Shown here: positions 1 to 64,000 of the stretch, piece after piece
Numbering within the stretch: the first letter of the stretch is position 1
How the letters are laid out: the number at the start of each line of letters is the position of its first letter
Source of the DNA: Lentisphaeria bacterium
Lineage (GTDB): Bacteria > Verrucomicrobiota > Lentisphaeria > Oligosphaerales > Oligosphaeraceae
DNA: 64,000 nt
Assembly (NCBI GenBank): GCA_050949415.1
Contig: JBMNFR010000015.1
Coordinates: forward strand, 549,093 to 613,092
Reading direction: 5' to 3'
The notes under the pieces: generated by a model
Told to the model about the DNA's origin: nothing
Databases searched by the model: none
What the model saw: the letters and a program-made list of their open reading frames with translations, nothing else
Translations under genes and position numbers: made by a program

Positions 1-149
1 CGGAATGGTATCAATTCACCTTAGTCGCCAAAGCCCCGGCGGCCGCCCAGGCCGTCACCGTCCGAATCCATTCTTTCAATGCCGCCACCGGCGTCGCTGA
101 TCTTGATGACTTCACCCTCCTGGAACTGACCGCTGAAGAGGCAAAAACC

Positions 150-2501
150 ATGAGAACTACCTTCATCAGAACCAACAATCCCAAAGCCTTCCCTGCCTTC
201 GACCCAGACCGCGTCAAGGCAATCGCCGAGTGGCTGCCGACTCAGCCGACCGGCTTCGGCAAACCGGTCAGCGACCGCCAAGCCTGGGAAAAAATCGCCA
301 GCCAGCCAGGCGCCGCCAGGGTCATCGCCGAGGCCCGCAGAGAAGCAGCCAGCCCACCGCCAGAATTGCCGGACGAACTCTATCTCGAATTCACCCAGAA
401 TGGCAACCGCAACCGCTACGAAGCGCATTATGGCGTGAGGACGCGGCGCATCCTGACCTTCGCCAAAGCGGAAGGCTTCCTCAACCAGGGCGAATTCCTG
501 CCCGCCCTGGAAGCTGAACTAAGGGCTCTTTGCGCTGACCGCAGCTGGGTCATGCCGGCCCATGACGCCGGCCTGGAGAACTTCAACCGCACGCGCTATT
601 ACGGCGACCTCGGCGCTACGGCCCGCGCCCTGCTCGCCGCCACCGTCTCCTGGTGGTTCCAAGACCAGCTGCCTGCCGACCTACATGCCGACATCAAGGC
701 CAATATCATGCTCCGCGTCCTGGAGCCGTACCGCGAAGTCTTCCAGACAGGCGAGATCAAAAACGGCCTGTGGTGGATGACTACCTACAGCAACTGGAAC
801 GCCGTCTGCACAGCCAATACCGTCGCCACCGCCCTCACCGTCTGCGACTCGGCTGAAGAACGCGCCGAATTCGTCGCCGCCATGGAAATCTCCAACCCGC
901 TTTTCCTCGGCGGCTTCACCCCGGACGGCTATTGCAGCGAAGGCATCGGCTACTGGAATTACGGCTTTGGGCATTACCTCTACATGGCGGCTATGGTACG
1001 TCTCGCCACCGGCGGCAAACTCGACATCCTCGACCATCCTGTCGTGGAAAATGCCTGCGCCTACGCCAAGAACATTATGATTGACGAACGCGTAGCGCCG
1101 GCCTTTGCCGACTGCGGCGTGAACGCCAGGCCATCGACGACGATACTTTGGCTGATTCAAAACACCCACCCGCACACCCTGCGCCAACGCATAACCATTG
1201 AAGACACTTCCACCCTCGGCCTCCATGCCTTCGCCCTGATCGCCTTTGCGGAACCGACGGCAGCGGAAAACCTCCCCCCTGAAACGCCGACCATTGATCC
1301 GCGCCACCTGTTCGCTGACGGCAGCGTCTTCATCTGCCGTTCCCTGCACGGCGAGCAGACCTTTGGCGCTGCTATCAAGGGCGGTCATAATGCCGAAATG
1401 CACAACCACAACGACGTCGGCTCCTATCTCGTCGTCATCAACAACCACGCCTACCTGGTCGACCCCGGCGCCGAGCGATACACCCGCCGAACCTTCAGCA
1501 AAGACCGCTACGTCAGCAAAATCCTCAATTCTTACGGCCACCCTGTGCCGGTCGTCGCCGGCAAGCTGCAAAGCACTGGCCGCGCTGCCAAGGGCGTTTT
1601 CACCAAGACCGACTTCACCGATGCGCAGGACACCCTCGTCATCGACCTGGCCCAAGCGTATGACGTGCCAGAGCTGACTGCCCTCACCAGAACCTTTACC
1701 TTCTTCCGGACACGACCGGAAATCATCATCCGCGACGAGGTCTCCTTCGCATCCCCACAGACCTTCTCCACTGCGGTTGTGACCCTTGACAAACTGTTCA
1801 TCCGCAATCAACGCTCTCTGACCGTCTACGATGGCAACGGAGCCTGCGCTGTCGACATCGCCGTGACCGGCGCCGACTGGAGCCTGGACTCCGAAGTCAT
1901 TGAGAACCCCGGCGTCCGCAACGTCCCCACCCGCGTCGGCATCAACCTGACCACGCCGGTCACAGCCGCGACCGTGACCGTGACCATCAAGCCCACGCCA
2001 CTGAGCGACGACCTCCCAGGCTTCTATCGCGAACCTGACATGACCGGCCTCAACCCGGCTGTCAATGACGCCATCACCATCCAGGCGGAAAACATCGCCG
2101 AGGAAACCGGGGGCGCCGTTATCCGGGAGCCGAAAGTCGACAGCGACGAAGACGCCATCAAGTTCTGGGACAAGGCCGGCCACGCCCTGACCTGGGAGTT
2201 CACGGTTCCGGCTGATGGCCGCTACGCCCTCCTGGTCCGCGCCTGCCACTCCTTCGGAGACGGCGTCGCCCGCCACATCGCCGTGGACGGCGCCCCGCTC
2301 AACCAGGAAGACACCCCATTCCTCTTCCCCGGCACCGGCGGCTGGAGCACAAACGCAAACCAGTGGCGGGAAGTCTGGGTCGCCCACAACCGCAAAGCGC
2401 TGATCCTTGAACTCAAGGCAGGTCAACACCGCCTTACCATGACTAATGCCGACAACTGCGGCCTGAACCTCGATTGGCTCAAAATCGTGCCCCTGCCCTG
2501 A
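150..2501 (+). CDS. Heparinase II/III-like polysaccharide lyase with C-terminal CBM6/35-like carbohydrate-binding module
   Basis: 783-aa ORF. The HNHNDVGSY segment resembles the His-rich heparinase II/III core. The C-terminal ~130 aa looks like a beta-sandwich CBM (segments YALLVRA, GQHRLTMTNADNCGLNLDWLKI). The reading frame is open upstream to the window edge at position 3, so the true start may lie outside the window. Confidence 0.65.
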   Translation: MRTTFIRTNNPKAFPAFDPDRVKAIAEWLPTQPTGFGKPVSDRQAWEKIASQPGAARVIAEARREAASPPPELPDELYLEFTQNGNRNRYEAHYGVRTRRILTFAKAEGFLNQGEFLPALEAELRALCADRSWVMPAHDAGLENFNRTRYYGDLGATARALLAATVSWWFQDQLPADLHADIKANIMLRVLEPYREVFQTGEIKNGLWWMTTYSNWNAVCTANTVATALTVCDSAEERAEFVAAMEISNPLFLGGFTPDGYCSEGIGYWNYGFGHYLYMAAMVRLATGGKLDILDHPVVENACAYAKNIMIDERVAPAFADCGVNARPSTTILWLIQNTHPHTLRQRITIEDTSTLGLHAFALIAFAEPTAAENLPPETPTIDPRHLFADGSVFICRSLHGEQTFGAAIKGGHNAEMHNHNDVGSYLVVINNHAYLVDPGAERYTRRTFSKDRYVSKILNSYGHPVPVVAGKLQSTGRAAKGVFTKTDFTDAQDTLVIDLAQAYDVPELTALTRTFTFFRTRPEIIIRDEVSFASPQTFSTAVVTLDKLFIRNQRSLTVYDGNGACAVDIAVTGADWSLDSEVIENPGVRNVPTRVGINLTTPVTAATVTVTIKPTPLSDDLPGFYREPDMTGLNPAVNDAITIQAENIAEETGGAVIREPKVDSDEDAIKFWDKAGHALTWEFTVPADGRYALLVRACHSFGDGVARHIAVDGAPLNQEDTPFLFPGTGGWSTNANQWREVWVAHNRKALILELKAGQHRLTMTNADNCGLNLDWLKIVPLP

Positions 2502-3346
2502 ATGCCGAGGCAACGCCGCCAGCATCATCCACCTACCAACACATCATCGCGTTTATGATCAATTGCGCCATCCGTATCGACGACTCGCGTTGGCAAGATT
2601 GGCTGCAAGCCTTGACAGCCAGCCAACGCTTAGACGGCTTTGAATGTGACGCCGGCAACTTCAACAGCCAGGCTTTTGTCAGCGCCGTCACCAAGCACAA
2701 TCTGCATTGCCTGCACGCCCGCGACCTCCTCCCCGGCGACTCTGTCGCCATCCTCACCCACGCCGTGGAACACGACGCCATGGGTGCACTCCGGCGCAAT
2801 ATCTTCGACGCTATGGTCTACGCCGCGCCAGCCGAAACCGCTGTGTTCAGCCTCCAGCTCCGGCTCGACCGCTGCGCAGAAGCCGACTTTCCGGCGCAAT
2901 CCCTGCGCCTGGCCAGCTTTCTCCAGTCTCTGCTTGACGCTCCCCTGGACACGCCCTACGCCATTGCCATCCAAGTGCGCCAGCCGCCGCCTTTCCCCCA
3001 ATCCCTGGAATGGCAGCGCGCCATTGATATCTGCGGCATCGCCAACTCCAATCGCATCGGCCTCTGCCTCCATTTCCACCCAGATGACTTCACCGCCGCC
3101 CCCAGGTTGTCACCAGCACAAATTTTGGCCGAATGTGCAGACAAACTCCGCGCCATCTGCTTCCACTACAACCCACTGGCCGGCGAAACCCTGTTTGACG
3201 ATGAACAGCAGGAATGGGCCGCCCTCCTCTTGCAGCAACACTACAATGGCCTCGTCACCTTCTGCCCTGAAGTCAATGCATCCACCAACCCTGCCGACCT
3301 CTGCGAAGACGCCGAGTCCTGGGCTGACTTCTACCGCGCCAGCTGA
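2474..3346 (+). CDS. hypothetical protein
   Basis: 290-aa ORF with protein-like composition and no recognisable motifs. It overlaps the end of the upstream lyase gene by 28 nt; an alternative start at 2552 (MINCAIR) is possible. Confidence 0.4.
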   Translation: MAQNRAPALNAEATPPASSTYQHIIAFMINCAIRIDDSRWQDWLQALTASQRLDGFECDAGNFNSQAFVSAVTKHNLHCLHARDLLPGDSVAILTHAVEHDAMGALRRNIFDAMVYAAPAETAVFSLQLRLDRCAEADFPAQSLRLASFLQSLLDAPLDTPYAIAIQVRQPPPFPQSLEWQRAIDICGIANSNRIGLCLHFHPDDFTAAPRLSPAQILAECADKLRAICFHYNPLAGETLFDDEQQEWAALLLQQHYNGLVTFCPEVNASTNPADLCEDAESWADFYRAS

Positions 3347-3394
3347 ATCCACACCGCCCAACCACTCGACCGCACTTGCTAAAAATACGTTATT

Positions 3395-3720
3395 GTACTG
3401 CTATCGACCAACTTCTTGTTTTTTGGGAAAGATTTTCTGCAAAGCGGCGTTTATGTGTCACCCCTGGCGGGGCTCAAAATTGTTATACGCCTCACCCAGG
3501 GCTTCGCCGAGCCGCCAGGCACGGCGAAGCCCTGGGTGAAATGGCATAGATTTGGAGCCCTGTAAGGGAGACACATAAATTAGGTTGTGGACGCTATGTC
3601 CACCCTATGCAAAATCTTGTGATGATTGCTTGCATGCCTTGTTGCAAGCACGCATGACAAGACTTCACACAATAAAAATAAATTTCCGTGTATTCTGTGT
3701 GTTCAGTGGTTATCAAATAA
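3395..3720. repeat. Family-1 intergenic element: long imperfect hairpin (about 3450-3590) plus a conserved tail motif aaatttccgtgtattc..ttcagtggtta
   Basis: The arms tttatgtgtcacccctggcggggctcaaaa...cctcacccagggcttcgcc and its reverse complement flank a short loop. A related copy lies at 16475-16800 and a partial inverted copy at 33040-33135. Confidence 0.6.
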
Positions 3721-3729
3721 GGCCATGCC

Positions 3730-4521
3730 ATGCCAGACAAAATCCAGCTTTCCGCCCCTATACTGCGTAACCAGCGGATTCAAAAAGACTACTATCAACT
3801 TGACCTAGACGCAGCGCCCATTGCCAAACTGGCCAAGCCAGGGCAATTCGTCCACGTCCAGTTCCCTGAATTGCAGCACCGCATTCTCCGTCGTCCCTTC
3901 AGCATCTTCAATGTCGACCTTGAATCCGGACGCCTGAGCATCATCTATAAGATTGTTGGCGAAGGCACGGAACACTTGAGCAAGCTGGCGCCTGGCGACG
4001 TCCTGAACCTGCTCGGACCGCTCGGCAACGGCTATACCCTGTTCCCGAAAAACCAGAAAGGCATCATCGTCGCGGGCGGCTACGGCAGCGCCGCGACCTA
4101 CCTATTGGCCAAAAGCGCCCCGGTTCCGCCGATCATTCTCATTGGCGGACGCAGTGCGGACGATATCCTCCTCCAGGAAGACTTCAAACGCCTGGGCTGC
4201 GAATTGAAAATAGCAACCAACGACGGCTCGGCCGGGCATCAAGGCATGGTGACTGAACTGCTGACCGAAGCCATCGCCAAGGTCAGCAACCCGCCCATCG
4301 CCGCTTGCGGCCCCAACCCAATGCTCAAAGCAGTCAGCAAAATCGTCGAAAAAAATGGCATCGACGCTGAAATCAGCCTCGACCACGTCATGTGCTGCGG
4401 CGTTGGCGCCTGCTTCGCCTGTGTCGTCAAACGCAAAGCTGACACCCCTGAGGGATGGGCCTACTCCCGCGCCTGCGTTGACGGGCCGGTCTACAAAGCC
4501 TCAGAAATCTGGTGGGATTGA
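3730..4521 (+). CDS. pyrK: PyrK-like FAD/NAD(P)-binding oxidoreductase with C-terminal 2Fe-2S cluster (dihydroorotate dehydrogenase electron-transfer subunit family)
   Basis: 263 aa. It has a ferredoxin-reductase-type FAD/NAD fold and the C-terminal cluster motif CCGVGACFACV. No pyrD is adjacent, so the physiological partner is unknown. Confidence 0.7.
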   Translation: MPDKIQLSAPILRNQRIQKDYYQLDLDAAPIAKLAKPGQFVHVQFPELQHRILRRPFSIFNVDLESGRLSIIYKIVGEGTEHLSKLAPGDVLNLLGPLGNGYTLFPKNQKGIIVAGGYGSAATYLLAKSAPVPPIILIGGRSADDILLQEDFKRLGCELKIATNDGSAGHQGMVTELLTEAIAKVSNPPIAACGPNPMLKAVSKIVEKNGIDAEISLDHVMCCGVGACFACVVKRKADTPEGWAYSRACVDGPVYKASEIWWD

Positions 4522-4598
4522 ACCGGCAAGACGAAGGACGCCAAGAAAAAGAGTCTTGGCGTCCTTGGTGTTCTTTGGCGGTTGGTGGCTCTCTTACG

Positions 4599-5783
4599 TC
4601 AATTGCTGCCGTCCAGCCAGGCTTGGAAATACGCCAGGTTGGCCGGATCGACTGGCGGGATGTCAAACGGCTGACCGCCGGAGCGCAGGGACTCAGCGCC
4701 ATAGCAGCCCGCCGCCACGCTGTTGCGCGCTGCCACCGCCGACGTCGTAATCTTGCCGCCATCACGCACAAAGCGGACGAATTCGGCGACAATCGCCGGG
4801 TCAGCGCCACCGTGCCCGCCGCTGACTTCAGGAATAAAATACTGCTCATCGCCGTATGGATTGTAGCTGCAGCGGCGATTCCACACCCGCACCACACAGC
4901 GACCTGGCGAGTCACCGAAATTCTCAACCCTGCCTTCGGTGCCGATGATGGTATAGTTACGCCAGCCATCGGGGGTGTAGTGGCATTGCTGGTAGGAGCA
5001 GAGCACCTCATTGTCAAGCTGCATGGTAATCATGCTCAAGTCTTCGACATCAATAATCGGGTTCATGCCCTTCTGGCTGAGCGGCGGCCAATTGCTCAGA
5101 TGCCAAGACGCGTCGCCGCGCTCTGAGGGGTCATGGCGATCCGTGATCTGATTGTAGACGGTCAGGTTACCGAAGCCGATGACGCGCTTCGTGTAGCCGT
5201 GGCAGAGCCAATGCAGGATATCGATGTCATGCGCGCCCTTCTGCAGCAGCATGCTGGTCGCCTTGCTCTGCTCGGCATGCCAATCCTTGAAATAGGCGTC
5301 GCCGCCATAGGCCACGAAATGCCGGCACCAACCAGCCTTGACCTCGCCAATCCCGCCGCTGTCAATAATTTCCTTCATCTTGCGCACAAAAGACATGTGG
5401 CGCATATTGTGCCCCACATATAGCTTCAGGCCCTTTTCGCGCGCTTTGGTCAGCACCCGGTCAGCGCCCGGCACTGTAATCGCCATCGGCTTCTCCAGGT
5501 ACACATGCTTGCCTGCCTCCAACGCCGCCAAGGCATGTTCTTCATGCCAATAGTCCGGCGTGCAGACGAAAACCGCGTCAATGCCAGGCTGCGCCAGCAG
5601 ATCGCGATAGTCATTGCAAACAAAGGCATCTTCGCCATGATTAGCCTGAAATTCATCCAGGGCGACCTGCCGGATATCGCATCCAGCGACCAGGCGCGAA
5701 CCCTCGCCAGGCTTGTGAGCATGACGCGCCAACCGACCACGGCCACCACAGCCAATCACACCAATGCGTAAATCTTCCGCCAT
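4599..5783 (-). CDS. Gfo/Idh/MocA family oxidoreductase
   Basis: 394 aa. N-terminal Rossmann motif IGVIGCGGRG and an EKP motif (YLEKPMA) typical of the family. Confidence 0.85.
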   Translation of the reverse strand: MAEDLRIGVIGCGGRGRLARHAHKPGEGSRLVAGCDIRQVALDEFQANHGEDAFVCNDYRDLLAQPGIDAVFVCTPDYWHEEHALAALEAGKHVYLEKPMAITVPGADRVLTKAREKGLKLYVGHNMRHMSFVRKMKEIIDSGGIGEVKAGWCRHFVAYGGDAYFKDWHAEQSKATSMLLQKGAHDIDILHWLCHGYTKRVIGFGNLTVYNQITDRHDPSERGDASWHLSNWPPLSQKGMNPIIDVEDLSMITMQLDNEVLCSYQQCHYTPDGWRNYTIIGTEGRVENFGDSPGRCVVRVWNRRCSYNPYGDEQYFIPEVSGGHGGADPAIVAEFVRFVRDGGKITTSAVAARNSVAAGCYGAESLRSGGQPFDIPPVDPANLAYFQAWLDGSN

Positions 5784-5842
5784 CTCAACTTCGTCCTTTC
5801 TCTATGACACACTCATATAACGCGCCCTGGCGCACTTTCTCG

Positions 5843-7117
5843 TTAAAACTTCGATTTCACCACAACCACATTGCTGGTTCCGGCGCAGTACCACTTACCG
5901 TCTGCGTCCTGCTCGTCAAAAGCTGCCAAGTAGGCCATGACTGTTCCCTCCGGCAAAACGGCTGCGATTTCGTTGTTGCGGACGGTCGCTGCCGCTGTCT
6001 TCCAGGGCCGCTTGCACAAGGGGCCGTCATCCGTCGTAAAGCACAGCTGCGCCAGTTTGATGCCTTTGCCGACACCTTCCACTGGCGCTGCCAGCACATT
6101 CCCTTCCCTCACTGTCGCCCGACCCAACACCGGCAGCGGCGTGCCGCCGCGCAGAACCGCGTCCACGATCCGGAATGTCGGCGACAGCTGATAGCCGACA
6201 TGGGAATGTGGCAGGTTGATGATCAGCGTCCGGTTGGCCGTCGTCGGCGCCGTATCCCAGGAACGCTGCATCGCCGGAATCAGGAAATTAAGGTCGTTGG
6301 TGCCTGCAAACCAGTAGAGCGGCACTTTCGCTCCGGCCAGGTAATGCCCCGGGTCCCAGCTAATCCCCGACCATTTGCAAAAGCTTGAACTGCCGTCGCC
6401 TTCGCCGAAAAAGCCATGACCGTACACTGGCACCACAAACTTAAGACGGTCGTCTATACAGGCGACGACTGACGAAAACACACTCCCCCAAGAAATGCCA
6501 ATCGCGCCTGTCCGGGCCGGATTCACTTTAGGCAACGACAGCAGCAGCGAATGCGCCCGGACAATGTCGCCGATGTTCTTGTGCACCTGGTCTGGATTCG
6601 GGCCAAACTCAGGACGGCTCGAGCCATACAGCAGAATGCGGTCACGGCTCGGGTCAGCCACTCGCGGCCGGGAGTTGTACAAATCCATCGTAATCGCTGC
6701 GTAACCGCGACTGTTCCATAATTTCATGTAGGAGGGATACGCCGTACCGCCGCCGCCATGCACCAGCACCACCCCGGGAAAACCGCCAGGCGGAACCGGC
6801 CCGTCCGGATAACCGATGTACGCGAAAACCGGCTTGCGCACGCCGTCAATAAGCATGCCTTCATACAAAATCGACTCCAAGCCGTCGCAATTGCTCTCCT
6901 CAAGATGTGCGGCCGACTGATACTGCGGCGTCTGAAACAGGTCAGCCACATCCCAGTATTTCGACACCGGGAACTCGGGCACCTCTACCGGCGGGCGCAA
7001 ACCATTGTATGTCTTCGGCAACTCCATGACAACTCCTTTAGCTCGGCTAGACCCAGCCGGCGCTGGCGTACCTGACCAAGCGACCACCGGCAAAACGCAC
7101 AGCAGCAACCAAGCCAT
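5843..7117 (-). CDS. Secreted alpha/beta-hydrolase-fold esterase (acetyl-xylan-esterase / dienelactone-hydrolase-like)
   Basis: Nucleophile elbow GISWGS (GxSxG) and motif HGGGG. The ORF track extends to 7252, but a signal-peptide-like MAWLLLCVLPVVAWSG suggests the real start is near 7117. Confidence 0.65.
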   Translation of the reverse strand: MAWLLLCVLPVVAWSGTPAPAGSSRAKGVVMELPKTYNGLRPPVEVPEFPVSKYWDVADLFQTPQYQSAAHLEESNCDGLESILYEGMLIDGVRKPVFAYIGYPDGPVPPGGFPGVVLVHGGGGTAYPSYMKLWNSRGYAAITMDLYNSRPRVADPSRDRILLYGSSRPEFGPNPDQVHKNIGDIVRAHSLLLSLPKVNPARTGAIGISWGSVFSSVVACIDDRLKFVVPVYGHGFFGEGDGSSSFCKWSGISWDPGHYLAGAKVPLYWFAGTNDLNFLIPAMQRSWDTAPTTANRTLIINLPHSHVGYQLSPTFRIVDAVLRGGTPLPVLGRATVREGNVLAAPVEGVGKGIKLAQLCFTTDDGPLCKRPWKTAAATVRNNEIAAVLPEGTVMAYLAAFDEQDADGKWYCAGTSNVVVVKSKF

Positions 7118-7219
7118 CCAGCGCAGGCAACGACCAGCGCGAAGGACATTAGGTAAAACAGACGATGTAAGTGATGTAAGCACAGCAACAAAGAGGATGA
7201 TTGTATGCAGTTCAGGCCG

Positions 7220-7370
7220 TATGTACCTCGCTTGCACGAGCATGTAGTTCAAACTTTAGTTTGCTGTATGTCCCGCAGGCTTTAGCCTGCTTACATCTCA
7301 CGTATCTCGCATGTAGTTCAAACTTCAGCTTGCAGTATGTACCTCGCTTGCAGGAGCATATATTTCAAGC
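7220..7370. repeat. Tandem hairpin repeats, unit about 25-32 bp (catgtagttcaagctttagcttgc...)
   Basis: Near-palindromic unit caagctttagcttg repeated with variants. The same family forms a larger array at 39760-40095, sharing the sub-motifs gtcccgcaggctttagcctgc and cctcgcttgcacgagcatgtagttcaagc. Confidence 0.7.
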
Positions 7371-7405
7371 ACACCCTTCTCGCCCCTCGCCCCTCGCCCC
7401 TCGCC
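7369..7405. repeat. (GCCCCTC)4 heptamer array followed by an A7 run; (GGGGCGA)n G-quadruplex motif on the minus strand
   Basis: Direct reading: cgcccctcgcccctcgcccctcgcccctaaaaaaagccc. It lies between the lctD-like stop and the esterase start. Confidence 0.8.
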
Positions 7406-7420
7406 CCTAAAAAAAGCCCT

Positions 7421-8842
7421 TCAGACCGTGAATATCTTACCTGGGTTCATAATATTATTCGGGTCCAACGCCCGCTTTATCGACCGCAGCACATTAAGAT
7501 ACGTCTCGGAAACGACGGTGGACATATACGACAGCCGTTTGCAGCCGATGCCATGCTCGCCGGAAATGCGTCCGCCCTGCTGCGCCACCAGCGCATACAA
7601 ATCATTCAGGATTTTCGGCAGCGTCTCTTCCCAGCGCTCGTCGCTCCAGCTATCCGGCGCGCTGACCCGACTATGCAGATTGCCATCGCCGGCATGACCG
7701 TAGCACGGTATGGTCACGCCGTATTTCTCAGCCAACTCCTGGAACTGCTCCACCACCAGGGCGATGCTTGCTGGCGGCACCACAATGTCCTCGCCTGACT
7801 GCCGTGGGAAATACAGGCTGAACGCCTCAGCCACGTTGCGCCGAATCTTCCAAATCCGCTCTGAATTGGCTGGCGTGTCCGCCACATAAACCACGCTCGC
7901 GCCGTGCTTCTCCAGGAACGTCCCCAGCGCCTCGCAGTCATCCGCCATCTTCTCCGGGTCATTGCCGTCAACCGACACCAGCAGCATTGCTCCGGCGTCC
8001 TGGTACGGCAGCGTCTCGTTCAAATATTCGCAAGCGGAACGGAACGACTCCTGGTCCATATACTCGACGGAGGTCGGCGTAATGCCGGATTCGACCATGG
8101 TTGCCGGCACGGCCTCAATCGCAGTCCGGCTATCCGAGAATAAAGCCAGCAGGTCGTACTGGTACTTTGGCAGCGGGATCACCTTCAGGATGACCTTGGT
8201 GAAAATGCCGAGCGTGCCTTCCGAACCGGTCATCAACGGCAGCAGATTGTAGCCGGTCACGTCTTTTAAAAGCTTGCCGCCAAGCTCCATGACCTCGCCA
8301 GACGGCAACACCACTTCCAGACCAAGGACATACCGGGACGTGACACCGTACTTGATCGCCTTGCCGCCGCCAGCGTTCTCTGCCACGTTGCCGCCGATGT
8401 AGCACGTCTCCATGCTCATCGGATAACCGGCGTAAAACAATTCATGCGGATGCAGGTACTCGTTGATGTCGTTGGCGATCACGCCGGGCTCGACGACGAT
8501 CATCATGTTCTGCTTGTCCAACTCCAGGATTTGGTTCATCCGGTCGGTCGCGACCACGATCCCGCCGAACACCGGCACCGCTCCGCCTGAGAGGCCGGAG
8601 CCGGCGCCGCGCGGCGTCACTGGGATGCGCTCAGCATTCGCCAACTTCATGATCTCAGACACCTCAGCCGTCGTCTGCGGCCGCACCACTACCTCCGGCA
8701 TCCGCCGATAATGATGGCCGGGAATCTCGTCCCGCGAATACGGCTCCAAGCGTTCTTCGTCTCGGTAAATCACATAATTCTTGCCGCAGATCGCTTCCAG
8801 TCGAGCCGCGATCTCCGGAGTCACAGGCGCATATCCACTCAC
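7421..8842 (-). CDS. FAD-binding oxidase, GlcD / D-lactate dehydrogenase family (LctD-like)
   Basis: 473 aa. FAD-binding PCMH domain (segment RGAGSGLSGGAVP) and a C-terminal FAD-linked oxidase domain. It is last in an operon with etfB and etfA. Confidence 0.8.
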   Translation of the reverse strand: MSGYAPVTPEIAARLEAICGKNYVIYRDEERLEPYSRDEIPGHHYRRMPEVVVRPQTTAEVSEIMKLANAERIPVTPRGAGSGLSGGAVPVFGGIVVATDRMNQILELDKQNMMIVVEPGVIANDINEYLHPHELFYAGYPMSMETCYIGGNVAENAGGGKAIKYGVTSRYVLGLEVVLPSGEVMELGGKLLKDVTGYNLLPLMTGSEGTLGIFTKVILKVIPLPKYQYDLLALFSDSRTAIEAVPATMVESGITPTSVEYMDQESFRSACEYLNETLPYQDAGAMLLVSVDGNDPEKMADDCEALGTFLEKHGASVVYVADTPANSERIWKIRRNVAEAFSLYFPRQSGEDIVVPPASIALVVEQFQELAEKYGVTIPCYGHAGDGNLHSRVSAPDSWSDERWEETLPKILNDLYALVAQQGGRISGEHGIGCKRLSYMSTVVSETYLNVLRSIKRALDPNNIMNPGKIFTV

Positions 8843-9822
8843 AAGGCACCTCCCGCACGCAAACGCGCATTCAAAGCTGGCACGACCTCCAGCAAATCAC
8901 CCACAATGCCGACGTCGGCCAAGGAAAAAATTTGCGCTTCGCTGTCTGTATTGACGGCCACAATCCGCTTCGACGTCTGCATGCCGGCCAAATGCTGAAT
9001 AGCGCCGGAGACGCCGACGCCGACATAGAGTTCCGGCGTAATCGTCCGCCCCGAAAGTCCAATCTGGCAGCTATATGGCAGCCAGCCCCGGTCAACGACT
9101 TCGCGGGTGGCGCCGATGGCCGCGCCCAGAAGCTGCGCCAATTCGCGCACCATGCCGAGGTTCTCCGGTTTCTTAATGCCTCGACCGACCACGACAACGC
9201 GCTCTGCCGAAGACAGCTCCTGCGTTTCATCAATTGGCGTGAATGACAGCTCGGTCAAGCCGGACTGCTGCCAGGCTGGCAGCGCTTCGCGCCGATGCAG
9301 CCGACCGCGTCGACCGGCTTGAGGCGTGGCTGGCCGCGTCGAACGCGGTCGGATAGTAGCCATCTGCGGACGATGATGCGGGGTCTTAATCGTCGCCATG
9401 ATATTACCGCCGATGGCTGGCCGCGTCTGCAACAAAAGTCCGCTGCCTTCTTCGATGCTGAGCTCTGTGCAATCGGCTGTCAGCCCGGTGTGCATTTTCA
9501 TAGCTGCGTAGGGCAGCCAAGTCCGCCCCGTGCTGGTAGCGCCGCCGAGCACAATCTCGGGCTTGAATTCCGCCACCATGGCCTGCAAGGCCGCAGTGTA
9601 CGGCTCGGGGCGGAATCGCTCCAGCCAGGGCGCCTCGTACGCTATGATCTCATCGGCGCCAGCAGCGCCGAGCTTTTCATATTCCTCTTCCGGGACGCCG
9701 CCACTGACCACCAGAGCGCCGATTTCGCCCGGTGACGCCAGGCCCAGCGCCCGCGTCAACAATTCGTAAGTCACCGGCAGAATCCGATGATGCGCGACTT
9801 CCGCCAATACGCAGACTTTCAT
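8839..9822 (-). CDS. etfA: Electron transfer flavoprotein alpha subunit
   Basis: 327 aa with the characteristic EtfA C-terminal FAD domain (PELYVGVGVSGAIQHLAGM). A 4-nt overlap with the downstream gene indicates translational coupling. Confidence 0.85.
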   Translation of the reverse strand: MKVCVLAEVAHHRILPVTYELLTRALGLASPGEIGALVVSGGVPEEEYEKLGAAGADEIIAYEAPWLERFRPEPYTAALQAMVAEFKPEIVLGGATSTGRTWLPYAAMKMHTGLTADCTELSIEEGSGLLLQTRPAIGGNIMATIKTPHHRPQMATIRPRSTRPATPQAGRRGRLHRREALPAWQQSGLTELSFTPIDETQELSSAERVVVVGRGIKKPENLGMVRELAQLLGAAIGATREVVDRGWLPYSCQIGLSGRTITPELYVGVGVSGAIQHLAGMQTSKRIVAVNTDSEAQIFSLADVGIVGDLLEVVPALNARLRAGGAL

Positions 9823-10616
9823 ACCGCCGACACCTCCGCCATATACTTCGCCATAGCCTCAACCGAGTCTGCCAGCGACGCTTCATCGACTACCCGATAT
9901 TGACGTCCCTTCCGCGCCAGGGTTGGATAGAAAATTTTCACGACCCGCGTTGGCGAGCCTTTCAAGCCGATAGTAGCCGGGTCCAGCCCGAGGTCAGCAG
10001 CAGTGGTGATAGGAATCTCCCGCCGCCGCGCCGCCATTTTGCCAGCCAGAGTCGGCAAGCCGATTTCGCCGATAGCCTTGGTGACGCTGATCAAAGCCGG
10101 CAGACGCAGGCGCCAGCGCTCCAGGCCGGTCTCAACCTTGCGCTCGACTTCCAGGCCCTCTTCATTCACGCTGACCTCGTCAACAAACGTCGCCAGAGAC
10201 AGATTGAGACGGGCGGCGACTTCCGGGCCGACCTGGCCGGTGTCGCCATCCGTCGCCCGTTCGCCAGTGACCACCAAGTCAAAAGGACCGTGCTTCTGCA
10301 ACGCTGCTGACAGCACCACGGCCGTCGCCCAGGTGTCGCTGCCAGCACAGGCGCGATCGCAGACCAGAACCGCGTCATCAGCTCCCAGCGCCAGCACTTC
10401 GCGCAGCGCCTTTTCTGCGGACGCCGGGCCCATGCTCAGCGCCGTCACCGTCGAACCAGGCGCCGCGTCCTTCACAAGCAGCGCCGCCCGCAACGCATAA
10501 GCGTCCAAGGGATTCAAAATTGCGTCGCTGCTTTTGCGCACAACCGTGCCTGTCGTCTCATCCATTTGCACCGAACGCGTGTCCGGAACCTGCTTAATCA
10601 GTACCGCTAATCTCAT
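9819..10616 (-). CDS. etfB: Electron transfer flavoprotein beta subunit
   Basis: Start chosen at MRLAVLIKQVPD, the canonical EtfB N-terminus, with a GGAG ribosome-binding site upstream. The ORF track extends to 10646. Confidence 0.85.
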   Translation of the reverse strand: MRLAVLIKQVPDTRSVQMDETTGTVVRKSSDAILNPLDAYALRAALLVKDAAPGSTVTALSMGPASAEKALREVLALGADDAVLVCDRACAGSDTWATAVVLSAALQKHGPFDLVVTGERATDGDTGQVGPEVAARLNLSLATFVDEVSVNEEGLEVERKVETGLERWRLRLPALISVTKAIGEIGLPTLAGKMAARRREIPITTAADLGLDPATIGLKGSPTRVVKIFYPTLARKGRQYRVVDEASLADSVEAMAKYMAEVSAV

Positions 10617-10807
10617 AAAGCGCTCCGAAAATCTTGAAAACTGCAAAAATAATACTAAAATGCATCTGTCTGAATTTGCAAACTGCCACAGCAGCTTCCA
10701 TCGGCAAAATCAACCCTGGCGGCTTTCCTTTACCGCTGCTGGCACGTATATTGTAATTTTAATCTCAACCCGTCCGCCCCTTGTCCATCATCCCTGGATT
10801 TACGACT

Positions 10808-11470
10808 ATGCTGCATGCTGCCTTGGACACCTCGATTGGAAGCTCCTTTGCCGTTGCCGACGGCTCGACCATCCTTTTCAACACGCATCTGCAAACGCCT
10901 GCGCGTGACAGTGACCGCGAACTTGCTCCCTGGCTCATCGGCCAGCTGGCTGAACACAATATGCAACTGGCCGACATTCGCCGCTGGACTATCGGCATCG
11001 GCCCTGGCAGTTTTTCCGGACTGCGCTTTGGCATCGCCTTTCTGAAAGGCGTCGTCGCTGTCACCGGCGCTGAGCTGCGCGGCGTGCCGTCCTCCCAGGC
11101 TTTGGCTGATGCCGCTGCAGAACACGCCGGCAGCGCCAACCGCGTCGGCGTTCTCCATGATGCGCGTTGCAGCCAAGTTATCCTGACCGTGTATGAACGC
11201 AAGGCTGCCTCCACGCTCAAACTCGTGGCTGAACCAGCCATTCTCCAGCCGGAACAACTTCTGCTGCCGGAATATGCCTGCGACGCCTGGACGACGGCCC
11301 AGCCGGAACTGCTGCCCTCCTTGCCAAAACGCGTGGCCGAGGCGACTTTTGTCCAGCCCTTCCCGGATGCGTCACGTCTCTTGCAAGCCCAAGATGGCGA
11401 CGCGGCCTGTGAACCAGTCTACGTGCGCCCGCCCGTCTTTGTCAGCCCGCAACCGATCCGCAAGCCATAA
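10808..11470 (+). CDS. tsaB: tRNA threonylcarbamoyladenosine biosynthesis protein TsaB (YeaZ family)
   Basis: IGIGPGSFSGLR motif typical of TsaB/YeaZ, and about 220 aa in length. Confidence 0.7.
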   Translation: MLHAALDTSIGSSFAVADGSTILFNTHLQTPARDSDRELAPWLIGQLAEHNMQLADIRRWTIGIGPGSFSGLRFGIAFLKGVVAVTGAELRGVPSSQALADAAAEHAGSANRVGVLHDARCSQVILTVYERKAASTLKLVAEPAILQPEQLLLPEYACDAWTTAQPELLPSLPKRVAEATFVQPFPDASRLLQAQDGDAACEPVYVRPPVFVSPQPIRKP

Positions 11471-11496
11471 CTTCCCGGTGTTGTACGGGGCGCTAA

Positions 11497-13692
11497 TCAA
11501 ACCAGGCGCAGTTGTTCGCCGGGCTTCATGGTGACTGTACGAATGTCCGCCCCTGGCTCCAGGCAGATGCGCAAAGTGCCGCCCTGGGGCGCTTCCACTT
11601 GACAGAACACGGTCTTGCCGCCGGCCCGTCGAGCGCTGATGCGGAAAGCGCCTGGGAAGACGACATCGCGGAATTCGGCCTCGCTCCAAGTCTTCGGGAT
11701 AGCCGCAAACAGGTGAGCCACGCCAGCGCGTTCATGGATCAGCAGGTCAAGCAGAGCAGTGGCGGCCGCCATGGTGCCATCCAGCTGCATCACTTCATGC
11801 GTCTCCTTCGGCTTCAGCATATCGTCCTTGCGGTGCGCGGTAAAGCCCTGGAAGCGAGGAAGGTACGCAGTTGCCAGCGATTCATTCAGGAATATTTCTT
11901 TCCAAATCCGGAACAGCAGCATGGGAGATTCCTGGAAACCACGCCGAGCCTGAATCTGAATCGCCCAGGGGAAGCACCATTCGCTCCACTGTCCCATGCC
12001 GCGCAAAATCCACAAGTCGATAGCAGCGCTGACTGCCGCCTGCTCTTCCTCGTTGAGTTCGCCGCTAAGGTCAAAGGGATAGACCATCGCCAGGTGTGAA
12101 TGATGGCGATGGCAGACATCAAGGTCCTGGCCTTCCCAAATCGCCACCCGACGCTCGGCGCCCTCGCCAATGCAGGTGAAATGCGGCAGGCGCTCTTTAA
12201 GTTCCCGCCAGAACGGGTCTGGCGCCTCGCCCAGAAGCTCGCTGCCCTCCAGCAGGGCATTTGCCAGCACATGCATGCAGGCCAGCTGATACGACGGATC
12301 ACGGCCTGTGTTTTGATTGACCAACCGACCATTGTGCCTGACTTTGAACGAACAGCCGTACTCCGCCGAAATGCTCACCGGCAATGACAACCGGCCCTCA
12401 TGCTCACGCAGAGCCGATTGGTACACCCGCATCACCCCACGCATAAATGGCATGGCACGGCGCCGCAAAAACTCCTGGTCGCCGCTGTAGCGATAATAAT
12501 TCCAGTACAGCATCGCAGTCCAGCCCCCGCAGACAAAATCCAGCGTGGCGCCAGCGCCCATGCCGCCGACCTGCCAACCCCGGTCGTCAACCGCATGCGG
12601 CAACAGCAGTCCGTCATCAATCCCAAACAACGCTTTTGCATTGCTGCGCATGACCGCCTGGAATTCCTCCTGCTCAAGCATGTCAAACAAAGGCAGCGCA
12701 TGCTGGAAATTTCCGGTTGCAAAGGCCAGTGTATAAATCAGTTGGATGTTGACGTTGAAATGATAATCGCAACTCCAGGGCGGACGCTGATAATCCTCCA
12801 GCCAAGGCCCTTGCAGCGACGCCGCCCAGCCCCCAGGCATGGTCGCACAACCGAATTTGTAGAGCGCAAGAAGGAAGAAGTCATTCCAGAATGTCTCTGG
12901 CACGATGAATGTCGGCTGCCGACGCCAGAAGTCAGCCCACCAGCTTGCGATTGACTGCTGCGCTGCTGGCCAGTCCTCCCATCCGTCCAGGCTCTGCTCG
13001 TCACCGTCTGAACTGCGTTCCGCGACCAGACAATAGCCGTAGGAAGTCTGGCGCAAAATAGCCAGAGTGCCAGGGTCTTCGGGACAAGGCTGGAACCACC
13101 CGACCTGCCCGGAGCCGCTCTTGTCAGTCGGCGGCTGATAACCAACTGACTCGAACAAGGCCGACAGCCGGTTCCACATCGGCTCGGCCGTCGTCGAGGT
13201 CACCAGCCGGCACGGGTCCAGCACGTAAAGACGATTGCGTCCTGGTGTCAGCCCCAAGTGCACCTCGCCGGCCGTCGTCACCACCGCGACCATGCCGGTT
13301 CCGTACGCCAGCCGGATATGCTTCAAATCCGCCCCCAGATGCAACACAAGACGACCGCCTGGCACCCGGGTGCCGCGCCAGGACACGCCGCCAAAGTCGT
13401 TCAGCGGCGTCGAGGCCTCAATCAAACGCCGGCTGACGGGCGAGGCGTCTTCCGGCGTCCAGGCCGCAATCAACTCGTCATACGGACACGGCTTCTCAAA
13501 GCGTTGGCTATTGCGATGATCCCAGCACGATGCCAGGCACATGACAATCTCCAGGCGGCGGCCCTCGCCTATAATCAGCACTCCGAGGTCGCCATTAGCC
13601 ATCGGCATCCCGCAATGCACCCTGCGAATAGGGAAATCAAGTCTGAAATCACGCGAGCCAATCTCCATGCCCTTCTCCTTCACAATCGCCAC
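11497..13692 (-). CDS. Glycoside hydrolase, GH95-like (alpha-L-fucosidase-type N-terminal domain plus (alpha/alpha)6 barrel)
   Basis: 731 aa. The N-terminal MANGDLGVLIIG resembles the GH95/GH65 N-terminal motif. The HRHHSHL segment and overall length fit GH95. This is a family-level call only. Confidence 0.5.
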   Translation of the reverse strand: MAIVKEKGMEIGSRDFRLDFPIRRVHCGMPMANGDLGVLIIGEGRRLEIVMCLASCWDHRNSQRFEKPCPYDELIAAWTPEDASPVSRRLIEASTPLNDFGGVSWRGTRVPGGRLVLHLGADLKHIRLAYGTGMVAVVTTAGEVHLGLTPGRNRLYVLDPCRLVTSTTAEPMWNRLSALFESVGYQPPTDKSGSGQVGWFQPCPEDPGTLAILRQTSYGYCLVAERSSDGDEQSLDGWEDWPAAQQSIASWWADFWRRQPTFIVPETFWNDFFLLALYKFGCATMPGGWAASLQGPWLEDYQRPPWSCDYHFNVNIQLIYTLAFATGNFQHALPLFDMLEQEEFQAVMRSNAKALFGIDDGLLLPHAVDDRGWQVGGMGAGATLDFVCGGWTAMLYWNYYRYSGDQEFLRRRAMPFMRGVMRVYQSALREHEGRLSLPVSISAEYGCSFKVRHNGRLVNQNTGRDPSYQLACMHVLANALLEGSELLGEAPDPFWRELKERLPHFTCIGEGAERRVAIWEGQDLDVCHRHHSHLAMVYPFDLSGELNEEEQAAVSAAIDLWILRGMGQWSEWCFPWAIQIQARRGFQESPMLLFRIWKEIFLNESLATAYLPRFQGFTAHRKDDMLKPKETHEVMQLDGTMAAATALLDLLIHERAGVAHLFAAIPKTWSEAEFRDVVFPGAFRISARRAGGKTVFCQVEAPQGGTLRICLEPGADIRTVTMKPGEQLRLV

Positions 13693-13709
13693 CGTCTACC
13701 GCCTGTTAA

Positions 13710-14150
13710 ACTCCCCTCGCCCCTAATGAATTATGAATTATGAATTATGAATTATGAAATGCGCCTCATTCAGCATTCAACATTCAGCATTCAGCATTCA
13801 GCCCCTCGCCCCTCGCCCCTAACGAATTATGAATTATGAATTATGAATTATGAAATGCGCCTCATTCAGCATTCAACATTCAGCATTCAGCATTCAGCCC
13901 CTCGCCCCTCGCCCCTAACGAATTATGAATTATGAATTATGAATTATGAAATGCGCCTCATTCAGCATTCAGCATTCAGCATTCAGCATTCAGCCCCTCG
14001 CCCCTCGCCCCTCGCCCCTCGCCCCTCGCCCCTAAAAAAAGCCCCTCGCCCCTCGCCCCTCGCCCCTCGCCCCTAAAAAAAGCCCCTCGCCCCTCGCCCC
14101 TAAAAAAAGCCCCTCGCCCCTCGCCCCTAAAAAAAGCCCCTCGCCCCTAT
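13710..14150. repeat. Composite microsatellite array: about 120-bp higher-order unit repeated about 3 times, each with (GCCCCTC)n + (GAATTAT)n + (CATTCAG)n, then further (GCCCCTC)n-taaaaaaa units
   Basis: Direct reading. It sits immediately upstream of the GH95-like start (13692, minus strand) and downstream of the 14147-15394 gene. Confidence 0.85.
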
Positions 14151-15394
14151 TCAAACTTTGGGAACGTCTGTTCATTCAGCTGTCTATATCGTTCCACGAT
14201 ATCGAGGTAGGCGTCAAAGCGCTGTTGCGGCGGAACATACTCGAGCTCATATTGGTCCACCACTTGTTCAATCTGGCGTTGTTGCGCCAATGCTTCTGCG
14301 AACGCAGCTCGTGCTTTCCGGAACTCGGTTCGGAACCGTCGTTCGCGGCCGTCAACCAGCAAACCCAGCGCCGCTACATACTGGTCCAAGGCTGGCTGCA
14401 GCAACGGCGATGCATCCTGTCGGATTTCAAGGAAACGTTGCTGCAAATTAGTCAACGCCACTCTATCGAGCTTGTAGTCCTTGAGGATATCAGGCAACTC
14501 ATCCAGCCGGACTCGCTTAACTGCCGCTGGCCCATTGCCGCCAACCACGGCGATAGACTCCAACGCCTCCACCCGGGCTTCAATGGATTCCCGAACATCG
14601 ACTCGTCGACCGCGCCGGCTGACCTGGATAACCTGCTGCTCATACCAGCCCTGCAATGTCTGCCCTGGCTTGAGGTTATTGCTCAGGAGGAACGCGCACG
14701 CCTCCACCGGCGCCCGGCCAAACGCCTCCATTTCCAGCATCTTTCGGAAAATCTCGCCGCGTTGCCCGGGCAACTCCGCCAGGCACGCTGCCAGCAGTTC
14801 AGCATGCAGCATATACAATTGAAACAGGGGCGGCGTCTCGGGAGTGACTCCGCCTTGCAGCAAAATCTCAATCCGCGGGAAATGCCGTTGCGAAAACTGC
14901 TGCCGTGCGACCTGGTAATCCGGCTCATACGCGCCCAGGCGGCCCTGGCCATGCATCACCACTCGATTCGTCAAGGCAGCTGCCAGCCAGTCTGTCGTCG
15001 CTGTCTGCCCTGATGACCGGTCGAACAACTCGCGAGCGCGGCGCGTCAGCAGTCCGCGCATCAGCCGATAGGTGACCGCCATGACGCCTTCATTTTCGTC
15101 ATACTCAATGCGCAGGGCATCGGCGTCATTGCGTTTGGCGCCTGGCTCGATAACGACGACGGCGAGAGTCTTTTCCGGCTGCGAACGGCACTGCAAGAGC
15201 TGGTCAACGACAGTCGAACAAGTGTCGACATAACGGCCGATGTGCCGCGCCTGCTCCACGGTGTGAGCACTAACCCGGAGCCGGCTGCTGGGGATGTTCT
15301 CGAAAAAAGTCAGCGCATGGCAGGCCAAGGTCATCGTCACCAGGAGGGCGACGACCCGGGCAATCCTGCTGTAATGCGCTTTTGCAACAGTCAT
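14147..15394 (-). CDS. hypothetical secreted protein
   Basis: 415 aa with an N-terminal hydrophobic signal-like segment (VVALLVTMTLA). No motif recognised. Confidence 0.45.
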   Translation of the reverse strand: MTVAKAHYSRIARVVALLVTMTLACHALTFFENIPSSRLRVSAHTVEQARHIGRYVDTCSTVVDQLLQCRSQPEKTLAVVVIEPGAKRNDADALRIEYDENEGVMAVTYRLMRGLLTRRARELFDRSSGQTATTDWLAAALTNRVVMHGQGRLGAYEPDYQVARQQFSQRHFPRIEILLQGGVTPETPPLFQLYMLHAELLAACLAELPGQRGEIFRKMLEMEAFGRAPVEACAFLLSNNLKPGQTLQGWYEQQVIQVSRRGRRVDVRESIEARVEALESIAVVGGNGPAAVKRVRLDELPDILKDYKLDRVALTNLQQRFLEIRQDASPLLQPALDQYVAALGLLVDGRERRFRTEFRKARAAFAEALAQQRQIEQVVDQYELEYVPPQQRFDAYLDIVERYRQLNEQTFPKFE

Positions 15395-15441
15395 AGCTGA
15401 TTCCTGTAACTACTCCTGGCGCTGCCAGCCAGCTAGGGCGG

Positions 15442-16491
15442 CTATTCCAAGGCGTTCACAGCGGCGAGGAAATCCATGGCCTGCGCCAGCCAGGACGGCG
15501 GGATATCGTGCGGCCCGGACATCTCGTCTTTGCTTAAAAGCAAATCCGGCTGCAACATCGGCGCTGCCTTCTCGGCAGTCTCTGCCGCAGGGACTAGCAG
15601 CCGATGGCCACCCTGGAGAGTGACGACCTTGACCGGCCCAGGCAAGCCATGCGTCTTTTCTCCAATTAAAAGAGCACCATTTTGGCGCAACTGTCCAGCC
15701 AGAACCTCGGCACTGCCGCTGGTCATATGGTCGACTAAAACCACGACTGGCAAGGCCATCTCCTGGATAACGGCGGCAAACGCGGCCGCTGCCGCAGGGT
15801 CAGCGCCACTGCCCCCCAACAACGACAGGACAACGCCTTTGTTCTTCGCTTGGCGCACCTCCTGTTGTCGTTGCTGCAACTGCTCGACACAGGCAGCGTC
15901 AACCTGCCACACCTGCAACAGCACAAAGTCATTCTCAGCCCCGATCAGGCTTTTCTTGCAACCGCCGACCGGGCTTTCCCCGGAGCCGATGACCGCTGGG
16001 AGCGTATCTTCCAAAATCGCCCTGGTTCCGGTCAAGGCCAACAACTGACGCACAAACTCATCCTGCTCAGCCTCGCTCAACTCAGGCGCCAAGCCGTGTT
16101 CAGACAACACTTGCAGCACTTCAATGCCGATATCGGCAACCGTTACCCGCTTAACCTCTGCTGAACCGCCCGAAGGCGAAGCCGCAGAAGCGTCACTCGA
16201 TGACGACAGCGACTCAGGCGCAGGCGGCGGCTTTGCTGACGCGCTGGACGACGGCGGTTCAGGCGAAGGCGGAGATTTAACTGCCGTGCTGGACGGTGCC
16301 GGTTCAGGCGCAGACGTCGGCTCCGCTGCCGCACTTGCCGACAACGGTGCCGCTGGCTTAGGCAAGCGGATTGGGCTGGTCATCTGGGCGCTAGCCACGG
16401 CGCTTGCGAGCGCCAACGCCCAGAACCACCCCAGCCGCCTCAGCCGAATCTTCAACCTCTGTTGAATTGTCATCATATTACTATCGACCAA
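15442..16491 (-). CDS. S41-family (C-terminal processing peptidase-like) domain protein with Pro/Ser-rich linker
   Basis: The segment VVLVDHMTSGSAEVLAGQLRQNGALLIGEKTHG matches the S41 catalytic-Ser region. It has a signal peptide and a low-complexity PS-rich stretch, and no obvious PDZ domain. Confidence 0.55.
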   Translation of the reverse strand: MVDSNMMTIQQRLKIRLRRLGWFWALALASAVASAQMTSPIRLPKPAAPLSASAAAEPTSAPEPAPSSTAVKSPPSPEPPSSSASAKPPPAPESLSSSSDASAASPSGGSAEVKRVTVADIGIEVLQVLSEHGLAPELSEAEQDEFVRQLLALTGTRAILEDTLPAVIGSGESPVGGCKKSLIGAENDFVLLQVWQVDAACVEQLQQRQQEVRQAKNKGVVLSLLGGSGADPAAAAAFAAVIQEMALPVVVLVDHMTSGSAEVLAGQLRQNGALLIGEKTHGLPGPVKVVTLQGGHRLLVPAAETAEKAAPMLQPDLLLSKDEMSGPHDIPPSWLAQAMDFLAAVNALE

Positions 16492-16800
16492 CTTCGTGTT
16501 TGTTGGAAAAGATTTTTTTCAAATCAGCACTTATGTGTCACCCCTACGGGGCTCAAAATTATATTCCATCTCACCCGGGGCTTCGCTACGCTCACCCTGG
16601 GCTTTTATGTTGCTTGCCCTTCGTGCCGCCAGTACGCCCATCAACGTGAATTCTTCACTACAAGCGCTCATGGCAAAATTTTACACATTAAACAAAATTT
16701 CCGTGTATTCCGCGTATTCAGTGGTTACAAAAACAACCAAAAAAACAAAAATTTCGTGTCCTTTCGTGTTTTTCGTGGTTAAAAAAAATAGGTTATAGTC
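16475..16800. repeat. Family-1 intergenic element (second copy)
   Basis: Shares ctatcgaccaacttc..tgtttt..aaagatttt...ttatgtgtcacccct.cggggctcaaaatt...ctcacccggggcttcgc and the tail aaatttccgtgtattccgcgtattcagtggttacaaa with the 3395-3720 copy. Confidence 0.6.
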
Positions 16801-16863
16801 GGATAGTCCACCCTAAATTTACGCTGCTCTTTGCCCTCCAGCGGCCGGCTTGCCGGGCATACC

Positions 16864-17358
16864 TCAGCGTCCGCGCAATTCCTGGTCAGCCTCCACGACT
16901 TTCTGCCGACGTTTGGCGCGGTCTTCCAACAGTTTTTCGCGCAAGGCAGGGTCTTTGCGGGCTAGGATTTGGGCGGCCAGCAGGGCTGCATTGGTTGCGC
17001 CGCCGCTGCCAATCCCGACCGTCGCCACGGCAATGCCCCCTGGCATCTGCACGGTTGACAGCAAGGCATCAAGCCCATTCAGAGCCCCGCCCTCAACCGG
17101 AATGCCAATCACCGGCAAAATCGTATGCGCAGCAACGACGCCAGCCAGATGCGCCGCCCCGCCTGCCGCCGCGATGATGACCTCCAGGCCGCGCTGCTCT
17201 GCCTGGCTCGCAAACTCACTGACGACTTCCGGCGTCCGATGCGCTGACATCACCCGGACTTCGCATGCGACCCCGAGATTTTTCAAGGTATCCAAGCATC
17301 CCTGCAACTTCGGCAAATCGGAATTGCTGCCCATCAATAATGCCACCCGTGCGCTCAT
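16864..17358 (-). CDS. purE: N5-carboxyaminoimidazole ribonucleotide mutase
   Basis: Start at MSARVALLMGSNSDL with an upstream GGAG. PurE-like glycine-rich segments (IAAAGGAAHLAG, VATVGIGSGGATNAALLA). Confidence 0.85.
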   Translation of the reverse strand: MSARVALLMGSNSDLPKLQGCLDTLKNLGVACEVRVMSAHRTPEVVSEFASQAEQRGLEVIIAAAGGAAHLAGVVAAHTILPVIGIPVEGGALNGLDALLSTVQMPGGIAVATVGIGSGGATNAALLAAQILARKDPALREKLLEDRAKRRQKVVEADQELRGR

Positions 17359-17429
17359 ATAGCCGTCCTTTCTCCGTTTTAATTTCGTGCCCGCAGCCAC
17401 GCGCCTGGCCTGGCCGTGGCCAAGGTCTC

Positions 17430-18224
17430 TCACAAGCCCAGCCTGGAACCGTTGGTCAAAATTTCTTCCAGCTCCGTGTCAGTCAAGCGCAGGCGTTCTT
17501 GCAGCCGCTCTATCTCCGACCCCGGGTCCCACAGCGGATAATCGCTGCCATACAAAAACAAATGCCGTGGAAACGTCTGAAATATCTGCTCCAGGTAATT
17601 CTGTGGAATAGCGAACAGGCTGCTGGAGGTGTCCATGTAAATCTCCATTCCCACCATAGCTTCCACCACATACTGCCAGTGTCGATAGCCGCCAAAATGC
17701 GCGGCGATGATTTGCAGCCGCGGAAAACGCCGCTTGATTGCAGCGACTTTCCAGGGGCAACTGGGATTCTCCGCAGGCGGCAGACTATCGCCGACATGAA
17801 CCATCAGCGTAAATTGACCCTCCATCGCCCCAAACAGCGGCAGCAGCCCGGGGTCGTCAAGCCGAAACCCCTGGAAATCAGGATGTAACTTAATCCCGCG
17901 CACGCCCTGATCCCATAAAAATGCCAGTTCTTCAGACATTTTCTCGTAGGCGGGATGCATCGTCCCAAATGGCGTCACCGCCGGATTCTTCAGCAAGGAG
18001 CACGCCCATCGATTGGCGGGAATGACTTGTTCCGGAGCCGTGGCTGCCGAATGGACAAAGGCGCGACTGATGTGACACCGCGCCAGACGCGGCTGCAAAT
18101 CCTCCCACAAACCCGTCCCTACCGGCGGAATTCGATAATGAGCTTCTAGTTGACGCAGGACTTTCGCCGCTATTTTCGGATGAAAAGCATGCGTATGGAC
18201 ATCAACTCGTTCGGAATCTGACAT
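17430..18224 (-). CDS. Amidohydrolase-2 family metal-dependent TIM-barrel hydrolase
   Basis: 264 aa. N-terminal VDVHTHAF and a later HxH/D pattern typical of amidohydrolase_2. Confidence 0.65.
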   Translation of the reverse strand: MSDSERVDVHTHAFHPKIAAKVLRQLEAHYRIPPVGTGLWEDLQPRLARCHISRAFVHSAATAPEQVIPANRWACSLLKNPAVTPFGTMHPAYEKMSEELAFLWDQGVRGIKLHPDFQGFRLDDPGLLPLFGAMEGQFTLMVHVGDSLPPAENPSCPWKVAAIKRRFPRLQIIAAHFGGYRHWQYVVEAMVGMEIYMDTSSSLFAIPQNYLEQIFQTFPRHLFLYGSDYPLWDPGSEIERLQERLRLTDTELEEILTNGSRLGL

Positions 18225-18341
18225 GATTCTCGCCTCGACTGCTTTCTGTCACCCCACGACCGCGAAAAACGCTCGTGGCGGCCGCCAATCGTTCCTTATT
18301 TAGTTTGACTCATACAATGCCGTCGCCCACGGCGGCCGTGT

Positions 18342-19505
18342 TCAGCATTCATAGACCAGCAACCGGCAATCAATGTTGCCATTTTTCAACGGATGTTCGG
18401 CCAGCGGCCGTATCGGTATGTATTTCATCAGCTGCGGGTTGCCTGTTAACAAACAAACGCGCCAGCCTTGCAGTCGGCGGACTGCCGCGCCCAACTCTTG
18501 GTACAACTGATGGTCTGCGTCCAAACGCACACCGTATGGCGGGTTTGAAATCAGCAGCCGCCGCTGTCCGTCCGCCTGCAATTCGCGCAACGGCATGCAC
18601 CGGAAACTGAGCCGCAGGCCCGCTGCCCGAGCATTGGCCCGGGCGCTCTCCAAAGCCGTCTCATCCAGGTCAAAACCCGTAATCCGCGGCGGATGCCCAT
18701 AAACCTGACCGCGCAACTCACCGCGCAGTCGATTCAGGCGCTCTGCTTCCTTATCGCCAAAATTGGCCCAGCGCTCAAAACCAAAACGCTCCCGCCAAAT
18801 GCCCGGCGGCACCCGACAAGCCCACAGCGCCGCCTCAATCACCAATGTGCCTGAACCGCACATAGGGTCAACCAACGGTATCTTCCGGTCCCAGCCAGAC
18901 AGGCGCAGCGCTGCCGCCGCCAGCGTCTCCTTCAAGGGCGCTTCCCCGCCCGACTGGCGATACCCGCGCTTAAACAACGGCACGCCAGACAAATCAAGGT
19001 AAACCGTAGCCCGCCCCCGCGTCCAATACAAGAACACACGCACATCCGGATCGTCGCGATGCACGTCCGGCCGCACGCCAGTCTCTTCGCGCAAGCGGTC
19101 GACGATGGCGTCCTTGACCCGCAAAGCCGCCAGGTTATTGGCGACACCGCAGCTCTCATGCACAAAAGCCGCCACCGCAAAGGTCTGGTTTCTGGTGAGA
19201 TATTCGCGCCAGTCCAGAGCTTTCGCGCCCTGGTACAACTCATCCTGATCCTGAGCCGGATACCGCCCCAGCACAACCATCACCCGCTGGCCGATTCGGC
19301 TCTGCAAGCAGGCGCGCCAGCCGTCTTCCCAAACTCCAAAAAACGGTATGCCGCCGCGATTCAGGCGCACAGACCGAAAGCCAAGTTCGGAAAGTTCATC
19401 CCGCAAAGCGCCTTCTGCGCCCGGCCCTGACGTGACATAGAACTCCAAGGCGCCCCTGCCGCTGCCCGGCTTCCGGGACGCGCGTTTGCTGTTCGACGTG
19501 ACCAT
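18342..19505 (-). CDS. THUMP-domain class I SAM-dependent RNA methyltransferase (RlmL/RlmK-like, rRNA m2G)
   Basis: 387 aa. SAM motif I VDPMCGSGTLVIEAA and the catalytic NPPYG motif. Confidence 0.75.
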   Translation of the reverse strand: MVTSNSKRASRKPGSGRGALEFYVTSGPGAEGALRDELSELGFRSVRLNRGGIPFFGVWEDGWRACLQSRIGQRVMVVLGRYPAQDQDELYQGAKALDWREYLTRNQTFAVAAFVHESCGVANNLAALRVKDAIVDRLREETGVRPDVHRDDPDVRVFLYWTRGRATVYLDLSGVPLFKRGYRQSGGEAPLKETLAAAALRLSGWDRKIPLVDPMCGSGTLVIEAALWACRVPPGIWRERFGFERWANFGDKEAERLNRLRGELRGQVYGHPPRITGFDLDETALESARANARAAGLRLSFRCMPLRELQADGQRRLLISNPPYGVRLDADHQLYQELGAAVRRLQGWRVCLLTGNPQLMKYIPIRPLAEHPLKNGNIDCRLLVYEC

Positions 19506-19511
19506 GCACTC

Positions 19512-19769
19512 TTATCCCTTGCGCGGCTTGCCGCGCCGTTTCACTAAATCCATTTCCGCTTCCAAGCACTGACCGCGCTGCTGGCGATCAGCTAAATGGC
19601 CTTCCAGCCTGAGCCAGTCCGCCTCAGTCGCAGGCGTGTCATAATCCCACTTCTCCGCCCCCTCCACCAAAAACTGCCATTTGACCTGCCCAGCATGAAC
19701 TCTGACCCGCACCTCCCGACGCAATCCGTCCTCAGTCTTGTCTTTCCAACCTATCCGACGACGCATCAA
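19512..19769 (-). CDS. small hypothetical protein
   Basis: 85 aa; ends 7 nt before the methyltransferase start in the same orientation. No motif recognised. Confidence 0.3.
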   Translation of the reverse strand: MMRRRIGWKDKTEDGLRREVRVRVHAGQVKWQFLVEGAEKWDYDTPATEADWLRLEGHLADRQQRGQCLEAEMDLVKRRGKPRKG

Positions 19770-19924
19770 TCTGCACTCCTCTATTGTCTTCCCTTCCTCC
19801 TGCCAACGCTGAAGTCAAACCGGCGCCGACTTATTATATCTATAAATATGTAATATATGCCATCTTTTCGGCTCTGCACCCCACTAGCCCGGAGTTTGAC
19901 CTCCCGCAAGTAAGCGGTCAGCCA

Positions 19925-20120
19925 TTAATAACGGCCATCCCAACAGCATGCGTTCAGTGCTACATTCGCTCCACCGCCCAACGTCCTCTACAGTCCGCTA
20001 ACGTCCACTTCTGTCCACAGTCCATCGTCTACTAATGTCCATTAAAGTCCACTAACGTCCATTGTCCACTTAAGTGCCTTACCCAGAGCGCTTGGCGCCG
20101 CAGCTTGCCGGAACTCCTCG
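19925..20120. repeat. Family-2 GTCCAC-rich intergenic element (copy A)
   Basis: Conserved core gtccacagtccatcgtctact.a.gtccat.aaagtccact..cgtccattgtccact ... ccctgggtgcc..gccgcaacttgccggaactcc. Its 5' extension ttaataacggcc...ttcagcgctgcattcgctcc is shared with copy C. Confidence 0.7.
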
Positions 20121-20214
20121 CATCAATTGGTGACCGATTACATGATAAAACAGAAAAAACGACGCCACGGTAGGACAATCCGAATGAATGACTTATATTG
20201 TTAATATGTGATAA

Positions 20215-20345
20215 GTGGTGATAAGCACGCGCGTTGCCAACCGGGATCAACGCATTGCCAGGCTTCAGCCTGCCACAAAAGCAGCAGGATGTATCAGATG
20301 GGACGCAAATAGCTCATCCGAAAAGCATAGCTTTTGGGACAAATT
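20215..20345 (+). promoter_or_regulatory. Possible cobalamin (or NiCo) riboswitch-like 5' leader of the cbiM operon
   Basis: A roughly 270-nt untranslated leader lies upstream of cbiM. The segment gccaggcttcagcctgccac resembles the B12-box 3' half (GCCAGGAnACCTGCC). No clear GGTG..TCC or GCCACTG elements were found, so this is weak. Confidence 0.2.
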
Positions 20346-20375
20346 CAAACCGGCACTGAATCAAGGAGACTTCTC

Positions 20376-21473
20376 ATGCACATGGCAGATGCTCTAATCT
20401 CTCCCCAGGTCGGGGGCACAATGTGGGTCGCATCATTGGGGCTGGCAGCCTACTCGGCGCATCGGCTCAAACCTGAGATGAGCGAACGCAATATTCCGCT
20501 CATGGGCGTGATGGGAGCATTTGTCTTCGCTGCCCAAATGATCAATGTCACCATCCCGGGTACGGGTTCAAGCGGACACCTGGGCGGCGGCATGATTCTG
20601 ACGATTCTTCTCGGCCCCCATGCGGCCTTCCTAGTCATGTTTTCAATTCTAGCAGTCCAAGCGCTATTTTTCGCGGATGGCGGGCTGTTGGCGCTGGGCT
20701 GCAATGTCTTCAACTTAGGCTTCTGGCCATGTTTTGTGTTCTATCCCCTGTTCAAAAAGATAATCGGCAAGTCGCCAACTCATGGACGAATTCTTACCGC
20801 ATCGATTGTCTCCGGGGTGCTCAGCCTGCAACTCGGCGCCTTCGGCGTTGTTTTGCAGACGCTTCTGTCCGGCATCTCCGAATTGCCCTTCGGCACATTT
20901 TTGCTGCTGATGCTGCCAATCCACCTCGGGGTCGGCATCATCGAGGGGCTAGTGACCGCAGCCGTGGTGTCCTTCGTCTGGCGCGCACAGCCAGAACTGC
21001 TGAAACCGCCAACAGAAAGTAAACCTGAATCAGAACCTGAATCTACTACGTCTCTGAAGCCAATCCTGACGACGTTCGCCATCGTCGCACTGGCCGTAGG
21101 CATATTCTTGTCTTGGTTCGCTTCAACCCAGCCAGACGGCCTGGAATGGGCGCTGTTCCGAACCACCGGCAAAGAGGAATTAGAGGCACCAGCCGATGGC
21201 GTGCACACAAAGCTAGCGAAACTCCAGGAAAAGACGTCATTCATGCCTGACTATGACTTTCCGGAAGCAGCAGCAATCCAAGAGCTTGAGGCCGAAGAGC
21301 AGGCGACTGAAACTGAGGCTGAAGCCGAGATATGGCCGGCAATCAACACCGGCACCTCAGTAGCCGGCGTGATAGGCGGAGGCATAGTTCTGGCATTGGC
21401 AGTTCTCATCGGCACCTTGTTGCGACTACTCCAACGCCCACAGGACATCGCTGCATCACATGACGCGGCTTGA
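20376..21473 (+). CDS. cbiM: ECF transporter substrate-capture component CbiM/NikM fused to a CbiN/PDGLEW-domain segment
   Basis: Start MHMADALISPQ, the CbiM-type N-terminus, preceded by AAGGAGA. Multiple transmembrane helices and a C-terminal TQPDGLEW motif. Confidence 0.8.
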   Translation: MHMADALISPQVGGTMWVASLGLAAYSAHRLKPEMSERNIPLMGVMGAFVFAAQMINVTIPGTGSSGHLGGGMILTILLGPHAAFLVMFSILAVQALFFADGGLLALGCNVFNLGFWPCFVFYPLFKKIIGKSPTHGRILTASIVSGVLSLQLGAFGVVLQTLLSGISELPFGTFLLLMLPIHLGVGIIEGLVTAAVVSFVWRAQPELLKPPTESKPESEPESTTSLKPILTTFAIVALAVGIFLSWFASTQPDGLEWALFRTTGKEELEAPADGVHTKLAKLQEKTSFMPDYDFPEAAAIQELEAEEQATETEAEAEIWPAINTGTSVAGVIGGGIVLALAVLIGTLLRLLQRPQDIAASHDAA

Positions 21474-22272
21474 CACGGCTATCAGCGACGTCGATGCGCT
21501 GGATCGCCTCGCGACCAGGGTTTCGCCAATCCATCGGCTCGACCCGCGCGCCAAGCTCATTGTGACTGCGCTATTCCTGCTGACGGTCGTTTCGTACCCT
21601 AAGTACGACATTGTCGAAATGACGCCGTTGTTCCTCTACCTGGCCGTGCTTCTGTCCCTGGGGCGAATTCCCGCGTTGGTGCTCGCCCGCTACTTGCTGC
21701 TGGCGAGTCCATTCGCGGTATTGGCGGGTCTTTTCAACCCGCTCATCGACCGGCAGGTCGTCATCCACCTGGGGTCGCTTGCCGTGACCGGTGGATGGCT
21801 GTCGTTCGTCTCCATCCTAATCCGGTTCGCACTCACCGTCAGTGCTGCCTTGCTGCTGCTGGCCTGCACAGGATACGTAGCCATGTGTGCGGCACTGGGC
21901 AAGCTTGGCGTGCCGCGCTTGCTGATCATCCAGTTCCTGATGCTGTACCGGTTCATTTTTATCTTGATGGATGAAGCCTCGCGGATGGTGCGAGCGCACA
22001 GCCTGCGGAGCCCCGATAAACCAAATCCCCCGCTTCGAGTCTGGGGATCGCTGGCAGGACATCTCCTACTGCGCGCCTACGACCGCGGACAACGCGTGCA
22101 TACCGCCATGCTGGCGCGCGGGTTTGACGGAACCCTCCACCCCCCGCAAGGATTTCACTGGTCGATGGCAGACACGCTTTTCGTTGTCGGCAGCTCCGCG
22201 TTCCTGCTCCTGGCTCGCTATGGTCAATTGGCAACCCGCGTGGGACAATGGACAATGGAGTTGGCCGCATGA
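21460..22272 (+). CDS. cbiQ: ECF transporter transmembrane T component CbiQ
   Basis: 270-aa polytopic membrane protein, overlapping the cbiM end, in the standard cbiMNQO order. Confidence 0.8.
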   Translation: MTRLDTAISDVDALDRLATRVSPIHRLDPRAKLIVTALFLLTVVSYPKYDIVEMTPLFLYLAVLLSLGRIPALVLARYLLLASPFAVLAGLFNPLIDRQVVIHLGSLAVTGGWLSFVSILIRFALTVSAALLLLACTGYVAMCAALGKLGVPRLLIIQFLMLYRFIFILMDEASRMVRAHSLRSPDKPNPPLRVWGSLAGHLLLRAYDRGQRVHTAMLARGFDGTLHPPQGFHWSMADTLFVVGSSAFLLLARYGQLATRVGQWTMELAA

Positions 22273-23033
22273 GCCATCACATCATCGAAGTCAAAGAGCT
22301 GGAATACCGCTATGCGGACGGCACCACCGCCTTGCGCAATGTCTCGTTCCGCATCGAACATGGCGAATCCGTCGGTGTGATTGGTGAAAACGGAGCCGGG
22401 AAAAGCACGTTGCTGCTCCATCTCAACGGCTGTCTGCTAGCCACCAAGGGAACGGTGCGAGTCGGTGACATACCGGTTCTGCGCGATACCCTGAAGCAAA
22501 TTCGTCGCAGCGTGGGCACCGTATTCCAGGACCCCAACGACCAGCTCTTCATGCCGACCGTGGCAGAGGACGTGGCCTTCGGGCCGATGAATATGCACCT
22601 GCCGCCGGATGACGTGGAAAGCAGGGTGCAAAAAGCGCTTGAGGCCGTCAACGCCCTGCACCTCCGCACTCGCTCTCCGCACCGACTGTCAAACGGCGAA
22701 AAACGCACTGCTGCCATGGCCACTGCCCTGTCCATGTCCCCGGACATCCTGGTGCTGGACGAACCGAGCGCCGGACTCGATCCTCAGGCTCGACGCCGAC
22801 TGATCCACCTCCTTGCCGGCTTCAAACACACCAAGATCATCGCCTCACATGATCTCGATATGATCCTCGCCCTCTGCCCGCGAACCATCATCATGCATCA
22901 AGGCGCCATTGTTGCAGATGGAGCAACTGCCGCCTTGTTGTCAGACCAGGACTTGCTTGCCAAGAGCGGGCTTGAGCTCCCCTTGGGCGCCCAGGGCTGC
23001 CCAATCTGCAACGCCAAACGCCCGGAGAATTAG
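22269..23033 (+). CDS. cbiO: ECF transporter ATPase CbiO (ABC family)
   Basis: Walker A GENGAGKST, ABC signature LSNGEKR, and Walker B ILVLDEP. Confidence 0.85.
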   Translation: MSHHIIEVKELEYRYADGTTALRNVSFRIEHGESVGVIGENGAGKSTLLLHLNGCLLATKGTVRVGDIPVLRDTLKQIRRSVGTVFQDPNDQLFMPTVAEDVAFGPMNMHLPPDDVESRVQKALEAVNALHLRTRSPHRLSNGEKRTAAMATALSMSPDILVLDEPSAGLDPQARRRLIHLLAGFKHTKIIASHDLDMILALCPRTIIMHQGAIVADGATAALLSDQDLLAKSGLELPLGAQGCPICNAKRPEN

Positions 23034-23066
23034 GGGCGAGGGGCGAGGGGCGAGGGGCGAGGGGCA
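23034..23066. repeat. (GGGGCGA)n G-quadruplex-type array (plus-strand orientation here)
   Basis: ggggcgaggggcgaggggcgaggggcgagggg, immediately after the cbiO stop codon. Confidence 0.8.
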
Positions 23067-23247
23067 AAGTCCACTAAAGTCCACTTCCGTCCATGTCCAC
23101 TCTCCACTAAAGTCCACTTCAGTCCACAGTCCATCGTCTACTGATGTCCATTAAAGTCCACTGGCGTCCATTGTCCACTGTCCATATAAAATGCCTTATC
23201 CTGGGTGCCTAACGCCGCAACTTGCCGGAACTCCGAGTATCAACCGC
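23059..23247. repeat. Family-2 GTCCAC-rich intergenic element (copy B)
   Basis: Same core as copy A. Confidence 0.7.
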
Positions 23248-23332
23248 TGGGCGCTTACAACCGCTTTTGCCGTTTTACGATGGCCGCCTTGAAAAAACGC
23301 GTTCCGATGTCATATTTTATGAAGTAGCATAC

Positions 23333-23408
<76 letters not shown>

Positions 23409-23414
23409 TTCTAA

Positions 23415-23450
23415 AAGCCCCAACTTCAACAGGTTGGGGCTTTTGTTTTA
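23415..23450. terminator. Bidirectional rho-independent terminator
   Basis: Hairpin gccccaac-ttcaacag-gttggggc followed by ttttgtttta. The reverse strand also ends in a T-run. It sits between the tRNA-Arg and the DUF1559 array. Confidence 0.6.
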
Positions 23451-23560
23451 TTCGGCTCAGTTGACGCTGAATTGCCTTGTTTTATGCTATTTCCCTGCTG
23501 TAAAATTGCATGAAAGGGTACCAAACGTCAACCATCGTTTCACCTGCTCGGCTCCGGATT

Positions 23561-24235
23561 TCAAGGATTCGTTCCTGTGTAGGTCGGGGACCAATACTTG
23601 CCATGACTGCCGAAGGCCGGATAAATCGGCACGGCAATGCGCCGCAGCCAGTCTACATGCCCATCCGCATACGTATTGTTCAAGCCTTCGTTGTGGCGAC
23701 CGACCATTTCGACGTTGCTGGCGCCTGTGGACCAGTCAGTGGTGCTTGCGCCGCTGTTGAGATGGTAGGAATCGACGCCTTCGGCCTCGGAAAAGAACAT
23801 GCAGGCGCTCGGATTGACAAACTGTGAGAGCGCATAGTTTCCGGCCAAACTGTTTATGCCGTAGTCGCTCCTGCCGCTGTAGCCGCCGGTCCAGACGTAC
23901 GTGTTGCTGGGACAGTCAAAGACTTTCAGGTCACCCACATACTCATAAATCAGGCTGGGCCAAAGCCGAAAACCGCTGCTGGCACTGGTATTGGAATAAA
24001 CATCGCCGTTCGGAAGCACGTAGTAGTGGCAGGAATATGCCACCGGCAAACGCTGATAATCATCCGTGTACATAATCATGCCGAGACCCAGCTGCTTCAT
24101 GTTCGATGTGCAGGAAATGGCGCGAGCCTTCTCGCGCGCCTTGGCCAAGGCAGGCAAAAGCATCGCCGCCAAAATCGCAATGATCGCAATGACGACGAGA
24201 AGCTCAATCAACGTGAATCGCAAAAATCTCTTCAT
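23561..24235 (-). CDS. Prepilin-type N-terminal cleavage/methylation domain protein with H-X9-DG motif (DUF1559 family), paralog 1
   Basis: Start [37 protein letters not shown], a type IV pilin-like N-terminus. C-terminal [16 protein letters not shown] is the H-X9-DG motif. AGGAGGA ribosome-binding site. Confidence 0.8.
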
Positions 24236-24370
24236 GTCACTTCCTCCTGAGTCTAATGGAAAGCGCAACACTATGCTCAGAGCTTCAATCACCTCAGCAT
24301 GATTGACTGCTAAAAACTGCATCGCACCAATAAAATATTCCCTTCGCCATCAAAAAGCAAATTAAAAAAT

Positions 24371-24402
24371 AAAGGCACCCGAAAATAACTTTCGGATGCC
24401 TT
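24371..24402 (-). terminator. Rho-independent terminator for DUF1559 paralog 2 (conserved copies at about 25243-25275 and 26125-26160)
   Basis: Minus-strand hairpin aggcatccgaaagttattttcgggtgcct followed by a T-run, conserved in each inter-paralog spacer. Confidence 0.5.
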
Positions 24403-24435
24403 TAACTTTGCCGGACTTTGCCAGCAGCTCATGGC

Positions 24436-25110
24436 TCAGGGGTTCGTCCCTTTGTAGGTCGGGGACCAGTACTTGCCTGGGCTGCCGTAGGCCGGATAAA
24501 TCGGCACAGCGACGCGTCGCAGCCAATCCACATGCCCGTCTGCATACGTATTGTTCAAGCCTTCGTTGTGGCGACCGACCATTTCACCGTTGGCGGCGCC
24601 CTGGACAGCACTCCCGGGTTCTACGTCGCTGTCGAGATTGTAGGAGTCAGAGCCTTCAGCCTCGGAAAAGAACATGCAGGCGCTCGGGTTGACAAACTGC
24701 GAAAGGGGTTGGGCACCGGCGTAAAAATTAATGCCATAGTCGCTCGTGCCGCTGTAATTGCCGGTCCAGACGAACGTGTTGCTGGGACAGTCAAAGACTT
24801 TCAGGTCACCCACATACTCATAAATCAGACTGGTCCAGAGCCGGTAACCGCTGCTGGGACTGGTATTGGCATAAATATTACCGTTCGGAAGCACGTAATA
24901 GTGGCAGGGATATGCCACCGGCAAACGCTGGTAATCATCCGTATACATGATCATGCCGAGACCCAGCTGCTTCATGTTCGACGTGCAGGAAATAGCACGA
25001 GCCTTTTCGCGAGCCTTGGCCAAGGCAGGCAAAAGCATCGCCGCCAAAATCGCAATGATGGCAATGACGACCAAAAGCTCAATCAAAGTAAATCGCCGAG
25101 AATTCTTCAT
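24436..25110 (-). CDS. H-X9-DG prepilin-like protein (DUF1559), paralog 2
   Basis: Start [15 protein letters not shown] and the same C-terminal H-X9-DG block. The central region diverges from paralog 1. Confidence 0.8.
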
Positions 25111-25310
25111 GTCACTTCCTCCTGGGTTTGATGGAAAACGCTAGTCTATGCTTTGAGCTTCAGCCGTCGTTGCATGATTGACTGCTAAAAACCACATTGC
25201 ATCAATAAAATATTCCCTTCGCCATCAAAAAGCAAATTAAAAAATAAAGGCACCCGAAAATAACTTTCGGATGCCCTTAACTTTGCCGGACTTTGCCAGC
25301 AGCTCATGGT

Positions 25311-25967
25311 TTAGGGATTTGTCCCTGTATAAGTCGGGGACCAGTACTTGCCTGGGCTGCCGTAGGCCGGATAAATCGGCACAGCGACACGCCGCATCCA
25401 GTCCACATGACCATCCGCATACGTGTTGTTCAAGCCTTCGTTGTGGCGACCGACCATTTCGCCGTTGGCGGCGCCCTGGACATTCTGCGTGGGGCTTATA
25501 TCGCTGTCGAGATTGTAGGAGTCGGGGCCTTCGGCCTCGGAAAAGAACATGCAGGCGCTCGGGTTGACAAACTGCGAGAGCGGCTGGGTGCTGGCTCAAT
25601 AATTAATGCCGTAGTCGCACGCGCCGCTGTAATTGCCGGTCCAGACGAACGTGTTGCTGGGGCAGTCAAAGGCTTTCAGATCGCCGACATAGTCAAAAAC
25701 CAGGCTGGGCCAGAGCCGGTATCCAGTATGGGTGTTGCCGTTCGGAAGCACGTAGGTGGTGTTGGGATAGTTCACTGGCAAACGCAGGTAATCATCCGTG
25801 TACATGATCATGCCGAGACCCAGCTGCTTCATGTTCGACACGCAGGAAATGGCGCGAGCCTTCTCGCGTGCCTTGGCCAAGGCAGGCAAAAGCATCGCCG
25901 CCAAAATCGCAATAATCGCAATGACGACCAAAAGCTCAATCAACGTGAATCGCAAAAATCTCTTCAT
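25311..25967 (-). pseudogene. H-X9-DG prepilin-like protein (DUF1559), paralog 3, interrupted by an in-frame TGA
   Basis: ORFs 25596-25967 and 25311-25550 are in the same frame. They are separated by a TGA (plus-strand tca at about 25596-25598), where paralog 2 has GINFYAG and this copy reads GINY*. Confidence 0.6.
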
Positions 25968-26198
25968 GTTTCTTCCTCCTAAGGCTTGATGGAAAACTAA
26001 GGCTTGATGGAAAACGCTAGTCTATGCTTTGAGCTTCAGCCGTCTCTGCATGATTGACTGCCAAAAACTGCATTGCGCCAATAAAATATTCCCTCCGCCA
26101 CCAAAAACAAATTAAAAGATGATGGCAAAACATAAGGGCATCCGAAAAAGCTTTTTGAATGCCCTTGGTCTTGGCGGGCTTTGCCAGCAGCGCCTGTT

Positions 26199-26855
26199 TC
26201 AAGGATTCGACCCTTTGTAGGTCGGGGACCAGTATTTGCCTTGACTGCCGAAACTCGGATGAATCGGCACGGCGGCGCGCCGCAGCCATTCCACATGCCC
26301 GTCTGCATACGTATTGTTCAAGCCCTCATTGTGGCGACCGACCATTTCGACGTTGCTGGCGCCTGTGGACCAGTCGGTGGTGCTTGCGCCGCTGTTGAGA
26401 TTGTAGGAGTCAACGCCTTCGGCCTCGGAAAAGAACATACAGGCGCTCGGGTTGACAAACTGCGAGAGTGCATAGGCGCCCGCCAATTGGTTCATGCCAT
26501 AGTCGCTTGTGCCGCTATAGCCGCCTTTCCAGACGTACGTGTTGCTCGGGCAGTCAAAAGCCTTCAAGTCACCGACATAGTCAAAGACCAAGCTGGTCCA
26601 GAGCCGATAGCCGGTATAGGTGTTGCCGTTCGGAAGCACATAGGTGGTGTTGGGATAGTTCAACGGCAAACGCAGGTAATCATCCGTGTACATGATCATG
26701 CCGAGACCCAGCTGCTTCATGTTCGACACGCAGGAAATGGCGCGGGCCTTCTCGCGAGCCTTGGCCAAGGCAGGCAAAAGCATCGCCGCCAAAATCGCAA
26801 TGATGGCAATGACGACGAGAAGCTCAATCAACGTGAATCGTAGAAAAGTCTTCAT
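26199..26855 (-). CDS. H-X9-DG prepilin-like protein (DUF1559), paralog 4
   Basis: Start [15 protein letters not shown]. The C-terminal block [16 protein letters not shown] is conserved. Confidence 0.8.
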
Positions 26856-27077
26856 GTCTCTTCCTCCTAAAGCTTGGTGGAAAACGCCAGCAGTATAATC
26901 CAAAATTAAAAAGACGCTTCAGAAAATTTCAGCGCTTTAAAAATCTTCGCCGCAAGCTAATCATAAATATAACAAATTTTTATCAAAAAAACAAATCTGC
27001 TATCGTCTGCCAGCCTTTCCGCCTCTCCCTCTTTCGCGTTTCTCTTGTCTATCTCTCCTTCACTCATCTCTGCCGGG

Positions 27078-27614
27078 CTATTTTCCCTCTTCCGGGAACA
27101 GATTGAACCTCCTCAGCGTTCCATTGCGGTCGAATTCGAATTCCAGCACGTGTTGCAGGCGTCGGTACTGGAGGACGGTTTTGCTTTCATCCTGCTCGGT
27201 CCGCGCTGGTTCGCCGGCCAGCCGTCGAATGTCAGCGAGTTCTGTTGTCGCCGAAAAAAATTGCATTTCGTCGTGCAGGTTATCGACTGGCAGACGTCGC
27301 TGTGGGTGGTCAGCGCTGAATTCAAACCCGATGTAAGCGAGCGACTCGTTCTCAAATTCAAGCGCCAGGCCGCGTTCGGGATAGGTGATTTGCAGCAGGC
27401 GGTCGGCCGGCAGGGCGATATGTTCGGGCCGCCCCCAGATGGCGACGCTCCCCAGCGACGCCCCGCAGCGCATGCCGTCCAAAGTCAAATCCAGCCAGTT
27501 GAAACGAAGCACTCGATTGCCTGCTGGCGGCCAGGCTGCCAGCAGGCGTCGGTAGTGCCATTGTCGATAACGTCTTCGCCACCACAACCACAACATGACT
27601 CTCTCCCATGCCAA
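27078..27614 (-). CDS. hypothetical protein
   Basis: 178-aa ORF with no recognisable motif. Confidence 0.3.
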   Translation of the reverse strand: MAWERVMLWLWWRRRYRQWHYRRLLAAWPPAGNRVLRFNWLDLTLDGMRCGASLGSVAIWGRPEHIALPADRLLQITYPERGLALEFENESLAYIGFEFSADHPQRRLPVDNLHDEMQFFSATTELADIRRLAGEPARTEQDESKTVLQYRRLQHVLEFEFDRNGTLRRFNLFPEEGK

Positions 27615-27927
27615 CGCTTCTGCTCCGGGTCTGCCTGACCAGGCAGCGCGTCAGGATTCCCATCAGTATTCCGCAGCCAGACGTTTCCGGCTCTCGCTTT
27701 CAATCAGATACCCCATGACAGACTCCTTTCGTTCATTCCCGGCACCCGCTTAAACAGCCGTCGCCAACCACAACGGCCAGGCATGCATATCTTAGAACAA
27801 ATATACCCCCCCTTCACGCAAAAACCATGCCTGCATCAACAGCCAAGACAATTTTTCAGACTTTTCCCTAGACAACGCACCTCAAAAAATCTGCGTCATC
27901 AGCGTAATCTGCGGATAAAACAACAGT

Positions 27928-28031
27928 TCCTCGCCCCTCGCCCCTCGCCATTCAGCATTCAGCATTCAGCATTCAACATTCAGCCCCTCGCCCCTCGCCC
28001 CTCGCCCCTAAACAAAGCCCCTCGCCCCTCG
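27928..28031. repeat. Heptamer array: (GCCCCTC)n-(CATTCAG)n-(GCCCCTC)n
   Basis: Direct reading: cctcgcccctcgcccctcgccattcagcattcagcattcagcattcaacattcagcccctcgcccctcgcccctcgcccctaaacaaagcccctcgcccctcgc. It abuts the exonuclease stop codon. Confidence 0.85.
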
Positions 28032-28574
28032 CTAAAGCGTACCTGCATAGACGAACTGCCGCAAGCAGTCGCTGGGCAGGCCAGTGCAGGCGACAATCTT
28101 GGCGCAGGCGATAGCGTCCTCAAGAGCGTTATGATGATGACGAACATGATGCCCAATGTGCGCTGCGACGCAGTCCAGGGAATGACTCCGCAGCTGCGGA
28201 AAACAGCGGCGGCTGATCTGCAAGCTGCATGCATATGAAAAAGACACCGGCGGCGCTGCGTACAACTCCAAGACAGCCCGCAAATGGCGCAAATCAAACG
28301 ACGCATTGTGGATTATCACGCAATCAGCGCTGACCAGCAACTCCGCCAGCGACGGCCAAATCTCCCAGAATTCCGGCGCTCCCCGGACATCCTCCGGATA
28401 AATGCCGTGGATGGCGATGAAGCCCGGGAAAAAGCGGTTGCGGGTCGGGTGCGGTCGAATGAGCCACTCGCGTTCAGCGATGCTCTGGCCGTCCATCAGC
28501 AGGGTCGCGCCGGCCGCGCAAATACTGCCATTGCACGGATTGGCAGTCTCAAAATCCAGCCCAGCCAATATCAT
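28032..28574 (-). CDS. DEDDh 3'-5' exonuclease (DnaQ / RNase T-like)
   Basis: Exo I motif LDFETANP, Exo II HNASFDLRHL, Exo III H-x4-D HNALEDAIA. Confidence 0.75.
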   Translation of the reverse strand: MILAGLDFETANPCNGSICAAGATLLMDGQSIAEREWLIRPHPTRNRFFPGFIAIHGIYPEDVRGAPEFWEIWPSLAELLVSADCVIIHNASFDLRHLRAVLELYAAPPVSFSYACSLQISRRCFPQLRSHSLDCVAAHIGHHVRHHHNALEDAIACAKIVACTGLPSDCLRQFVYAGTL

Positions 28575-28607
28575 CGTTTCGTCACCTCTTCCGGGGAGCG
28601 CCTGGCC

Positions 28608-29579
28608 TCAGTCCCGCCAGGCGCCCCAGCGTTGGCGGAGGAAATCGCGGTTATCCAGCAGCAGCCAGATGAAATCAAGTTCCTGGCACATCATGTCCAC
28701 GCGTTGACGCCAACACCATTCCCGCATCCATCCAAACCGCTGCGCAGCAATATATTCAGGCAGCCAATGCCACGTTTCCGCACTCAGCAGACCAGCCTTC
28801 GCCAGCCGGGTGCAGACGGCTTCGGCCATGGCGCCAGTGAGAAATTCGGGATTGTCCATGCCGAGGCATCCCAAGAGATTGGCCAGGTCATAACATTCCG
28901 CTTTGCGGCCAGTGAATTCCCAATCGATGATTCCGTTCAAGCCATCCTCGGTCCAAAGTGCGTTGAGGGGATGTAGGTCGCCATGATTCCAAGCCAAGGG
29001 AAGCTGGTCGTGCGCCGCTCGGAAATCTTCCAGCTGCGCCCAAATCGGCAGCAGGTCCGTATGCAAGGCGGCATTGCGCACGGCAATCATCGGCAACAGC
29101 ATCTCAATGTAATCGACAATCGAAAAGACGCTCCCCTGCAATGCTGGCGCCAGCAGCTCGCCGCCAAGCTGAAGGCGGATGAGAAAATCAGCCAGGGCAT
29201 CACCACGCCAGGCATGACGACCATATTCCTCCCGGGGCAGTTCAACGCTATCCAGCCAGCGCCGCAGCTGCCAGAACAAGCCGTCGGCAAAAACGCCCCA
29301 GGCGCCATCTGGCGTGGCCATCCAGGGAATCAACGGCGCCACGCCCGCGTCAGCCAGAGCCTGGAGTATCTGCGCTTGCCGACCCCGAAAAGAAGCCCGG
29401 TCTGAACGAACGCCTTCAAGAACAAAACGCCCGCCGCCCGCGTCCGCAAACACTAAACGGCGAGCCGAGCGCTCTGGACTGCCAGCCGGAACCAGCCCCG
29501 GAATCACCTGAACCGAACCAAACCGCCAATGCGCTGACAGCTCAGCCAAACAAGACTCGTGACCAGACATATCCGACAT
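28608..29579 (-). CDS. Phosphotransferase-family protein (APH / choline-kinase-like small-molecule kinase fold)
   Basis: Brenner-type catalytic motif WNHGDLHPLN and a later IDWEF (DxE-type) segment. Confidence 0.6.
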   Translation of the reverse strand: MSDMSGHESCLAELSAHWRFGSVQVIPGLVPAGSPERSARRLVFADAGGGRFVLEGVRSDRASFRGRQAQILQALADAGVAPLIPWMATPDGAWGVFADGLFWQLRRWLDSVELPREEYGRHAWRGDALADFLIRLQLGGELLAPALQGSVFSIVDYIEMLLPMIAVRNAALHTDLLPIWAQLEDFRAAHDQLPLAWNHGDLHPLNALWTEDGLNGIIDWEFTGRKAECYDLANLLGCLGMDNPEFLTGAMAEAVCTRLAKAGLLSAETWHWLPEYIAAQRFGWMREWCWRQRVDMMCQELDFIWLLLDNRDFLRQRWGAWRD

Positions 29580-29699
29580 GCAATCCGCTTCCCGCCCCGT
29601 CGCAAAAACTGACTACGTTTTTCAAATGGACTCATAATACTATACCCGCCTCCACTCAGTCTGCGTTTCAAATGCCCCCGAAATATTGTAATCGGTCTG

Positions 29700-29920
29700 C
29701 CATTGATAACGGCCGCCTTGACAACATGTTTTCAGCGCTGCATTCGCTCCATTGTCTAACGTCCACTAAAGTCCACTTCCGTCCACGTCCACTCTCCACT
29801 AATGTCGACTAAAGTCCACAGTCCATCGTCTACTGACGTCCATCAAAGTCCACTGGCGTCCATTGTCCATTGTCCACTAAAATGTCTTACCCTGGGCACT
29901 TGGCGCCGCAACTTGCGAGA
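29700..29920. repeat. Family-2 GTCCAC-rich intergenic element (copy C)
   Basis: Shares both the 5' extension and the core with copy A. Confidence 0.7.
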
Positions 29921-30063
29921 ACAATGGACATCAATGGCTGACCGCCCACCCCCGAAATATTCATCTTCTTGCATCGTGACCACTTGAAAATGTTGTTTTC
30001 GGCAACATCTTCTCTTAAGAGCGATTTTCCGGCAGCAAGTCTAAGGGAAAGGGAAAATCAGCG

Positions 30064-30912
30064 ATGACGGGATTCCTCGATTTCTTGAGATTCATCTTCA
30101 GCGGCGGAATGTTGTTCTTTACCATTCCAATGCTCCTTGTGATTCTCTATTGGTTGATTTTCGTCTTCGGAATGGTCGATATCGACTGGCTCGACGCTGC
30201 CGACGGAACCGCCGAGGGCGCCGCCGAAGCAATGGCCGAGGGCGCTGCCGAAGCAATGGCCGAGGGCGCTGCCGAAGCAATGGCCGAGGGCGCTGCCGAA
30301 GCAATGGCCGAGGGCGCTGCCGAAGCATTAGCCGAGGGCGCAGCTGGCGGGCTGGCTCAGGCTTCCGAGGCTTTGGCCGGCGGGGTCATGGCCGGCGAAG
30401 TGGCTGGCAGCGGCATGGCGCACACCGTTGGCCGGGGCGTGGCGACGTCCTTGCTGTCGCGCTCTATGTCCTTTCTGAACATCGGTCACGTGCCGACCAC
30501 CATTGTCGCCAGCATCTTCATCACTGCCTTCTGGTTGCTCGGCTTTTTCAGCATGGTATGGCTGCCCGCATCTCGCTGGCCCTCTGTCCCGCCATCCCTG
30601 ATTATGGTGCTGCGCCTGATCCTGACGGCGACCGCCAGTTATTTTATCGCCGGCCTGGCCTCACGACCCCTCCGGCATATCTTCGGCTCGGTCACTGTCC
30701 ATGCCCACGGACACCTCGTTGGACACGTCTGCACCGTCCGCAGCTCCACGGTCGACAGCAACTTCGGCGAAGGCGACCTGACCATCAAGGGCTCGTTTCT
30801 GACCCTTTCCCTGCGCACGCAGAACGGCGAAACGCTCACCAAGGGCGACTCCGCCCTGATTACCGGCTATGACGAAAATCAGGACGTCTATTTCGTCCGG
30901 CTGTGCCGATGA
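30064..30912 (+). CDS. NfeD/YqiJ-like membrane protein (C-terminal OB-fold) with internal 8-residue tandem repeat
   Basis: N-terminal transmembrane helices. A 24-bp repeat x5 at 30211-30330 encodes (AEGAAEAM)5. The C-terminal segment HVCTVRSS...GDLTIKGSFLTLSLRT...GDSALITGYD is an NfeD-type OB fold. It lies upstream of a flotillin gene, as for yqiJ-yqiK. Confidence 0.6.
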   Translation: MTGFLDFLRFIFSGGMLFFTIPMLLVILYWLIFVFGMVDIDWLDAADGTAEGAAEAMAEGAAEAMAEGAAEAMAEGAAEAMAEGAAEALAEGAAGGLAQASEALAGGVMAGEVAGSGMAHTVGRGVATSLLSRSMSFLNIGHVPTTIVASIFITAFWLLGFFSMVWLPASRWPSVPPSLIMVLRLILTATASYFIAGLASRPLRHIFGSVTVHAHGHLVGHVCTVRSSTVDSNFGEGDLTIKGSFLTLSLRTQNGETLTKGDSALITGYDENQDVYFVRLCR

Positions 30913-30992
30913 CAGAATAACGTTTTCACCACCTCCTGCCACTGCCAAGATTAGGTTTAAATAACGCTTCCGAACATCAAAGGGGACATGCC

Positions 30993-33008
30993 ATGTCGGC
31001 CATCATTTCCATTGCGCCCGGGGCTCTCAACTCATTGACCGGTTGGGGAGCGCTCTCCGCCGCAGTCCTGATTTTCCTCCTGTTCATTTTCATTTGCGCC
31101 GTGGCCGTGCGCTTCTACCGCAAGGTTGACCAAGGCACTGCCTTAATCATCAATAAATTAAAGTCAACGCCTGACGTCACCTTCACCGGCGGCATCGTCA
31201 TCCCCATCCTGTACAAGGCCGAAGAAATGGACATCTCGGTCAAGGCCATGGAAGTCAACCGAACTGGCGCCAATGGCTTGATTTGCGCTGACAATATCCG
31301 AGCTGACATCCGCGTGTCCTTCTATGTGCGCGTCAACAAAACCCAGGAAGACGTCCTCAAGGTCGCCCAGACCGTAGGCTGCAAGCGCGCTTCCACCAAG
31401 GACACTCTCGAAGAGCTGTTCCAGGCCAAATTCTCCGAAGCGCTCAAAACCGTCGGCAAGCAAATGGAGTTCACGACGCTGTTCACGGAACGCGAAGCCT
31501 TCAAGGAACGCATCATCCGTGTCATTGGCGCTGACCTCAATGGCTACCGCCTCGAAGACGTCGCCATCGACTACTTGGAACAAACACCGCTGGCATCCCT
31601 GGACCCCTACAACATTTTAGACGCCCAGGGCATCCGCAAAATCACTGATCTGACCTCGCGCGAAGCCATCTCGACCAACGAATTCAACCGCAACCGCGAG
31701 ACTGTCATCAAAAAGCAAGACGTAGCCGCCAAGGAGAAAATACTGGAGCTGGAACGCCAGCAGGCTGAAGCCGCAGCCCGTCAGAGGCGCGAAATCGACA
31801 GCGTCCAGGCACGCGAACAGGCCGAAGCGACCAAAATCAAAGCCGAAGAACACCTGAAGGCCGAACTCGCCAATATCCAGACCGAAGAAGAACTGCGTAT
31901 TGCGGAAGAAAATAAGGAGCGCCAAGCCCAGATCGCTGCCAAAGCCAAGGAAAAAGCCGTCCAGGTCGAAACGGAACGCGTCAACCGCGACCGCGAATTG
32001 GAAGCCGTCGAACGCGAACGCCAGGTCGCTCTCCGCAGCATCGAAAAAGAAAAAGAAGTCGAAATCCAGAAAAAGACTATTGCTGATGTGATCCGCGAGC
32101 GCGTCAAAGTCGAACGCACCGTGGCAGAAGAACAGGAACGCATCAAGGACACAGTTGAATTTGCTGGCGCTGAGCGTCGGAAGAAAGTCGAAGTGACCAA
32201 GGCGGAACAGGAAGCCGAACAGGCGCTAGTTCGCGAAACCAAAGCCGCTGAAGCCAAGGAACTGGCCGCCCATAGTCTGTACAAGCAGCGAGTGACCATG
32301 GCTGACGCGGTGAAGGCTGAAGCCGAACGCGAAGCCGAAGCGGTACGCATCCGCGCTGACAAAGAAGCCGAAGCCAAGAAGATTCTGGCAGAAGGCACTA
32401 TCGCCGAAGAGTCGGCCACCGGCCTGGCCACCGTCAAAGTCCGCGAAGCCGACGCCAACGCGATTGAACTGCAAGGCAAGGCCGAAGCCAGCGCCCTCCT
32501 GGTCAAGGCCGAAGCAGAAGCAAAAGGCATTGACCAAAAGGCCGCAGCCATGAAAAAGCTGGACGCGGTCGGCAAAGACCACGAGGAATTCAAACTGCGC
32601 CTGGCTAAGGACGAACGCGTCCAGCTGGCTGCCATTGACGTTGACCGACAGATTGCCGAGGCGCAAGCAAAAGTACTCGCCGAAGCGATGAAAACAGCTA
32701 AAATCGACATCGTGGGCGGCGATGGACAATTCCTGGAAAAATTCTTCCGTTCCATCAGCCTGGCGAAGTCCGTGGACGGTTTGGTCGACCGCAGCGCCGA
32801 AGCACGCAAACTAGTGGCAGGCGAAGAAGACAACTTAGTCAGCCGTCTGTCTGAAGCGATCGCCGCAACCGGCTTGAAAGGCGATGACCTGAAAGACCTG
32901 AGCGTGGCAGCGCTGCTGAGCCGCCTGGCTGCATCAGGCAAAAGCGAAACCATCGTCGAAGAAGTGAAAAAAATCATCGATAACAAAAACACGACGACAG
33001 CCCCGTGA
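30993..33008 (+). CDS. Flotillin-like SPFH/band-7 protein with long EA-rich coiled coil (YqiK/FloT-like)
   Basis: 671 aa. N-terminal transmembrane segment, SPFH domain, and an extended stretch of A/E/K/R heptad-like repeats. Confidence 0.8.
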   Translation: MSAIISIAPGALNSLTGWGALSAAVLIFLLFIFICAVAVRFYRKVDQGTALIINKLKSTPDVTFTGGIVIPILYKAEEMDISVKAMEVNRTGANGLICADNIRADIRVSFYVRVNKTQEDVLKVAQTVGCKRASTKDTLEELFQAKFSEALKTVGKQMEFTTLFTEREAFKERIIRVIGADLNGYRLEDVAIDYLEQTPLASLDPYNILDAQGIRKITDLTSREAISTNEFNRNRETVIKKQDVAAKEKILELERQQAEAAARQRREIDSVQAREQAEATKIKAEEHLKAELANIQTEEELRIAEENKERQAQIAAKAKEKAVQVETERVNRDRELEAVERERQVALRSIEKEKEVEIQKKTIADVIRERVKVERTVAEEQERIKDTVEFAGAERRKKVEVTKAEQEAEQALVRETKAAEAKELAAHSLYKQRVTMADAVKAEAEREAEAVRIRADKEAEAKKILAEGTIAEESATGLATVKVREADANAIELQGKAEASALLVKAEAEAKGIDQKAAAMKKLDAVGKDHEEFKLRLAKDERVQLAAIDVDRQIAEAQAKVLAEAMKTAKIDIVGGDGQFLEKFFRSISLAKSVDGLVDRSAEARKLVAGEEDNLVSRLSEAIAATGLKGDDLKDLSVAALLSRLAASGKSETIVEEVKKIIDNKNTTTAP

Positions 33009-33039
33009 GCCGGAATCCGCAGCTACAAAGCGGCAAAAG

Positions 33040-33135
33040 CCCGGAGGGCGACACATAGAAGCCCAGGGTGAGCGAAGCGAAGCCCTGGGTAAGGCGTATA
33101 ATATTTTGAGCCCTGAAAGGGAGACACATAAGTGC
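33040..33135. repeat. Family-1 element, partial inverted copy
   Basis: Reverse complement matches cttatgtgtctccc..ggggctcaaaatattatacgccttacccagggcttcgc. Confidence 0.5.
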
Positions 33136-33174
33136 CCTAAAGCTGTTGGGCGTTGTGGACGACACCTGTGCCTT

Positions 33175-33350
33175 CGCTCCACCGTCCACTGATGTCCACT
33201 AATGTCTACGTCCACTCGCCACTAACGTCCACTTCTGTCCACAGTCCATCGTCTACTAACGTCTATAAAAGTCCACTAACGTCCATTGTCCACTGTCCAC
33301 TAAAGCGCTTCACCCTGGGTGCCTGGCCCCGCAGCTTGTCCGAACTCCGA
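33175..33350. repeat. Family-2 GTCCAC-rich intergenic element (copy D)
   Basis: Same core. It ends ccctgggtgcctggccccgcagcttgtccgaactccga. Confidence 0.7.
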
Positions 33351-33366
33351 GGTGCCCTCCCGCGCA

Positions 33367-34254
33367 TCATCTCGCTCCGACGGCAAACAGCCCGCTGGTC
33401 CATTCATCGATAGTCCGGCGTGCTACTTCCCGGGCGCCGAGCTTTTGAAAGCGTTCAAGCACCTCTTGGTACTGCTCGTTCAGGATTCCGGAAAGGATCA
33501 GGTGCCCTCCTGCGCCGCTTTGATCCACCAGCTGGATAACATCCTCAGCCAGTGCATTCAGGACGACTGCAAGAATATTGGCAGCCACCAGCCGAGCCGG
33601 CTGTTCCGGCTTAAATTCGCCCAAGGCGCCATATTCCAGGACAACGTCATCAACTCCGGCTCGCGCCAGGTTCTCCCTGGCCGTATCCACCGCCTGCGGG
33701 TCATTGTCAAACGCGACCACCGGCGAGTAGCCCAGCAGCCGCGCCCCAAGCGACAAAATGCCCGAGCCGCAGCCAGCATCCAGAAAAGACACCGGCCCCT
33801 GCTTGCGCTCCAGCTCATCGATGAACTGCAAACACGCCTTGGTCGTCCCGTGATATCCGGTGCCAAAACACATGCCGGGGTCTAGCGATAAAATGACATC
33901 GCCGGCCTGGGCCTCGTAAGTCTCCCAGCTGGGTTTGACCACTAGGCGCTCTGAAGCGCGAAACGTGTGGAAGTGCTTCTTCCAGCTTTCCGACCAGTCC
34001 TCCTGCTGCATGGTCTGACCGGAAATCACCGGCTTCTCTTGCAGCAAATCATCCCAGCCAGCCAAAGCGTCTTCCGCTGCTTGGCGCAGAGCCTCGACGT
34101 TTTCCGGTCCGTCCGCAATCAAATAAGTCGTTCCCAGGCCGGTCTCGCGGCTGGTGTGCGAAGACGGCGTCAACCCGGCTGCCGCCAAGGCTTCCTCCAA
34201 GATCGGCACATCAGCGCCCGGGCTAGTGATGACAACAACATGCAACAGCTTCAT
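33367..34254 (-). CDS. prmA: Ribosomal protein L11 methyltransferase
   Basis: Start MKLLHVVV. SAM motif LDAGCGSGILS and overall PrmA architecture. Confidence 0.8.
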   Translation of the reverse strand: MKLLHVVVITSPGADVPILEEALAAAGLTPSSHTSRETGLGTTYLIADGPENVEALRQAAEDALAGWDDLLQEKPVISGQTMQQEDWSESWKKHFHTFRASERLVVKPSWETYEAQAGDVILSLDPGMCFGTGYHGTTKACLQFIDELERKQGPVSFLDAGCGSGILSLGARLLGYSPVVAFDNDPQAVDTARENLARAGVDDVVLEYGALGEFKPEQPARLVAANILAVVLNALAEDVIQLVDQSGAGGHLILSGILNEQYQEVLERFQKLGAREVARRTIDEWTSGLFAVGAR

Positions 34255-34277
34255 AGACTGACTCATAGGACATCCCA

Positions 34278-35444
34278 TCAGTGGCCGTAGGGCGAAAGGC
34301 GGCGCAGTTCCTTGATAATCGGCGGCGTCGCCGCGATAATCGCATCAATTTCCGCTTCCGTGTTGTAGCGAGAAAGACTGAAGCGGATCGACCCGTGCAG
34401 AGCCTGGTAGTCAAGACCCATGGCACGAAGAACATGCGACGGCTCCAAAGAACCTGACGTGCAAGCCGAACCGGAAGACGCGCAAATGCGCGCAGCGTCG
34501 TACATGCGCAACAGGATGGCCTCGCCCTCAATGTACTTGAAGCACATGTTCAGGGTGTTGGGGAGACGATGCTCAGGATCGCCATTGACCAACGGGTCAG
34601 GACACGCAGCGACCAGGCCTCGCTCCAACTTGTCCCGCAACGCCTTGACGGTGGTATTCTCTTCAATCATGTGAGCCTTAGCCAACTCCGCCGCCTTGCC
34701 GAGACCGGCAATGCTGGCGACATTCTCGGTGCCGGCGCGACGCCCATGCTCCTGGCCCCCGCCAATGAGGTACGACGAAAAAGGCGTGTGACGACGCACA
34801 TACAGCGCCCCGACTCCCTTTGGCGCATGCAATTTGTGGCCGCTCAAGGCCAAAAAGTCAATCTTGGTCTCCCGCAGGTTGATCGGCACTTTTCCGACTG
34901 CCTGCACCGCGTCGGTATGGAAAAGCGCGCCATTGGCATGCGCAATCTCGGCCAATTCCACGACCGGGTAGATGTTGCCGATTTCGTTGTTGGCCCACAT
35001 GACTGAGACAATGGCCGTCTCGTCATTGATCACGGCCCGCGCTTCGTCCAGGTCAAGACGCCCTTGCTTGTCAACCGAGAGAAAATCAACAGGCCAGCCG
35101 CGTTTCCGCAAAACATGGCAAAGGCTGAACACGGCGTGATGCTCAACCGCCGTCGTGACAATCCGACGTCGGCCTTTCTGCGTCTCCAGCGCACTCATGA
35201 TTGCCGTGTTGTCGGCCTCTGTCCCGCAGCTGGTGAAGACGATCTCGTCCTCATCCGCGCCGATTAAATCGCCTATTGACTTCCGGGCGTCAGCAATGAC
35301 CTCGGCGGCGTCACTGCCAAAAGGATGGGGGCTGGACGGATTCCCGTACCATGTCGTAAGATACGGCGTCATCGCCGCATAGACCTCCGGCGCTATCAAC
35401 GTCGTGGCATTGCTGTCCACATAAATGATATCTTGCTCGCTCAT
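34278..35444 (-). CDS. Cysteine desulfurase (NifS/IscS class)
   Basis: 388 aa. PLP-lysine region SGHKLHAPKG and the catalytic-Cys loop SSGSACTSG. Confidence 0.85.
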   Translation of the reverse strand: MSEQDIIYVDSNATTLIAPEVYAAMTPYLTTWYGNPSSPHPFGSDAAEVIADARKSIGDLIGADEDEIVFTSCGTEADNTAIMSALETQKGRRRIVTTAVEHHAVFSLCHVLRKRGWPVDFLSVDKQGRLDLDEARAVINDETAIVSVMWANNEIGNIYPVVELAEIAHANGALFHTDAVQAVGKVPINLRETKIDFLALSGHKLHAPKGVGALYVRRHTPFSSYLIGGGQEHGRRAGTENVASIAGLGKAAELAKAHMIEENTTVKALRDKLERGLVAACPDPLVNGDPEHRLPNTLNMCFKYIEGEAILLRMYDAARICASSGSACTSGSLEPSHVLRAMGLDYQALHGSIRFSLSRYNTEAEIDAIIAATPPIIKELRRLSPYGH

Positions 35445-35678
35445 CGAAAATGTCCATTCATAGATAGGTGTAAGGCTGTGTTGTCACGACCCAACTGGCC
35501 GGCCGCCGCCAAAACGGCGACCCGTTAACTATATCGCCAAAACATGCCGCTGCAATGCGCTGACCGCTTTTTTGGTCAATGAAGATTTGAGAATTCGGAG
35601 TCGGGCAATAGGTTATTCGATTGGCATGCGCACCGCTCTCGCCTTCTTCCGAATGTCGCAAACAAGAAACCTTACCCC

Positions 35679-36422
35679 ATGACCTACTTAACCATCGCCT
35701 TGATCCTAATGCTATGCGCCTTTCTGCAAACCGTCGCCGGATTCGCCTTTTCACTGATGGCCATCCCTTTGCTGCTGCTCTGTGACTTGACCCTGCCCCA
35801 GGCTGTGGTGACCAGCATGATGGGCTCCACCGTACAACGCCTGCTCATGGTCGCCAAGTACCACCGCCAAGTCGACTGGCCCCCGCTGTTCCGCATGTAT
35901 CCATGGGCCGTGCTCGGCATCTTCATCGGCATCTGCCTGCTGCGAAAAATTTCCGGCTTGGACGCTAATATCATCCGGCAGCTTTTCGGCGGCATCATCC
36001 TGGCCGTCGTCGGTCTCCAGGCATTCACCCGCGTCAAGCCACGCGAGCATGTTCCTGCCTGGTGCGGGTGGGTAGCGGCCTTCTTCTCCGGCATCCTGAA
36101 CGGTTTTGCCAACATCGGCGGCCCGCCCATGGTGTTCTGGATACTCGCCCACGGCTGGGGCCGAGACCAGCTCCGCGCCACCATGCCCTGCTTCACCGTC
36201 ATGATGGTTCCCATCCAAACCATCTTCCTCTTCCTCTCCTTTGGCAGCGCTATTCTCTGCGGCTTTGGCCAGGGCGCAGCCTCGGCGCCAGCCATCATCC
36301 TGGCCGTCTTCCTCGGCAACAAAGCCAGCAGCTACCTATCCGTGCCTAAGCTGCGCCTGACCATCATGCTGCTCCTGGTCGCCACTGGACTCTATTACAT
36401 CATCGCGCCTTTCTGTAAATAA
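35679..36422 (+). CDS. TSUP-family (TauE/SafE) membrane permease
   Basis: 247 aa with about 8 transmembrane helices and a duplicated 4-helix architecture. Confidence 0.65.
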   Translation: MTYLTIALILMLCAFLQTVAGFAFSLMAIPLLLLCDLTLPQAVVTSMMGSTVQRLLMVAKYHRQVDWPPLFRMYPWAVLGIFIGICLLRKISGLDANIIRQLFGGIILAVVGLQAFTRVKPREHVPAWCGWVAAFFSGILNGFANIGGPPMVFWILAHGWGRDQLRATMPCFTVMMVPIQTIFLFLSFGSAILCGFGQGAASAPAIILAVFLGNKASSYLSVPKLRLTIMLLLVATGLYYIIAPFCK

Positions 36423-36504
36423 CTTCCCCGCCCAGGCGACGACGAAATCACCCCATACAGGCCATCTCAATCTTCCGCCACCCAACAGCAACGGAGCAAA
36501 AATC

Positions 36505-37605
36505 ATGCTTGATGTCACTGACCGCAAACTCTTCACACCTGTCAAAGGCGCCGAAAAAGACATCGTGTTCTATGTCTTGAACCGCCGTGTCGCGCCAGCC
36601 CAGACCGGCTTCTACTTCGTTAACGACTCCATGTCTGCCGACGGCCGCTACCTCTGGTTCTATTGCGCCTTCCCACCCGGGCTGACGCGGTCGCTCGGCG
36701 TGGTCGACTTCCAAACCGGCGAAGTCCATAATTACCCGGAAACCCAATTCGTCCACGCCTCGCCCTATATCGACCCAACCACCGGATGCGCCTACTGGAC
36801 CGTGGGAAACGGCCTCTGGCGACGCGGGCCAAAACCGCAAGACACGGCGGAATTGCTCAACCGAATCCCGGACGAATACATCGGTCAGCGCGCCGTCAGC
36901 AGTTTGGCGACCCACCTGACCCCAACCCCGGACGGCAAGGAATTCTTTGTCGACGCGGCCTTTGGACTGCAATACTTGTTCGGAACCCTGCCGGTTGATG
37001 GCAGCGACTTCGTCCCCTGGTGGCGCTTTGACCGCCATTACAATCATGCGCAAGTCTGCCCGACTGACCCCGACCTGGTGCTCTTTGCCGAAGAAAACCA
37101 TCCCGACCCGATTACCGGCCTGAAATTCGCCATTGTCGACCGCCTCTGGCTCATTCGCCGCGGGGAAAAACCGCGCCCGCTCATGCCTCAGCCCACCAGG
37201 GTCACCCATGAATGGTGGGACCCCGACGGCCAGCACGTCTGGTGCGTGAGCGGCAAGGCGACCTGGCGCATCAACACCGCTGACAGCGCCGTCGAAACCA
37301 TCGACTTCCCGCGCCACTGCTGGCATTCGCACAGCAGCGCCAATGGCCGCCTGATCGTCGGCGACTCAACCGAGCGCTTCTACCGCGGCTGCGCCTCAGC
37401 CGTCCATTTCCTCAATCGCGACACCGGCAACTACCTGCTGATCGCCAACAACCCGGAACGCACCGACTACATCGGCGCCAACTATCACATTGACCCGCAT
37501 CCGCGCTTCTGCTGCCAAGACCAGTTCGTCGTCTTCACCACCACCGTGCTCGGCAACGTCGATGTGGCAGTCGTCCCCGTAAAAGACCTCCTGGACAGAA
37601 CGTAA
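36505..37605 (+). CDS. Beta-propeller protein, oligogalacturonide-lyase (PL22)-like
   Basis: 366 aa. TolB-like propeller composition. The C-terminal segment ANYHIDPHPRF resembles the Ogl-family HPHP motif. This is a tentative family assignment. Confidence 0.4.
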   Translation: MLDVTDRKLFTPVKGAEKDIVFYVLNRRVAPAQTGFYFVNDSMSADGRYLWFYCAFPPGLTRSLGVVDFQTGEVHNYPETQFVHASPYIDPTTGCAYWTVGNGLWRRGPKPQDTAELLNRIPDEYIGQRAVSSLATHLTPTPDGKEFFVDAAFGLQYLFGTLPVDGSDFVPWWRFDRHYNHAQVCPTDPDLVLFAEENHPDPITGLKFAIVDRLWLIRRGEKPRPLMPQPTRVTHEWWDPDGQHVWCVSGKATWRINTADSAVETIDFPRHCWHSHSSANGRLIVGDSTERFYRGCASAVHFLNRDTGNYLLIANNPERTDYIGANYHIDPHPRFCCQDQFVVFTTTVLGNVDVAVVPVKDLLDRT

Positions 37606-37906
37606 ACTAAAAAAGCCGGCCGCCCCTCCCCCCAAAAAAGTGCTTTTTTTGAACGCAAAACATAAAAGCACCTGAAAAGTTGACTGTGCTGAGCCGGGAA
37701 CGCACGGTGCAGACAACCTTTTGGATGCATCCAAAATACAACCACCGTAAACCGCGCACAAGTCTGCCTATCTTTTTCTGTCCAAGCTGTGCGTGGAATA
37801 GACAAAATCATTTGTTTTTAACCAAAAATTAGTGTATACTATATAACAAAGTGGTATCAAGCGCCCTTCAATGTACCGTAAGCATCAAAATAGGAAAGGG
37901 CTGGAT

Positions 37907-38632
37907 ATGAAATCAAAGCGACACTTCACCTTAATTGAGCTCCTCGTCGTCATCGCCATCATCGCCATCCTGGCAGCCATGCTCTTGCCGGCCTTGTCCA
38001 AGGCGCGGGAGAAGGCGATGAGCATCTCCTGCACCAGCAACGCCAAACAAATCGCCATGGCCAACATCATGTATGCCGATGACTTTAATTCCGTCTTGAC
38101 GCATGGCCAGTATTCGCACGATTTTAGAGTCACTACCCTACGCAACGGCGCCGAGGTCACCCTGATGTGGTTTGACAACCTCGCAAACTACACCGGCGAC
38201 TACAAGGTCTTCAACTGCCCGTCAAAAATCAATCTCGACGTCCTGGCCGGACGCCCCGGCTACGGCTGGAACTTCCAAAACATGCCTTATCGGCCGACCA
38301 CCGCCAATGCGGCCGTCCTCATCACCAGCTATAATTATCCCAGTGAAGTCATGGCCTTCGCCTGCCATTGCGACACCGTCAAGACCGGCAGTTTCGCCAG
38401 CGGCGGCACCGCCTACAGTTCAACCTACGCTTCGTACATCTACAGCCCAACCCGCGTCCGCACAATGCTCATTTACTGGGATGTGGCCAACGGCCTCTAT
38501 GGCCATGTCGGAGACCTCCACAACGAGGGCTCTAACATAGGACACCTGGACGGGCATGTGTCATGGCTGAAAAAAATTTCCTTCGACGACATGACCACCG
38601 CCGGCAAACGACTCTGGGGAGACATTAAATAA
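37907..38632 (+). CDS. H-X9-DG prepilin-like protein (DUF1559), paralog 5
   Basis: Start [38 protein letters not shown]-terminal [16 protein letters not shown] motif. Confidence 0.8.
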
Positions 38633-38985
38633 GCGCGACCAGAAAAAAAACACGGTCTTCCGGCCCTGTCCAGCCTCACCCGTACCCTCGTCACCGCAGA
38701 TAACACCAAAACTGACCGCATGTCAACCGTGGACAAGGCAGCATAATGTCCTCATCTAAAAAGCCTCGACTGACATTTTTCCGCAAGGACTGACTTTCGC
38801 CAGGCCGCTTTTTCATTATAGTATCACCGTAACAGCCCTAACAGCAAAAAGTTCTTAATCCTTCACGTCCTAGTTCGAAAAACGATAAGTTTGAAAACAC
38901 CAGTGGGTGAAAAGGCTCCCCTGCCCTTTTGCCACACCCACATAACTTTTGCAACCACAACTCCTTACCCATGGAAGGTCAACCC

Positions 38986-39723
38986 ATGAGTGCCAAACGA
39001 CACTTCACTTTAATTGAGCTCCTTGTCGTCATCGCCATCATCGCGATTCTAGCAGCCATGCTCCTGCCGGCTCTGTCCAAGGCGCGTGAGAAGGCGCATG
39101 GCATCTCCTGCACCAGCAACGCCAAGCAGATCGCCATGGCTAACATCATGTATGCCGATGACTATGATTCCACTATGACGCATGGCCAGTATTCGAAGCA
39201 TACCGGCGTCGATGCGATCACAACCATACGCAATGGCCAAACGGTCACCCTGATGTGGTACGATAACCTCTCAAACTACACCGGCGACTACAAGGTCTTC
39301 AACTGCCCGTCAAAAATCAATCTCGATGTCCTTTCCGGTCGCCCTGGCTACGGCTGGAGCCGCAACGGCATGCCTTATCGGCGGACGGCAAACGGCGCAC
39401 AAGAGGGCGTCCTCATCACCAAATTCAAATACCCCAGCGAAATCATGGTCTTCACCTGCCATTGCGACATCGCCAAAACCGGTCATTTCGCCAGCAACAG
39501 CTACGGCACGGTCTACTCCACGTACGTCTACACTCCTAACATCAACTCATATCGCACTCTCGACATCTGGGACTTGCCCAACGGCCTCTATGGCCATGTC
39601 GGAAACCTCCACAACAACGGCTCTAATATCGGCCATCTCGACGGGCACGTGTCATGGATGAAACAAACCTCATTCCTCGACACCAGCACTGCCGGCAAAC
39701 GGCTCTGGGGAGACATTAAATAA
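38986..39723 (+). CDS. H-X9-DG prepilin-like protein (DUF1559), paralog 6
   Basis: Start [16 protein letters not shown]-terminal [16 protein letters not shown] motif. Confidence 0.8.
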
Positions 39724-39759
39724 GTGTGCATTCCTTCGCTGGCGGCTTTTCAGATGCTG

Positions 39760-40095
39760 TGTACATGCGAGCATGTAGTTCAAGCTTTAGCTTGCAGTAT
39801 GTAGGAGCATGTAGTTCAAGCTTTAGCTTGCCGTATGTAGTTCAAGCTTTAGCTTGCTGTATGTAGGAGCATGTAGTTCAAGCTTCAGCTTGCTGTACGT
39901 CCCGCAGGCTTTAGCCTGCCAACATGCAACTCAAGCTTCTGCTTGCCGTACGAACCTCGCTTGCACGAGCATGTAGTTCAAGCTTCAGCTTGCTGTATGT
40001 AGTTCAAGCTTTAGCTTGCGGTATGTAGTTCAAGCTTCAGCTTGCTGTATGTACGAGCATGTAGTTCAAGCTTCAGCTTGCAGTATGTTTCGCGC
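39760..40095. repeat. Tandem hairpin repeat array (about 12 units of gtatgtagttcaagcttYagcttgc)
   Basis: Head-to-tail units of 25-32 bp with no unique spacers. Same family as 7220-7370. Confidence 0.8.
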
Positions 40096-40289
40096 TTTTA
40101 GCGTTTCAGCCGCTACGCGTCGATGGACGCGGTGACATGGCCGAGAGCGTAATCCAAACTCACTCTCGCCCTTCGCCCTCGTATCAATCTGTGACCGCTT
40201 ATAAAATCACGCCACAGGTCTGTAAAAACTCGCCCTCCACCAGTTGACCTGCGCCATTTCAACTATATATTATAGACAGTAAAATTTTC

Positions 40290-40366
40290 GGGGCATTAGC
40301 TCAGTTGGCTAGAGCGTCTGCATGGCATGCAGAAGGCCATCGGTTCAACTCCGATATGCTCCACCA
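40290..40366 (+). tRNA. tRNA-Ala (anticodon GGC)
   Basis: Manual cloverleaf: acceptor GGGGCAT/ATGCTCC with the G3:U70 alanine identity pair, anticodon loop ATGGCAT, T-loop TTCAACT, CCA encoded. Confidence 0.85.
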
Positions 40367-40774
40367 CCCCAATTTTCAACCCGCCGAGTCCACCGATTCG
40401 ACGGGTTTTCTGTTTCCGGTGCAAGTGCCGATGGGACAGCGTGTTGCGTGGGCGCTTCTCCGCCTGTTTGCCACCCCAGGAGACGACGGTTTGGCCACGT
40501 TTGCCGCCGGAAGGCCCGAAATCTCCGCCGCTGTCTCTGTGCCTGACGGCCGAAGTCCTCGGTTTTATGCGATTTTAAGCCTGGGGATATTTCCGCGCAT
40601 AAACGCGTCTCTTTTTGCGTCGCGCGTGCCTGTCGCCAGTCTCTGTTTGGCCGTTTTGAGGCGGACGCCCAGGTCACGAAAGTTATTGTTCACAGAGACA
40701 AACCTTCGCTTTGAGTATCAACCGGCGACCACGGGTTGCGTCACCTGCGGAGCCAGGCGAGGCGGATACGGGCA

Positions 40775-40810
40775 CAAAAAAGCCGCCAGCCATTTGGCCA
40801 GCGGCTCCTT
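40775..40810 (-). terminator. Rho-independent terminator downstream of the recombinase operon
   Basis: Minus-strand hairpin gccgctggcc-aaat-ggctggcggc followed by tttttt. Confidence 0.5.
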
Positions 40811-40823
40811 TGTCCCAGTTACC

Positions 40824-41216
40824 TCATTGCGTCAGCAGTTCTTTCTGCTCGCTCCACAGGTCTGGAATCGTCTTTCGGGCCAGGGCGACGGACAGGCCAT
40901 TGATGCATTCGCCGTTGATGACCCGCCCGATGATTTCCGGCGCCAGCATGGACAGGCGGATGACGCGGGCCACATAGCTGAAGTCACGCCCGATGAGCGC
41001 CGCCAGGGCCTTGATGTTCTCCACCTTGCCCGCGTCGATGAGCTGCTGCCAGCGCCGTCCGCGCGCCACGGCCAGCAGGAACGCCTGGCGACCCGGATCG
41101 GCGGCTTCCTCCCCCGGTACGATGATCCGCGTGACGCCGCCCGTCTGCTTCACGCTCAACGGCACCGATACATGCAGGTTGCCATTGGGCAGGAGTTCAG
41201 CCGTTACGGTTTTCAT
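40824..41216 (-). CDS. hypothetical protein cotranscribed with the serine recombinase (possible directionality/accessory factor)
   Basis: 130 aa. Its start overlaps the recombinase stop by 20 nt. No motif recognised. Confidence 0.4.
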   Translation of the reverse strand: MKTVTAELLPNGNLHVSVPLSVKQTGGVTRIIVPGEEAADPGRQAFLLAVARGRRWQQLIDAGKVENIKALAALIGRDFSYVARVIRLSMLAPEIIGRVINGECINGLSVALARKTIPDLWSEQKELLTQ

Positions 41217-42483
41217 GGTCGATTTCCTCCTTGAAGGCCCTGATGCCCTCCGCCTTGAGTTCCAGGTCCATTTTATCCTCGTAGAGCCGGATGCGCTCGA
41301 TCAGGAGCTCCGCCAGCCGATGCTTCTCCACGCTGGTCGCCTCGTGCCAGAACGGCCGGCCCAGGACATCCGCCAGACCGTGGGCGTCGATGCCGTTCAA
41401 CCCGGCCAGGCTGGCCGCCATCAGCGGCGTGCGGAATACCGCCGACATCTGCGCGAACACCGCATCCTCCAGCCGCGCGGCGGGAACCTGGCGCACGGGG
41501 CAGCGCGAGATGGCCCGCCGCGAGTCCCTGGAGCACTTGTAGTACGAATAGCGCTTCCCGTTCTTCTTGGTCGTCGACACCGCCGTCATCGTGCCGCCAC
41601 AGTGGCCGCAGTAGAGGACGCCATTCAGGGCCGACACGTATTCAGACTTCCGCGTCAGGTCGGTCCTGGCCGGGCTGGCATCCATGAAGCGCTGGACCCT
41701 CTCCCAGGTCTCCCGGTCCACGATGGCCGCGTGTTCGCCCTCGAAGATTTCGCCCTTGTGGCTCACCTTCCCGTCGTAGAGGCAGTTGCGCAGGATATGG
41801 TGCAGCTTGTTCTTGTCCCACGGGCGGCCGCGCTTGGTCTTGCAGCCCTGGGCATTGAGCTCGATGGCAATCTGCTTGGGCGACTGCAGGTCCAGGTAGC
41901 GCCGGTAGATGTGGCGCACGGTCTCGGCCTCCTCGTCCACCACCACTAGCTTGCGGTTCTGGACGCAGTAGCCCAAGGGCACCATGCCGCCCATCCACAT
42001 CCCCTTCCGCTTGCTGGCCGCGAACTTGTCACGGATACGCTCGCCGATGATTTCACGCTCGTACTGCGCGAAGGTCATCAGGATATTCAGCATCATCCGG
42101 CCGGACGAGGTCGAGGTATTGATGTCCTGGGTCACCGAACAGAAGCTGACGTTGTACTGGTCGAAGAACTTGGTCAACTCCGCGAAGTCGCAGATGCTGC
42201 GGCTCAACCGGTCGATTTTATAGACCAGCACCACGTCGATGTTGCCGGCGCGGCATTCGGCCATGAGGTGCTTCAACGCCGGCCGGCTGGTGTTGCCGCC
42301 GCTGAAGCCCCCGTCGTCAAAGCGCTCCGGCAGACACACCCACCCGTTCGCCTTCTGCGAGGTGATATAAGCCTCGCCGGCCTCGCGCTGGGCGTCAAGG
42401 CTGTTGAACTCCTGCTCCAGCCCTTCGTCAACGCTCTTGCGCGTGTAGATCGCGCAGCGCTTCTTCTGTGGTTTGGGTTCCAT
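41197..42483 (-). CDS. Large serine recombinase (resolvase/invertase catalytic domain + recombinase domain + zinc ribbon)
   Basis: N-terminal CAIYTRKSVDE...LDAQRE with the catalytic Ser, and RLSRS. C-terminal CxxC...CxxC (YCGHCGG ... YYKCSRD). Confidence 0.9.
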   Translation of the reverse strand: MEPKPQKKRCAIYTRKSVDEGLEQEFNSLDAQREAGEAYITSQKANGWVCLPERFDDGGFSGGNTSRPALKHLMAECRAGNIDVVLVYKIDRLSRSICDFAELTKFFDQYNVSFCSVTQDINTSTSSGRMMLNILMTFAQYEREIIGERIRDKFAASKRKGMWMGGMVPLGYCVQNRKLVVVDEEAETVRHIYRRYLDLQSPKQIAIELNAQGCKTKRGRPWDKNKLHHILRNCLYDGKVSHKGEIFEGEHAAIVDRETWERVQRFMDASPARTDLTRKSEYVSALNGVLYCGHCGGTMTAVSTTKKNGKRYSYYKCSRDSRRAISRCPVRQVPAARLEDAVFAQMSAVFRTPLMAASLAGLNGIDAHGLADVLGRPFWHEATSVEKHRLAELLIERIRLYEDKMDLELKAEGIRAFKEEIDHENRNG

Positions 42484-42935
42484 CAGTTCACTCCAAAGAA
42501 CCGTTTGCCATTCCAGTGCGTGCCGGTGATTTCCGAGGCGATGGCGCTCAAGGACTTGTACGTCCTGCCGTTATACTCGAAGCAGCGCGCGCCCTGGACG
42601 ATGACCTCGTAGGTCGTGCCTTGCCATTCCCGCAGGAAGCGCGTGCCCCTGGTGCTGGTGTATTTCCGCGTCCGCGGGCTTTCCAGCCTGGCCAGCGGGT
42701 CGCCATCGGCCAGTTCGGCAAGGAACTGAGCGGCCGACGGCGGGAAGCCGCCAAACTGGAGTTCCTGCAGACGGTAGGCGATGCGGCGCCGGAGCGTATC
42801 CGCGTTGGCCACCCTCGACGGGAAGCCGTACAGCTCCTCGAACTTATCCCTCAAGCCGTCCAGTGCCAGCCCGTCGAGGGCGGCTATCTGGCGCCTTATC
42901 AGTGCATGTTTGTCAATCATCTTTGCAGCCTCCAT
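42483..42935 (-). CDS. DUF2924-family protein (recombinase-associated)
   Basis: 150-aa protein immediately upstream of the serine recombinase and translationally coupled to it, a commonly observed pairing. The family assignment is from memory of that architecture. Confidence 0.6.
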   Translation of the reverse strand: MEAAKMIDKHALIRRQIAALDGLALDGLRDKFEELYGFPSRVANADTLRRRIAYRLQELQFGGFPPSAAQFLAELADGDPLARLESPRTRKYTSTRGTRFLREWQGTTYEVIVQGARCFEYNGRTYKSLSAIASEITGTHWNGKRFFGVN

Positions 42936-43094
42936 TAGCAGTTGGTACCGCGTTAATTAAGCTGTCATTGCCAGGCTTATCCAGTCGCTTCTCCGAGATT
43001 CGACGCAGAATATTGGCGGCGATGATGAGCGCCTGCTGCAGGTGGACGGGGAGACGCTTGCCTGGCTCTTTGGACGGGATGCTGCGGCCTTCCT

Positions 43095-43721
43095 TCATTT
43101 CATGCCTCCCAACAGCCTGATGACCTTGGGGGCGATGTGGTGATGGAAACGATTCAGAAACGTCGTGAAGGGGCACTGGCGGCTCCGGGCAATGGCCCGG
43201 AGGGAGGCGCCCACCATGAGTTGCCGGCAGATGTCAGCGTCCTCTACCGGAAGCTGGGCGAGGGCTGCGGCCACCGTATCTTTGAGTTCCAGATACTCAA
43301 TATCCGTGCGGTTCTGGCAGCCAATGGCGATGCGGTACTCATCACTGGAGATGCAGTCGCCAAGCGTATAGTCCCCCTGGCCAACTTCCTGCTCCAGCGA
43401 AGCCTCACAGGTCCCTTTGGCCAGGCTGCGGGCACGGTTCCTGCACATGGTATTCGCCGTCTGATTGCAGACCATGTTGGCATAGGTGTAGCGGCTGCTC
43501 AGCGCGGGGTTGAACTTCGGCATCTGCTGCCAGAGGGAAAGGCGCAGTTCCTGCTTGATGTCGTCGTTCTCGTGCTGCGGGAACCGGCCGGAGCGTACCA
43601 GCCGCAAGGCAGTCAGACGGATGATTTTCTCGGTGCGCTCGTCGAACAGTTCGTTGTCGGTGATGTGGCCGCTTGGGGCGACGGCGGGGGTCGGGTTGGA
43701 TTTGCTCTGATGCATGGACAT
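43095..43721 (-). CDS. ECF sigma-70-like protein (regions 2 and 4)
   Basis: DDIKQELRLSLWQQMPKFNP resembles sigma region 2.2. LPVEDADICRQLMVGASLRAIARS resembles the region 4 helix-turn-helix. The N-terminal about 40 aa may not be part of the protein. Confidence 0.45.
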   Translation of the reverse strand: MSMHQSKSNPTPAVAPSGHITDNELFDERTEKIIRLTALRLVRSGRFPQHENDDIKQELRLSLWQQMPKFNPALSSRYTYANMVCNQTANTMCRNRARSLAKGTCEASLEQEVGQGDYTLGDCISSDEYRIAIGCQNRTDIEYLELKDTVAAALAQLPVEDADICRQLMVGASLRAIARSRQCPFTTFLNRFHHHIAPKVIRLLGGMK

Positions 43722-43870
43722 AATCCTCTTGGGTTGAGGAGGAGTCCAGGAACACCGTCAGGACACAAAAAAACGGAGGCAGCCGAAATTCGCCAGTGTA
43801 CTGGCGGCATTCCTGGCTACCTCCTTCTACGGTCGGTAGGTCAGTGATTACCGGTTGGGTTGTGGTCGGA

Positions 43871-44194
43871 TCAGATGGCGTTCAGCGCCTTTTCAATCTC
43901 AAAACGGATGGGGAGACCATCCTGGATGACGATGCTACGGATGAAGCCGTTGCCGACGGCGTGGAGCTGGTTGAGAAAGTCCGCCTGGCAGTCTTTCAGC
44001 GTGAAGGGGTTGTCGCCGGCCACCCTCCCGGCCACGTTCCCGCCTTCCTGCTTAAAACTTTGCACCTCGCGGCTGGTGGGAATGGTCACCGCGATGCCGT
44101 CCCTCAGTTCCAGGTTTTCGATGGAGCCAAAGCCGATGCGGTTGATATGCGCCAAGAGCTTTTTGTCCGATAGAGAGATGTGGGCTGAATTCAT
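43871..44194 (-). CDS. small protein with two YezD/DUF2292-like motifs
   Basis: Start at MNSAHISLSD (the ORF track extends to 44398). Two repeats of the pattern G.GSI....qDG..v.i. Confidence 0.35.
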   Translation of the reverse strand: MNSAHISLSDKKLLAHINRIGFGSIENLELRDGIAVTIPTSREVQSFKQEGGNVAGRVAGDNPFTLKDCQADFLNQLHAVGNGFIRSIVIQDGLPIRFEIEKALNAI

Positions 44195-45032
44195 TGTTAA
44201 CTCCAGAGTTGTTTTTGCGGCCAGATTGTCTGGCACTTGCGGGCTTGTGTGATAGATTATGAATCTATCGGATCGAGTCGGGCTTGCGCGGCAAACCCGT
44301 TTCCGGCATGGCCAGCGCCATGCTTGTTCAACACCGCCAAAGGTGGGAAACAAGGTCCAGGCGTTCCCCAGGTTTGGGTGTCCGGCCCGGTTTCCCATTT
44401 CATTATGGTATCGGACGGGAGGGATGCCCTCCCTGGTGGCGGCTGTGTGGCCGGTTAATGGCGGCTGCGACTTTCATGACTACGTTGGCTATGGTCGTTT
44501 AGCGGGCCAAGTGCCCTTGTCTTTCCTGTGCCAACGGCCTGTTCGCGTTCTTGACCGCCTGCCCTGCTACATACGAAGTGGTTCAGCTCATCGGCTTCAT
44601 GCATTCAGCTCCCTGGTGCGGCTATGTCGGATAGTGCTCCTATGGTGCCTTGGACGGGATTGGTTACTGCTTCTTGCCTTAGCGCTCTATGCCTTCTGCG
44701 GGGCGAGTCACCATGCGGCTTGCCTTTAGAGTTCTGCTTACATGGTCAGCTGATTCAGCAAACAGAAATTTTGCAGGTATTGCCAATAACGATGACTCCA
44801 ATTCTTCATCATAACATTCTGTACTGTAATCGCTTTCCTCCCTTCTCCTGCGTGCCATTAGCCCATGTCTTTATGGCTTTCAATGCCGTGCCGGCCTTCG
44901 TAACAATGTTTACTATATGACATGCAAGGGACATATCAAGTCCCACACAAATATTTTTGTTGCAAAGAGGAAGAAACGGGGTACTGTATTGTGGATGTCA
45001 TTCTGACTACACTACTTGGGATAAGACGCACA

Positions 45033-46037
45033 ATGCCGACCAATAAACCGTTCGTGGCCTCGAAGAAACAGCTCCACCGCCTAACCTGCATCGTGTCGCT
45101 GCTTAAAAGGAGCGACGATGTCACGGCTGATAAAATCATAGGTGAGCTTAGGGGGGCTGAACAGGATACGGGCATCTCGTTGGGGACCGGGGCCAAGACC
45201 GTCTACCGTGACATGCAGACCCTGCGGGAGGAATACAAGTGCCCCGTGGTGTACGACTCGCGCCGTGCCTGCTACACCCTGTCTGACAAACAGTGGTCCT
45301 TCCCGGTGCCGACGCTCCTCAACGACACGGAAATCCTTGCGGTCATCATCGGGGCCAAGTTTGCCGAAAAGTTATTTGCGCCGGAAATTGCGGACCAGAT
45401 TAGCCAGGCCGCCGCGCAAATCATGCAGACGAACAGCACCGGTTCCACGGCAGCCAACCGCATGGACTCGCTCCAAATCCTGTCCACGAAGGTGGTCAGG
45501 GTCACAAACAAGCACTTCCCGGCGGTGTTTAACGCATGGTCCCAATGCCGCTGTTTGGACATGAAGTATAAAGACACCCACGGGAAAGTGGGGGGGCGTA
45601 TCATTGAGCCGCATGGGCTTGTCTACTATGGCACCAACTGGTATATACTGGCCTACTGCCGCGAAGCCAAGGACCGACGGCTGTTCAACGTGTCGCGCAT
45701 CTTGGGAGCCACTATAGAGGACGATACGTTTACACCGCGAGAGGACATCATCAAAAGTTTCACCGTGGATGAGATGATGATCTTTTCCAAGATGCGCGGT
45801 ATTGTAGTAAAGTTGACTGACGCTGGCGCCAGGTTTGCGCGGACATACAAGCTGCATCCAGGGCAAAAGCTGTCCAAGGGTGACGATGGCAGCTACAAGC
45901 TAACCGCACCGGCGGCCAATGAAAAACACGCGGTATCCTGGATATTGCAGCAAGGTGGCGAAGCAACGCCGCTGGAGCCGGAGCTTCTGGTGACGGCAGT
46001 CAAAGAGGCCGTGAAGAAGCTGTCGTCGCTGTCATAG
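45033..46037 (+). CDS. WYL-domain transcriptional regulator (N-terminal helix-turn-helix + WYL)
   Basis: N-terminal HTH (GISLGTGAKTVYRDMQTLREEY). Central GLVYYGTNWYILAYCREAKDRRLFNVSRI is the WYL motif. The ORF track starts at 44922; 45033 was chosen at MPTNKP. Confidence 0.7.
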   Translation: MPTNKPFVASKKQLHRLTCIVSLLKRSDDVTADKIIGELRGAEQDTGISLGTGAKTVYRDMQTLREEYKCPVVYDSRRACYTLSDKQWSFPVPTLLNDTEILAVIIGAKFAEKLFAPEIADQISQAAAQIMQTNSTGSTAANRMDSLQILSTKVVRVTNKHFPAVFNAWSQCRCLDMKYKDTHGKVGGRIIEPHGLVYYGTNWYILAYCREAKDRRLFNVSRILGATIEDDTFTPREDIIKSFTVDEMMIFSKMRGIVVKLTDAGARFARTYKLHPGQKLSKGDDGSYKLTAPAANEKHAVSWILQQGGEATPLEPELLVTAVKEAVKKLSSLS

Positions 46038-46377
46038 CCCGCCGCTGCCGGGAATCGTAGCGGGGAAAGCATCAGGACACAATGGGCCGCCAGGCAACAG
46101 GTGGATAGCGACTTTACAACGCGTTGTAAAATTGCCCTTCCAGCTGTAATGACCGTCACCAACCGGACCGACGCACGCATATAGGAGGCAAGGTATCGGC
46201 GTCGACCTACGTAATTGGTAGGCAAGCTGACACTACTTGGGCCATTCGGCCTTGCCGGCCTGTCACGGGTCGCATAAACTGAGCCAGTAGAGGGTCGCAT
46301 CCAAACTGAGCCACCTGCAAACAGGAACATGCCATATATTACCTTTTTTGCCACTTGAAGAACAAAGGAGGTAGCAA

Positions 46378-48018
46378 ATGGCTAACATCAAGCAGGTGAA
46401 CGTGATAGAACGAATACAACAGCTCTGCCGGCAGGGTGCCAGCCAACGCCGGATAGCCCGTGAACTGGGCGTCAGCCGCAACACCGTGGCCCGTTATGCG
46501 GGCAAAACACCCGGGGCCCCGGTCGGGGGTGGCTCAGTTTCAGACCATGCGACCCACGGGGCGCCGGCTGGCCCGGACGGGCAAAATGAGCCACAAGCGA
46601 CCCACGGGGTGGCTCAGTTTGAAAATCATCCTTTCGTGCCTGATGCGACCCACGGGTCTGAAACGCCGACCGGTGCCGTCCCGCCGGCGCCGGAAGCTGA
46701 CGCCCGGTCGCTTTGCGCCCCCCATGCCGACTTCATCCGGCAAGAGCTGGCCATGGGACTTTCCGGCCGTCGCATCTTCCAGGACTTACAGGATGATTTC
46801 GCCTTTTCCGGCAGCTACGCCAGTGTGAAAAGATACCTTCGCCACCTTGGCCGGACCGCTCCCCCTGTTCCCTTCCGCCGCCTGCGCAAGGAACCGGGCC
46901 TGGAGATGCAGGTCGATTACGGTACTGGAGCGCCTGTCTATGACGACCGCGGGCGCCTACGCAAGACCTGGCTTCTGTGCTGCACTCTCAGCTACAGCCG
47001 CCGAATCTATTGCGAGGTCCATTATCGCCAGGATACCCAGAGCTTCATCCGCGGCATTGAAAACGCCTTCATCTATTTTGGCGGGGTCCCCGCCACCCTT
47101 GTCATCGACAACCTCAAGGCCGGCGTCACCAAGGCCGACCTGTACGATCCCGTCCTGAACCCCATGCTGGCATCCTTCGCCCGTCACTACGACACGTGCG
47201 TGCTTCCCTGCCGCCCGGGGATGCCGCGGCACAAGGGGAGGGTCGAGAACACGGTCGGGTATGTCCAGGACAATGCTCTCAAGGGCCGCCGGTTCGATGC
47301 GATCAACGAACAGAACGGGTTCCTCTGGAAATGGCAGGGGAACGTGTCGGACCACCGCTTTCACGGCACCGAGAAACGCCACGTCATCGACATGTACGCC
47401 GAGGAGAAGCCATACCTGCAGCCCCTGCCGCCGATGATCTTCCCCTGCTTCAGCGAATCCCGGAGGAAGGTCCACAGCGATGGCCATGTCGAAGTCATGG
47501 GCGCCTATTATTCAGTTCCGCCCGAATACACGGGACGCGAGGTCTGGGTCAGATACGACGGCCGAGTCGTCACCATCCTGAACGACGGCCAGGAAGAGCT
47601 GTGCATCCACACCGTCACGCCCAAAGGGAAGACGTCCACGCTCCGCGGGCACGTTCCGGCCGAGAAGACCTGGGGGCCTGAGCAGGGCGGCAGCTGGCTG
47701 TCCAGCCGCATCGGAGCGGAAATCGGGGAAGGCGCCAAGGCATGGGCGGAGGAAATGGCACGGACGCGGAAGGCGGCGGCGCCCAAGGTGATGTTCGGGC
47801 TGCTGGCCCTGCTCAAGAAACATTCCCGAAGCAGCATTGAGTTCGTCTGCAACATGGCGCTGGAAACACGAGCCGACAGCCTGCAGGACATCAAGGCGCT
47901 CCTGGAGCATAACCGGGACGGCAGGCAGGGAGAGCTCCACTTCGACGCCCGCGGCGAGGACATCAGGGAACTCGACTACTATGAAACGCAGGCAAAGACC
48001 AGGGAGGCCTTCGCATGA
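46378..48018 (+). CDS. istA: IS21-family transposase IstA
   Basis: N-terminal HTH RRIARELGVSRNTVARY. DDE core QVDYGTG ... SYSRRIY ... FGGVP..LVIDNLKAGV. Contains an unusual in-frame roughly 60-aa insert (ATHG..AQF x3) encoded by copies of the IS terminal-repeat motif. Confidence 0.85.
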   Translation: MANIKQVNVIERIQQLCRQGASQRRIARELGVSRNTVARYAGKTPGAPVGGGSVSDHATHGAPAGPDGQNEPQATHGVAQFENHPFVPDATHGSETPTGAVPPAPEADARSLCAPHADFIRQELAMGLSGRRIFQDLQDDFAFSGSYASVKRYLRHLGRTAPPVPFRRLRKEPGLEMQVDYGTGAPVYDDRGRLRKTWLLCCTLSYSRRIYCEVHYRQDTQSFIRGIENAFIYFGGVPATLVIDNLKAGVTKADLYDPVLNPMLASFARHYDTCVLPCRPGMPRHKGRVENTVGYVQDNALKGRRFDAINEQNGFLWKWQGNVSDHRFHGTEKRHVIDMYAEEKPYLQPLPPMIFPCFSESRRKVHSDGHVEVMGAYYSVPPEYTGREVWVRYDGRVVTILNDGQEELCIHTVTPKGKTSTLRGHVPAEKTWGPEQGGSWLSSRIGAEIGEGAKAWAEEMARTRKAAAPKVMFGLLALLKKHSRSSIEFVCNMALETRADSLQDIKALLEHNRDGRQGELHFDARGEDIRELDYYETQAKTREAFA

Positions 48019-48767
48019 GCATCGATAACATCCGTACGCAGCTGAAGCAGCTCAGGCTGTCCGGAGCCTCAACGGCCCTGGATCTGCGCCTGCAGGAAGC
48101 AAGAGCCAACTGCCTGGACCATGCCCAGTTCCTTGAAATACTCATGCAGGACGAGCTGCTCAACCGGTCGAACAACAAGATGAAAGCCGCCCTCCGGCTG
48201 GCCGGCTTCAGGGGCTTGAAGCCGCTTTCCGACTTCGACTGGCAGTTCAACCCGAACCTGGACCGGAGGGCCTTCTACGAACTCGCCGGGGGCGATTTTG
48301 TGCGCAAGGGAACCAACGTCCTGTTCGTCGGGCCTTCCGGGACGGGCAAGACCTGCCTGGCGCAGGCTATCGGCTACGAGGGGCTGAAACTCGGCTTCTC
48401 GGTCATCTACCGGTCAATCTTCGACGTGGTCGGCAGTCTGCAGCGGTTCAACGCGCTCAGTGACCGGAATGCGGAGTTCGACCGGTACCTCAAGGCAGAC
48501 CTGCTGCTCATCGACGACATGGGGCTTAAGCAGCTGCCGGAAAAGTCAGGGGAGCTGCTCTTCGAGATCATCTTCCGCCGGCACGGGCTCAAATCCACGC
48601 TGATGACCAGCAACCGGCCGCTGGAAGAGTGGGGAAAGCTCATCCGCGACGTGCCGACGGCGGGGGCGATCCTGGACCGCTTCCTGGAGCAGTCGCTGGT
48701 CATCCGGTTCAAGGGACGAAGCTACCGGCTGGCAGGGACACCCGAGCCGGCCGCCACCGAGCACTAG
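48015..48767 (+). CDS. istB: IS21-family helper ATPase IstB
   Basis: Walker A GPSGTGKT, Walker B LLLIDDMG, and a 4-nt overlap with istA. Confidence 0.9.
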   Translation: MSIDNIRTQLKQLRLSGASTALDLRLQEARANCLDHAQFLEILMQDELLNRSNNKMKAALRLAGFRGLKPLSDFDWQFNPNLDRRAFYELAGGDFVRKGTNVLFVGPSGTGKTCLAQAIGYEGLKLGFSVIYRSIFDVVGSLQRFNALSDRNAEFDRYLKADLLLIDDMGLKQLPEKSGELLFEIIFRRHGLKSTLMTSNRPLEEWGKLIRDVPTAGAILDRFLEQSLVIRFKGRSYRLAGTPEPAATEH

Positions 48768-49441
48768 CCGTCGCTGCCCGTCTCCGTCTCCGACGAGATG
48801 GTGTCCCATTCTCGACGGAGACGGACGGCGACGGCAGAAAGGCAGGCCATGCGACCCACGGGGCGAAGTGGCTCAGTTTGCGAATCGCAATCTTGTCCTG
48901 TTTTGTCAATAACGGCCGTCAAACTGAGCCACAAGCGACCCACGGGGCGGCTCAGTTTGACAAAAAAACAACGATACGTCGAAAGGAGGTTGGAAACAGA
49001 ACCAAACACAGGCATGCAACTATTTTACCAACGATGAGTTATGACTTTGGTTGTTGTAAAAATATAACCAGGCATTAACTTAGGGAAGTGGCTCATTTTG
49101 ATGCGACCCACAGGTGGCTCATTTTGATGCGACCCGTGACAATATTGCACAAGAGCTGCTGGAACGGAAGGCAATCCCCCAGCAGGAACTGCGAAGCTAT
49201 TTACCGCCGTCTTGACCAACAGTACAACATGGTTGAACGGCCACCCAAATCTGACATGGTCTGCCGGATGATTGCCAACCAATTCGGGTGGAATGTACCG
49301 GACAAGCAAGCGTTGGGCTGGGACTTCAAGCCGCTGCTAGATGACTATACCACACCAGTGCGGATTAGGCTGGTGCAGATGGCGAAAAAGTGTCAGCTCA
49401 ATTTTCAATCCAGCCTCAAAATGAAAGGAGTATAAACGCAA

Positions 49442-50110
49442 ATGAAAGTACTTTTGATCGAAGACAACAGCCAGTGCGCTGATTTCATTATCCAGGGATT
49501 GCAACAGTCGGGTTTTCAGGTGCTCCACAGTTCGGATGGTCTGGATGGCCTGTTCAAAGCCCGTACTGAGCCGTTTGATATTGCGGTTATCGACATCATG
49601 CTACCGAAACTCGACGGACTGGCGGTCATCGAGGAAATCCGGCGGGCCAAAATCAAGACTCCAATCATCGTACTCAGCGCCCGGGATTCTGTTGAAAGCA
49701 AAGTCAAGGGGCTGGAAACCGGCGCGGATGACTACTTGGCCAAGCCGTTTTCCTTCTCCGAACTGCAGGCGCGGATCTATGCCCTGCTGCGTCGGGCAGG
49801 CGGTGAGAGTGAGCTGTCGGTGCTGCGCCTGGAAGACCTCGAGCTTGACCTTTTCGGACACCGCGTCACACGGGGAGGGAAAAAACTGGACCTAGCTCCC
49901 CTGGAATTCAAATTGCTGGAATATCTGCTGCGGAACAAAGGAAGAATAGTCTCCAAAACCACCATTTTGGAACATGTCTGGGAATACGGTTTCGACCCCC
50001 AAACCAACGTGGTCGAGGCACAGGTATGCCGCCTCAGGGAAAAACTGGACAAGGATTTTGAACGAAAATTGCTCAAAACGGTACGGGGATTCGGATATGT
50101 CCTGGAATAA
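49442..50110 (+). CDS. OmpR/PhoB-family response regulator
   Basis: Receiver domain (DIAVIDIMLPKLDG) plus a winged-helix output domain (LEFKLLEYL...GFGYVL). Confidence 0.9.
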   Translation: MKVLLIEDNSQCADFIIQGLQQSGFQVLHSSDGLDGLFKARTEPFDIAVIDIMLPKLDGLAVIEEIRRAKIKTPIIVLSARDSVESKVKGLETGADDYLAKPFSFSELQARIYALLRRAGGESELSVLRLEDLELDLFGHRVTRGGKKLDLAPLEFKLLEYLLRNKGRIVSKTTILEHVWEYGFDPQTNVVEAQVCRLREKLDKDFERKLLKTVRGFGYVLE

Positions 50111-51785
50111 AATGGCTACCTTATTCAATACGGTTCGGGCAAAAATGTGCGTCATCAATGTTGCCCTTATCCTGGTGGCATTTCTCCTTAGCCTCACCGG
50201 AATCTATTTTTTTCAGCGAAATTATTTTCTGGATGAAATGAAAGAAAAAATCACGATTTTCAGCAATGAGTTCGAATACGAATATCTGACGGGTGACGAG
50301 GAGATACCAGGTGCAGTGGTCATTCAGACTCAGACGGTCAGCATCCCTGATTTTGCGGCAACCGCCATACAGCGGAACAGCCCGGATGCGACTGTTGTTT
50401 TCGCCTGCCACAGCTTAAGTCAAACAGGTGAGGATGCCATCACGGCCATTGCCAATATCGGTGGGATGCTTTTCGAGTTCATGATCACCCCCAGCCGCAT
50501 CGAAAAACGTGAGCTTACTGCGAGTTTGCCGGAGCGGATCGCCAGCATGCATGAAGAATTCACTGAGGAGTCCTATGGCGAAGACGACCAGCAGTTATTT
50601 TTTCTTTTGCTATCATCCGAAGGAAGGATTCTGGCTCATTCCAGACAGGATCCCGACGATCTGCGTTTTCTGACCAAACCGGTTCGTCCTCAGACTGACA
50701 AAACTTGGTTGATACGTCACCACCATGGGGAGCATTCGGTTATGGCTCTCTACAAGCGTTTCTATGACGGCAACCTTCTGGTGATCGCCGGCAGTCTGGA
50801 GAAAGCGGAACGCAACCTGGCGTACCTGGCGAGTATTTTAGGCATCATCATGGCTTTCATGATGGTGATCAGCCTTGCCGGCAGCTTGTTGCTGTCCGGC
50901 ATGTTTTTGAAAGGTCTTAACCGAGTCAAAAAAACAGCGGCGCAAATTGCGGACGGAGACTTTAGCCAAAGGGTAGAAATGGGTCGTGAGGGACGGGAGA
51001 TCAACGACCTGGTAGCCGTTTTCAATGACATGGTCGACCAAACCGAAAAACTGTTGCGGGAACTCAAAACCGTTTCCGACGATATTGCCCATGACCTTCG
51101 GACACCATTAACTGCCTTGCGAGGGAGAGCCGAACTTGCCTTGACCAGTGGCGATTGCTCAAATCTTCCCATCCAGGTGCTGGAGGGCTGTGATCATCTT
51201 CTATCCATCATTAACACCACATTAATCATCTCCCAAACCGAGGCAGGCCTTTTCCCTACCAGTCAAGAAGAGTTGGACCTGTTGGAAGTGGCACAGCAAA
51301 CGATCGACATTTTTCTGCCAACGGCAGAGGCACAGGGCATCACCCTTAAATTCTCTTCCGATCAAAAAAAGAGTTTTTTGAAAGCCAACCGAACGGCCAT
51401 GCAGCGGATGCTCGGCAATCTGGTTGACAACGCCATCAAGTTCACCCCGCCCGGAGGCCGGGTGGAAATCCGCATAACGGAAGAGACCGGAAGACTGTCT
51501 TTGATAGTGTCTGATACAGGAAGCGGAATTCAACCGCAGGACAAAGAAAAAATCTTTAAACGTTTTTACCGTGGCGACGGCAGCCGTTCCACACCCGGCA
51601 ACGGTCTTGGCCTGAGTCTGGTCAGGGCCATTGTCATCGCCTATGGAGGTACCATTGAGGTGGAGAGCACCCCGGGAAATGGAACCACTTTCCGAATTGA
51701 CTTTCCTATCGCATCGCCGACAACCGGACAACCACCAGCCCACCACGAAAGGCCGGCAACGCCTGGAACGCATCGCGTTTCCTAA
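50097..51785 (+). CDS. Sensor histidine kinase (two TM segments, HAMP, HisKA, HATPase_c)
   Basis: H-box HDLRTPLTAL, N-box LVDNAIKFT, G-boxes DTGSGI and GLGLSLV. The start could be 50097 (overlapping the response-regulator stop) or 50112. Confidence 0.85.
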   Translation: MSWNKMATLFNTVRAKMCVINVALILVAFLLSLTGIYFFQRNYFLDEMKEKITIFSNEFEYEYLTGDEEIPGAVVIQTQTVSIPDFAATAIQRNSPDATVVFACHSLSQTGEDAITAIANIGGMLFEFMITPSRIEKRELTASLPERIASMHEEFTEESYGEDDQQLFFLLLSSEGRILAHSRQDPDDLRFLTKPVRPQTDKTWLIRHHHGEHSVMALYKRFYDGNLLVIAGSLEKAERNLAYLASILGIIMAFMMVISLAGSLLLSGMFLKGLNRVKKTAAQIADGDFSQRVEMGREGREINDLVAVFNDMVDQTEKLLRELKTVSDDIAHDLRTPLTALRGRAELALTSGDCSNLPIQVLEGCDHLLSIINTTLIISQTEAGLFPTSQEELDLLEVAQQTIDIFLPTAEAQGITLKFSSDQKKSFLKANRTAMQRMLGNLVDNAIKFTPPGGRVEIRITEETGRLSLIVSDTGSGIQPQDKEKIFKRFYRGDGSRSTPGNGLGLSLVRAIVIAYGGTIEVESTPGNGTTFRIDFPIASPTTGQPPAHHERPATPGTHRVS

Positions 51786-51809
51786 GCCTTCCAAGGCGCT
51801 CCGGCAATA

Positions 51810-52571
51810 TCATCGGTTGGTGTCCAGGCGGAAGAAGATGGCCAGCAGCCCCGCCACCAGCCATGCCAGCAACATCGTGACGATGGTGTGCGAGAGATAA
51901 TGGTTGCCGGCCAGCATTTGGTAAGTACCCATCAGTGAGCCGGCGGCTAAGGCAATCATCAGGCCACGCCGACGTCCTGACCGGCTCAAAGGGGCAAAAG
52001 CCAAGCCGAACAAAGCATAGCCCCCGGAGGCGTGTCCGGCTGGCCAGCCCTTATAGCGTTTTTCCCCGACATGACGTGGTATTGACTGCCAGACGGTCCG
52101 ATAGGGAATGCTGCCACCGCCGTACCGGTCAATCTTGCGTGGATAGGCCACGCCAGTATGGGCTTTGAGGATGGCTACCAGAGAAGGAATCAGGGCCAGG
52201 CAAAGCAATACGTAAACGAGGCGGAGCCGGTTCCAGGGGCAGGTTAGCCGGCCCCAGCGCTGGCTGATGGTGAGCAGAAGCAGCGAACCGGCAAAAAATC
52301 CCAGCAGAAACTTGGGGATCACGTAGAAAGTAAGCCCCAAAGGGCTGTGTTTATCGAATTTAACCAGCCACTGCTGTGAGTCCCAGTCATACAGACAGTC
52401 CTGCACCCATAGATCAAAGGGTATCCATTCCCCCGCCACCAAAACCAGCAGCAGAAGCCCGAGGGGCAGAACGACGCGGGAGTACAGAGCTCCGTTCCAA
52501 GGTGTCAGTCTATGCGATTTTTTGTTTTCGGTCAGGTTATCAGCCCTACATGGATGCTCCCTCGCTGGCAT
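51810..52571 (-). CDS. PAP2-superfamily lipid phosphatase (LpxE/PgpB-like)
   Basis: Polytopic membrane protein. Motifs KAHTGVAYPRK (KxxxxxxRP-like), GWPAGHASG (PSGH-like), and SHT.V (SRxxxxxHxxxD-like, degenerate). Confidence 0.55.
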   Translation of the reverse strand: MPAREHPCRADNLTENKKSHRLTPWNGALYSRVVLPLGLLLLVLVAGEWIPFDLWVQDCLYDWDSQQWLVKFDKHSPLGLTFYVIPKFLLGFFAGSLLLLTISQRWGRLTCPWNRLRLVYVLLCLALIPSLVAILKAHTGVAYPRKIDRYGGGSIPYRTVWQSIPRHVGEKRYKGWPAGHASGGYALFGLAFAPLSRSGRRRGLMIALAAGSLMGTYQMLAGNHYLSHTIVTMLLAWLVAGLLAIFFRLDTNR

Positions 52572-52591
52572 GCTCTATCCTTCATTTTTTC

Positions 52592-53221
<630 letters not shown>

Positions 53222-53361
53222 GATTTTTTCTTTTTTCGGTGGGTGAAAAGATCGTATCAATTTGGTCAGCACGGATTAAATGCGTTATGTATTCACATCG
53301 GGAACCTCCTTTCAGCAGTTGAATATTAAAAACACCAGCTCCGCAGCAAAATTCCTTTCTG

Positions 53362-54801
53362 TCAACGGGAAACAAGCAGTTGCCAGATAGCCAATACCCA
53401 GGCGATTCCATTTATGGCAAGGCACAAGCCGACCGCTGCGCTGCCCAGATCTTTGGCCTTTTTGGCCAGGGGATTATATTCAGGCGATACCAAGTCTACG
53501 ACCGCCTCCACGGCAGTGTTCAGAATTTCAATAACCAAAACACCTGCCCAGAGCAGGCAAAGAATCAGTGCCTGCCATACGGGAAACGGAAACAACCATG
53601 CTGCGGGAACAAGCAGACAGCCCGCCAGTAATTCATGACGAAACGCTGTCTCTCCAACCACAGCTTTCAGACCACTGCCGGTATAGCATGTGGCGTGCCA
53701 AAGATGGCTGATCCCCGTTTTTTTGCCGGAATGAAGCAATACAGGTTGTAATTCATCGGGATTAATGGGGCTTGGGCAAAAGCCTGTTCGAGCTATCCGG
53801 GCAGTTGCAATGTTTTTCTGGTTCAACAGTATACTCCCGATAACAATCAAGGCAAGACCTGCCCAAAAAATGCTCGATTTATTGCCCAAAACCGTGCTGG
53901 CAAAAAATTCCAACCGTTCCCGTCCGGTCTCGGCAGTGACATCCACTTGTTTGACTTGGATGGTGCCATCCGCTTTGAAGTCGAACATCGCATAGCCAAA
54001 CATGCGGTTGTCGGGGTCCCGGATAACTTGTCCACTGGAAGGCAGATGGATCAGCCGGATGCCGGCGAAGATGCCTTCCATATACTGATGGATATGCCCA
54101 GAGATAATCAGATCGATCTTATATCCGGAGATAATTTTCCGAAAGGCTTCTGCTTCCTCCGCCGGCAGGCAATGGGAAGCTTTCGGGCGCAGATCCACTG
54201 GCGGGATATGGCAGAGGATGACGCAACGCCGATAACGTTCCCTTTGGCTGGAAAGGGTTTGTTTGAGAAACATGCGCTGATCTTCCGGCAGTTTTCCTTC
54301 TGCTGTGTTCAAGGCGATAAACAGGGTATCTCCATAGCTCCAGTAATAAAAATCCTGACCGAAAAACCGGTGCCAGGTTTCCAGGGAACTCAGAAGTCCT
54401 AGATCATGGTTCCCTGGAATGGCCCAGAAGGGACACTTCATTTCCTCGCGTAATTCTGAAACCACATGACCGTATTCGGCTTCCCGGGCGAACTTCATCA
54501 TGTCACCGGTACAAATTGTAAAATCCGCTTTGCTGCCGATGGAGCGAATCACCGCTTCCATCGAGTCGACCTTGGCGCCAAAGTCGCCGAAAGCCGCCAT
54601 CCGGAAATTTGTTGCCGCTGGATGCAACTCGAGCCCGGCAGGCGGGAGAAATGGCGGCAGATTGGTCAAAAACACCGTCCGTGCGGTGTAACAAGCCAGG
54701 CACATGCCAATTCCGGTTATAAGCAGCATCACACCCGCGATGCGGCGCAACAGCCGGTGTCGCGCATAGCGACATTCTATCCTGGTTTCTGATTCTTTCA
54801 C
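53362..54801 (-). CDS. Fusion protein: calcineurin-like metallophosphoesterase + transmembrane linker + diacylglycerol kinase (DgkA, prokaryotic DAGK family)
   Basis: Phosphoesterase motifs GDFG, GDMM, GNHD, GHIH. The C-terminus IEILNTAVEAVVDLVSPEYNPLAKKAKDLGSAAV closely matches E. coli DgkA EILNSAIEAVVDRIGSEYHELSGRAKDMGSAAV. Confidence 0.7.
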   Translation of the reverse strand: MKESETRIECRYARHRLLRRIAGVMLLITGIGMCLACYTARTVFLTNLPPFLPPAGLELHPAATNFRMAAFGDFGAKVDSMEAVIRSIGSKADFTICTGDMMKFAREAEYGHVVSELREEMKCPFWAIPGNHDLGLLSSLETWHRFFGQDFYYWSYGDTLFIALNTAEGKLPEDQRMFLKQTLSSQRERYRRCVILCHIPPVDLRPKASHCLPAEEAEAFRKIISGYKIDLIISGHIHQYMEGIFAGIRLIHLPSSGQVIRDPDNRMFGYAMFDFKADGTIQVKQVDVTAETGRERLEFFASTVLGNKSSIFWAGLALIVIGSILLNQKNIATARIARTGFCPSPINPDELQPVLLHSGKKTGISHLWHATCYTGSGLKAVVGETAFRHELLAGCLLVPAAWLFPFPVWQALILCLLWAGVLVIEILNTAVEAVVDLVSPEYNPLAKKAKDLGSAAVGLCLAINGIAWVLAIWQLLVSR

Positions 54802-56939
54802 TGGTTTTCCTTTTGCTTTAGAGGTAAAACCATCACCTTTGTTAGATTTGGGAAACGCATAGCCGGGTGAAGCCGGTCAAGACCCAGCTGATGTCGCAGG
54901 GACGCGCTCTGGTAGAGAGCAATGCAATCGGCGGGATCGTTTTGGGTTTCGGCTTCCAGCAGTGAAAATGGTGCCGTCAACGCCCATTTTTCATAAGAGA
55001 GTTTTCGTACCGGCTCAAGTAAAGTCAGAGTACCCGTTTCCGCCACCAGAAGACCGAGAGTCTGGAATGTGCCCAGCGGCGCCCTGCCTTCTTCAGCCGG
55101 CAGATTAAGCACGTCGCGACCAAAGAACTGGCTTTCGTAGGACCATCCCAGCAGGCCGAAAATAGTGGGAGCCACATCAATCTGACTGCAGACGGTGTCG
55201 ACGCTCTGGACGGGGAGCCGCCCCGGGGCGTAAAAGAGCAGCGGTATGTGGTATTTGTCCAATGGAAGTTTTTGGCGTCCGGAGGTGCTGTGGCAGTGAT
55301 CCGCGACAATCACAAACAGAGTATTGGCAAACCAGTCCCTGCCCGCGGCGGCATCGATAAAAGCTCCCAGGGCATGATCGCTGTACCGAACTGCCGAGGA
55401 ACGGCTTTTTTGCGGAGCATCAATCGTCCCCTCCGGGAAAGTGTAGGGACGATGATTCGAGGTGGTCATGATCAACTGATGAAAAGGACGCCCCACCGCA
55501 TGGTCGGCATCTGCGGCCCGAAGCGCCCATTGGAACATGTCGCCGTCGCAGACACCCCAGGCAGTGGAGAAATTCTGTGGCGTGGCATCCGGCGAGGACC
55601 TGTCCAGAATGTTATAGCCATTGGCTGAGTAGAAGGCGTTCATGTTGTCGAAACGCCCGTAGCCGCCATAGACAAAGGTGGTGGTGTAGCCCCGTTCGTG
55701 AAACAGCCTGCCAAGGGAAAACAAGTCACCATTGTCCGGCCGGCGGAGCATGGACTGCCCCGGCGTGGGGGGTATGGAGAGGGTTACTGCTTCAAGGCCG
55801 CGTACCGTGCGAGTGCCGGTGGCAAAACACCGGGTCAACAGCAGCCCTTCGCCGGCGAGGCGGTCGAGATTGGGCGTGCGAGTCTTTCCACCCAGGCATC
55901 CGACGAAGCTGGCGCTGAGACTTTCTTCAACAATGACCACCACATTCCACCTTTTTTCCGGCCCTGGATTGATGATGTTGCGGCGGATGTCCAGCGGTTC
56001 GTCGCTGGTGAAGGCGGCATTGGGTTCGGCTAGATGGCGGCGAAGACGCGGGCCGATTTCCGCCAAAGGCACTTTGAGGTAGAACCGATTATAGTCCAAT
56101 TCGTTCTGATAGTAGGCGGCAAACAGGGAGTGAATGCCGTTGCCGGCCAGTTCCACGTTGCAGGGGTTGCCGTTTTGGGGGATGGCGGTCTGATTGTTGA
56201 AGGTGAACGCAAGAATGACGACGGCGACGATATGGACGGCGGCGGCTGACCAGCGTGTCTTCCACCCGGTTAAAGAATTCAGCCAGGGCGTCAGCAAGCC
56301 GTCACGATGCATCCTCCACGCCAGAATGGCGGCAGTGGCGAAAATAACGGCCAGTAACCAGAGAACGGGGTACGACTCCCAAATGTTGGTCAGGACTTCC
56401 GTGGTATAGATCAGATAATCAATGGCAATGAAATTGAAGCGGGTGGCAAATTCGCCCCAGAACACGCATTCGGCAAGCAGCAGAAAGAGTAGCGTGGAAA
56501 GGGCAAGGAGGATGATTCCCGACATCGCCCGGCGATGCCCGCGGTACGTAAACAGCCGTTGCGGAATCACCGTCAGCCATAAAGTCAGCGGCAATGTTGC
56601 ATAGACCGACACCACTAGGTCGTTGAGCAGTCCATAAAACAAAATCCCGGCCCCGCCGAGTCCACCGAATTCAGCCTCATTCCTTCCCATAACCATCAGG
56701 ATCAACCGGGTCATGGTGAAAAAACAGAGGCCGAGTGCGGCCAGAATGACGGTTCCGCCCAAGCGATGTCCGGTGAGAATACTCCAAAGTTGCCGGAAGC
56801 ATCCTTTGCAGCACAGTGCTTGTTTCCCGGGTGGTGAACATGTTCGCTCACTGCGTATCGGAGTGGAAATGAGATTCTGATCATTACCAGCACATAGGTA
56901 GCCGATGATAAGCAGTTTTATGATTTTCGAACAAGTCAT
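54798..56939 (-). CDS. Sulfatase-family (alkaline-phosphatase superfamily) membrane transferase, LTA-synthase / phosphoglycerol-transferase-like
   Basis: N-terminal polytopic domain followed by a sulfatase-fold domain (VVVIVEESLSASF ... TSNHRPY). Confidence 0.65.
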   Translation of the reverse strand: MTCSKIIKLLIIGYLCAGNDQNLISTPIRSERTCSPPGKQALCCKGCFRQLWSILTGHRLGGTVILAALGLCFFTMTRLILMVMGRNEAEFGGLGGAGILFYGLLNDLVVSVYATLPLTLWLTVIPQRLFTYRGHRRAMSGIILLALSTLLFLLLAECVFWGEFATRFNFIAIDYLIYTTEVLTNIWESYPVLWLLAVIFATAAILAWRMHRDGLLTPWLNSLTGWKTRWSAAAVHIVAVVILAFTFNNQTAIPQNGNPCNVELAGNGIHSLFAAYYQNELDYNRFYLKVPLAEIGPRLRRHLAEPNAAFTSDEPLDIRRNIINPGPEKRWNVVVIVEESLSASFVGCLGGKTRTPNLDRLAGEGLLLTRCFATGTRTVRGLEAVTLSIPPTPGQSMLRRPDNGDLFSLGRLFHERGYTTTFVYGGYGRFDNMNAFYSANGYNILDRSSPDATPQNFSTAWGVCDGDMFQWALRAADADHAVGRPFHQLIMTTSNHRPYTFPEGTIDAPQKSRSSAVRYSDHALGAFIDAAAGRDWFANTLFVIVADHCHSTSGRQKLPLDKYHIPLLFYAPGRLPVQSVDTVCSQIDVAPTIFGLLGWSYESQFFGRDVLNLPAEEGRAPLGTFQTLGLLVAETGTLTLLEPVRKLSYEKWALTAPFSLLEAETQNDPADCIALYQSASLRHQLGLDRLHPAMRFPNLTKVMVLPLKQKENQ

Positions 56940-56985
56940 ATGAGGTTTCTCCCTGGAAAATGCGTTTTTTTCCTGTTTCTGATTT

Positions 56986-58881
56986 TCAGTTTTTCATGAA
57001 TCGGAACATATCGTGTTGAACCTTTTGCAATTCGCTGGCGTTGACACGATAAAAATCATCCTGATTACTGCAGGGCTCATCCTGCAACGTGGTGATCTTA
57101 CGGCTGAAGTATCTCCCTTTGGTTCCCAGAGGCAGCACCATCTTGTGGGTTGTGCTGATAAACGCTGCCGTCTCCCAACCGCAAACGACCATGTGGGAAC
57201 GGTGATATTCCGGCGAGAACAGATTGCCCCCCACCGAGTAGTCCTCCGGTGGATTGACGACTCCAAGCAAAGGTGCCAGCGAAGGAACTATGTCGGTATG
57301 GTGACTCATGCCCTCGTATACCGATGGAGTAACTCCTGGCCCCCGAATGACCAGCGGAACCCGTATCTGCTCCTGCACAAATGTCGAATTGTGTCCAAGA
57401 AAACCCTTTTCATAAAATTCCTCTCCATGGTCGCCGGTGATCACAACAATGGTGTTTTCCAGCAGTTCAGGTGTGTTTTCCAGCGCTGTGAAAAGGCGCG
57501 CCAACTGGTTGTCAATATGGTGCGCCGCGTTGACATCCCGGTTGTACAGCCGTTTGGCGTCTTGAGCTGAAACGGTGGCATAATTAATGTTTTCCAAATA
57601 ATCCTGCGTCATTGCCTGCTCCGGCGGAAAGGTATAGGGCGCGTGCGTCGACTCAAAAAAACCAAACAGGAAAAAAGGCCTGTTTTTATCTCTGGAATCC
57701 AGAAAAGCAACAGCACGGTCAATCAGACGGATATCCCGCTCCCAGGCTTTTCCGTTGCTTTCTTCATGTAAGGCAGATTCTGGCAGGGCGGCAAAAATAG
57801 TCCGGTCAAATTCTGGATAGGTGAAACGGGCTGACGTCATGCATAAAAACTGGTAATTGTCTTCGACGAGCCAGTCAATCAGCAACGGACCACGCTGACT
57901 GTGAAGAAATTTTCCCCAGCAATTTCCGTACAGCCCATAGAACATACTGAACATGCCCGGACGCGTGCCGTGCCCCCCACTGTAGTGTTGTGCGAACCGA
58001 CATCCTTTTCGGGAAAACTCCCAGGTTGATGGCATAATTTCAGGCGAAAGCAGATCCGCCCGCAGAGATTCGCCTACCAACCAAATCACATTGGGACGGC
58101 TTCGCCTCGGTAAACGGTCTATCGGCAGAAGCGGATAACTAACCCGAATCAGGCTGCCGTCTTTCTGCGTAAAGCGGGGAAGGTCAGTCCGTTTCGGCTC
58201 TTTCATCCCAATCTTGCGCAGAAAACGGCGCATGCGCATGGTCGGCGCGTGGGGGAACGCATCGATGGTGCACAATACGTCTTGGTTGAGCAGGAAATCA
58301 GCCATACCAGTACACAGCAATGAAAGCAGCAGTGCGGCTCCTGTCCACAGAGGAAAGGACCATCGCATGGTCTTGACCGGTAAATGCGATGCCAAGCGGG
58401 TGCAGAATTCCGATTTCAAGCAAAAAAACATCAAGCAGTAATGAAACACCAGCAACAGTCCAAGTCCGACTCCGGCGGTAAGCAGAGTATTGGCTTCCAG
58501 CCCCATGGATTCAAAGCCGCCAGGCGTCGTCAGCAGATTGACTACCAGCCCATTGATATGATAACCGAATTTGACGAGCATGACAGCATCGGCAAGGAGA
58601 AAAAAATGTACCAGAAAACCCAGCAGCACGGCCAGACTTCTGCCGGCCCAGGTAATCCACGAAGTGTTTTTGCCCGGTTTGCCGCTGCTGCCGATGGTAG
58701 CCGCCAGAAAAGCCGGTATCAGGACAATGCCAGTGTAGGCCAGCCAGGTAGAGGTAAGATATAATAACCGGAAAAGTCCGGTTCCCCCGTCATTGTGCCA
58801 GGCAAACCAGCCGGTCAAGGGCAAGGTTGCCAAATACAACAAAAGACAATAGGTATAAAAGGCCGTACGTTGTTCCTTCAT
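56986..58881 (-). CDS. Sulfatase-family inner-membrane protein (YejM/PbgA- or phosphoethanolamine-transferase-like)
   Basis: N-terminal multi-TM domain, then a sulfatase fold (NVIWLVGESLRAD ... ITGDHGEEF). Confidence 0.6.
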   Translation of the reverse strand: MKEQRTAFYTYCLLLYLATLPLTGWFAWHNDGGTGLFRLLYLTSTWLAYTGIVLIPAFLAATIGSSGKPGKNTSWITWAGRSLAVLLGFLVHFFLLADAVMLVKFGYHINGLVVNLLTTPGGFESMGLEANTLLTAGVGLGLLLVFHYCLMFFCLKSEFCTRLASHLPVKTMRWSFPLWTGAALLLSLLCTGMADFLLNQDVLCTIDAFPHAPTMRMRRFLRKIGMKEPKRTDLPRFTQKDGSLIRVSYPLLPIDRLPRRSRPNVIWLVGESLRADLLSPEIMPSTWEFSRKGCRFAQHYSGGHGTRPGMFSMFYGLYGNCWGKFLHSQRGPLLIDWLVEDNYQFLCMTSARFTYPEFDRTIFAALPESALHEESNGKAWERDIRLIDRAVAFLDSRDKNRPFFLFGFFESTHAPYTFPPEQAMTQDYLENINYATVSAQDAKRLYNRDVNAAHHIDNQLARLFTALENTPELLENTIVVITGDHGEEFYEKGFLGHNSTFVQEQIRVPLVIRGPGVTPSVYEGMSHHTDIVPSLAPLLGVVNPPEDYSVGGNLFSPEYHRSHMVVCGWETAAFISTTHKMVLPLGTKGRYFSRKITTLQDEPCSNQDDFYRVNASELQKVQHDMFRFMKN

Positions 58882-59529
58882 CGTGTTCTTCCTTTCCGCG
58901 TGGATTTGAAATTCATATCAGTTTTGATATGGTCAATACTATCGCGCAGGGAGTTCACGAAGGGATTGCCTTATCATTAACAACTTGTAATGTTGGTTAC
59001 GCGCGGATTATATTCGTGGACTATAACATTAATCCTAAAGCCTACAGGTTTTGATATTTTTTGGCGCTTCCGTAAATTTCGTGGGTCGCTGCCTAAACAA
59101 GACCGGCACGAAGTGCATATGAAGTATCACTCGACACGACAAGAAGTTATGCATAGGGTGCGGCCCGGCGAGAATGGGACACATTCTCGTCGGAGCCGGG
59201 CCGCACCCTGTGTGTAACTTCTTATTGGCGCCACTAATTTATCGTTGACTACCAAGGAGATATGGCTTTTACACCTAACGATTAGTCGGGAAGGTCGCGG
59301 ATAGCCTGTTTGCTTTTGTCATGTTTTGTCGAATTTTATACATGACTTGTCATGGCTTTCCACCCACGAAAATTCCCGAAGAGCCTATTTTTTTCACAGC
59401 CGTCCCATAGCCACTGAAATGTAAGCGTCCATTCAGGGCATTGAACCGACGGCATCTCTTCCATTGCAGCACTCTCAAGACGGCAACAAGCCATCCAAGG
59501 CGCAATCAGCGCCTTGGATGGCTTATGCC

Positions 59530-60960
59530 TCAAATTCTGCCTCTTCTGGGGTTTGCGAAAAAACGGGGTTATTTTAGGGTGGCTTTGAGCATTTGCTTGG
59601 TTAACGTCATTGACGGCAAATCATAAATTTTCAGTTTCATGTACTTATAGTCACGATATCCATAGGCCTGGGATATCAGATGTCGGATTTTGTTGTTGAA
59701 GCCCTCGGTGGCGGCATTAGTTAGCCGGTCGAACTGCCAATAGGCACAGATACCGTCCAGATGCTGTGCCACCGTCCTTCCCATGGTCTTGAGCTCAGGG
59801 ATGTTCATTCGCTGGCAGATGCCGGCCCAATCGGTCAGCATCCGTCGAGCCTCGTCGGCATCGTCGGCCAGCTGGTAGATTTTGACCAGGCACTCCTTAA
59901 GCGTCCAGGCATCGTAGAGGTCTTTGGAGACCTGCTGCAGGGCTTCAATCGACAGTTTCTCGTCATCGGTGAGGTCGTCGCTGTTATGCAACAGTGCCCA
60001 CCGCTTGCCCTTCAGCTGCTTGGTGGCTTCCTGGTCCAACTCTGACTGGACTTTTCGGCGGACCTTGTCCAGCTTCTGGTTCATCAGCTGGATGACATGA
60101 AAGTGATCGTAAACTACCGTCGCGTTAGGAAGCTGCTCTCTCACCCATTTGGCATAGGCGTTGCTCATGTCCATGCACACGGCCTCAACGTCGGCTTTGA
60201 AGTGGTTAAGCCGGGCCTTGAAGGGGGCCAGCGCCTCGCTACCCTTGCCGTCGCCGACAAACAGCACGGCTCCATTGAGCATGTTACGGACCACCGTCAG
60301 GTACTTTTGCCGGCGCTTGCCTTCAACCCGTTCATGGCCAACGTGAATCTCATCTATCCCGATGATCCTGATCCCCTTCATGTGGATGTGACTGTATTCC
60401 TTTTCCAGCCAGCTCACTTCCACATTTTTGACGGCCTCCCAGTCCAAATCGAAATGGGCAGCGATGGCGCTGATGGTCATCGTGTCCCGCAATTCCAGGA
60501 TCGAACGGGCCATGGCGCGGGTCATGCGAGCCTTGGGGTGGGGGAGGAAATCCGGATTTTCGTAGGACATGGCCTGGCACTTCCGGCAATAAAGACGATG
60601 AACCAACATCTTTAAGTAAAGTCTTTTGCTGCCAATGTTTTGTCTTTGAATCACACGTTCGCGGACAGGATAAGCCTTGACCTCGGCTGATCCACACTCC
60701 GGGCAGCGGAATTCTTTGCATTCGATTTTCTCGTAGCAGGCGCCACCCTTGTATTCCATGGCGATGTGCTTGCAACTTCTGATCCCTTGAGTATGGTAAA
60801 GAACACTGGTCATCATCCGGAAAGCCTCCTTGGTTATGGGTTGGAAATGAACACATAACATAAGGCTGATGATGACCAGCTTCAACTGCTCGTTGCGCCG
60901 GTAAAGTCATGATTGGCTTTGCAAGGGAAATGAAACATTTCCCTTGCAAAGCCGGTCATG
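59530..60960 (-). mobile_element. ISL3-family insertion sequence (boundaries approximate)
   Basis: Single ISL3 transposase gene. Flanking ggctttgcaagggaaatg-type sequences appear at both ends, with a perfect 40-bp palindrome at 60916-60955 and a hairpin at 59490-59522. The exact inverted repeats are not resolved. Confidence 0.45.
59569..60816 (-). CDS. ISL3-family transposase
   Basis: Start MMTSVLYHTQGI with an AAGGAGG ribosome-binding site. N-terminal zinc finger CKEFRCPECG...CRKC and an ISL3 DDE domain. Confidence 0.85.
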   Translation of the reverse strand: MMTSVLYHTQGIRSCKHIAMEYKGGACYEKIECKEFRCPECGSAEVKAYPVRERVIQRQNIGSKRLYLKMLVHRLYCRKCQAMSYENPDFLPHPKARMTRAMARSILELRDTMTISAIAAHFDLDWEAVKNVEVSWLEKEYSHIHMKGIRIIGIDEIHVGHERVEGKRRQKYLTVVRNMLNGAVLFVGDGKGSEALAPFKARLNHFKADVEAVCMDMSNAYAKWVREQLPNATVVYDHFHVIQLMNQKLDKVRRKVQSELDQEATKQLKGKRWALLHNSDDLTDDEKLSIEALQQVSKDLYDAWTLKECLVKIYQLADDADEARRMLTDWAGICQRMNIPELKTMGRTVAQHLDGICAYWQFDRLTNAATEGFNNKIRHLISQAYGYRDYKYMKLKIYDLPSMTLTKQMLKATLK

Positions 60961-61563
60961 ACGAGGTTGCACTTTGGAAAGGACCGGAGGCAAGGGCGTT
61001 CACGTATAAATGGGGGGGACCCGCGTCAGCGGGGAGGAACCCGTTTATGCCGTGAACGCCCTTGCCGGAGGGCATTTCCAAAGTACGGCAGAGGTCGACT
61101 GCGGTTTTCCTGAAGGTCTTGTTCCCCTCTCGGAAAAGTGAAACATTATTCTTTTCCCAAACCCCAGAAGAACCGAACAACGCACGACCAATACGATCAA
61201 GGCCGACACCTCCGACGCAACTCAGTTCATGTGCATAATAGCTTGCATGATAGTCTGTAATCATTCTAATAGGTCTATTGTTGTAATCAGCCATGGGGTC
61301 TATTCTTCGCTGGGTGCCGTCAACTGGACTTGAATATCCCACCGTGTCTCCAAGCATCTCGGACAGCGATAGGCAAGAAGCCAAAAAGTTTTGCCCGGGC
61401 ATCATAGCAGATAGGTGTGTTTCAGAACTTAATTCAGCAAGGATAAAAATCAAATCAACGCGTAAATAGTCCTGCAACTTTTAGGGCACAGGATTTTGCT
61501 TTTCCCTGCACCGTTACACAATATTGGAAACATCAGAGAGCATCAGCCTGATTGACACAACAG

Positions 61564-61944
61564 CTACACGTCAATAAATCGGTAAATGCCATCATGGTTT
61601 GACATATCCATCCCCCCCGGCAGTTTCTTCATGACGTACACCATTGCCGTCACCACGCTCCCGTCAGCCAGCGTTGCGGGCACGGTTTCGCGCACATAGA
61701 GCCTCGGATAGCCTTCCAGGACATCGATCCTGGCCAGCGTCTCCGGGGTTAATTCGAGCAGTTCTGCGGTCACGTCGCGGCCGTCATCGTCCGGCACAAA
61801 GGCCGGATAGCCCCAGCCAGTGTCGTAGAGCGCGCCCTGGATCGTACAGGGCACCCTACTCCTGGCATCGGCGCCCCAGTGCTCATTGCGCTCTCCCTTC
61901 ATCAGCGTGCCGTAAACCGCAAGGCGAATCAGCTTCTCACTCAT
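61564..61944 (-). CDS. Gamma-glutamyl cyclotransferase-fold protein (AIG2/GGACT family)
   Basis: N-terminal YGTLMKG motif and a downstream LEGYP..Y.R catalytic-Glu region. Confidence 0.6.
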   Translation of the reverse strand: MSEKLIRLAVYGTLMKGERNEHWGADARSRVPCTIQGALYDTGWGYPAFVPDDDGRDVTAELLELTPETLARIDVLEGYPRLYVRETVPATLADGSVVTAMVYVMKKLPGGMDMSNHDGIYRFIDV

Positions 61945-62381
61945 TACCCGATCCTCCTTGCGGCAGATGTCCCAAAGGCATCAGGCAACCCGTGCTGCCG
62001 GACTCCAGCCGAGCAGATGCGCCGGTAGTCCTCCGGATAGGATATGCCATCACGCTGGCGCCGCGCCTCGGGCGTCATCACATAGGTAAACACCCGGTAG
62101 AACCTTTGACCGCACTGGACGCAAAAAGTGTCCCTGGTATAAATTCCTTTGGCGACACCCTCACACCGGTCCAGCCGATGCCGATCCTCATCGCTGATGC
62201 GCCACAGCACGCCGTAAACGGCGTTTCCCGGCGCTTCCTCGATGTCCGCGTACAGACGCTCCACCAGACGGTAATCGCGCAGAACTGCCGTACTGAACAG
62301 TCTTGCGCCAGGACAGCGAGCCAGCATCCTGGCGCCATAGCAGTTGCTTGCGTAGCTCAAATATAAGCTGTCCATACGCAT
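61944..62381 (-). CDS. Gamma-glutamyl cyclotransferase-fold protein (GGCT-like), second paralog
   Basis: N-terminal YLSYASNC (compare YGSN in GGCT). AVYGVLWRI ... DRCEGV..YTR. Its start overlaps the downstream gene's stop. Confidence 0.5.
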   Translation of the reverse strand: MRMDSLYLSYASNCYGARMLARCPGARLFSTAVLRDYRLVERLYADIEEAPGNAVYGVLWRISDEDRHRLDRCEGVAKGIYTRDTFCVQCGQRFYRVFTYVMTPEARRQRDGISYPEDYRRICSAGVRQHGLPDAFGTSAARRIG

Positions 62382-62692
62382 TAATCCTCCTTCTTGTCCG
62401 GTTTTTCTTTGTTATCACCATTTCCCTCCGGTTCAAAGGCAGCGTAACCGGCTGCCACCAGCTGCGACAGGAAAGCTTCTGCGGCCTCGTCGGGTTCGTC
62501 GGACAATTCTATCTGACCGGTTCCGATGCTGGCCAGGATTCTCCGCATATAGGCCACGGGGCTGGTTTCCAGGGTAAACGGGTTGATCATCATACCCTCC
62601 ACCACTTCCAGGAAGGTACTGCCGGCAAAATAGTCGCCGGTGCAGCTGACCGGCCTTCCATCTGGGCTGGTACTATGGATTCTGACTTTCAT
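62381..62692 (-). CDS. small acidic hypothetical protein (possible substrate/carrier of the adjacent amidoligase)
   Basis: Start MKVRIH with an AAGGAGA ribosome-binding site. 104 aa with a strongly acidic C-terminus (EPEGNGDNKEKPDKKED). Its stop overlaps the next gene's start. Confidence 0.4.
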   Translation of the reverse strand: MKVRIHSTSPDGRPVSCTGDYFAGSTFLEVVEGMMINPFTLETSPVAYMRRILASIGTGQIELSDEPDEAAEAFLSQLVAAGYAAFEPEGNGDNKEKPDKKED

Positions 62693-62745
62693 ATTGTCTC
62701 CTTTTCTTTGCGGTGCGGAGGGGTTTCCTCCGCACCTGGCTGTTC

Positions 62746-63642
62746 TTAGCGTCCTGCCGGGCGGCCATTCTTCCATGCTGAGCTTCCAGGCAGGTTCTTG
62801 AGGAGGTGCATCCGGGTATTTTTGAACTCTGGGCCATTCATGCCAAGGTTCAGGAGCAGTACGCGGACATCGTACTTGGCGCTGGTCTCGCTGTACTCGC
62901 GCGGCTTCTTGGTCGATGCACACTTGGCGGTGACCGCCTTGGCGGCGAGGGCGAGGGCCAGGAGGATGTTGGCTTTGGCGACTCCGGCATGGCTGACACC
63001 ATTGTAGATTCTCAGCTCAACCGTGCCGGTGCGCCACACGTTGTTAAGGTTCATACCATGGTAGCGGTGCATTTCGTAGTGGTCCGGGTGGGGATTGGCG
63101 TATCCGAACCAGGCTTTGTTGAGCTCCTCTTTGGTGGCCGGCTTGGCGGCTTCGAGGCGTTCGATGAACTCGCGGTCGGTCGGCTTGGTGTAGCGGGCGA
63201 TCCGGGTCGGCAGGGTTCCGACCGCCTTCATGATCAGGGCTTCCTGCTTGTAGTAGATTCTCGCCAGGTTGGCGATCTGGCGCGGCGTCCAGTCTCCGAC
63301 GCCGATGTGCACGTGCTGGCTGGTGCATTCCGGGGTCTCGGCGCCGGCTTTGCGCAGGGCTCTGACGATCTCCTGCAGGGTGTCCATGTCGTCGTAGCGG
63401 AGGATGGGGCTGACCACTTCAGCAGTCGTTGCGCGGTCGCCCAGGCTGCTGTCCGCGACCGCCTTCCAGACGCGGCCGTCGGGGGCGTCCACCGCCCAGG
63501 TGTCGTAGGCGCCGCCTTCGTAGCGGATGCTGCCGCCGACCACGCTCTGGATGGCCTGCGCCGCCTTCTGGCGGCTGATGTGGGTGTACTCAAGTTCGGT
63601 TCCGAAGGTCAGGTTTTGGATGGTCTCGATGGTGTTCGTCAT
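62746..63642 (-). CDS. Glutamine-synthetase-like amidoligase (carboxylate-amine ligase / GCS2-like fold)
   Basis: Start MTNTIETIQ with an AGGAG ribosome-binding site. N-terminal LTFGTELEYTHIS fits the GxExE first-strand metal motif. HVHIGVGD fits the conserved His pair of YbdK-type ligases. About 300 aa, as for the Amidoligase_2 family. Confidence 0.5.
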   Translation of the reverse strand: MTNTIETIQNLTFGTELEYTHISRQKAAQAIQSVVGGSIRYEGGAYDTWAVDAPDGRVWKAVADSSLGDRATTAEVVSPILRYDDMDTLQEIVRALRKAGAETPECTSQHVHIGVGDWTPRQIANLARIYYKQEALIMKAVGTLPTRIARYTKPTDREFIERLEAAKPATKEELNKAWFGYANPHPDHYEMHRYHGMNLNNVWRTGTVELRIYNGVSHAGVAKANILLALALAAKAVTAKCASTKKPREYSETSAKYDVRVLLLNLGMNGPEFKNTRMHLLKNLPGSSAWKNGRPAGR

Positions 63643-64000
63643 GGTCTGGCTCCTGGTGGCTGGGGTTGTGGTTGCACGCTCCTCCGTACGTTCATTACAT
63701 AAGCTGATAACAACCCTTAAGCCAGTCGGAAAGGCCAAAGAATATATCTTTAATCGACTTACTACCAGTCATTTATGTATTTTACCGTGTTTGTTTTCGG
63801 CATCACCGGACCAGAGGCGCCAGGCAGACCATTTGGGGCCGATAGCACAGGCTGTACTCATGCTTTGCTCCTTATGCTGGCCGGCGTTTTGTCAAAAATA
63901 ATGCTCTTGCAGTATTCTTAACTTACTTGCTTTTAGTTGTTTAAGTCTATTTCTTTCTTTATCCTACAGTTTAACTGAAAAATATCCTTGCACTTTGACT

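What the first reader, a model, noticed from the sequence alone, without database searches (positions are those of the whole stretch)
40290..46037. tRNA-Ala-adjacent island: DUF2924 + large serine recombinase + accessory gene, with cargo of ECF-sigma-like, tandem YezD-like and WYL regulator genes
Directly 3' of tRNA-Ala(GGC) is a minus-strand DUF2924 - serine recombinase - small ORF module. These three genes are translationally coupled and terminate at a hairpin at 40775-40810. Beyond the module lie a sigma-70 region 2/4-like gene, a small protein with a duplicated DUF2292/YezD-like motif, and a roughly 700-bp non-coding gap (44200-44920). A divergently oriented WYL-domain regulator follows. 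WYL regulators commonly gate phage-defence or mobile-element cargo. The combination of a serine-recombinase integrative module with a sigma-factor/WYL pair of unknown function is not a described system. The non-coding gap could hold an sRNA or att site.
Basis: partly seen in the sequence, partly recalled or inferred. Interest (0 to 1): 0.6.

Follow-up and report, generated by a model that had tools for sequence, protein, structure and literature searches.

The report
Compact serine-recombinase mobile element, Lentisphaeria
This is a 5.5-kb, seven-gene mobile DNA element in a Lentisphaeria genome: a phage-type serine integrase set joined to its own sigma-factor and WYL control genes, which makes it an unusual variant of a known kind rather than a new system, and it is not a tRNA-integrated island.

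Summary
Two details differ: the WYL gene starts at 45033, so the gap is 838 nt, and the YezD (DUF2292) label is only weakly supported.

The interpretation needs correcting in four ways.
- **Boundaries.** Related metagenome contigs place the ends of the conserved unit at about 40772 and 46260. The left end is just past the terminator and 405 bp from tRNA-Ala. A 97%-identical copy (L017) and a 78%-identical copy (L019) stop at the same nucleotide but have different flanks and no tRNA.
- **"Cargo".** The sigma-like, 107-aa and WYL genes, plus an overlooked 61-aa gene, are conserved core. They stay linked to the recombinase genes in relatives down to 36-44% identity and are under purifying selection.
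- **Known parts.** DUF2924, a large serine recombinase and a 130-aa "small subunit" form the integrase set of phages WO and AcaML1. It occurs in 53 of 60 related viral contigs, none of which has the regulatory genes.
- **Right side.** An IS21 with no target duplication and strain-variable left flanks shows rearrangement there.

Best reading: a compact integrative element whose recombinase operon is controlled by its own ECF-type sigma factor and a WYL regulator, a layout like Tn916 and Tn5397. This is a new variant of a known kind, of moderate interest.

The parts
40772..46260 (.). Whole conserved mobile unit (about 5.49 kb, seven genes)
   Evidence: Similarity to L017 (97%) and L019 (78%) stops at 40772-40774. 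Similarity to L016 (95.6%) stops at 46260. The flanks differ in each contig.
40776..40806 (-). Intrinsic terminator of the operon, abutting the left end of the element
   Evidence: An 11-bp stem, a 4-nt loop and a U-run; -39.1 kcal/mol, z -4.9. It is conserved in L017 and L019.
40824..41216 (-). 130-aa recombinase 'small subunit' (a C-terminal domain encoded as a separate ORF)
   Evidence: phrog_14161 'recombinase', E 3e-22. It aligns to residues 404-507 of phage WO gp31 (E 2.6e-15) and to AcaML1 Gp2, annotated 'recombinase small subunit' (E 5e-12). It is separate or fused in 53 of 60 viral relatives.
41197..42483 (-). Large serine recombinase, 428 aa
   Evidence: Resolvase + Recombinase + Zn_ribbon_recom. 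phrog_95 integrase, E 1e-115. 44% identical to AcaML1 Gp3 and 43% to WO gp31. PDB matches: TP901-1, A118, SPbeta and phiC31 integrases. The YTRKS and DRLSR motifs are present in the translation.
42483..42935 (-). DUF2924 protein, 150 aa, predicted DNA-binding partner of the recombinase
   Evidence: PF11149, E 5e-39. Homologous to AcaML1 Gp4 and WO gp30. Lies immediately upstream of the recombinase in 53 of 60 viral contigs. DUF2924 partly matches the RAMA DNA-binding domain (PMC11342252).
42913..43098 (-). Conserved 61-aa protein of unknown function (candidate directionality factor or anti-sigma factor)
   Evidence: Called by JGI. Conserved in L013, L014, L016, L017, L019, L020, L022 and L102. 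dN/dS 0.25-0.28. No family match.
43095..43715 (-). ECF-type sigma-70 family protein, 206 aa
   Evidence: AlphaFold model at pLDDT 89, whose top Foldseek hits are SigL, SigH, RpoE, AlgU and sigmaE. Followed by DUF2924 in relatives at 36-66% identity.
43871..44194 (-). 107-aa protein with two helix plus beta-hairpin repeats, function unknown
44195..44530 (-). Conserved, hairpin-rich leader upstream of the 107-aa gene
   Evidence: About 68% identical in L020 and L021, similar to the coding regions. 78 predicted pairs, 8 with compensatory changes; several palindromes.
44531..45032 (.). Non-conserved spacer upstream of the WYL gene. It holds the palindrome GGGAC-N7-GTCCC (44928-44944), which overlaps a promoter-like site
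   Evidence: No similarity to the same-length spacer of L020 except this motif, which L010 also has. TTGATA-16-TATAGT on the minus strand at 44939-44912.
45033..46037 (+). Transcription regulator with WYL and WCX domains, 334 aa
   Evidence: PF13280 and PF25583. PADLOC WYL models, E 5e-29. PDB matches: PafC 3e-11, BrxR 6e-5. It is the first gene of the operon, in the same direction, in L010, L011, L013 and L019, and inverted here.
46038..46260 (.). Right-end non-coding segment of the element
   Evidence: 97% identical in L016 up to 46260.
46261..49141 (+). Context, not part of the element: IS21-family insertion sequence (IstA and IstB)
   Evidence: Terminal inverted repeats and no target duplication. 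The left flank varies between strains.
40290..40366 (+). Context, not part of the element: tRNA-Ala(GGC), 405 bp from the element end
   Evidence: No tRNA at other copies of the element.

Best explanation
Window 40772-46260 is a compact integrative mobile element of about 5.5 kb. It belongs to a small family seen almost only in Lentisphaeria-type metagenome contigs.

**Movement machinery.** This is the three-part serine integrase set known from phages WO and AcaML1: a DUF2924 DNA-binding protein, a 428-aa large serine recombinase and a 130-aa "small subunit". The small subunit corresponds to the C-terminal domain that is fused to the recombinase in WO.

**Control genes.** The element carries its own regulators instead of phage or conjugation genes:
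- a WYL-WCX regulator;
- an ECF-type sigma factor;
- two small proteins of 107 and 61 aa.

The sigma, 61-aa, DUF2924, recombinase and 130-aa genes overlap one another, and the 107-aa gene lies about 150 nt upstream on the same strand. I read this as a single operon that ends at a strong terminator at the element's left edge; that is an inference from the layout.

**Inferred mechanism.**
- The WYL protein keeps the operon off, probably through the GGGAC-N7-GTCCC palindrome and the palindromes in the leader.
- When the WYL protein is relieved by its ligand, the element's sigma factor is made and raises transcription of the recombinase genes. Excision or integration follows.
- This is the logic of Orf9, Orf7/Orf8 and xis-int in Tn916.
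- One of the small proteins may act as an anti-sigma factor or as a recombination directionality factor.

**What is shown and what is inferred.** Shown: gene content and homologies, conservation of the seven-gene unit, its boundaries, and its presence in different flanks. Inferred: which protein controls which, the direction of control, and current activity.

The neighbouring tRNA-Ala looks incidental. The adjoining IS21 has rearranged the right flank.
For: **Boundaries and mobility**
- L017 (97% identical) and L019 (78%) lose similarity to the window at the same point, 40772-40774. Their flanks are an M20 peptidase gene and a NERD gene.
- L016 (95.6%) loses similarity at 46260 and continues into an FGE-sulfatase gene about 250 bp away.
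- In L024 the element part is 96.9% identical to the window, while the flank on the same contig is 99.86% identical.

**Integrase set**
- Homology to AcaML1 Gp4, Gp3 and Gp2 and to WO gp30 and gp31.
- 53 of 60 IMG/VR relatives keep both DUF2924 and the small-subunit domain.
- The WO recombinase is the phage integrase (PMC9203015). AcaML1 is a prophage with defined att sites (PMC3826726).

**Regulatory genes are core**
- The sigma gene, the 61-aa gene and DUF2924 stay linked at 66, 65, 44 and 36% sigma identity.
- The WYL gene and the 107-aa gene stay linked at 44-50% identity.
- dN/dS is 0.1-0.45 for all seven genes.

**Sigma identity:**

**Regulatory sites and terminator:**
Against: - No excised circle, empty site or att repeats were found. 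A search for the joined ends found nothing.
- The alternative flanks come from short metagenome contigs, which could be chimeric.
- The right end coincides exactly with an IS21 end, so it may be an IS-made truncation rather than the true end.
- L019 has a BREX gene (brxL) 6 kb upstream and L022 has other genes upstream, so some relatives may be larger elements.
- The window copy, L002 and L007 share the same left flank, which also fits plain vertical inheritance.
- No experiment links the sigma or WYL protein to recombinase expression.
Confidence: 0.55

Rival explanations
1. It is the leftover lysogeny and integration end of a larger prophage or integrative element. The rest was removed by IS21-mediated deletion or rearrangement, and the seven genes survive as an immobile remnant.
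For: - The recombinase trio is typical of prophage ends: 60 IMG/VR contigs, plus AcaML1 and WO.
- The IS21 has no target duplication, and its left flank differs between strains.
- L024 shows a further 524-bp IS-adjacent loss into the WYL gene.
- Insertion sequences sit next to the module in L006, L019 and L020.
- L019 has brxL and five unknown ORFs upstream.
Against: - L016 and L017 show ordinary-looking chromosomal genes within about 200-250 bp of both ends of the same 5.5-kb unit.
- None of the 60 viral relatives carries the WYL, 107-aa or 61-aa genes.
- No relative of the sigma protein was found in viral contigs, or at BLAST level in phage or plasmid records.
- All seven genes are intact and under purifying selection.
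Confidence: 0.22
2. It is the mobility and regulation end of a defence island. The WYL protein would act like BrxR or CapW to control nearby anti-phage genes, and the recombinase would move or shuffle that island.
For: - The WYL protein matches PADLOC WYL models and BrxR.
- L019 has BrxL 6 kb upstream.
- In other strains a helicase and an HD-CE protein sit at the same IS21 flank.
Against: - There are no defence genes inside the unit or beside it in the window, L016 or L017.
- In the co-directional relatives the WYL gene is the first gene of the recombinase operon, not of a defence operon.
- An IS4-family transposase gene separates brxL from the module in L019.
Confidence: 0.13
3. It is a resident chromosomal switch. 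The serine recombinase would invert a DNA segment, for example the one carrying the WYL gene, to control a sigma-factor regulon, and the locus would not be mobile.
For: The WYL gene is found in both orientations among relatives. Serine recombinases include invertases (phrog_125).
Against: - The two orientations occur only between lineages about 50% diverged, never among close strains.
- No inverted repeats flank the WYL segment.
- The recombinase has the full large-serine-recombinase domain set of integrases.
- The unit occurs in different flanks.
Confidence: 0.05

Closest known systems
Integrase module of Wolbachia phage WO (gp30 DUF2924 + gp31 large serine recombinase) and Acidithiobacillus phage AcaML1 (Gp5 63 aa, Gp4 DUF2924, Gp3 'large subunit', Gp2 'small subunit')
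   Same: - Same order and overlapping arrangement of genes: small ORF, DUF2924, recombinase, small subunit.
- 43-44% recombinase identity and 29-37% DUF2924 identity.
- The 130-aa protein aligns to the WO gp31 C-terminus and to AcaML1 Gp2.
   Different: - Those modules sit at the end of 30-60 kb prophages with structural genes. Here the whole unit is 5.5 kb with no phage genes.
- They have no sigma-like, 107-aa or WYL genes.
- The 61-aa protein is not detectably related to Gp5.
- AcaML1 integrates at the tmRNA gene with 10-bp repeats (PMC3826726). No repeats were found here.
Tn916 regulatory region (orf9 repressor; orf7/orf8 activators; xis-int), and Tn5397, where a large serine recombinase (TndX) replaces xis-int
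   Same: - A regulator gene sits next to an operon that starts with positive regulators and reads through into the recombination genes (PMC5812530).
- From my own knowledge, not checked here: Orf7 is sigma-factor-like, and Tn5397 uses TndX.
   Different: - No detectable sequence relationship was tested or found.
- Those are 18-21 kb conjugative transposons of Firmicutes with transfer genes. The regulator there is a small helix-turn-helix protein, not a WYL protein.
- There is no DUF2924 gene and no split recombinase.
Tn4451/Tn4453 (TnpX) small elements driven by a serine recombinase
   Same: A small element of about 6 kb moved by a large serine recombinase through a circular intermediate (own knowledge). 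The TnpX catalytic domain matches the window recombinase (2mhc).
   Different: Tn4451 carries a resistance gene and mobilisation genes, and has no sigma, WYL or DUF2924 genes. No circle has been shown here.
WYL-domain regulators (PafBC, BrxR, CapW, DriD)
   Same: WYL and WCX domains. Sequence matches to PafC (E 3e-11), BrxR (6e-5) and the DeoR-family regulator of PDB entry 8tp8.
   Different: Those control DNA-damage or anti-phage genes. Here the protein is encoded within, or divergently from, a recombinase operon. Its ligand and targets are unknown.

Membership tests
Large serine recombinase (serine integrase) | N-terminal resolvase-type catalytic domain with the serine nucleophile motif | tested here: met
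   PF00239 E 1.6e-35 over residues 11-163. The YTRKS and DRLSR motifs are in the translation. Matches the TP901-1 and TnpX catalytic domains.
Large serine recombinase (serine integrase) | Recombinase domain followed by a zinc-ribbon domain | tested here: met
   PF07508 E 1.3e-22 and PF13408 E 7.9e-15. Residues 170-344 align to the A118 integrase C-terminal domains.
Large serine recombinase (serine integrase) | Catalyses attP x attB integration and excision | not testable with these tools
   No att sites or excised junction were found. Needs an experiment or raw reads.
Phage WO / AcaML1-type three-part integrase module | DUF2924 gene immediately upstream of, and overlapping, the recombinase gene | tested here: met
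   1-nt overlap at 42483. The same arrangement is seen in AcaML1 and WO and in 53 of 60 viral relatives.
Phage WO / AcaML1-type three-part integrase module | C-terminal 'small subunit' domain, fused or as a downstream ORF | tested here: met
   The 130-aa protein matches WO gp31 residues 404-507 (E 2.6e-15), AcaML1 Gp2 (E 5e-12) and phrog_14161 (E 3e-22).
Phage WO / AcaML1-type three-part integrase module | Located at the end of a prophage with structural genes | tested here: not met
   There are no phage genes in the unit or its flanks. The unit is 5.5 kb.
tRNA-integrated genomic island | Element end lies within or at the 3' end of the tRNA gene, with a direct repeat of the tRNA 3' part at the far end | tested here: not met
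   The boundary is at about 40772, 405 bp from the tRNA end. The only repeat of the tRNA end is an 18-nt, 83% match at 49394 (D14). Other copies have no tRNA nearby.
ECF (group 4) sigma-70 family | Two-domain sigma2 + sigma4 architecture of about 200 aa | tested here: met
   Sigma70_r2 E 1e-4 and TIGR02937 E 2e-8 over residues 37-178, both just under the curated cut-offs. 37 of 53 relatives match Sigma70_r2. The model (pLDDT 89) aligns over 175-190 columns to SigL, SigH, RpoE, AlgU and sigmaE.
ECF (group 4) sigma-70 family | Binds core RNA polymerase and directs transcription from a cognate promoter | not testable with these tools
   No promoter motif could be defined from the few diverged leaders.
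YezD / DUF2292 | Significant match to PF10055 | tested here: inconclusive
   E 0.029, 14.4 bits against a cut-off of 22, covering only residues 12-26. The two-repeat fold is predicted, but no structural match was found.
WYL-domain transcription regulators | WYL domain followed by a WCX domain, with an N-terminal DNA-binding region | tested here: met
   WYL E 3.7e-16 and WCX E 7e-11. A PADLOC WYL model covers residues 13-317. No separate Pfam match was found for the N-terminal helix-turn-helix.
BREX BrxR | Encoded at the head of a BREX locus that it regulates | tested here: not met
   No BREX genes are in the window. Only L019 has brxL, 6 kb away and beyond an IS.

The most novel reading that the evidence does not exclude
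The seven genes would be a complete, self-contained mobile element with no cargo. Its excision and integration would be gated by an element-encoded ECF sigma factor under a ligand-sensing WYL regulator. The 107-aa tandem-repeat protein and the 61-aa protein would be a new anti-sigma factor and a new recombination directionality factor for the WO/AcaML1 class of split serine integrases.
Probability: 0.2. Interest if true: 0.55.

Novelty: new variant of a known kind. Interest (0 to 1): 0.38.

Why it matters
**If the reading holds**
- It would be a compact, self-regulated serine-integrase element that joins two things usually seen apart. One is a phage WO-type split integrase, whose DUF2924 partner and small subunit have no assigned role. 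The other is a sigma-factor plus WYL control circuit.
- It would give a small, tractable system for finding out what DUF2924 and the small subunit do. That bears on phage WO biology and on the use of serine integrases as genome-engineering tools.
- It would also show how a WYL sensor can gate DNA mobility.

**If it is only a remnant**
It is an ordinary decayed integration module beside an IS21 rearrangement hot spot.

Tried and rejected
**Searches for att sites and an excised form**
- Direct and inverted repeats over 39-50 kb gave only short chance-level matches. These include D14, an 18-nt 83% match of the tRNA end at 49394.
- By eye, the hexamer GCACAA occurs at the left end (40772-40777) and again 5 nt past the IS21 (49147-49152). 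It is too short to count as evidence.
- Also by eye, the two ends share a weak GGCCAnnnGGC motif. I did not treat it as significant.
- A pattern for the joined ends found nothing in viral contigs or in the fetched loci.

**Orthologous empty site**
- Contigs carrying the exact upstream DUF1559 protein all stop at window-equivalent 40365-40609, so none shows an alternative junction.
- Contigs carrying the exact downstream response regulator all have the IS21 right end.

**Distribution**
- The genome-contig scan with the sigma family found one short MAG contig. The viral scan found none.
- tblastn of the sigma protein against phage and plasmid records found nothing.
- The first, 16-sequence alignment was too diverse for a locus scan.

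**Function of the small proteins**
- 61-aa protein against AcaML1 Gp5: hhalign probability 5%, so no relationship is shown.
- DUF2924 has no solved relative.

**Non-coding RNA in the gap**
Rfam at E <= 1 found only the tRNA and one chance microRNA-type hit.

**Rejected readings**
- A phase-variation switch.
- A BrxR-type defence regulator as the main explanation.
The reasons are given under the rival explanations.

Full report
**Source and layout**

The window is part of a 650-kb metagenome contig (JGI 3300053716, Ga0534105_00109). NCBI labels the corresponding protein as coming from a Lentisphaeria MAG.

The region reads, from left to right:

| Coordinates | Strand | Feature |
|---|---|---|
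| 40290-40366 | + | tRNA-Ala(GGC) |
| 40367-40771 | | 405 bp with no recognised feature |
| 40776-40806 | - | Terminator |
| 40824-41216 | - | 130-aa gene |
| 41197-42483 | - | Serine recombinase |
| 42483-42935 | - | DUF2924 |
| 42913-43098 | - | 61-aa gene |
| 43095-43715 | - | Sigma-like gene |
| 43871-44194 | - | 107-aa gene |
| 44195-45032 | | 838-nt gap |
| 45033-46037 | + | WYL-WCX regulator |
| 46038-46260 | | 223 bp non-coding |
| 46261-49141 | + | IS21 element |
| 49442 onward | + | Two-component system |

This layout rests.

**Checking the observation**

- The hairpin is a strong intrinsic terminator: -39.1 kcal/mol, z -4.9.
- The gene overlaps fit translational coupling.
- The sigma assignment is weak by Pfam and NCBIfam scores, but firm overall:
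  - an exhaustive search gave 704 relatives of sigma-factor size;
  - 37 of 53 sampled relatives match Sigma70_r2;
  - a confident model (pLDDT 89) matches only sigma factors, with ECF types first.
- The 107-aa protein does have two helix plus beta-hairpin repeats. The YezD (DUF2292) label is below threshold.
- Homologues support 45033 as the WYL start.

**The recombinase genes are a known phage module**

- The recombinase has the full domain set of a large serine recombinase. It matches the TP901-1, A118, SPbeta and phiC31 integrases.
- It is 44% identical to AcaML1 Gp3 and 43% to phage WO gp31.
- In AcaML1 the neighbours are a 63-aa ORF, a DUF2924 protein, the "large subunit" and a 127-aa "small subunit". 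In WO, gp30 is DUF2924 and gp31 carries the small-subunit region at its C-terminus.
- The window's 130-aa protein aligns to gp31 residues 404-507, to AcaML1 Gp2 and to phrog_14161.
- Of 60 IMG/VR contigs with a 40-53% identical recombinase, 53 have DUF2924 directly upstream and 53 have the small-subunit domain, either fused or separate.
- The WO recombinase is the phage integrase (PMC9203015). AcaML1 is a prophage integrated at the tmRNA gene (PMC3826726). DUF2924 partly matches the RAMA DNA-binding domain (PMC11342252).

**The supposed cargo is conserved core**

- The word-index homology search found only 8 relatives of the sigma-like protein and 11 of the 107-aa protein among 5.8 billion sequences. 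All that could be placed are in the same gene neighbourhood.
- The linkage holds as identity falls:
  - sigma at 65%: followed by the 61-aa ORF, DUF2924 and the recombinase;
  - sigma at 44%: followed by the 61-aa-like ORF and DUF2924;
  - sigma at 36%: followed by the 61-aa-like ORF and DUF2924;
  - sigma at 29%: the neighbour is a methylase instead;
  - 107-aa protein at 44-50%: preceded by the WYL gene and followed by the sigma gene and DUF2924.
- dN/dS is 0.1-0.45 for all seven genes.
- Identities differ block by block. The WYL gene is one block, the 107-aa, sigma and 61-aa genes a second, and DUF2924, the recombinase and the 130-aa gene a third. This is the mosaic pattern typical of mobile elements.
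- None of the 60 viral relatives has the WYL, 107-aa or 61-aa genes.

**Boundaries and mobility**

- L017 is 97% identical over window 43966-40772 and then continues into an M20 peptidase gene.
- L019 is 78% identical over 44007-40774 and then continues into a NERD-domain gene.
- Both break just past the terminator.
- L016 is 95.6% identical from 42618 to 46260 and then continues into an FGE-sulfatase gene about 250 bp away.
- So the conserved unit is about 40772-46260 and occurs in at least three flank contexts. No tRNA is found beside the other copies.
- L002 and L007 share the window's left flank.
- In L024 the element part is 96.9% identical to the window, against 99.86% for the adjoining IS21 and chromosome.
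- No att repeats, excised junction or empty site were found.

**The right side is rearranged**

- The IS21 has clear terminal inverted repeats but no target duplication.
- Across ten other contigs its right end and the response-regulator flank are fixed, while the left flank varies:
  - the element end at 46260 in the window;
  - the WYL gene cut at 45736 in L024;
  - a helicase and HD-CE locus beside an internally deleted IS21 in L023 and L025.
- The interval from the tRNA to the response regulator is therefore not a simple insertion.

**The gap**

- In L010, L011, L013 and L019 the WYL gene is the first gene of the operon, in the same direction, about 290-300 nt upstream of the 107-aa gene.
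- In the window and its closer relatives the WYL gene, together with its upstream region, is inverted.
- The 330 nt next to the 107-aa gene are conserved and rich in hairpins and palindromes. Of 78 predicted pairs, 8 show compensatory changes.
- The remaining 510 nt or so are not conserved, apart from a GGGAC-N7-GTCCC palindrome. This lies about 90 nt upstream of the WYL start and overlaps a promoter-like site.
- Rfam finds nothing there.

**Mechanism (inferred)**

- The DUF2924 protein, the recombinase and the small subunit carry out integration and excision.
- The WYL regulator senses a ligand and controls the operon.
- The ECF-type sigma factor amplifies transcription through the recombinase genes. 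This parallels Tn916, where Orf9 represses, Orf7 and Orf8 activate, and transcription reads into xis-int (PMC5812530).
- The 107-aa and 61-aa proteins co-evolve with the sigma gene and are candidates for an anti-sigma factor or a directionality factor.
- None of this was tested.

**Verdict**

- The claims of tRNA integration, of "cargo" and of an undescribed system are only partly right.
- This is a new variant of a known kind: a WO/AcaML1-type serine-integrase module packaged with a sigma-factor and WYL control cassette as a 5.5-kb unit. It is found almost only in metagenomes; its closest copies are labelled Lentisphaeria or Lentisphaerales.

Noticed in passing
window 39770-40090 (also about 7203-7370 and 19981-20117): Nine copies of a 28-nt palindromic unit (CATGTAGTTCAAGCTTnAGCTTGCnGTA), spaced 26 or 36 nt apart, lie just upstream of tRNA-Ala. 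Similar repeats occur elsewhere in the window, so this is a REP- or MITE-like dispersed repeat.
   Followed up: partly
window 46261-49141; L023 5122-5424; L025 2822-3124: The IS21 element has no target-site duplication. In two other samples it is internally deleted: 46261-46563 is joined to 48843 onward, between its own repeated CCATGCGACCCACGGGGCG motifs. That leaves a 132-aa fragment of IstA containing only the helix-turn-helix.
   Followed up: partly
L023 1-5143 and L025 1-2843: In strains 99.3-99.8% identical to the window across the shared IS21 and response-regulator flank, the IS21 left flank is different. It carries a large ResIII/DEAD helicase, a 299-aa ORF and an HD-CE/iHD-CE/HATPase_c_3 protein, which looks like a defence locus.
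   Followed up: partly
L019 220-2349 and 6866-8245: A 78%-identical copy of the element lies 6 kb downstream of a BREX brxL gene. Five unknown ORFs and an IS4-family transposase gene lie in between.
   Followed up: partly
window 40367-40771: The 405 bp between tRNA-Ala and the element end travel with the element in L002 (95% identical) and L007 (88%), but are absent from L017 and L019. Every contig from other samples that covers tRNA-Ala ends inside or just before this stretch.
   Followed up: partly
window 43095-43715 compared with L017: Between the two closely related copies, the sigma-like gene has about 7% amino-acid differences but few synonymous changes (dN/dS about 1.5). In distant comparisons dN/dS is about 0.35.
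   Followed up: no
window 37871-38632 and 38929-39723: Two tandem paralogous genes for DUF1559 proteins with a prepilin-type N-terminus, about 80% identical in nucleotide sequence, lie upstream of the tRNA.
   Followed up: no
window 23333-27000: tRNA-Arg(CCT) is followed by a stretch of lower G+C (0.50-0.53) that contains a DUF1559 gene and several ORFs with no family match. No integrase was seen in the ORFs that were scanned.
   Followed up: partly
window 59569-60885 and 62746-63738: An ISL3-family transposase gene and an Amidoligase_2 gene lie in the lower-G+C right part of the window.
   Followed up: no

Follow-up and report, generated by a model that had tools for sequence, protein, structure and literature searches.

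Envelope modules that are built around eptA or mcr genes and controlled by two-component systems place an OmpR-type regulatory pair beside a phosphotransferase of the AP superfamily, which would use up phospholipid head groups, as known for PmrAB-eptA, RstAB-dgkA-eptA, mcr-1-hpap2 and mcr-3-dgkA. In Vibrio, dgkA-eptA is under RstAB control (PMC12064563), and both hpap2 and dgkA have been described as companions of mcr genes (PMC7559476). The locus described here, found in a window of 64,000 nucleotides (the whole stretch of DNA that was analysed), resembles these modules in this arrangement, in the presence of a DgkA for diacylglycerol recycling and in an unusual PAP2 subfamily. Unlike them, it replaces the EptA/MCR transferase by two other AP-superfamily architectures, adds a presumably periplasmic metallophosphoesterase fused to DgkA and a PepSY-like poly-Asp protein, and possesses a CusR/CopR-like regulator. 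We think, with a probability of roughly 60%, that it represents a self-contained cassette by which an Oligosphaera-like Lentisphaerota bacterium remodels its envelope upon a signal. We infer the substrates and the signal of this cassette, which would be related to known stress and antibiotic-tolerance systems that re-tailor envelope-lipid phosphates.

Table 1. Features of the cassette and of the flanking mobile elements (positions in the window).
Feature	Position	Strand	Domains and remarks
RR, OmpR-family response regulator	49442..50110	+	receiver and winged helix; Pfam Response_reg and Trans_reg_C
HK, sensor histidine kinase	50097..51785	+	HAMP-HisKA-HATPase; longest ORF from 49974
PAP2 phosphatase, last gene of the operon	51810..52571	-	PF01569
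PepSY-like poly-Asp protein	52592..53221	-	longest ORF to 53272; PF11396 sub-threshold
Metallophos-DgkA fusion	53362..54801	-	Metallophos and DAGK_prokar
Sulf713, 713-aa sulfatase-fold protein	54798..56939	-	PF00884
Sulf631, 631-aa DUF3413 and Sulfatase protein, first gene of the operon	56986..58881	-	PF11893 and PF00884
Candidate response-regulator box CATTACAAGTTGTTAATG	58975..58992	-	CusR/HprR-type inverted repeat
IS21-family element (istA, istB), two-component system side	46261..49141	+	Pfam rve/Mu-transpos_C_2 and IstB_IS21
ISL3-family element, promoter side	59542..61171	-	DDE_Tnp_ISL3 and NF033550

The seven reading frames and their domains were already placed in this way in a preliminary description, with which coordinates, Pfam and NCBIfam agree (Table 1); the kinase start is the one called in L001, the window's own sequence. 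The regulatory pair had been said to face the operon, and the two are indeed convergent, tail-to-tail, with 24 nt between the two stop codons. From Sulf631 to PAP2 the minus-strand gaps are 46, -4, about 140 and 20 nt, and the 4-nt overlap of the fusion gene with the Sulf713 gene suggests translational coupling. The gap of about 140 nt ahead of the PepSY gene could offer room for an internal promoter. As the NCBIfam equivalog and subfamily scores lie below the curated cut-offs throughout the cassette, no component is orthologous to a characterised enzyme.

This order of genes, together with the convergent placing of the kinase and regulator genes, recurs in at least seven further Lentisphaerota loci (L007, L008/L014, L012, L013, L017, L018 and L019) at 64-100% amino acid identity, and one of these, L017, belongs to the cultured Oligosphaera ethanolica DSM 24202. 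This conservation across a Lentisphaerota clade had been missed before. Because the order and the convergent pair recur, and because the flanks are unrelated among the three loci for which they were compared (L007, L008 and L017), the arrangement is not chance, and the seven genes travel together. Deviations are found in L007, in which the PepSY gene is absent, and in L008, in which one in-frame stop splits the phosphoesterase from DgkA.

The regulatory pair had been regarded as PmrAB/PhoPQ-like, of which the OmpR-type assignment stands, whereas the kinship to PmrAB or PhoPQ is rejected. The regulator, which is 87-95% identical among orthologous cassettes, matches best the CopR/CusR/SilR-CzcR subfamily model TIGR01387 (249 bits, cut-off 279), as compared to 211 bits each for HprR and CusR, 187 for PhoB, 170 for PmrA and 148 for PhoP, and the kinase matches best the heavy-metal sensor kinase model TIGR01386 (220 bits, cut-off 292.55). 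The system is thus predicted to be closest to CusRS, CopRS and HprRS, although its scores stay below the cut-offs of these subfamilies. In contrast to those systems, which are divergent from their efflux, oxidase or Msr target genes, it converges on an operon of lipid enzymes, and no autoregulatory box was found upstream of its regulator gene. According to TM segments and Pfam, the kinase consists of TM1, a periplasmic domain of about 205 residues, TM2 and the HAMP-HisKA-HATPase part. The ortholog alignment shows that the periplasmic domain keeps the acidic patches FSNEFEYEYLTGDEE and EEF(N/T)EESYGE. As these patches are ExxE-like, the cue is most likely a cationic or envelope stress, such as metal cations or cationic peptides.

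A candidate binding site for the regulator lies in the upstream region 58882-59500, which the preliminary description had named for a binding test. This 18-bp palindrome, CATTAC-N6-KTAATG, has its sole exact match within the 64-kb window at this place, precedes TAGTAT (58936-58941), a conserved -10-like element, by about 42 nt, and occurs at the same position in four loci, namely L001, L007, L008 and L017. It has half-sites, spacing and the place upstream of the target operon in common with the E. coli CusR/HprR box CATTACAAAATTGTAATG (PMC9302797), with which the window's box agrees at 14 of 18 positions and the O. ethanolica box at 16 of 18, with both half-sites exact.

For the two sulfatase-fold proteins, EptA/LtaS/YejM-type transferases had been suggested. 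The YejM architecture (with DUF3413, PF11893) could be confirmed for Sulf631 and an LtaS-like character, from a weak model match, for Sulf713, whereas the EptA part has to be dropped, since neither protein matches EptA_N or MCR-family models in Pfam or NCBIfam. Sulf631 reaches 142 bits with the YejM model NF038282 (cut-off 825) and 96 bits with YejM structures. Like YejM/PbgA/LapC, it possesses a five-TM DUF3413 domain with a D-x9-H dyad (D98 and H108, conserved across 117 family members), which is followed by a periplasmic AP-superfamily domain. PbgA is devoid of the catalytic residues of this superfamily (PMC7018646), whereas Sulf631 and its 116 relatives keep E271, T306, H413, D484, H485 and H497 invariant; Sulf631 is a protein of YejM/PbgA architecture with every catalytic residue intact. 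Several paralogues occur in Lentisphaerota. Sulf713 (136 bits with PF00884) finds its best, weak NCBIfam matches in phosphoglycerol transferase I and LtaS. The closest solved structure to its periplasmic domain is 3LXQ (VP1736; 233 bits), which is itself uncharacterised, and a literature search found no paper on this protein. The scores are 40-50 bits against LtaS/LtaP, and characterised LtaS and OpgB are matched weakly, at 45-58 bits. Five N-terminal TM helices and the motifs EES (E338), GT376R and ADH549 correspond to the five TMs and the extracytoplasmic E...T...DH catalytic set of LtaS, OpgB (MdoB) and 3LXQ, and Sulf713 is predicted to be an LtaS/OpgB-like AP-superfamily phosphotransferase.

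In the fusion protein, TM1, the metallophosphoesterase domain and TM2 precede a full-length DgkA, as judged from TM segments and Pfam. DgkA residues 360-474 align with nearly the whole E. coli DgkA 3ZE3, the topology of which is known to be N-in. As two TM helices flank the phosphoesterase domain, this domain is predicted to lie in the periplasm. Its profile is nearest to the GpdQ entries 2DXL/3D03 (E 3e-7), a likeness that comes from profile comparison, the AF2 model of the domain being too poor for a fold match. The invariant metal-ligand motifs II-V are shared with GpdQ-type (class III) metallophosphodiesterases; unlike these, the cassette protein lacks the usual His of motif I, is membrane-anchored by its two TMs and is fused or adjacent to DgkA. 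In gut Lentisphaeria, a homologue with 46% identity is flanked by ArnT-like PMT genes and adjoins a response regulator that is 63-65% identical to that of the cassette, together with the cognate kinase.

The PAP2 protein scores 136 bits with NF028538 (PAP2_lipid_A) and 96 bits with NF028536 (PAP2_near_MCR1), both below cut-off. Its catalytic half is 43% identical to the mcr-1-linked hpap2, which is found on about 950 plasmids, and both have the motifs LKAxT..(C/Y)P, PA(G/A)HASG and G(D/N)H(F/Y)LSHT, which are invariant in 7 orthologs and also occur in a plasmid-borne eptA-CDF-PAP2-dgkA cluster adjoining CzcA. The canonical C3 Arg and Asp are missing (YQ....H...H instead of SR.....H...D), as they are in hpap2, the biochemical role of which is itself unsettled (PMC7559476). 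Judged by these motifs, the enzyme is assigned to the eptA/mcr-1-linked subfamily, and the previously proposed module of transferases, DgkA and PAP2 thus retains its mcr/eptA-pap2-dgkA logic.

The secreted PepSY-like protein consists of tandem PepSY-like (BLIP-like) domains and a C-terminal tail of 33 Asp residues. It scores 22.5 bits with PF11396 PepSY_like (cut-off 28.3), and its AF2 core (pLDDT >90) matches the fold of the Bacteroides PepSY-like/DUF2874 proteins 3U1W, 4K61 and 4FR9. The domain assignment of the preliminary description thus stands. The protein is probably not an enzyme, and a role as partner to the sensor is more likely than one in lipid chemistry. The poly-Asp tail is kept in all orthologs found, and among the best 149 of 952 representatives of the wider family (E <= 1e-3), 85 have a poly-D/E tail; in three of five distant members an OmpR-type regulator gene lies directly downstream. 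DbfQ is a precedent for a PepSY protein with an OmpR-type two-component system (PMC12714742). In DbfQ-DbfRS of V. cholerae and BqsPQRS of P. aeruginosa, small periplasmic PepSY proteins modulate the histidine kinase, and as in the cassette a secreted PepSY protein is linked to an OmpR-type system tied to outer-membrane or cationic stress. Unlike these, the cassette protein is a tandem PF11396-type protein with a poly-Asp tail, and its gene lies inside the target operon, not upstream of the regulatory pair.

In the mechanism that we propose, the kinase would sense a periplasmic cue and phosphorylate the CopR/CusR-like regulator, which would bind the box, the centre of which precedes the likely start site by about 54 nt. 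In this way the sensor would switch on the five-gene operon. Sulf713 and Sulf631 would act as inner-membrane enzymes with a Thr nucleophile at the periplasmic face, moving phospho-head groups of the glycerol-phosphate or phosphoethanolamine type from phospholipids to an acceptor in the envelope, for which lipid A or the LPS core is the most likely candidate. The diacylglycerol released by both would be recycled to phosphatidic acid by the DgkA domain at the cytoplasmic face, while the phosphoesterase and the eptA/mcr-type PAP2 would trim or expose phosphates of the acceptor or of lipid carriers. By analogy to DbfQ, the PepSY-like protein would be a periplasmic kinase partner and/or a cation-binding buffer, and, being under regulator control, it would close a feedback loop.

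As an alternative, a PmrAB/PhoPQ-type system could direct a phosphoethanolamine-type modification of lipid A and thereby cationic-peptide (polymyxin) resistance. The PAP2 subfamily and the DgkA logic of eptA-dgkA systems would fit, as would the acidic patches of the kinase, which resemble those of PmrB. However, we regard this as unlikely, as regulator and kinase score higher for CopR/CusR/HprR and heavy-metal kinases, as neither transferase is of the EptA_N or MCR family, and as the box is CusR/HprR-like, whereas PmrA and PhoP boxes are direct repeats. It is likewise doubtful that the acceptor is a periplasmic or surface glycan (an OPG-like glucan, capsule or other glycolipid) that receives glycerol-phosphate, following an MdoB/OpgB-DgkA logic in which the phosphoesterase removes or edits substituents. 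DgkA classically recycles MdoB-derived diacylglycerol, and both the weak Sulf713 matches and the likeness to the glycerophosphodiesterase GpdQ point in this direction, but it is to lipid A transferases that this PAP2 subfamily is linked, the phosphoesterase homologues adjoin ArnT-like GT-C genes and the cassette contains no glucan synthesis genes.

A further reading is a bulk turnover of phospholipids under nutrient (phosphate) stress. Head groups would be split off by a PlcP-like phosphoesterase, diacylglycerol and phosphatidic acid would be converted into each other by DgkA and PAP2, and the sulfatase-fold proteins would serve to scavenge phosphate esters. The fusion of a possible diacylglycerol producer to a diacylglycerol kinase would fit, PlcP being a metallophosphoesterase phospholipase C that serves lipid remodelling. 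We consider this reading very improbable, as the two-component system is not PhoBR-like, a glycolipid or betaine-lipid synthase is missing, the phosphoesterase domain is predicted to be periplasmic and the multi-TM LtaS/YejM architecture of the transferases is unlike that of secreted phosphatases. Lentisphaerota are rich in sulfatases, but it is hardly credible that Sulf631 and Sulf713 are true members of this class and that the clustering is incidental. The Pfam Sulfatase domain and weak matches to arylsulfatase and choline-sulfatase models could suggest so, but the FGly motif C/S-x-P-x-R is absent from both catalytic domains, as noted earlier, and the metal ligands and the Thr nucleophile, invariant in the 117 Sulf631 family members, are conserved; arylsulfatase identity is rejected on these grounds. 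The five-TM N-terminal domains of both proteins and the conserved synteny with DgkA, PAP2 and the regulatory pair also speak against it.

In this genome, the cassette is bracketed by an IS21 and an ISL3 element, which had likewise been overlooked. The terminal inverted repeats of IS21 are at 46261-46278 and 49124-49141, and the 20-nt inverted repeats of ISL3 at 59542-59561 and 61152-61171; no target-site duplication was found at the ends of either element. The cassette region, which adjoins a tRNA-Ala, appears to be an integrative island. The transcription of ISL3 runs towards the operon, the expression of which could be changed in this strain.

Judged from their sequences, the seven genes that lie between the IS21 and the ISL3 element (Table) would form an envelope phospho-lipid remodelling module under the control of a two-component system (TCS), in which several parts are unusual and one regulatory link is well supported. 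The gene anatomy drawn in the preliminary description is reproduced by the ORF map and by Pfam and NCBIfam scans; the observation behind its reading as an envelope-lipid module is confirmed, and the reading itself is supported in part. The genes of the response regulator (RR) and the histidine kinase (HK) converge on five tightly packed minus-strand genes, with 24 nt between the stop codons, so that the operon promoter is located at about 58.9 kb, 9 kb away from the RR gene. The reading frames of Sulf713 and the Metallophos-DgkA fusion share 4 nt at the stop of the former and the start of the latter, and the five genes are probably co-transcribed. A promoter and terminator scan did not rise above shuffled expectation and revealed no usable internal terminator or promoter.

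Table. Features of the cassette and its surroundings (window coordinates).
Feature	Position	Strand	Basis
Two adjacent genes, N-terminal methylation (prepilin-type) motif and DUF1559	37871-39723		
tRNA-Ala	40290-40366		
Large serine recombinase	41197-42483	-	
DUF2924	42483-42935	-	
Sigma-70-like protein	43095-43721	-	
WYL/WCX regulator	44922-46037	+	
IS21 element	46261-49141		terminal inverted repeats
68-aa ORF	49229-49435	+	
RR, OmpR-type	49442-50110	+	ORF map, Pfam/NCBIfam
HK, HAMP-HisKA-HATPase	50097-51785	+	ORF map, Pfam/NCBIfam
PAP2 phosphatase	52571-51810	-	ORF map, Pfam/NCBIfam
PepSY-like protein, secreted, 33-residue almost pure Asp end	53221-52592	-	
DNA of the poly-Asp tail	52592-52700		
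Metallophos-DgkA fusion	54801-53362	-	ORF map, Pfam/NCBIfam
Sulf713, 713 aa, Sulfatase domain	56939-54798	-	ORF map, Pfam/NCBIfam
Sulf631, 631 aa, DUF3413 and Sulfatase domains	58881-56986	-	ORF map, Pfam/NCBIfam
-10-like element TAGTAT/TAATAT	58936-58941		
Candidate box CATTAC-N6-KTAATG	58975-58992		
Hairpin	59146-59226		
Hairpin	59488-59524		
ISL3 element	59542-61171		terminal inverted repeats
Two GGACT/AIG2-like genes	61564-62381	-	
Amidoligase_2 gene	62746-63738	-	

The seven-gene arrangement, including the convergent HK and RR genes, recurs in loci from other public assemblies (L007, L008/L014, L012, L013, L017, L018 and L019), all of which are placed in Lentisphaerota by their protein names. 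Amino acid identities to the window are 64-68% in L007, from which the PepSY gene is absent, 75-80% in L008/L014, 85-90% in L013 and 74-88% in Oligosphaera ethanolica DSM 24202 (L017), which carries the cassette on NZ_JAUSVL010000001.1 at about 3.60-3.61 Mb and makes experiments feasible. The recurrence indicates that the arrangement is more than chance, and the cassette flanks in L007, L008 and L017 are unrelated and free of insertion sequences. Near-identical cassette pieces, with copies of 99-100% identity, were also seen on short contigs binned to unrelated phyla, namely L012 (Desulfoplanes) and P0023 (Proteiniphilum), and these copies are either misbinned or the block is mobile. L012 (JAQVZR010000115.1) is a mosaic, with RR, HK, PAP2 and PepSY 100% identical at the amino acid level, the fusion 92% and Sulf713 83%; misbinning, a chimeric assembly or recombination between cassette variants are possible explanations.

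The best NCBIfam score of the RR is to the CopR/CusR/SilR-CzcR subfamily TIGR01387 (249 bits, cut-off 279), ahead of HprR and CusR (211 bits each), PmrA (170 bits) and PhoP (148 bits), and the HK scores best as a heavy-metal sensor kinase (TIGR01386, 220 bits, cut-off 293). Because all of these scores lie below the curated cut-offs, the CopR/CusR-type families are the closest relatives and not orthologues; with PmrA and PhoP far behind, the PmrAB/PhoPQ-like character originally proposed for this TCS has to be given up. In the ortholog alignment, acidic ExxE-like patches of the HK sensor domain are conserved, and a His-rich run is not. For a possible response to copper or silver, or to an oxidant, the acidic patches are the only clues.

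When the DNA ahead of Sulf631 was aligned for four loci, a conserved block emerged that holds an 18-bp inverted repeat, which reads CATTACAAGTTGTTAATG in the window and in L001, another assembly, CATTACAGACTTTTAATG in L008, CATTACAGAATGGTAATG in O. ethanolica and CATGACGATGTTGTAATA in L007. The pattern CATTAC-N6-KTAATG is kept in four loci, occurs exactly once in the 64-kb window, and is found solely at the Sulf631 promoter in each related locus. The half-sites and the spacing are identical to those of the Escherichia coli CusR/HprR box, CATTACAAAATTGTAATG (PMC9302797; PMC8249747), so that a CATTAC-N6-GTAATG-type box, as expected for CusRS, CopRS or HprRS, stands at the promoter of the presumed target. 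A distance of about 42 nt separates its centre from a conserved -10-like element downstream, which puts the box near -54, a normal position for an activator of the OmpR family. Of the available evidence, the conserved candidate box speaks most clearly for control of the operon by the TCS. RR binding upstream of the operon, as foreseen in the preliminary description, has thereby gained a candidate site in silico, and binding itself stays a prediction. A CusR-like box upstream of the RR gene was found in none of the loci examined, and a match with two mismatches at 49073-49090 was rejected as chance level.

Rfam searches over 48700-61300 returned neither a riboswitch nor an sRNA, and only hairpins that score as miRNA noise. 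Two long perfect or near-perfect hairpins occupy the stretch from the end of ISL3 to the operon promoter, and the Rfam score of the one closer to ISL3 is miRNA-like noise only. As ISL3 is transcribed towards the operon, the hairpins could insulate the operon promoter from transposase read-through. Public assemblies annotate the 68-aa ORF that sits between IS21 and the RR as a gene; its longer 115-aa frame gave no Pfam match, and no conservation of the ORF is visible upstream of the RR in L007, L008 and L017.

For both sulfatase-fold proteins, Sulf631 and Sulf713, the preferred reading is a phosphotransferase or hydrolase that works by an LtaS/EptA-type mechanism and is a member of neither characterised family. 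True formylglycine sulfatases are very unlikely, because a regex search found no C/S-x-P-x-R motif in either catalytic domain, in agreement with what had been noted before, and because Thr306 of Sulf631 is invariant in 117 relatives and a GT376R motif is present in Sulf713. Among the HMM assignments considered earlier, DUF3413 holds for Sulf631 and LtaS holds for Sulf713 in architecture and not in equivalog score, while neither protein matches EptA_N (PF08019) or an MCR/EptA NCBIfam model at E <= 0.01.

Sulf631 combines a five-TM DUF3413 domain (PF11893, 40.9 bits, cut-off 27.1) with a C-terminal domain of the alkaline-phosphatase (AP) superfamily, which is the architecture of YejM/PbgA/LapC, and the dyad D98-x9-H108 is conserved in its DUF3413 part. 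Such a D-x9-H dyad has been described for PbgA, which is devoid of the AP-superfamily catalytic residues (PMC7018646). Unlike PbgA, Sulf631 retains all of these residues: E271, T306, H413, D484-H485 and H497 do not vary among 117 relatives, and the DH pair lies in a GDHG sequence where E. coli YejM has AGRG. With 142 bits against the YejM model NF038282 (cut-off 825), the protein does not qualify as a YejM orthologue. It thus represents catalytically intact relatives of YejM/PbgA, and whether YejM/PbgA are themselves enzymes is a matter of debate. Lentisphaerota have many members of the Sulf631 family (614 matches at E <= 1e-10), and O. ethanolica carries a 50% identical paralogue, the neighbourhood of which was uninformative. 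Sulf713 has five N-terminal TM helices (64-248) and, behind them, an LtaS-type domain that contains E338, T376 and D548-H549, and this is the architecture of LtaS and OpgB; its scores against the LtaS and OpgB models are 58 bits (cut-off 572) and 45 bits (cut-off 970), respectively. The closest solved relative is the uncharacterised VP1736 of Vibrio parahaemolyticus (3LXQ, 233 bits). Literature searches for DUF3413 beyond PbgA and for VP1736/3LXQ found nothing relevant.

In the fusion protein, the DgkA domain is full length (PF01219, 94 bits, cut-off 22.3) and aligns to residues 12-127 of E. coli DgkA 3ZE3, including EILNTAVEAVVD and AKDLGSAAV, and thereby the E/N/E/D and K-D-G motifs. The phosphoesterase domain is bounded by TM helices 21-39 and 309-327, and the N-terminus and the linker after the second helix are rich in Arg and Lys. 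Taken together with the N-terminus of DgkA in 3ZE3, which is cytoplasmic, this suggests that the phosphoesterase domain should face the periplasm. The fusion itself informs this probable topology, and it is rare, with 22 matches in 5.8 billion proteins in a word-indexed search. In L008 (10001-11461), phosphoesterase and DgkA are in one frame and split by a single stop codon, so that the fusion may have been gained or lost through one codon change; the stop may also be read through or be a sequencing error. The family profile of the phosphoesterase is closest to the PDB entries 2DXL/3D03 (E 3e-7), which represent the glycerophosphodiesterase GpdQ. Metal-ligand motifs II-V are invariant, and motif I is without His. 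GpdQ was reached by the profile search only, as phmmer against PDB sequences gave nothing for the phosphoesterase domain or for PAP2, and an AlphaFold2 model of the fusion from an 11-sequence alignment (pLDDT 54) was too poor for a fold search. An identity as PlcP-type phospholipase C is disfavoured by the probable periplasmic location.

Variant cassettes in gut Lentisphaeria bear on the substrate of this enzyme. In L020 and L021, a phosphoesterase of 46% identity is flanked on both sides by PMT/PMT_2 genes (ArnT-like, GT-C), with an RR of 63-65% identity, its HK and a third PMT gene next in line; the full order is PMT, phosphoesterase, PMT, RR, HK, acidic lipoprotein and PMT (L020 4300-9720; L021 7450-16750). 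Pairing of the phosphoesterase with PMT genes is also found in L027 and L029. Three promoters of the gut variant carry another motif, ATGAACAAAnTnTAAT...GTCA (ATGAACAAAnTnTAATyTTyCrGTCA), which suggests a small regulon. The stable core is the phosphoesterase with this type of TCS, joined by either AP-superfamily or ArnT-like transferases. As this core is retained with differing transferases, we infer that the phosphoesterase acts on a common acceptor and not on a donor by-product, and this acceptor would plausibly be the phosphates of lipid A or core. Phosphoesterase homologues that are further removed, with <40% identity (Smithella, Alphaproteobacteria and other Victivallales), had no consistent gene context.

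In its catalytic half, the PAP2 phosphatase (PF01569, 50 bits) has 43% identity with hpap2, the PAP2 gene linked to mcr-1, which is found on about 950 plasmids. The two share the non-canonical motifs LKAxT..P, PAGHASG and G(D/N)H(F/Y)LSHT (GNHYLSHT), which places the cassette protein in the eptA/mcr-linked subfamily; scores against NF028538 (136 bits, cut-off 275) and NF028536 (96 bits, cut-off 475) stay below the cut-offs. Its best plasmid relative belongs to a Pseudoalteromonas cluster with the order CusA/CzcA RND, eptA, CDF transporter, PAP2 and dgkA. This cluster shows independently that lipid A-type genes can be embedded among heavy-metal efflux genes, and its setting echoes the CusR/CopR-type regulator of the cassette. 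On the Pseudoalteromonas arctica plasmid NZ_CP011027.1 (73839-77443), eptA-CDF-PAP2-dgkA lies directly downstream of the CusA/CzcA RND pump; the operon adjoins IS66, and the plasmid is mobilisable.

The PepSY-like protein possesses a signal peptide and, in every ortholog found, a poly-Asp tail of about 8-33 residues. The tail DNA is an imperfect GAT/GAC trinucleotide repeat, which breaks assemblies, as several metagenome contigs end inside it; together with the variable tail length, this makes slipped-strand length variation plausible. The AF2 core (pLDDT >90) matches the fold of Bacteroides PepSY-like/BLIP-like proteins, and the top match is annotated as calcium-binding. An exhaustive profile search gave 952 family representatives (E <= 1e-3, 50%-identity clusters) with one to three tandem modules. 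A poly-D/E tail is present in 85 of the best 149 members, a fraction that is inflated because the profile includes tail positions. Three of five distant members on readable contigs are located directly upstream of an OmpR-type RR or RR-HK pair, and two are not. Small periplasmic PepSY proteins are known to bind and tune histidine kinases, as in DbfQ-DbfRS, which LPS defects and polymyxin B switch on; modules of the dbfQRS type, including BqsPQRS, are widespread (PMC12714742). The RR adjacency of the relatives agrees with the DbfQ principle, and the cassette protein, too, is a small secreted PepSY-fold protein beside a TCS. Metal binding has been described for the PepSY protein lanpepsy (PMC9988556) and for UipA. 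A literature search for PepSY proteins with a poly-Asp or poly-acidic tail found nothing. The protein is probably an HK sensor partner and/or a cation buffer and not a lipid enzyme, and under RR control it would be a feedback element.

In the mechanism that we propose, a periplasmic cationic or envelope cue would activate the HK, and the RR would bind the CusR/HprR-type box and induce the operon. The two transferases would then take phospho-head groups off phospholipids and attach them to an acceptor in the envelope, which is probably lipid A or core, and the diacylglycerol released would be recycled by DgkA. The periplasmic phosphodiesterase and PAP2 could remodel the phosphates that the acceptor or lipid carriers bear, and the PepSY-like protein would feed back on sensing. 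Of this scheme, the gene content, the retained catalytic residues, the synteny and the conserved box are seen directly in the sequences, and RR binding, co-transcription, topology, donors, acceptor and signal are predictions. With such a remodelling module, the theme of a TCS that governs phospho-modification of lipid A or the envelope, coupled to the recycling of diacylglycerol, reaches past Proteobacteria into the poorly studied Lentisphaerota, where a different enzyme set is used, and the module offers a concrete, testable pairing of regulator and site. The PepSY-like proteins with poly-acidic tails near TCSs constitute a large uncharacterised family, in line with the recent work on DbfQ. 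A wider proposal, which we regard as rather unlikely, is that tandem PepSY-like proteins with poly-Asp/Glu tails are undescribed, widespread periplasmic cation-sensing co-receptors or buffers of OmpR-type TCSs, and that the cassette installs an undescribed envelope modification. By trapping metal cations or cationic peptides, the acidic tail would adjust the HK, and the modification would be made by a catalytically active DUF3413 enzyme of YejM architecture, a VP1736-type transferase and the periplasmic DgkA-fused phosphodiesterase. If true, active DUF3413 enzymes would mean that catalysis is the ancestral state of the DUF3413 family.

The position of the cassette between insertion sequences in an island bears on the movement of envelope-modification genes that are potentially relevant for polymyxin or metal tolerance. 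From the outer IS21 to the outer ISL3 repeat, the window (46261-61171) is 99.83% identical to L001 (3631-18540, GCA_040768065.1), whereas the left flank is 97.4% identical with an indel of about 500 bp at the junction and the right flank is unrelated. Target-site duplications were found at neither IS21 nor ISL3, and the overall pattern suggests an IS-mediated rearrangement or a recent transfer of the block. The surroundings (40290-46260 and 61172-64000) look like an integrative island, given the tRNA-Ala, recombinase, DUF2924, sigma-like and WYL/WCX genes upstream and the GGACT and amidoligase genes downstream; a search inside the window for att-like direct repeats that match the end of tRNA-Ala found none. 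Cassette DNA had no match on known plasmids, and tblastn of the fusion protein against plasmids gave partial matches only, each with <=53% coverage. The GC content is 52% in the cassette versus 57% in the window, and in L007, L008 and L017 it tracks that of the host. To the left of the tRNA-Ala gene, and in agreement with an assignment to Lentisphaerota, the two adjacent genes with a prepilin-type methylation motif and DUF1559 represent a combination that is typical of PVC-superphylum genomes.

What the first reader, a model, noticed from the sequence alone, without database searches (positions are those of the whole stretch)
53362..54801. Unusual single-polypeptide fusion of a calcineurin-like metallophosphoesterase with diacylglycerol kinase DgkA
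The N-terminal about 300 aa carries the GDxG/GDxx/GNHD/GHIH phosphoesterase signature. After several transmembrane helices, the C-terminal about 120 aa is nearly a motif-for-motif match to prokaryotic DgkA. Coupling a phosphoester hydrolase to a lipid kinase in one membrane protein is not a commonly described architecture. It might form a phosphate-cycling step on a lipid carrier.
Basis: partly seen in the sequence, partly recalled or inferred. Interest (0 to 1): 0.55.

Follow-up and report, generated by a model that had tools for sequence, protein, structure and literature searches.

The report
Phosphoesterase–DgkA fusion in envelope-lipid operon
A real but rare and evolutionarily unstable gene fusion in Lentisphaeria joins a periplasm-facing metal-dependent phosphoesterase to the lipid-recycling kinase DgkA inside an operon that most likely remodels outer-membrane lipid; it mainly flags an unstudied phosphoesterase family.

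Summary
Window 53362-54801 (- strand) is one uninterrupted 479-aa ORF with a Metallophos domain (aa 67-240) and a complete DgkA (aa 359-479).

- **Not an artefact.** The same fused ORF recurs in at least 9 other assembled contigs, in lineages 64-100% identical. Both halves are under purifying selection (dN/dS 0.12-0.23); the 28-codon linker gave about 1.2 in one pairwise comparison.
- **Rare and labile.** A HMMER scan of 1.84 billion representatives listed no other protein matching both halves. In sister genomes with the same operon the two genes are split by one in-frame TAG or by a frameshift, dgkA is deleted, or the operon has decayed.
- **Context.** YejM-like and LtaS/OpgB-like sulfatase-family proteins, the fusion, a poly-Asp PepSY-like protein, a PAP2 family lipid A phosphatase (best NCBIfam match, below cut-off), and an OmpR-type two-component system.
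- **Topology (inferred).** The phosphoesterase faces the periplasm between two TM helices; the DgkA active site faces the cytoplasm.
- **Best reading.** DgkA recycles diacylglycerol released by the neighbouring head-group transferases, as in eptA/mcr-dgkA cassettes. The phosphoesterase edits a membrane-lipid phosphate, probably on lipid A/LPS.

More distant homologues (36-47% identical) lack dgkA and sit beside ArnT-like GT-C transferases and the same regulator. Its substrate is unknown.

The parts
53362..54801 (-). Fused ORF, 479 aa: cytoplasmic tail, TM1, periplasmic metallophosphoesterase, TM2, linker, DgkA
   Evidence: ORF list; Pfam PF00149 + PF01219. An identical protein is found on 4 contigs from 3 JGI samples.
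54667..54801 (-). aa 1-45: Arg/Lys-rich N-terminal tail (7 K/R in the first 22 aa) and TM1 (aa ~21-41)
   Evidence: Hydropathy and charge count; AF2 helix 2-45.
53887..54666 (-). aa 46-305: calcineurin-like metallophosphoesterase domain, predicted periplasmic. Juxtamembrane FLPPAG motif. Metal-site residues D73, D100, N131, H198, H236, H238. Motif I lacks the usual His.
   Evidence: Pfam; invariant columns in 19- and 42-sequence alignments; block-mean pLDDT 83-98 over aa 51-290. Foldseek hits Rv0805, GpdQ and purple acid phosphatases; profile-vs-PDB top E 1e-11.
53812..53886 (-). aa 306-330: TM2 (IFWAGLALIVIGSILL), present in every family member, fused or not
   Evidence: Hydropathy; alignment; AF2 helix 309-330.
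53728..53811 (-). aa 331-358: variable cytoplasmic linker, the site of fusion and fission. The in-frame TTG (53737-53739, L355) is the codon called as the dgkA start in the split relative L001.
   Evidence: pLDDT <50 for 331-384; dN/dS 1.18 over 28 codons, one pairwise comparison; junction translations of 7 loci; DNA.
53365..53727 (-). aa 359-479: complete prokaryotic diacylglycerol kinase DgkA (surface helix plus 3 TM helices)
   Evidence: Pfam 94 bits. phmmer to E. coli DgkA structures 3ZE4/2KDC, E ~2e-16, residues 4-118. dN/dS 0.13-0.23.
54798..56939 (-). 713-aa membrane protein with a sulfatase/alkaline-phosphatase-superfamily domain of LtaS/OpgB (phosphoglycerol-transferase) type. Its stop overlaps the fusion ORF's start.
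   Evidence: Pfam Sulfatase E 1.6e-39. NCBIfam best matches are phosphoglycerol transferase I and LtaS, below cut-offs. PDB hits VP1736 at E 5e-68, then LTA primase/synthase.
56986..58881 (-). 631-aa DUF3413 + sulfatase-domain membrane protein (YejM/PbgA/LapC-like); first gene of the operon
   Evidence: Pfam; NCBIfam LapC_YejM_PbgA E 2.6e-41, below cut-off; PDB YejM E 1.5e-26.
52592..53272 (-). 226-aa PepSY-like protein with a C-terminal poly-Asp/Asn tail (~38 residues)
   Evidence: Weak Pfam PepSY_like match. The tail is conserved in the 7 relatives' loci examined.
51810..52571 (-). 253-aa PAP2 phosphatase; its best NCBIfam matches are the 'PAP2 family lipid A phosphatase' and 'PAP2 near MCR-1' models
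   Evidence: Pfam PAP2. NCBIfam NF028538 E 1.6e-39 and NF028536 E 2.3e-27, both below cut-off.
49442..51785 (+). Convergent OmpR-type response regulator (49442-50110) and HAMP/HisKA sensor kinase (ends at 51785; start about 50097 by JGI's call). Closest to the Czc/Cop/Sil heavy-metal subfamily.
   Evidence: Pfam; NCBIfam. Conserved next to the operon in all close relatives, and next to phosphoesterase homologues in L012, L013, L015 and L016.

Best explanation
**The fusion.** The ORF is a genuine, lineage-restricted fusion of two adjacent operon genes. It was made, and repeatedly unmade, by gain or loss of a stop codon in a variable cytoplasmic linker.

The fusion is topologically seamless. The stand-alone phosphoesterase already ends with a TM helix whose C-terminus is cytoplasmic, which is where DgkA's N-terminus must lie.

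**The module.** The protein belongs to an operon regulated by a two-component system that most likely remodels envelope lipid (lipid A/LPS).
- The two upstream sulfatase-superfamily proteins are inferred to be head-group transferases. They would move a phospho-head group (phosphoglycerol or phosphoethanolamine) from a phospholipid to an envelope acceptor at the periplasmic face, leaving diacylglycerol.
- Diacylglycerol flips across the membrane and is re-phosphorylated to phosphatidic acid by the DgkA half at the cytoplasmic face.
- The phosphoesterase half is held tightly against the outer face of the inner membrane by two TM helices. It hydrolyses a phosphate mono- or diester on a membrane lipid. 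Most likely this is a lipid A/LPS phosphate or a phospho-substituent on it, alongside the PAP2 phosphatase.

**What the fusion adds.** It probably gives 1:1 stoichiometry and co-localisation rather than a direct hydrolase-to-kinase substrate hand-off.

**Status of each step**
- Shown: the ORF, domains, motifs, recurrence, split/lost variants, selection, gene contexts.
- Inferred: topology, DAG recycling, lipid nature of the phosphoesterase substrate.
- Guess: lipid A/LPS as the substrate.
For: **Fusion is real and recurs**
- Identical or near-identical fused ORFs occur in L003, L004, L005, L008, L092 and L100.
- A 91%-identical type is fused in L006, L093 and L094. Fused forms also occur at 78% (P0002), 75% (P0003) and 64% (P0004/L002).
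- Purifying selection acts on both halves: dN/dS 0.12-0.15 for the phosphoesterase and 0.13-0.23 for DgkA. The 28-codon linker gave 1.18 in the one pairwise comparison that could be computed.

**The same operon exists with other dgkA states**
- L001: a single in-frame TAG, with dgkA called from a TTG four codons downstream.
- L011: dgkA in the +1 frame with its own ATG.
- L009, L089, L090: dgkA deleted.
- L091, L096 and L098: LtaS-like gene in fragments and only DgkA aa 4-53 left. L095, a 1.9-kb contig, shows the same sulfatase fragments but ends before the dgkA position.

**DgkA half looks competent**
- E. coli positions E28, E34, E69, N72, E76, D80, K94 and D95 (numbering recalled from the DgkA literature) are all conserved in the alignment.
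- Its nearest named stand-alone relatives are Gram-negative DgkAs at 43-51% identity.

**Context and precedent**
- dgkA appears only where the sulfatase-family genes are present. None of the ~50 loci with more distant homologues has dgkA within 8 kb.
- DgkA salvages DAG from MdoB and EptA reactions (PMC8027125).
- dgkA-eptA operons under a two-component system need dgkA for colistin resistance, and a pepSY-eptA-dgkA context also exists (PMC12064563).

**Phosphoesterase points to envelope-lipid modification**
- Homologues 36-47% identical sit directly beside PMT/PMT_2 (ArnT-like GT-C) genes and close homologues of the window's TCS (RR E 1e-92 to 1e-103) in L012, L013, L015, L016 and L086. A GT2 gene lies nearby in L013.
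- Charge distribution is 7 K/R before TM1, 0 in the 19 residues after it, and 5 after TM2.
- Tethers to the membrane are short on both sides, and a juxtamembrane FLPPAG motif is conserved.
Against: - No biochemical data exist for any member of this phosphoesterase family, so its substrate is inferred only from neighbours.
- The two sulfatase-family proteins are not EptA-type (no PF08019). One is YejM-like, and E. coli YejM is recalled to be a regulator rather than a transferase. DAG production by them is therefore assumed, not shown.
- The NJ tree backbone is poorly supported, so the direction of change (ancestral fusion with fissions, or repeated fusions) is uncertain.
- Motif I lacks the canonical His, and DgkA R9 and K12 are His here. 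Reduced or altered activities cannot be excluded.
- Gut alphaproteobacterial homologues sit beside a P-type ATPase and an ArsR regulator, not lipid A genes.
Confidence: 0.55

Rival explanations
1. Sequential two-step enzyme. The phosphoesterase is a PlcP-like phospholipase C that strips the phospho-head group from a phospholipid in the outer leaflet of the inner membrane. The diacylglycerol it makes is the direct substrate of the fused DgkA, giving head-group turnover from phospholipid to DAG to phosphatidic acid.
For: - PlcP is a Mn-dependent metallophosphoesterase that degrades PG and PE to DAG (PMC8231724; PMC8528852).
- Acid-sphingomyelinase-like phosphodiesterase 3b (PDB 5KAR/9K2E) is among the profile hits at E 3e-8.
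- Fusions often join consecutive steps.
- Tight membrane tethering of the domain suits a lipid substrate.
Against: - The phosphoesterase is kept intact where dgkA is deleted or decayed.
- More distant homologues have no dgkA within 8 kb and sit beside GT-C transferases instead.
- No PlcP model or sequence was available, so homology to PlcP was not tested. The best NCBIfam hits are CpdA, SpdA and YaeI, far below cut-off.
Confidence: 0.17
2. Two-sided lipid-phosphate cycle. The periplasmic phosphoesterase dephosphorylates a carrier or lipid phosphate such as undecaprenyl phosphate or diphosphate, or phosphatidic acid. The neutral alcohol flips, and the DgkA half, acting as an undecaprenol or DAG kinase, re-phosphorylates it inside. 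The pair would work as an ATP-driven 'chemical flippase'.
For: - The predicted opposite-side topology is what such a cycle needs.
- Homologues next to GT-C enzymes would meet undecaprenyl phosphate released in the periplasmic leaflet.
- DgkA homologues of Gram-positive bacteria are undecaprenol kinases (recalled from the literature, not tested here).
Against: - The nearest named DgkA relatives are from Gram-negative bacteria; none named among the 120 listed is from Firmicutes, and most carry no name.
- dgkA is absent from the GT-C loci, where such a cycle would be most needed.
- dgkA tracks the DAG-producing type of transferase, and it can be lost from the operon.
Confidence: 0.1
3. Artefact. 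A sequencing or assembly error or a frameshift joins two separate genes, or the ORF is a decaying read-through pseudogene.
For: Close relatives do carry separate genes, and in L001 only one in-frame stop codon separates them.
Against: - The fused frame is found in at least 9 other assembled contigs, from several JGI metagenomes, NCBI MAGs and a Logan run.
- It holds across 64-100% identity, with different linker sequences and lengths.
- Both halves have dN/dS 0.12-0.23.
Confidence: 0.02

Closest known systems
eptA/mcr-3-dgkA and mcr-1-pap2 lipid A modification cassettes (TCS-dgkA-eptA of the Vibrio Harveyi clade; DgkA-MdoB/EptA salvage in E. coli)
   Same: - A DgkA gene is embedded in an operon with alkaline-phosphatase/sulfatase-superfamily membrane proteins.
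- A PAP2 phosphatase, a PepSY-type protein and an adjacent OmpR-type two-component system are also present.
- DgkA's role there is recycling of the DAG by-product (PMC12064563; PMC8027125).
   Different: - The sulfatase-family proteins here are LtaS/OpgB-like and YejM-like, not EptA-type; there is no EptA_B_N domain.
- DgkA is fused to a periplasmic metallophosphoesterase, a component I did not find described for those cassettes.
Class III phosphodiesterase-like metallophosphoesterases (Rv0805, GpdQ, CpdA) and purple acid phosphatases
   Same: - Same fold: Foldseek E 1e-12 to 1e-10, TM-score normalised to target 0.62-0.76 for Rv0805/GpdQ.
- Motifs II-V are shared.
- These are the best profile hits in the PDB, top E about 1e-11.
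   Different: - Only about 16% identity.
- NCBIfam CpdA scores 51 bits against a cut-off of 225.
- Motif I lacks the His, and there is no purple-acid-phosphatase Tyr ligand.
- The domain is flanked by two TM helices and predicted periplasmic.
PGAP5 (MPPE1) / Cdc1 / Ted1, the GPI-anchor ethanolamine-phosphate phosphodiesterases
   Same: - Mn-dependent phosphodiesterases (metallophosphoesterase family by recollection) that remove a phospho-head group from a glycolipid. That group was installed by the EtN-P transferases Mcd4/Gpi7/Gpi13 (PMC4214784), which I recall to be alkaline-phosphatase-superfamily enzymes.
- This is the same writer/eraser pairing proposed here.
- The layout of a lumenal domain between terminal TM segments is from memory.
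   Different: These are eukaryotic ER/Golgi enzymes.
PlcP (Mn-dependent metallophosphoesterase phospholipase C of lipid remodelling)
   Same: A metallophosphoesterase acting on membrane phospholipids and yielding DAG. It sits in an operon with a lipid-modifying transferase.
   Different: PlcP works with a cytoplasmic UDP-sugar glycosyltransferase under the Pho regulon and is not linked to DgkA. Relatedness to this family was not tested.

Membership tests
Prokaryotic diacylglycerol kinase DgkA (PF01219) | Profile match above the curated threshold over the whole domain | tested here: met
   94.3 bits against a cut-off of 22.3; model positions 3-101 of 102.
Prokaryotic diacylglycerol kinase DgkA (PF01219) | Catalytic and nucleotide/metal-binding residues of E. 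coli DgkA (E28, E34, E69, N72, E76, D80, K94, D95; numbering recalled from the DgkA literature) | tested here: met
   All are conserved in the phmmer alignment to 3ZE4/2KDC. Surface-helix R9 and K12 are His in this clade.
Prokaryotic diacylglycerol kinase DgkA (PF01219) | N-terminal surface helix plus three TM helices, N-terminus cytoplasmic | tested here: inconclusive
   Three helices (378-402, 408-438, 444-477) and matching hydrophobic segments are seen. The surface helix is modelled with pLDDT <50, and orientation rests on the positive-inside rule.
Prokaryotic diacylglycerol kinase DgkA (PF01219) | ATP-dependent phosphorylation of diacylglycerol (as opposed to undecaprenol) | not testable with these tools
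   Only indirect evidence: the nearest named relatives are Gram-negative DgkAs.
Calcineurin-like metallophosphoesterase (PF00149) | Profile match above threshold and the alpha-beta-beta-alpha sandwich fold | tested here: met
   52 bits against a cut-off of 21.5. Block-mean pLDDT is 83-98 over aa 51-290. Foldseek probability is 1.00 to Rv0805, GpdQ and purple acid phosphatases.
Calcineurin-like metallophosphoesterase (PF00149) | Five metal-binding motifs: DxH / GD / GNH(D/E) / H / GHxH | tested here: inconclusive
   D73, G99-D100, G130, H198, H236 and H238 are invariant and N131 nearly so. The motif I His is absent (GDFG, SDFA or SDSS) in the sequences inspected and is not among the conserved columns of the 42-sequence alignment.
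Class III cyclic-nucleotide phosphodiesterase (CpdA/Rv0805/GpdQ) | Equivalog-level profile score | tested here: not met
   NF008359 CpdA scores 51.2 bits against a cut-off of 225.
Purple acid phosphatase | GDxG / GDxxY / GNH(D/E) / VxxH / GHxH, with the Tyr metal ligand | tested here: not met
   The position four residues after GD is K, E, Y or R and is not conserved. PDB purple acid phosphatase hits are only E 7e-11 with the profile.
PlcP phospholipase C | Sequence membership in the PlcP clade | not tested
eptA/mcr-type lipid A phosphoethanolamine-transferase cassette with dgkA | EptA-type transferase (EptA_B_N PF08019 + Sulfatase) | tested here: not met
   The two neighbours carry Sulfatase only, or DUF3413 + Sulfatase. 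Best NCBIfam matches are OpgB/LtaS and YejM.
eptA/mcr-type lipid A phosphoethanolamine-transferase cassette with dgkA | dgkA, PAP2 and an OmpR-type two-component system adjacent to the transferase | tested here: met
   Gene order in the window and in L001, L002, L006, L011, L089 and L090.

The most novel reading that the evidence does not exclude
The fused protein is a two-sided lipid-phosphate recycler. A periplasmic metallophosphoesterase removes the phosphate from a lipid phosphate stranded in the outer leaflet (undecaprenyl phosphate, or phosphatidic acid). The neutral lipid flips, and the DgkA half re-phosphorylates it in the inner leaflet. This would be an ATP-driven 'chemical flippase', and it would also identify the long-sought phosphatase that makes undecaprenol.
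Probability: 0.1. Interest if true: 0.8.

Novelty: new variant of a known kind. Interest (0 to 1): 0.42.

Why it matters
**DgkA.** Its embedding in envelope-lipid modification cassettes is known, so that half is ordinary.

**What is new**
1. A natural fusion ties DgkA to a periplasmic, doubly membrane-anchored metallophosphoesterase.
2. That phosphoesterase belongs to an uncharacterised family of about 330 residues. It has tens of representative clusters at E <1e-30, in Lentisphaerota and in MAGs labelled Alphaproteobacteria (many from animal-gut samples).
3. In Lentisphaerota this family travels with lipid A-type modification genes: sulfatase-type proteins with PAP2, or ArnT-like GT-C enzymes. 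All sit beside closely related two-component systems.

**If the family acts on lipid A/LPS.** It would be, to my knowledge, a class of periplasmic lipid A-editing enzyme distinct from the PAP2 phosphatases. It would parallel the eukaryotic PGAP5/Cdc1 'erasers' of ethanolamine phosphate. It would also bear on how uncultured anaerobes tune their surface charge and resist cationic peptides or metals.

**The clade as a case study.** It is a clean natural example of gene fusion and fission within an operon: in-frame stop, frameshift, deletion and decay are all sampled.

Tried and rejected
- **Sequencing or assembly artefact.** Rejected by recurrence in many assemblies and by purifying selection on both halves.
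- **'Common architecture'.** Rejected. A phmmer scan of 1.84e9 representatives listed no other double-domain protein. All 120 listed DgkA relatives carry PF01219 alone. That word-indexed search did not return the known fused proteins either, so it is a weak negative.
- **Membership in CpdA/class III PDE or purple acid phosphatase.** Rejected on score and motifs.
- **Lipoprotein signal at the CLAC motif.** Considered by eye. It is not a canonical lipobox and is not conserved in distant homologues.
- **AFDB50 fold search.** The library was unavailable.
- **Papers on PlcP topology and motifs.** Wei et al. 2018 and Zavaleta-Pastor et al. 2010 are not held, so relatedness to PlcP stays untested.
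- **Promoter/terminator scan of the operon.** It gave only consensus-level hits, 12 against 6.3 expected, and was not used.
- **Literature searches.** Searches for a metallophosphoesterase-DgkA fusion or a lipid A metallophosphoesterase found nothing relevant.
- **Neighbour clustering across 53 loci.** No single partner is conserved family-wide. GT-C genes occur in 9 loci (Lentisphaerota-labelled MAGs plus one each labelled Desulfohalobiaceae and Planctomycetota), and a P-type ATPase with an ArsR regulator in 6 loci from MAGs labelled Alphaproteobacteria or proteobacterium.
Full report
**1. Observation**

The ORF list gives exactly 53362..54801 on the - strand: 479 aa with a GTG start. The GTG overlaps the TGA of the upstream 713-aa gene as GTGA. 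Homologues begin with the same MKESE/MTKSE N-terminus.

Pfam finds Metallophos at aa 67-240 (E 1.6e-13) and DAGK_prokar at aa 374-471 (E 4.6e-27), the latter covering model positions 3-101 of 102.

The C-terminal part aligns to E. coli DgkA residues 4-118 of 121. The blocks EILNxAxEAVVD and AKDxGSAAV and both glutamates of ExAFRxE are conserved. Only the surface-helix residues R9 and K12 differ; both are His here.

A single TM helix (aa ~309-330) and a linker separate the halves. A second TM helix (aa ~21-41) precedes the phosphoesterase domain.

**2. Not an artefact**

The identical protein is encoded on four contigs from three JGI metagenomes. The identical type is also fused in L008, L092 and L100. 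A 91%-identical type is fused in L006, L093 and L094.

Fused homologues also exist at 78% (P0002), 75% (P0003) and 64% identity (P0004/L002). Their linkers differ in sequence and length.

| Comparison | Phosphoesterase dN/dS | DgkA dN/dS | Linker dN/dS |
|---|---|---|---|
| Window vs L006 | 0.145 | 0.226 | 1.18 (28 codons) |
| Window vs L002 | 0.122 | 0.125 | not computable (dS saturated) |

Both halves are therefore maintained by selection.

**3. Rare and labile**

A full HMMER scan of 1.84 billion 50%-identity representatives returned no other protein matching both halves. The representative of the window's own cluster is an unfused 376-aa protein, P0010.

All 120 listed relatives of the DgkA half are stand-alone PF01219 proteins of 101-188 aa. 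This is a weak negative, because that search did not return the known fused proteins either.

Within the clade that shares the operon, every state is sampled:

| State | Loci |
|---|---|
| Fused | Window, L002-L006, L008, L092-L094, L100 |
| Split by one in-frame TAG; dgkA called from a TTG four codons on | L001/L010 |
| Split, dgkA in +1 frame with its own ATG | L011/L097 |
| dgkA deleted; phosphoesterase followed directly by the PepSY-like gene | L009, L089, L090 |
| Decayed: LtaS-like gene in fragments, phosphoesterase intact, only DgkA aa 4-53 left | L091, L096, L098 (L095 partial) |

The TTG used as the dgkA start in L001 is retained in frame in the window at 53737-53739.

In an NJ tree of the phosphoesterase domain the fused forms are scattered and the deepest branch (P0004) is fused. 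This suggests an ancestral fusion with repeated fission and loss, but backbone support is weak.

**4. Context**

The gene order on the - strand is:
- DUF3413 + Sulfatase (YejM-like, 56986-58881)
- Sulfatase (LtaS/OpgB-like, 54798-56939)
- the fusion (53362-54801)
- PepSY-like protein with a poly-Asp tail (52592-53272)
- PAP2 phosphatase whose best NCBIfam matches, below cut-off, are the 'PAP2 family lipid A phosphatase' and 'PAP2 near MCR-1' models (51810-52571)

A convergent OmpR-type response regulator and sensor kinase follow. This order is conserved in the close relatives.

It parallels known cassettes.
- E. coli DgkA salvages the DAG left by MdoB and EptA (PMC8027125).
- dgkA-eptA operons under RstAB/CarRS need dgkA for colistin resistance, and a pepSY-eptA-dgkA environment is described (PMC12064563).

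**5. Topology (inferred)**

- There are seven K/R residues in the 22 residues before TM1, none in the 19 after it, and five after TM2.
- DgkA's N-terminus and ATP site are cytoplasmic (established knowledge of E. coli DgkA).
- The phosphoesterase domain therefore lies in the periplasm. About 20 residues connect it to TM1, including the nearly invariant FLPPAG motif. A short helix connects it to TM2.
- Every family member, fused or not, has both TM helices. The stand-alone enzyme thus ends in the cytoplasm, exactly where DgkA begins, and a lost stop codon gives a viable fusion.

**6. The phosphoesterase family**

- The AF2 model of the domain is confident: block-mean pLDDT is 83-98 over aa 51-290.
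- Foldseek's best PDB matches are Rv0805, purple acid phosphatases/phytases and GpdQ, at about 16% identity.
- The family profile hits GpdQ, purple acid phosphatase type 5, Rv0805 and SMPDL3B at E 1e-11 to 3e-8.
- It is not a member of the CpdA equivalog (51 bits against 225).
- It lacks the motif I His and the purple-acid-phosphatase Tyr.

More distant homologues never have dgkA within 8 kb.
- In L012, L013, L015, L016 and L086 (36-47% identity) the gene lies directly beside PMT/PMT_2 GT-C (ArnT-like) transferases. Close homologues of the same TCS are adjacent (RR E 1e-92 to 1e-103). A GT2 gene lies nearby in L013.
- In six loci from gut MAGs labelled Alphaproteobacteria or proteobacterium it follows a P-type ATPase, with an ArsR-type regulator upstream in four of them.

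**7. Interpretation**

- dgkA tracks the sulfatase-type proteins and is dispensable. The phosphoesterase tracks lipid A-type modification genes whether or not DAG is a by-product.
- The simplest model is a writer / editor / recycler module.
  - Transferases move a phospho-head group and leave DAG.
  - DgkA recycles the DAG inside.
  - The phosphoesterase, with the PAP2 enzyme, hydrolyses a lipid A/LPS phosphate or phospho-substituent outside.
- The last step is analogous to PGAP5/Cdc1 removing ethanolamine phosphate from GPI (PMC4214784).
- The fusion probably adds co-localisation and fixed stoichiometry.

Two rivals remain open.
- The domain could be a PlcP-like phospholipase C feeding DAG to DgkA (PMC8231724; PMC8528852).
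- It could form a lipid-phosphate cycle across the membrane with DgkA as an undecaprenol kinase.

Both are weakened by the independence of the two genes in relatives, but neither is excluded. The substrate of the phosphoesterase is the real unknown.

**8. Verdict**

- The architecture is genuinely uncommon and I found no description of it. It is a young, unstable fusion of operon neighbours inside a recognisable kind of envelope-lipid remodelling cassette.
- Novelty: a new variant of a known kind.
- Interest is moderate and lies mainly in the uncharacterised periplasmic phosphoesterase family.

Noticed in passing
window 52592-53272 (-): The PepSY-like periplasmic protein ends in a run of about 38 Asp/Asn residues. 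A poly-Asp tail of variable length is conserved in the homologues of L001, L006, L009, L011, L089 and L090, and the gene is absent from L002. It could bind cations or cationic peptides.
   Followed up: partly
window 59569-60885 (-) and 46378-48767 (+): The operon and its two-component system are bracketed by an ISL3-family transposase and an IS21 istA/istB pair. Relatives L001, L002 and L089 have other flanks without IS elements. I did not examine whether the module is mobilised.
   Followed up: partly
L091, L096 5298-7150, L098 (L095 partial): A decaying copy of the operon. The LtaS-like gene is broken into fragments and only DgkA aa 4-53 remains, while the phosphoesterase gene stays intact (358 aa). 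L095 is a 1.9-kb contig that shows the sulfatase fragments but ends before the dgkA position.
   Followed up: partly
L025, L026, L031, L033, L050, L053 (about 100-130 nt upstream of the phosphoesterase gene): In gut MAGs labelled Alphaproteobacteria or proteobacterium, the phosphoesterase homologue directly follows a P-type (E1-E2) ATPase. An ArsR-family regulator lies upstream in four of the six (L025, L033, L050, L053), with a related but longer ORF in L031. This may supply metal to a periplasmic metalloenzyme or be a metal-stress regulon.
   Followed up: partly
window 54577-54588 (aa 72-75, GDFG): Motif I of the sequences inspected lacks the canonical His (GDFG, SDFA or SDSS), and that position is not conserved in the 42-sequence alignment. 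Metal site 1 would be one ligand short. What replaces it is unknown.
   Followed up: no
window 49442-51785 (+): The adjacent two-component system is closest to the CzcRS/CopRS/SilRS heavy-metal subfamily, below the curated cut-offs. Close homologues of it accompany phosphoesterase homologues in Victivallales-type loci with GT-C genes.
   Followed up: partly
L008, L009, L010 record titles: MAGs carrying this Lentisphaeria-type operon are labelled 'Desulfoplanes sp.' (L008) and 'Verrucomicrobia bacterium' (L009, L010). These labels probably reflect binning or taxonomy inconsistencies.
   Followed up: no
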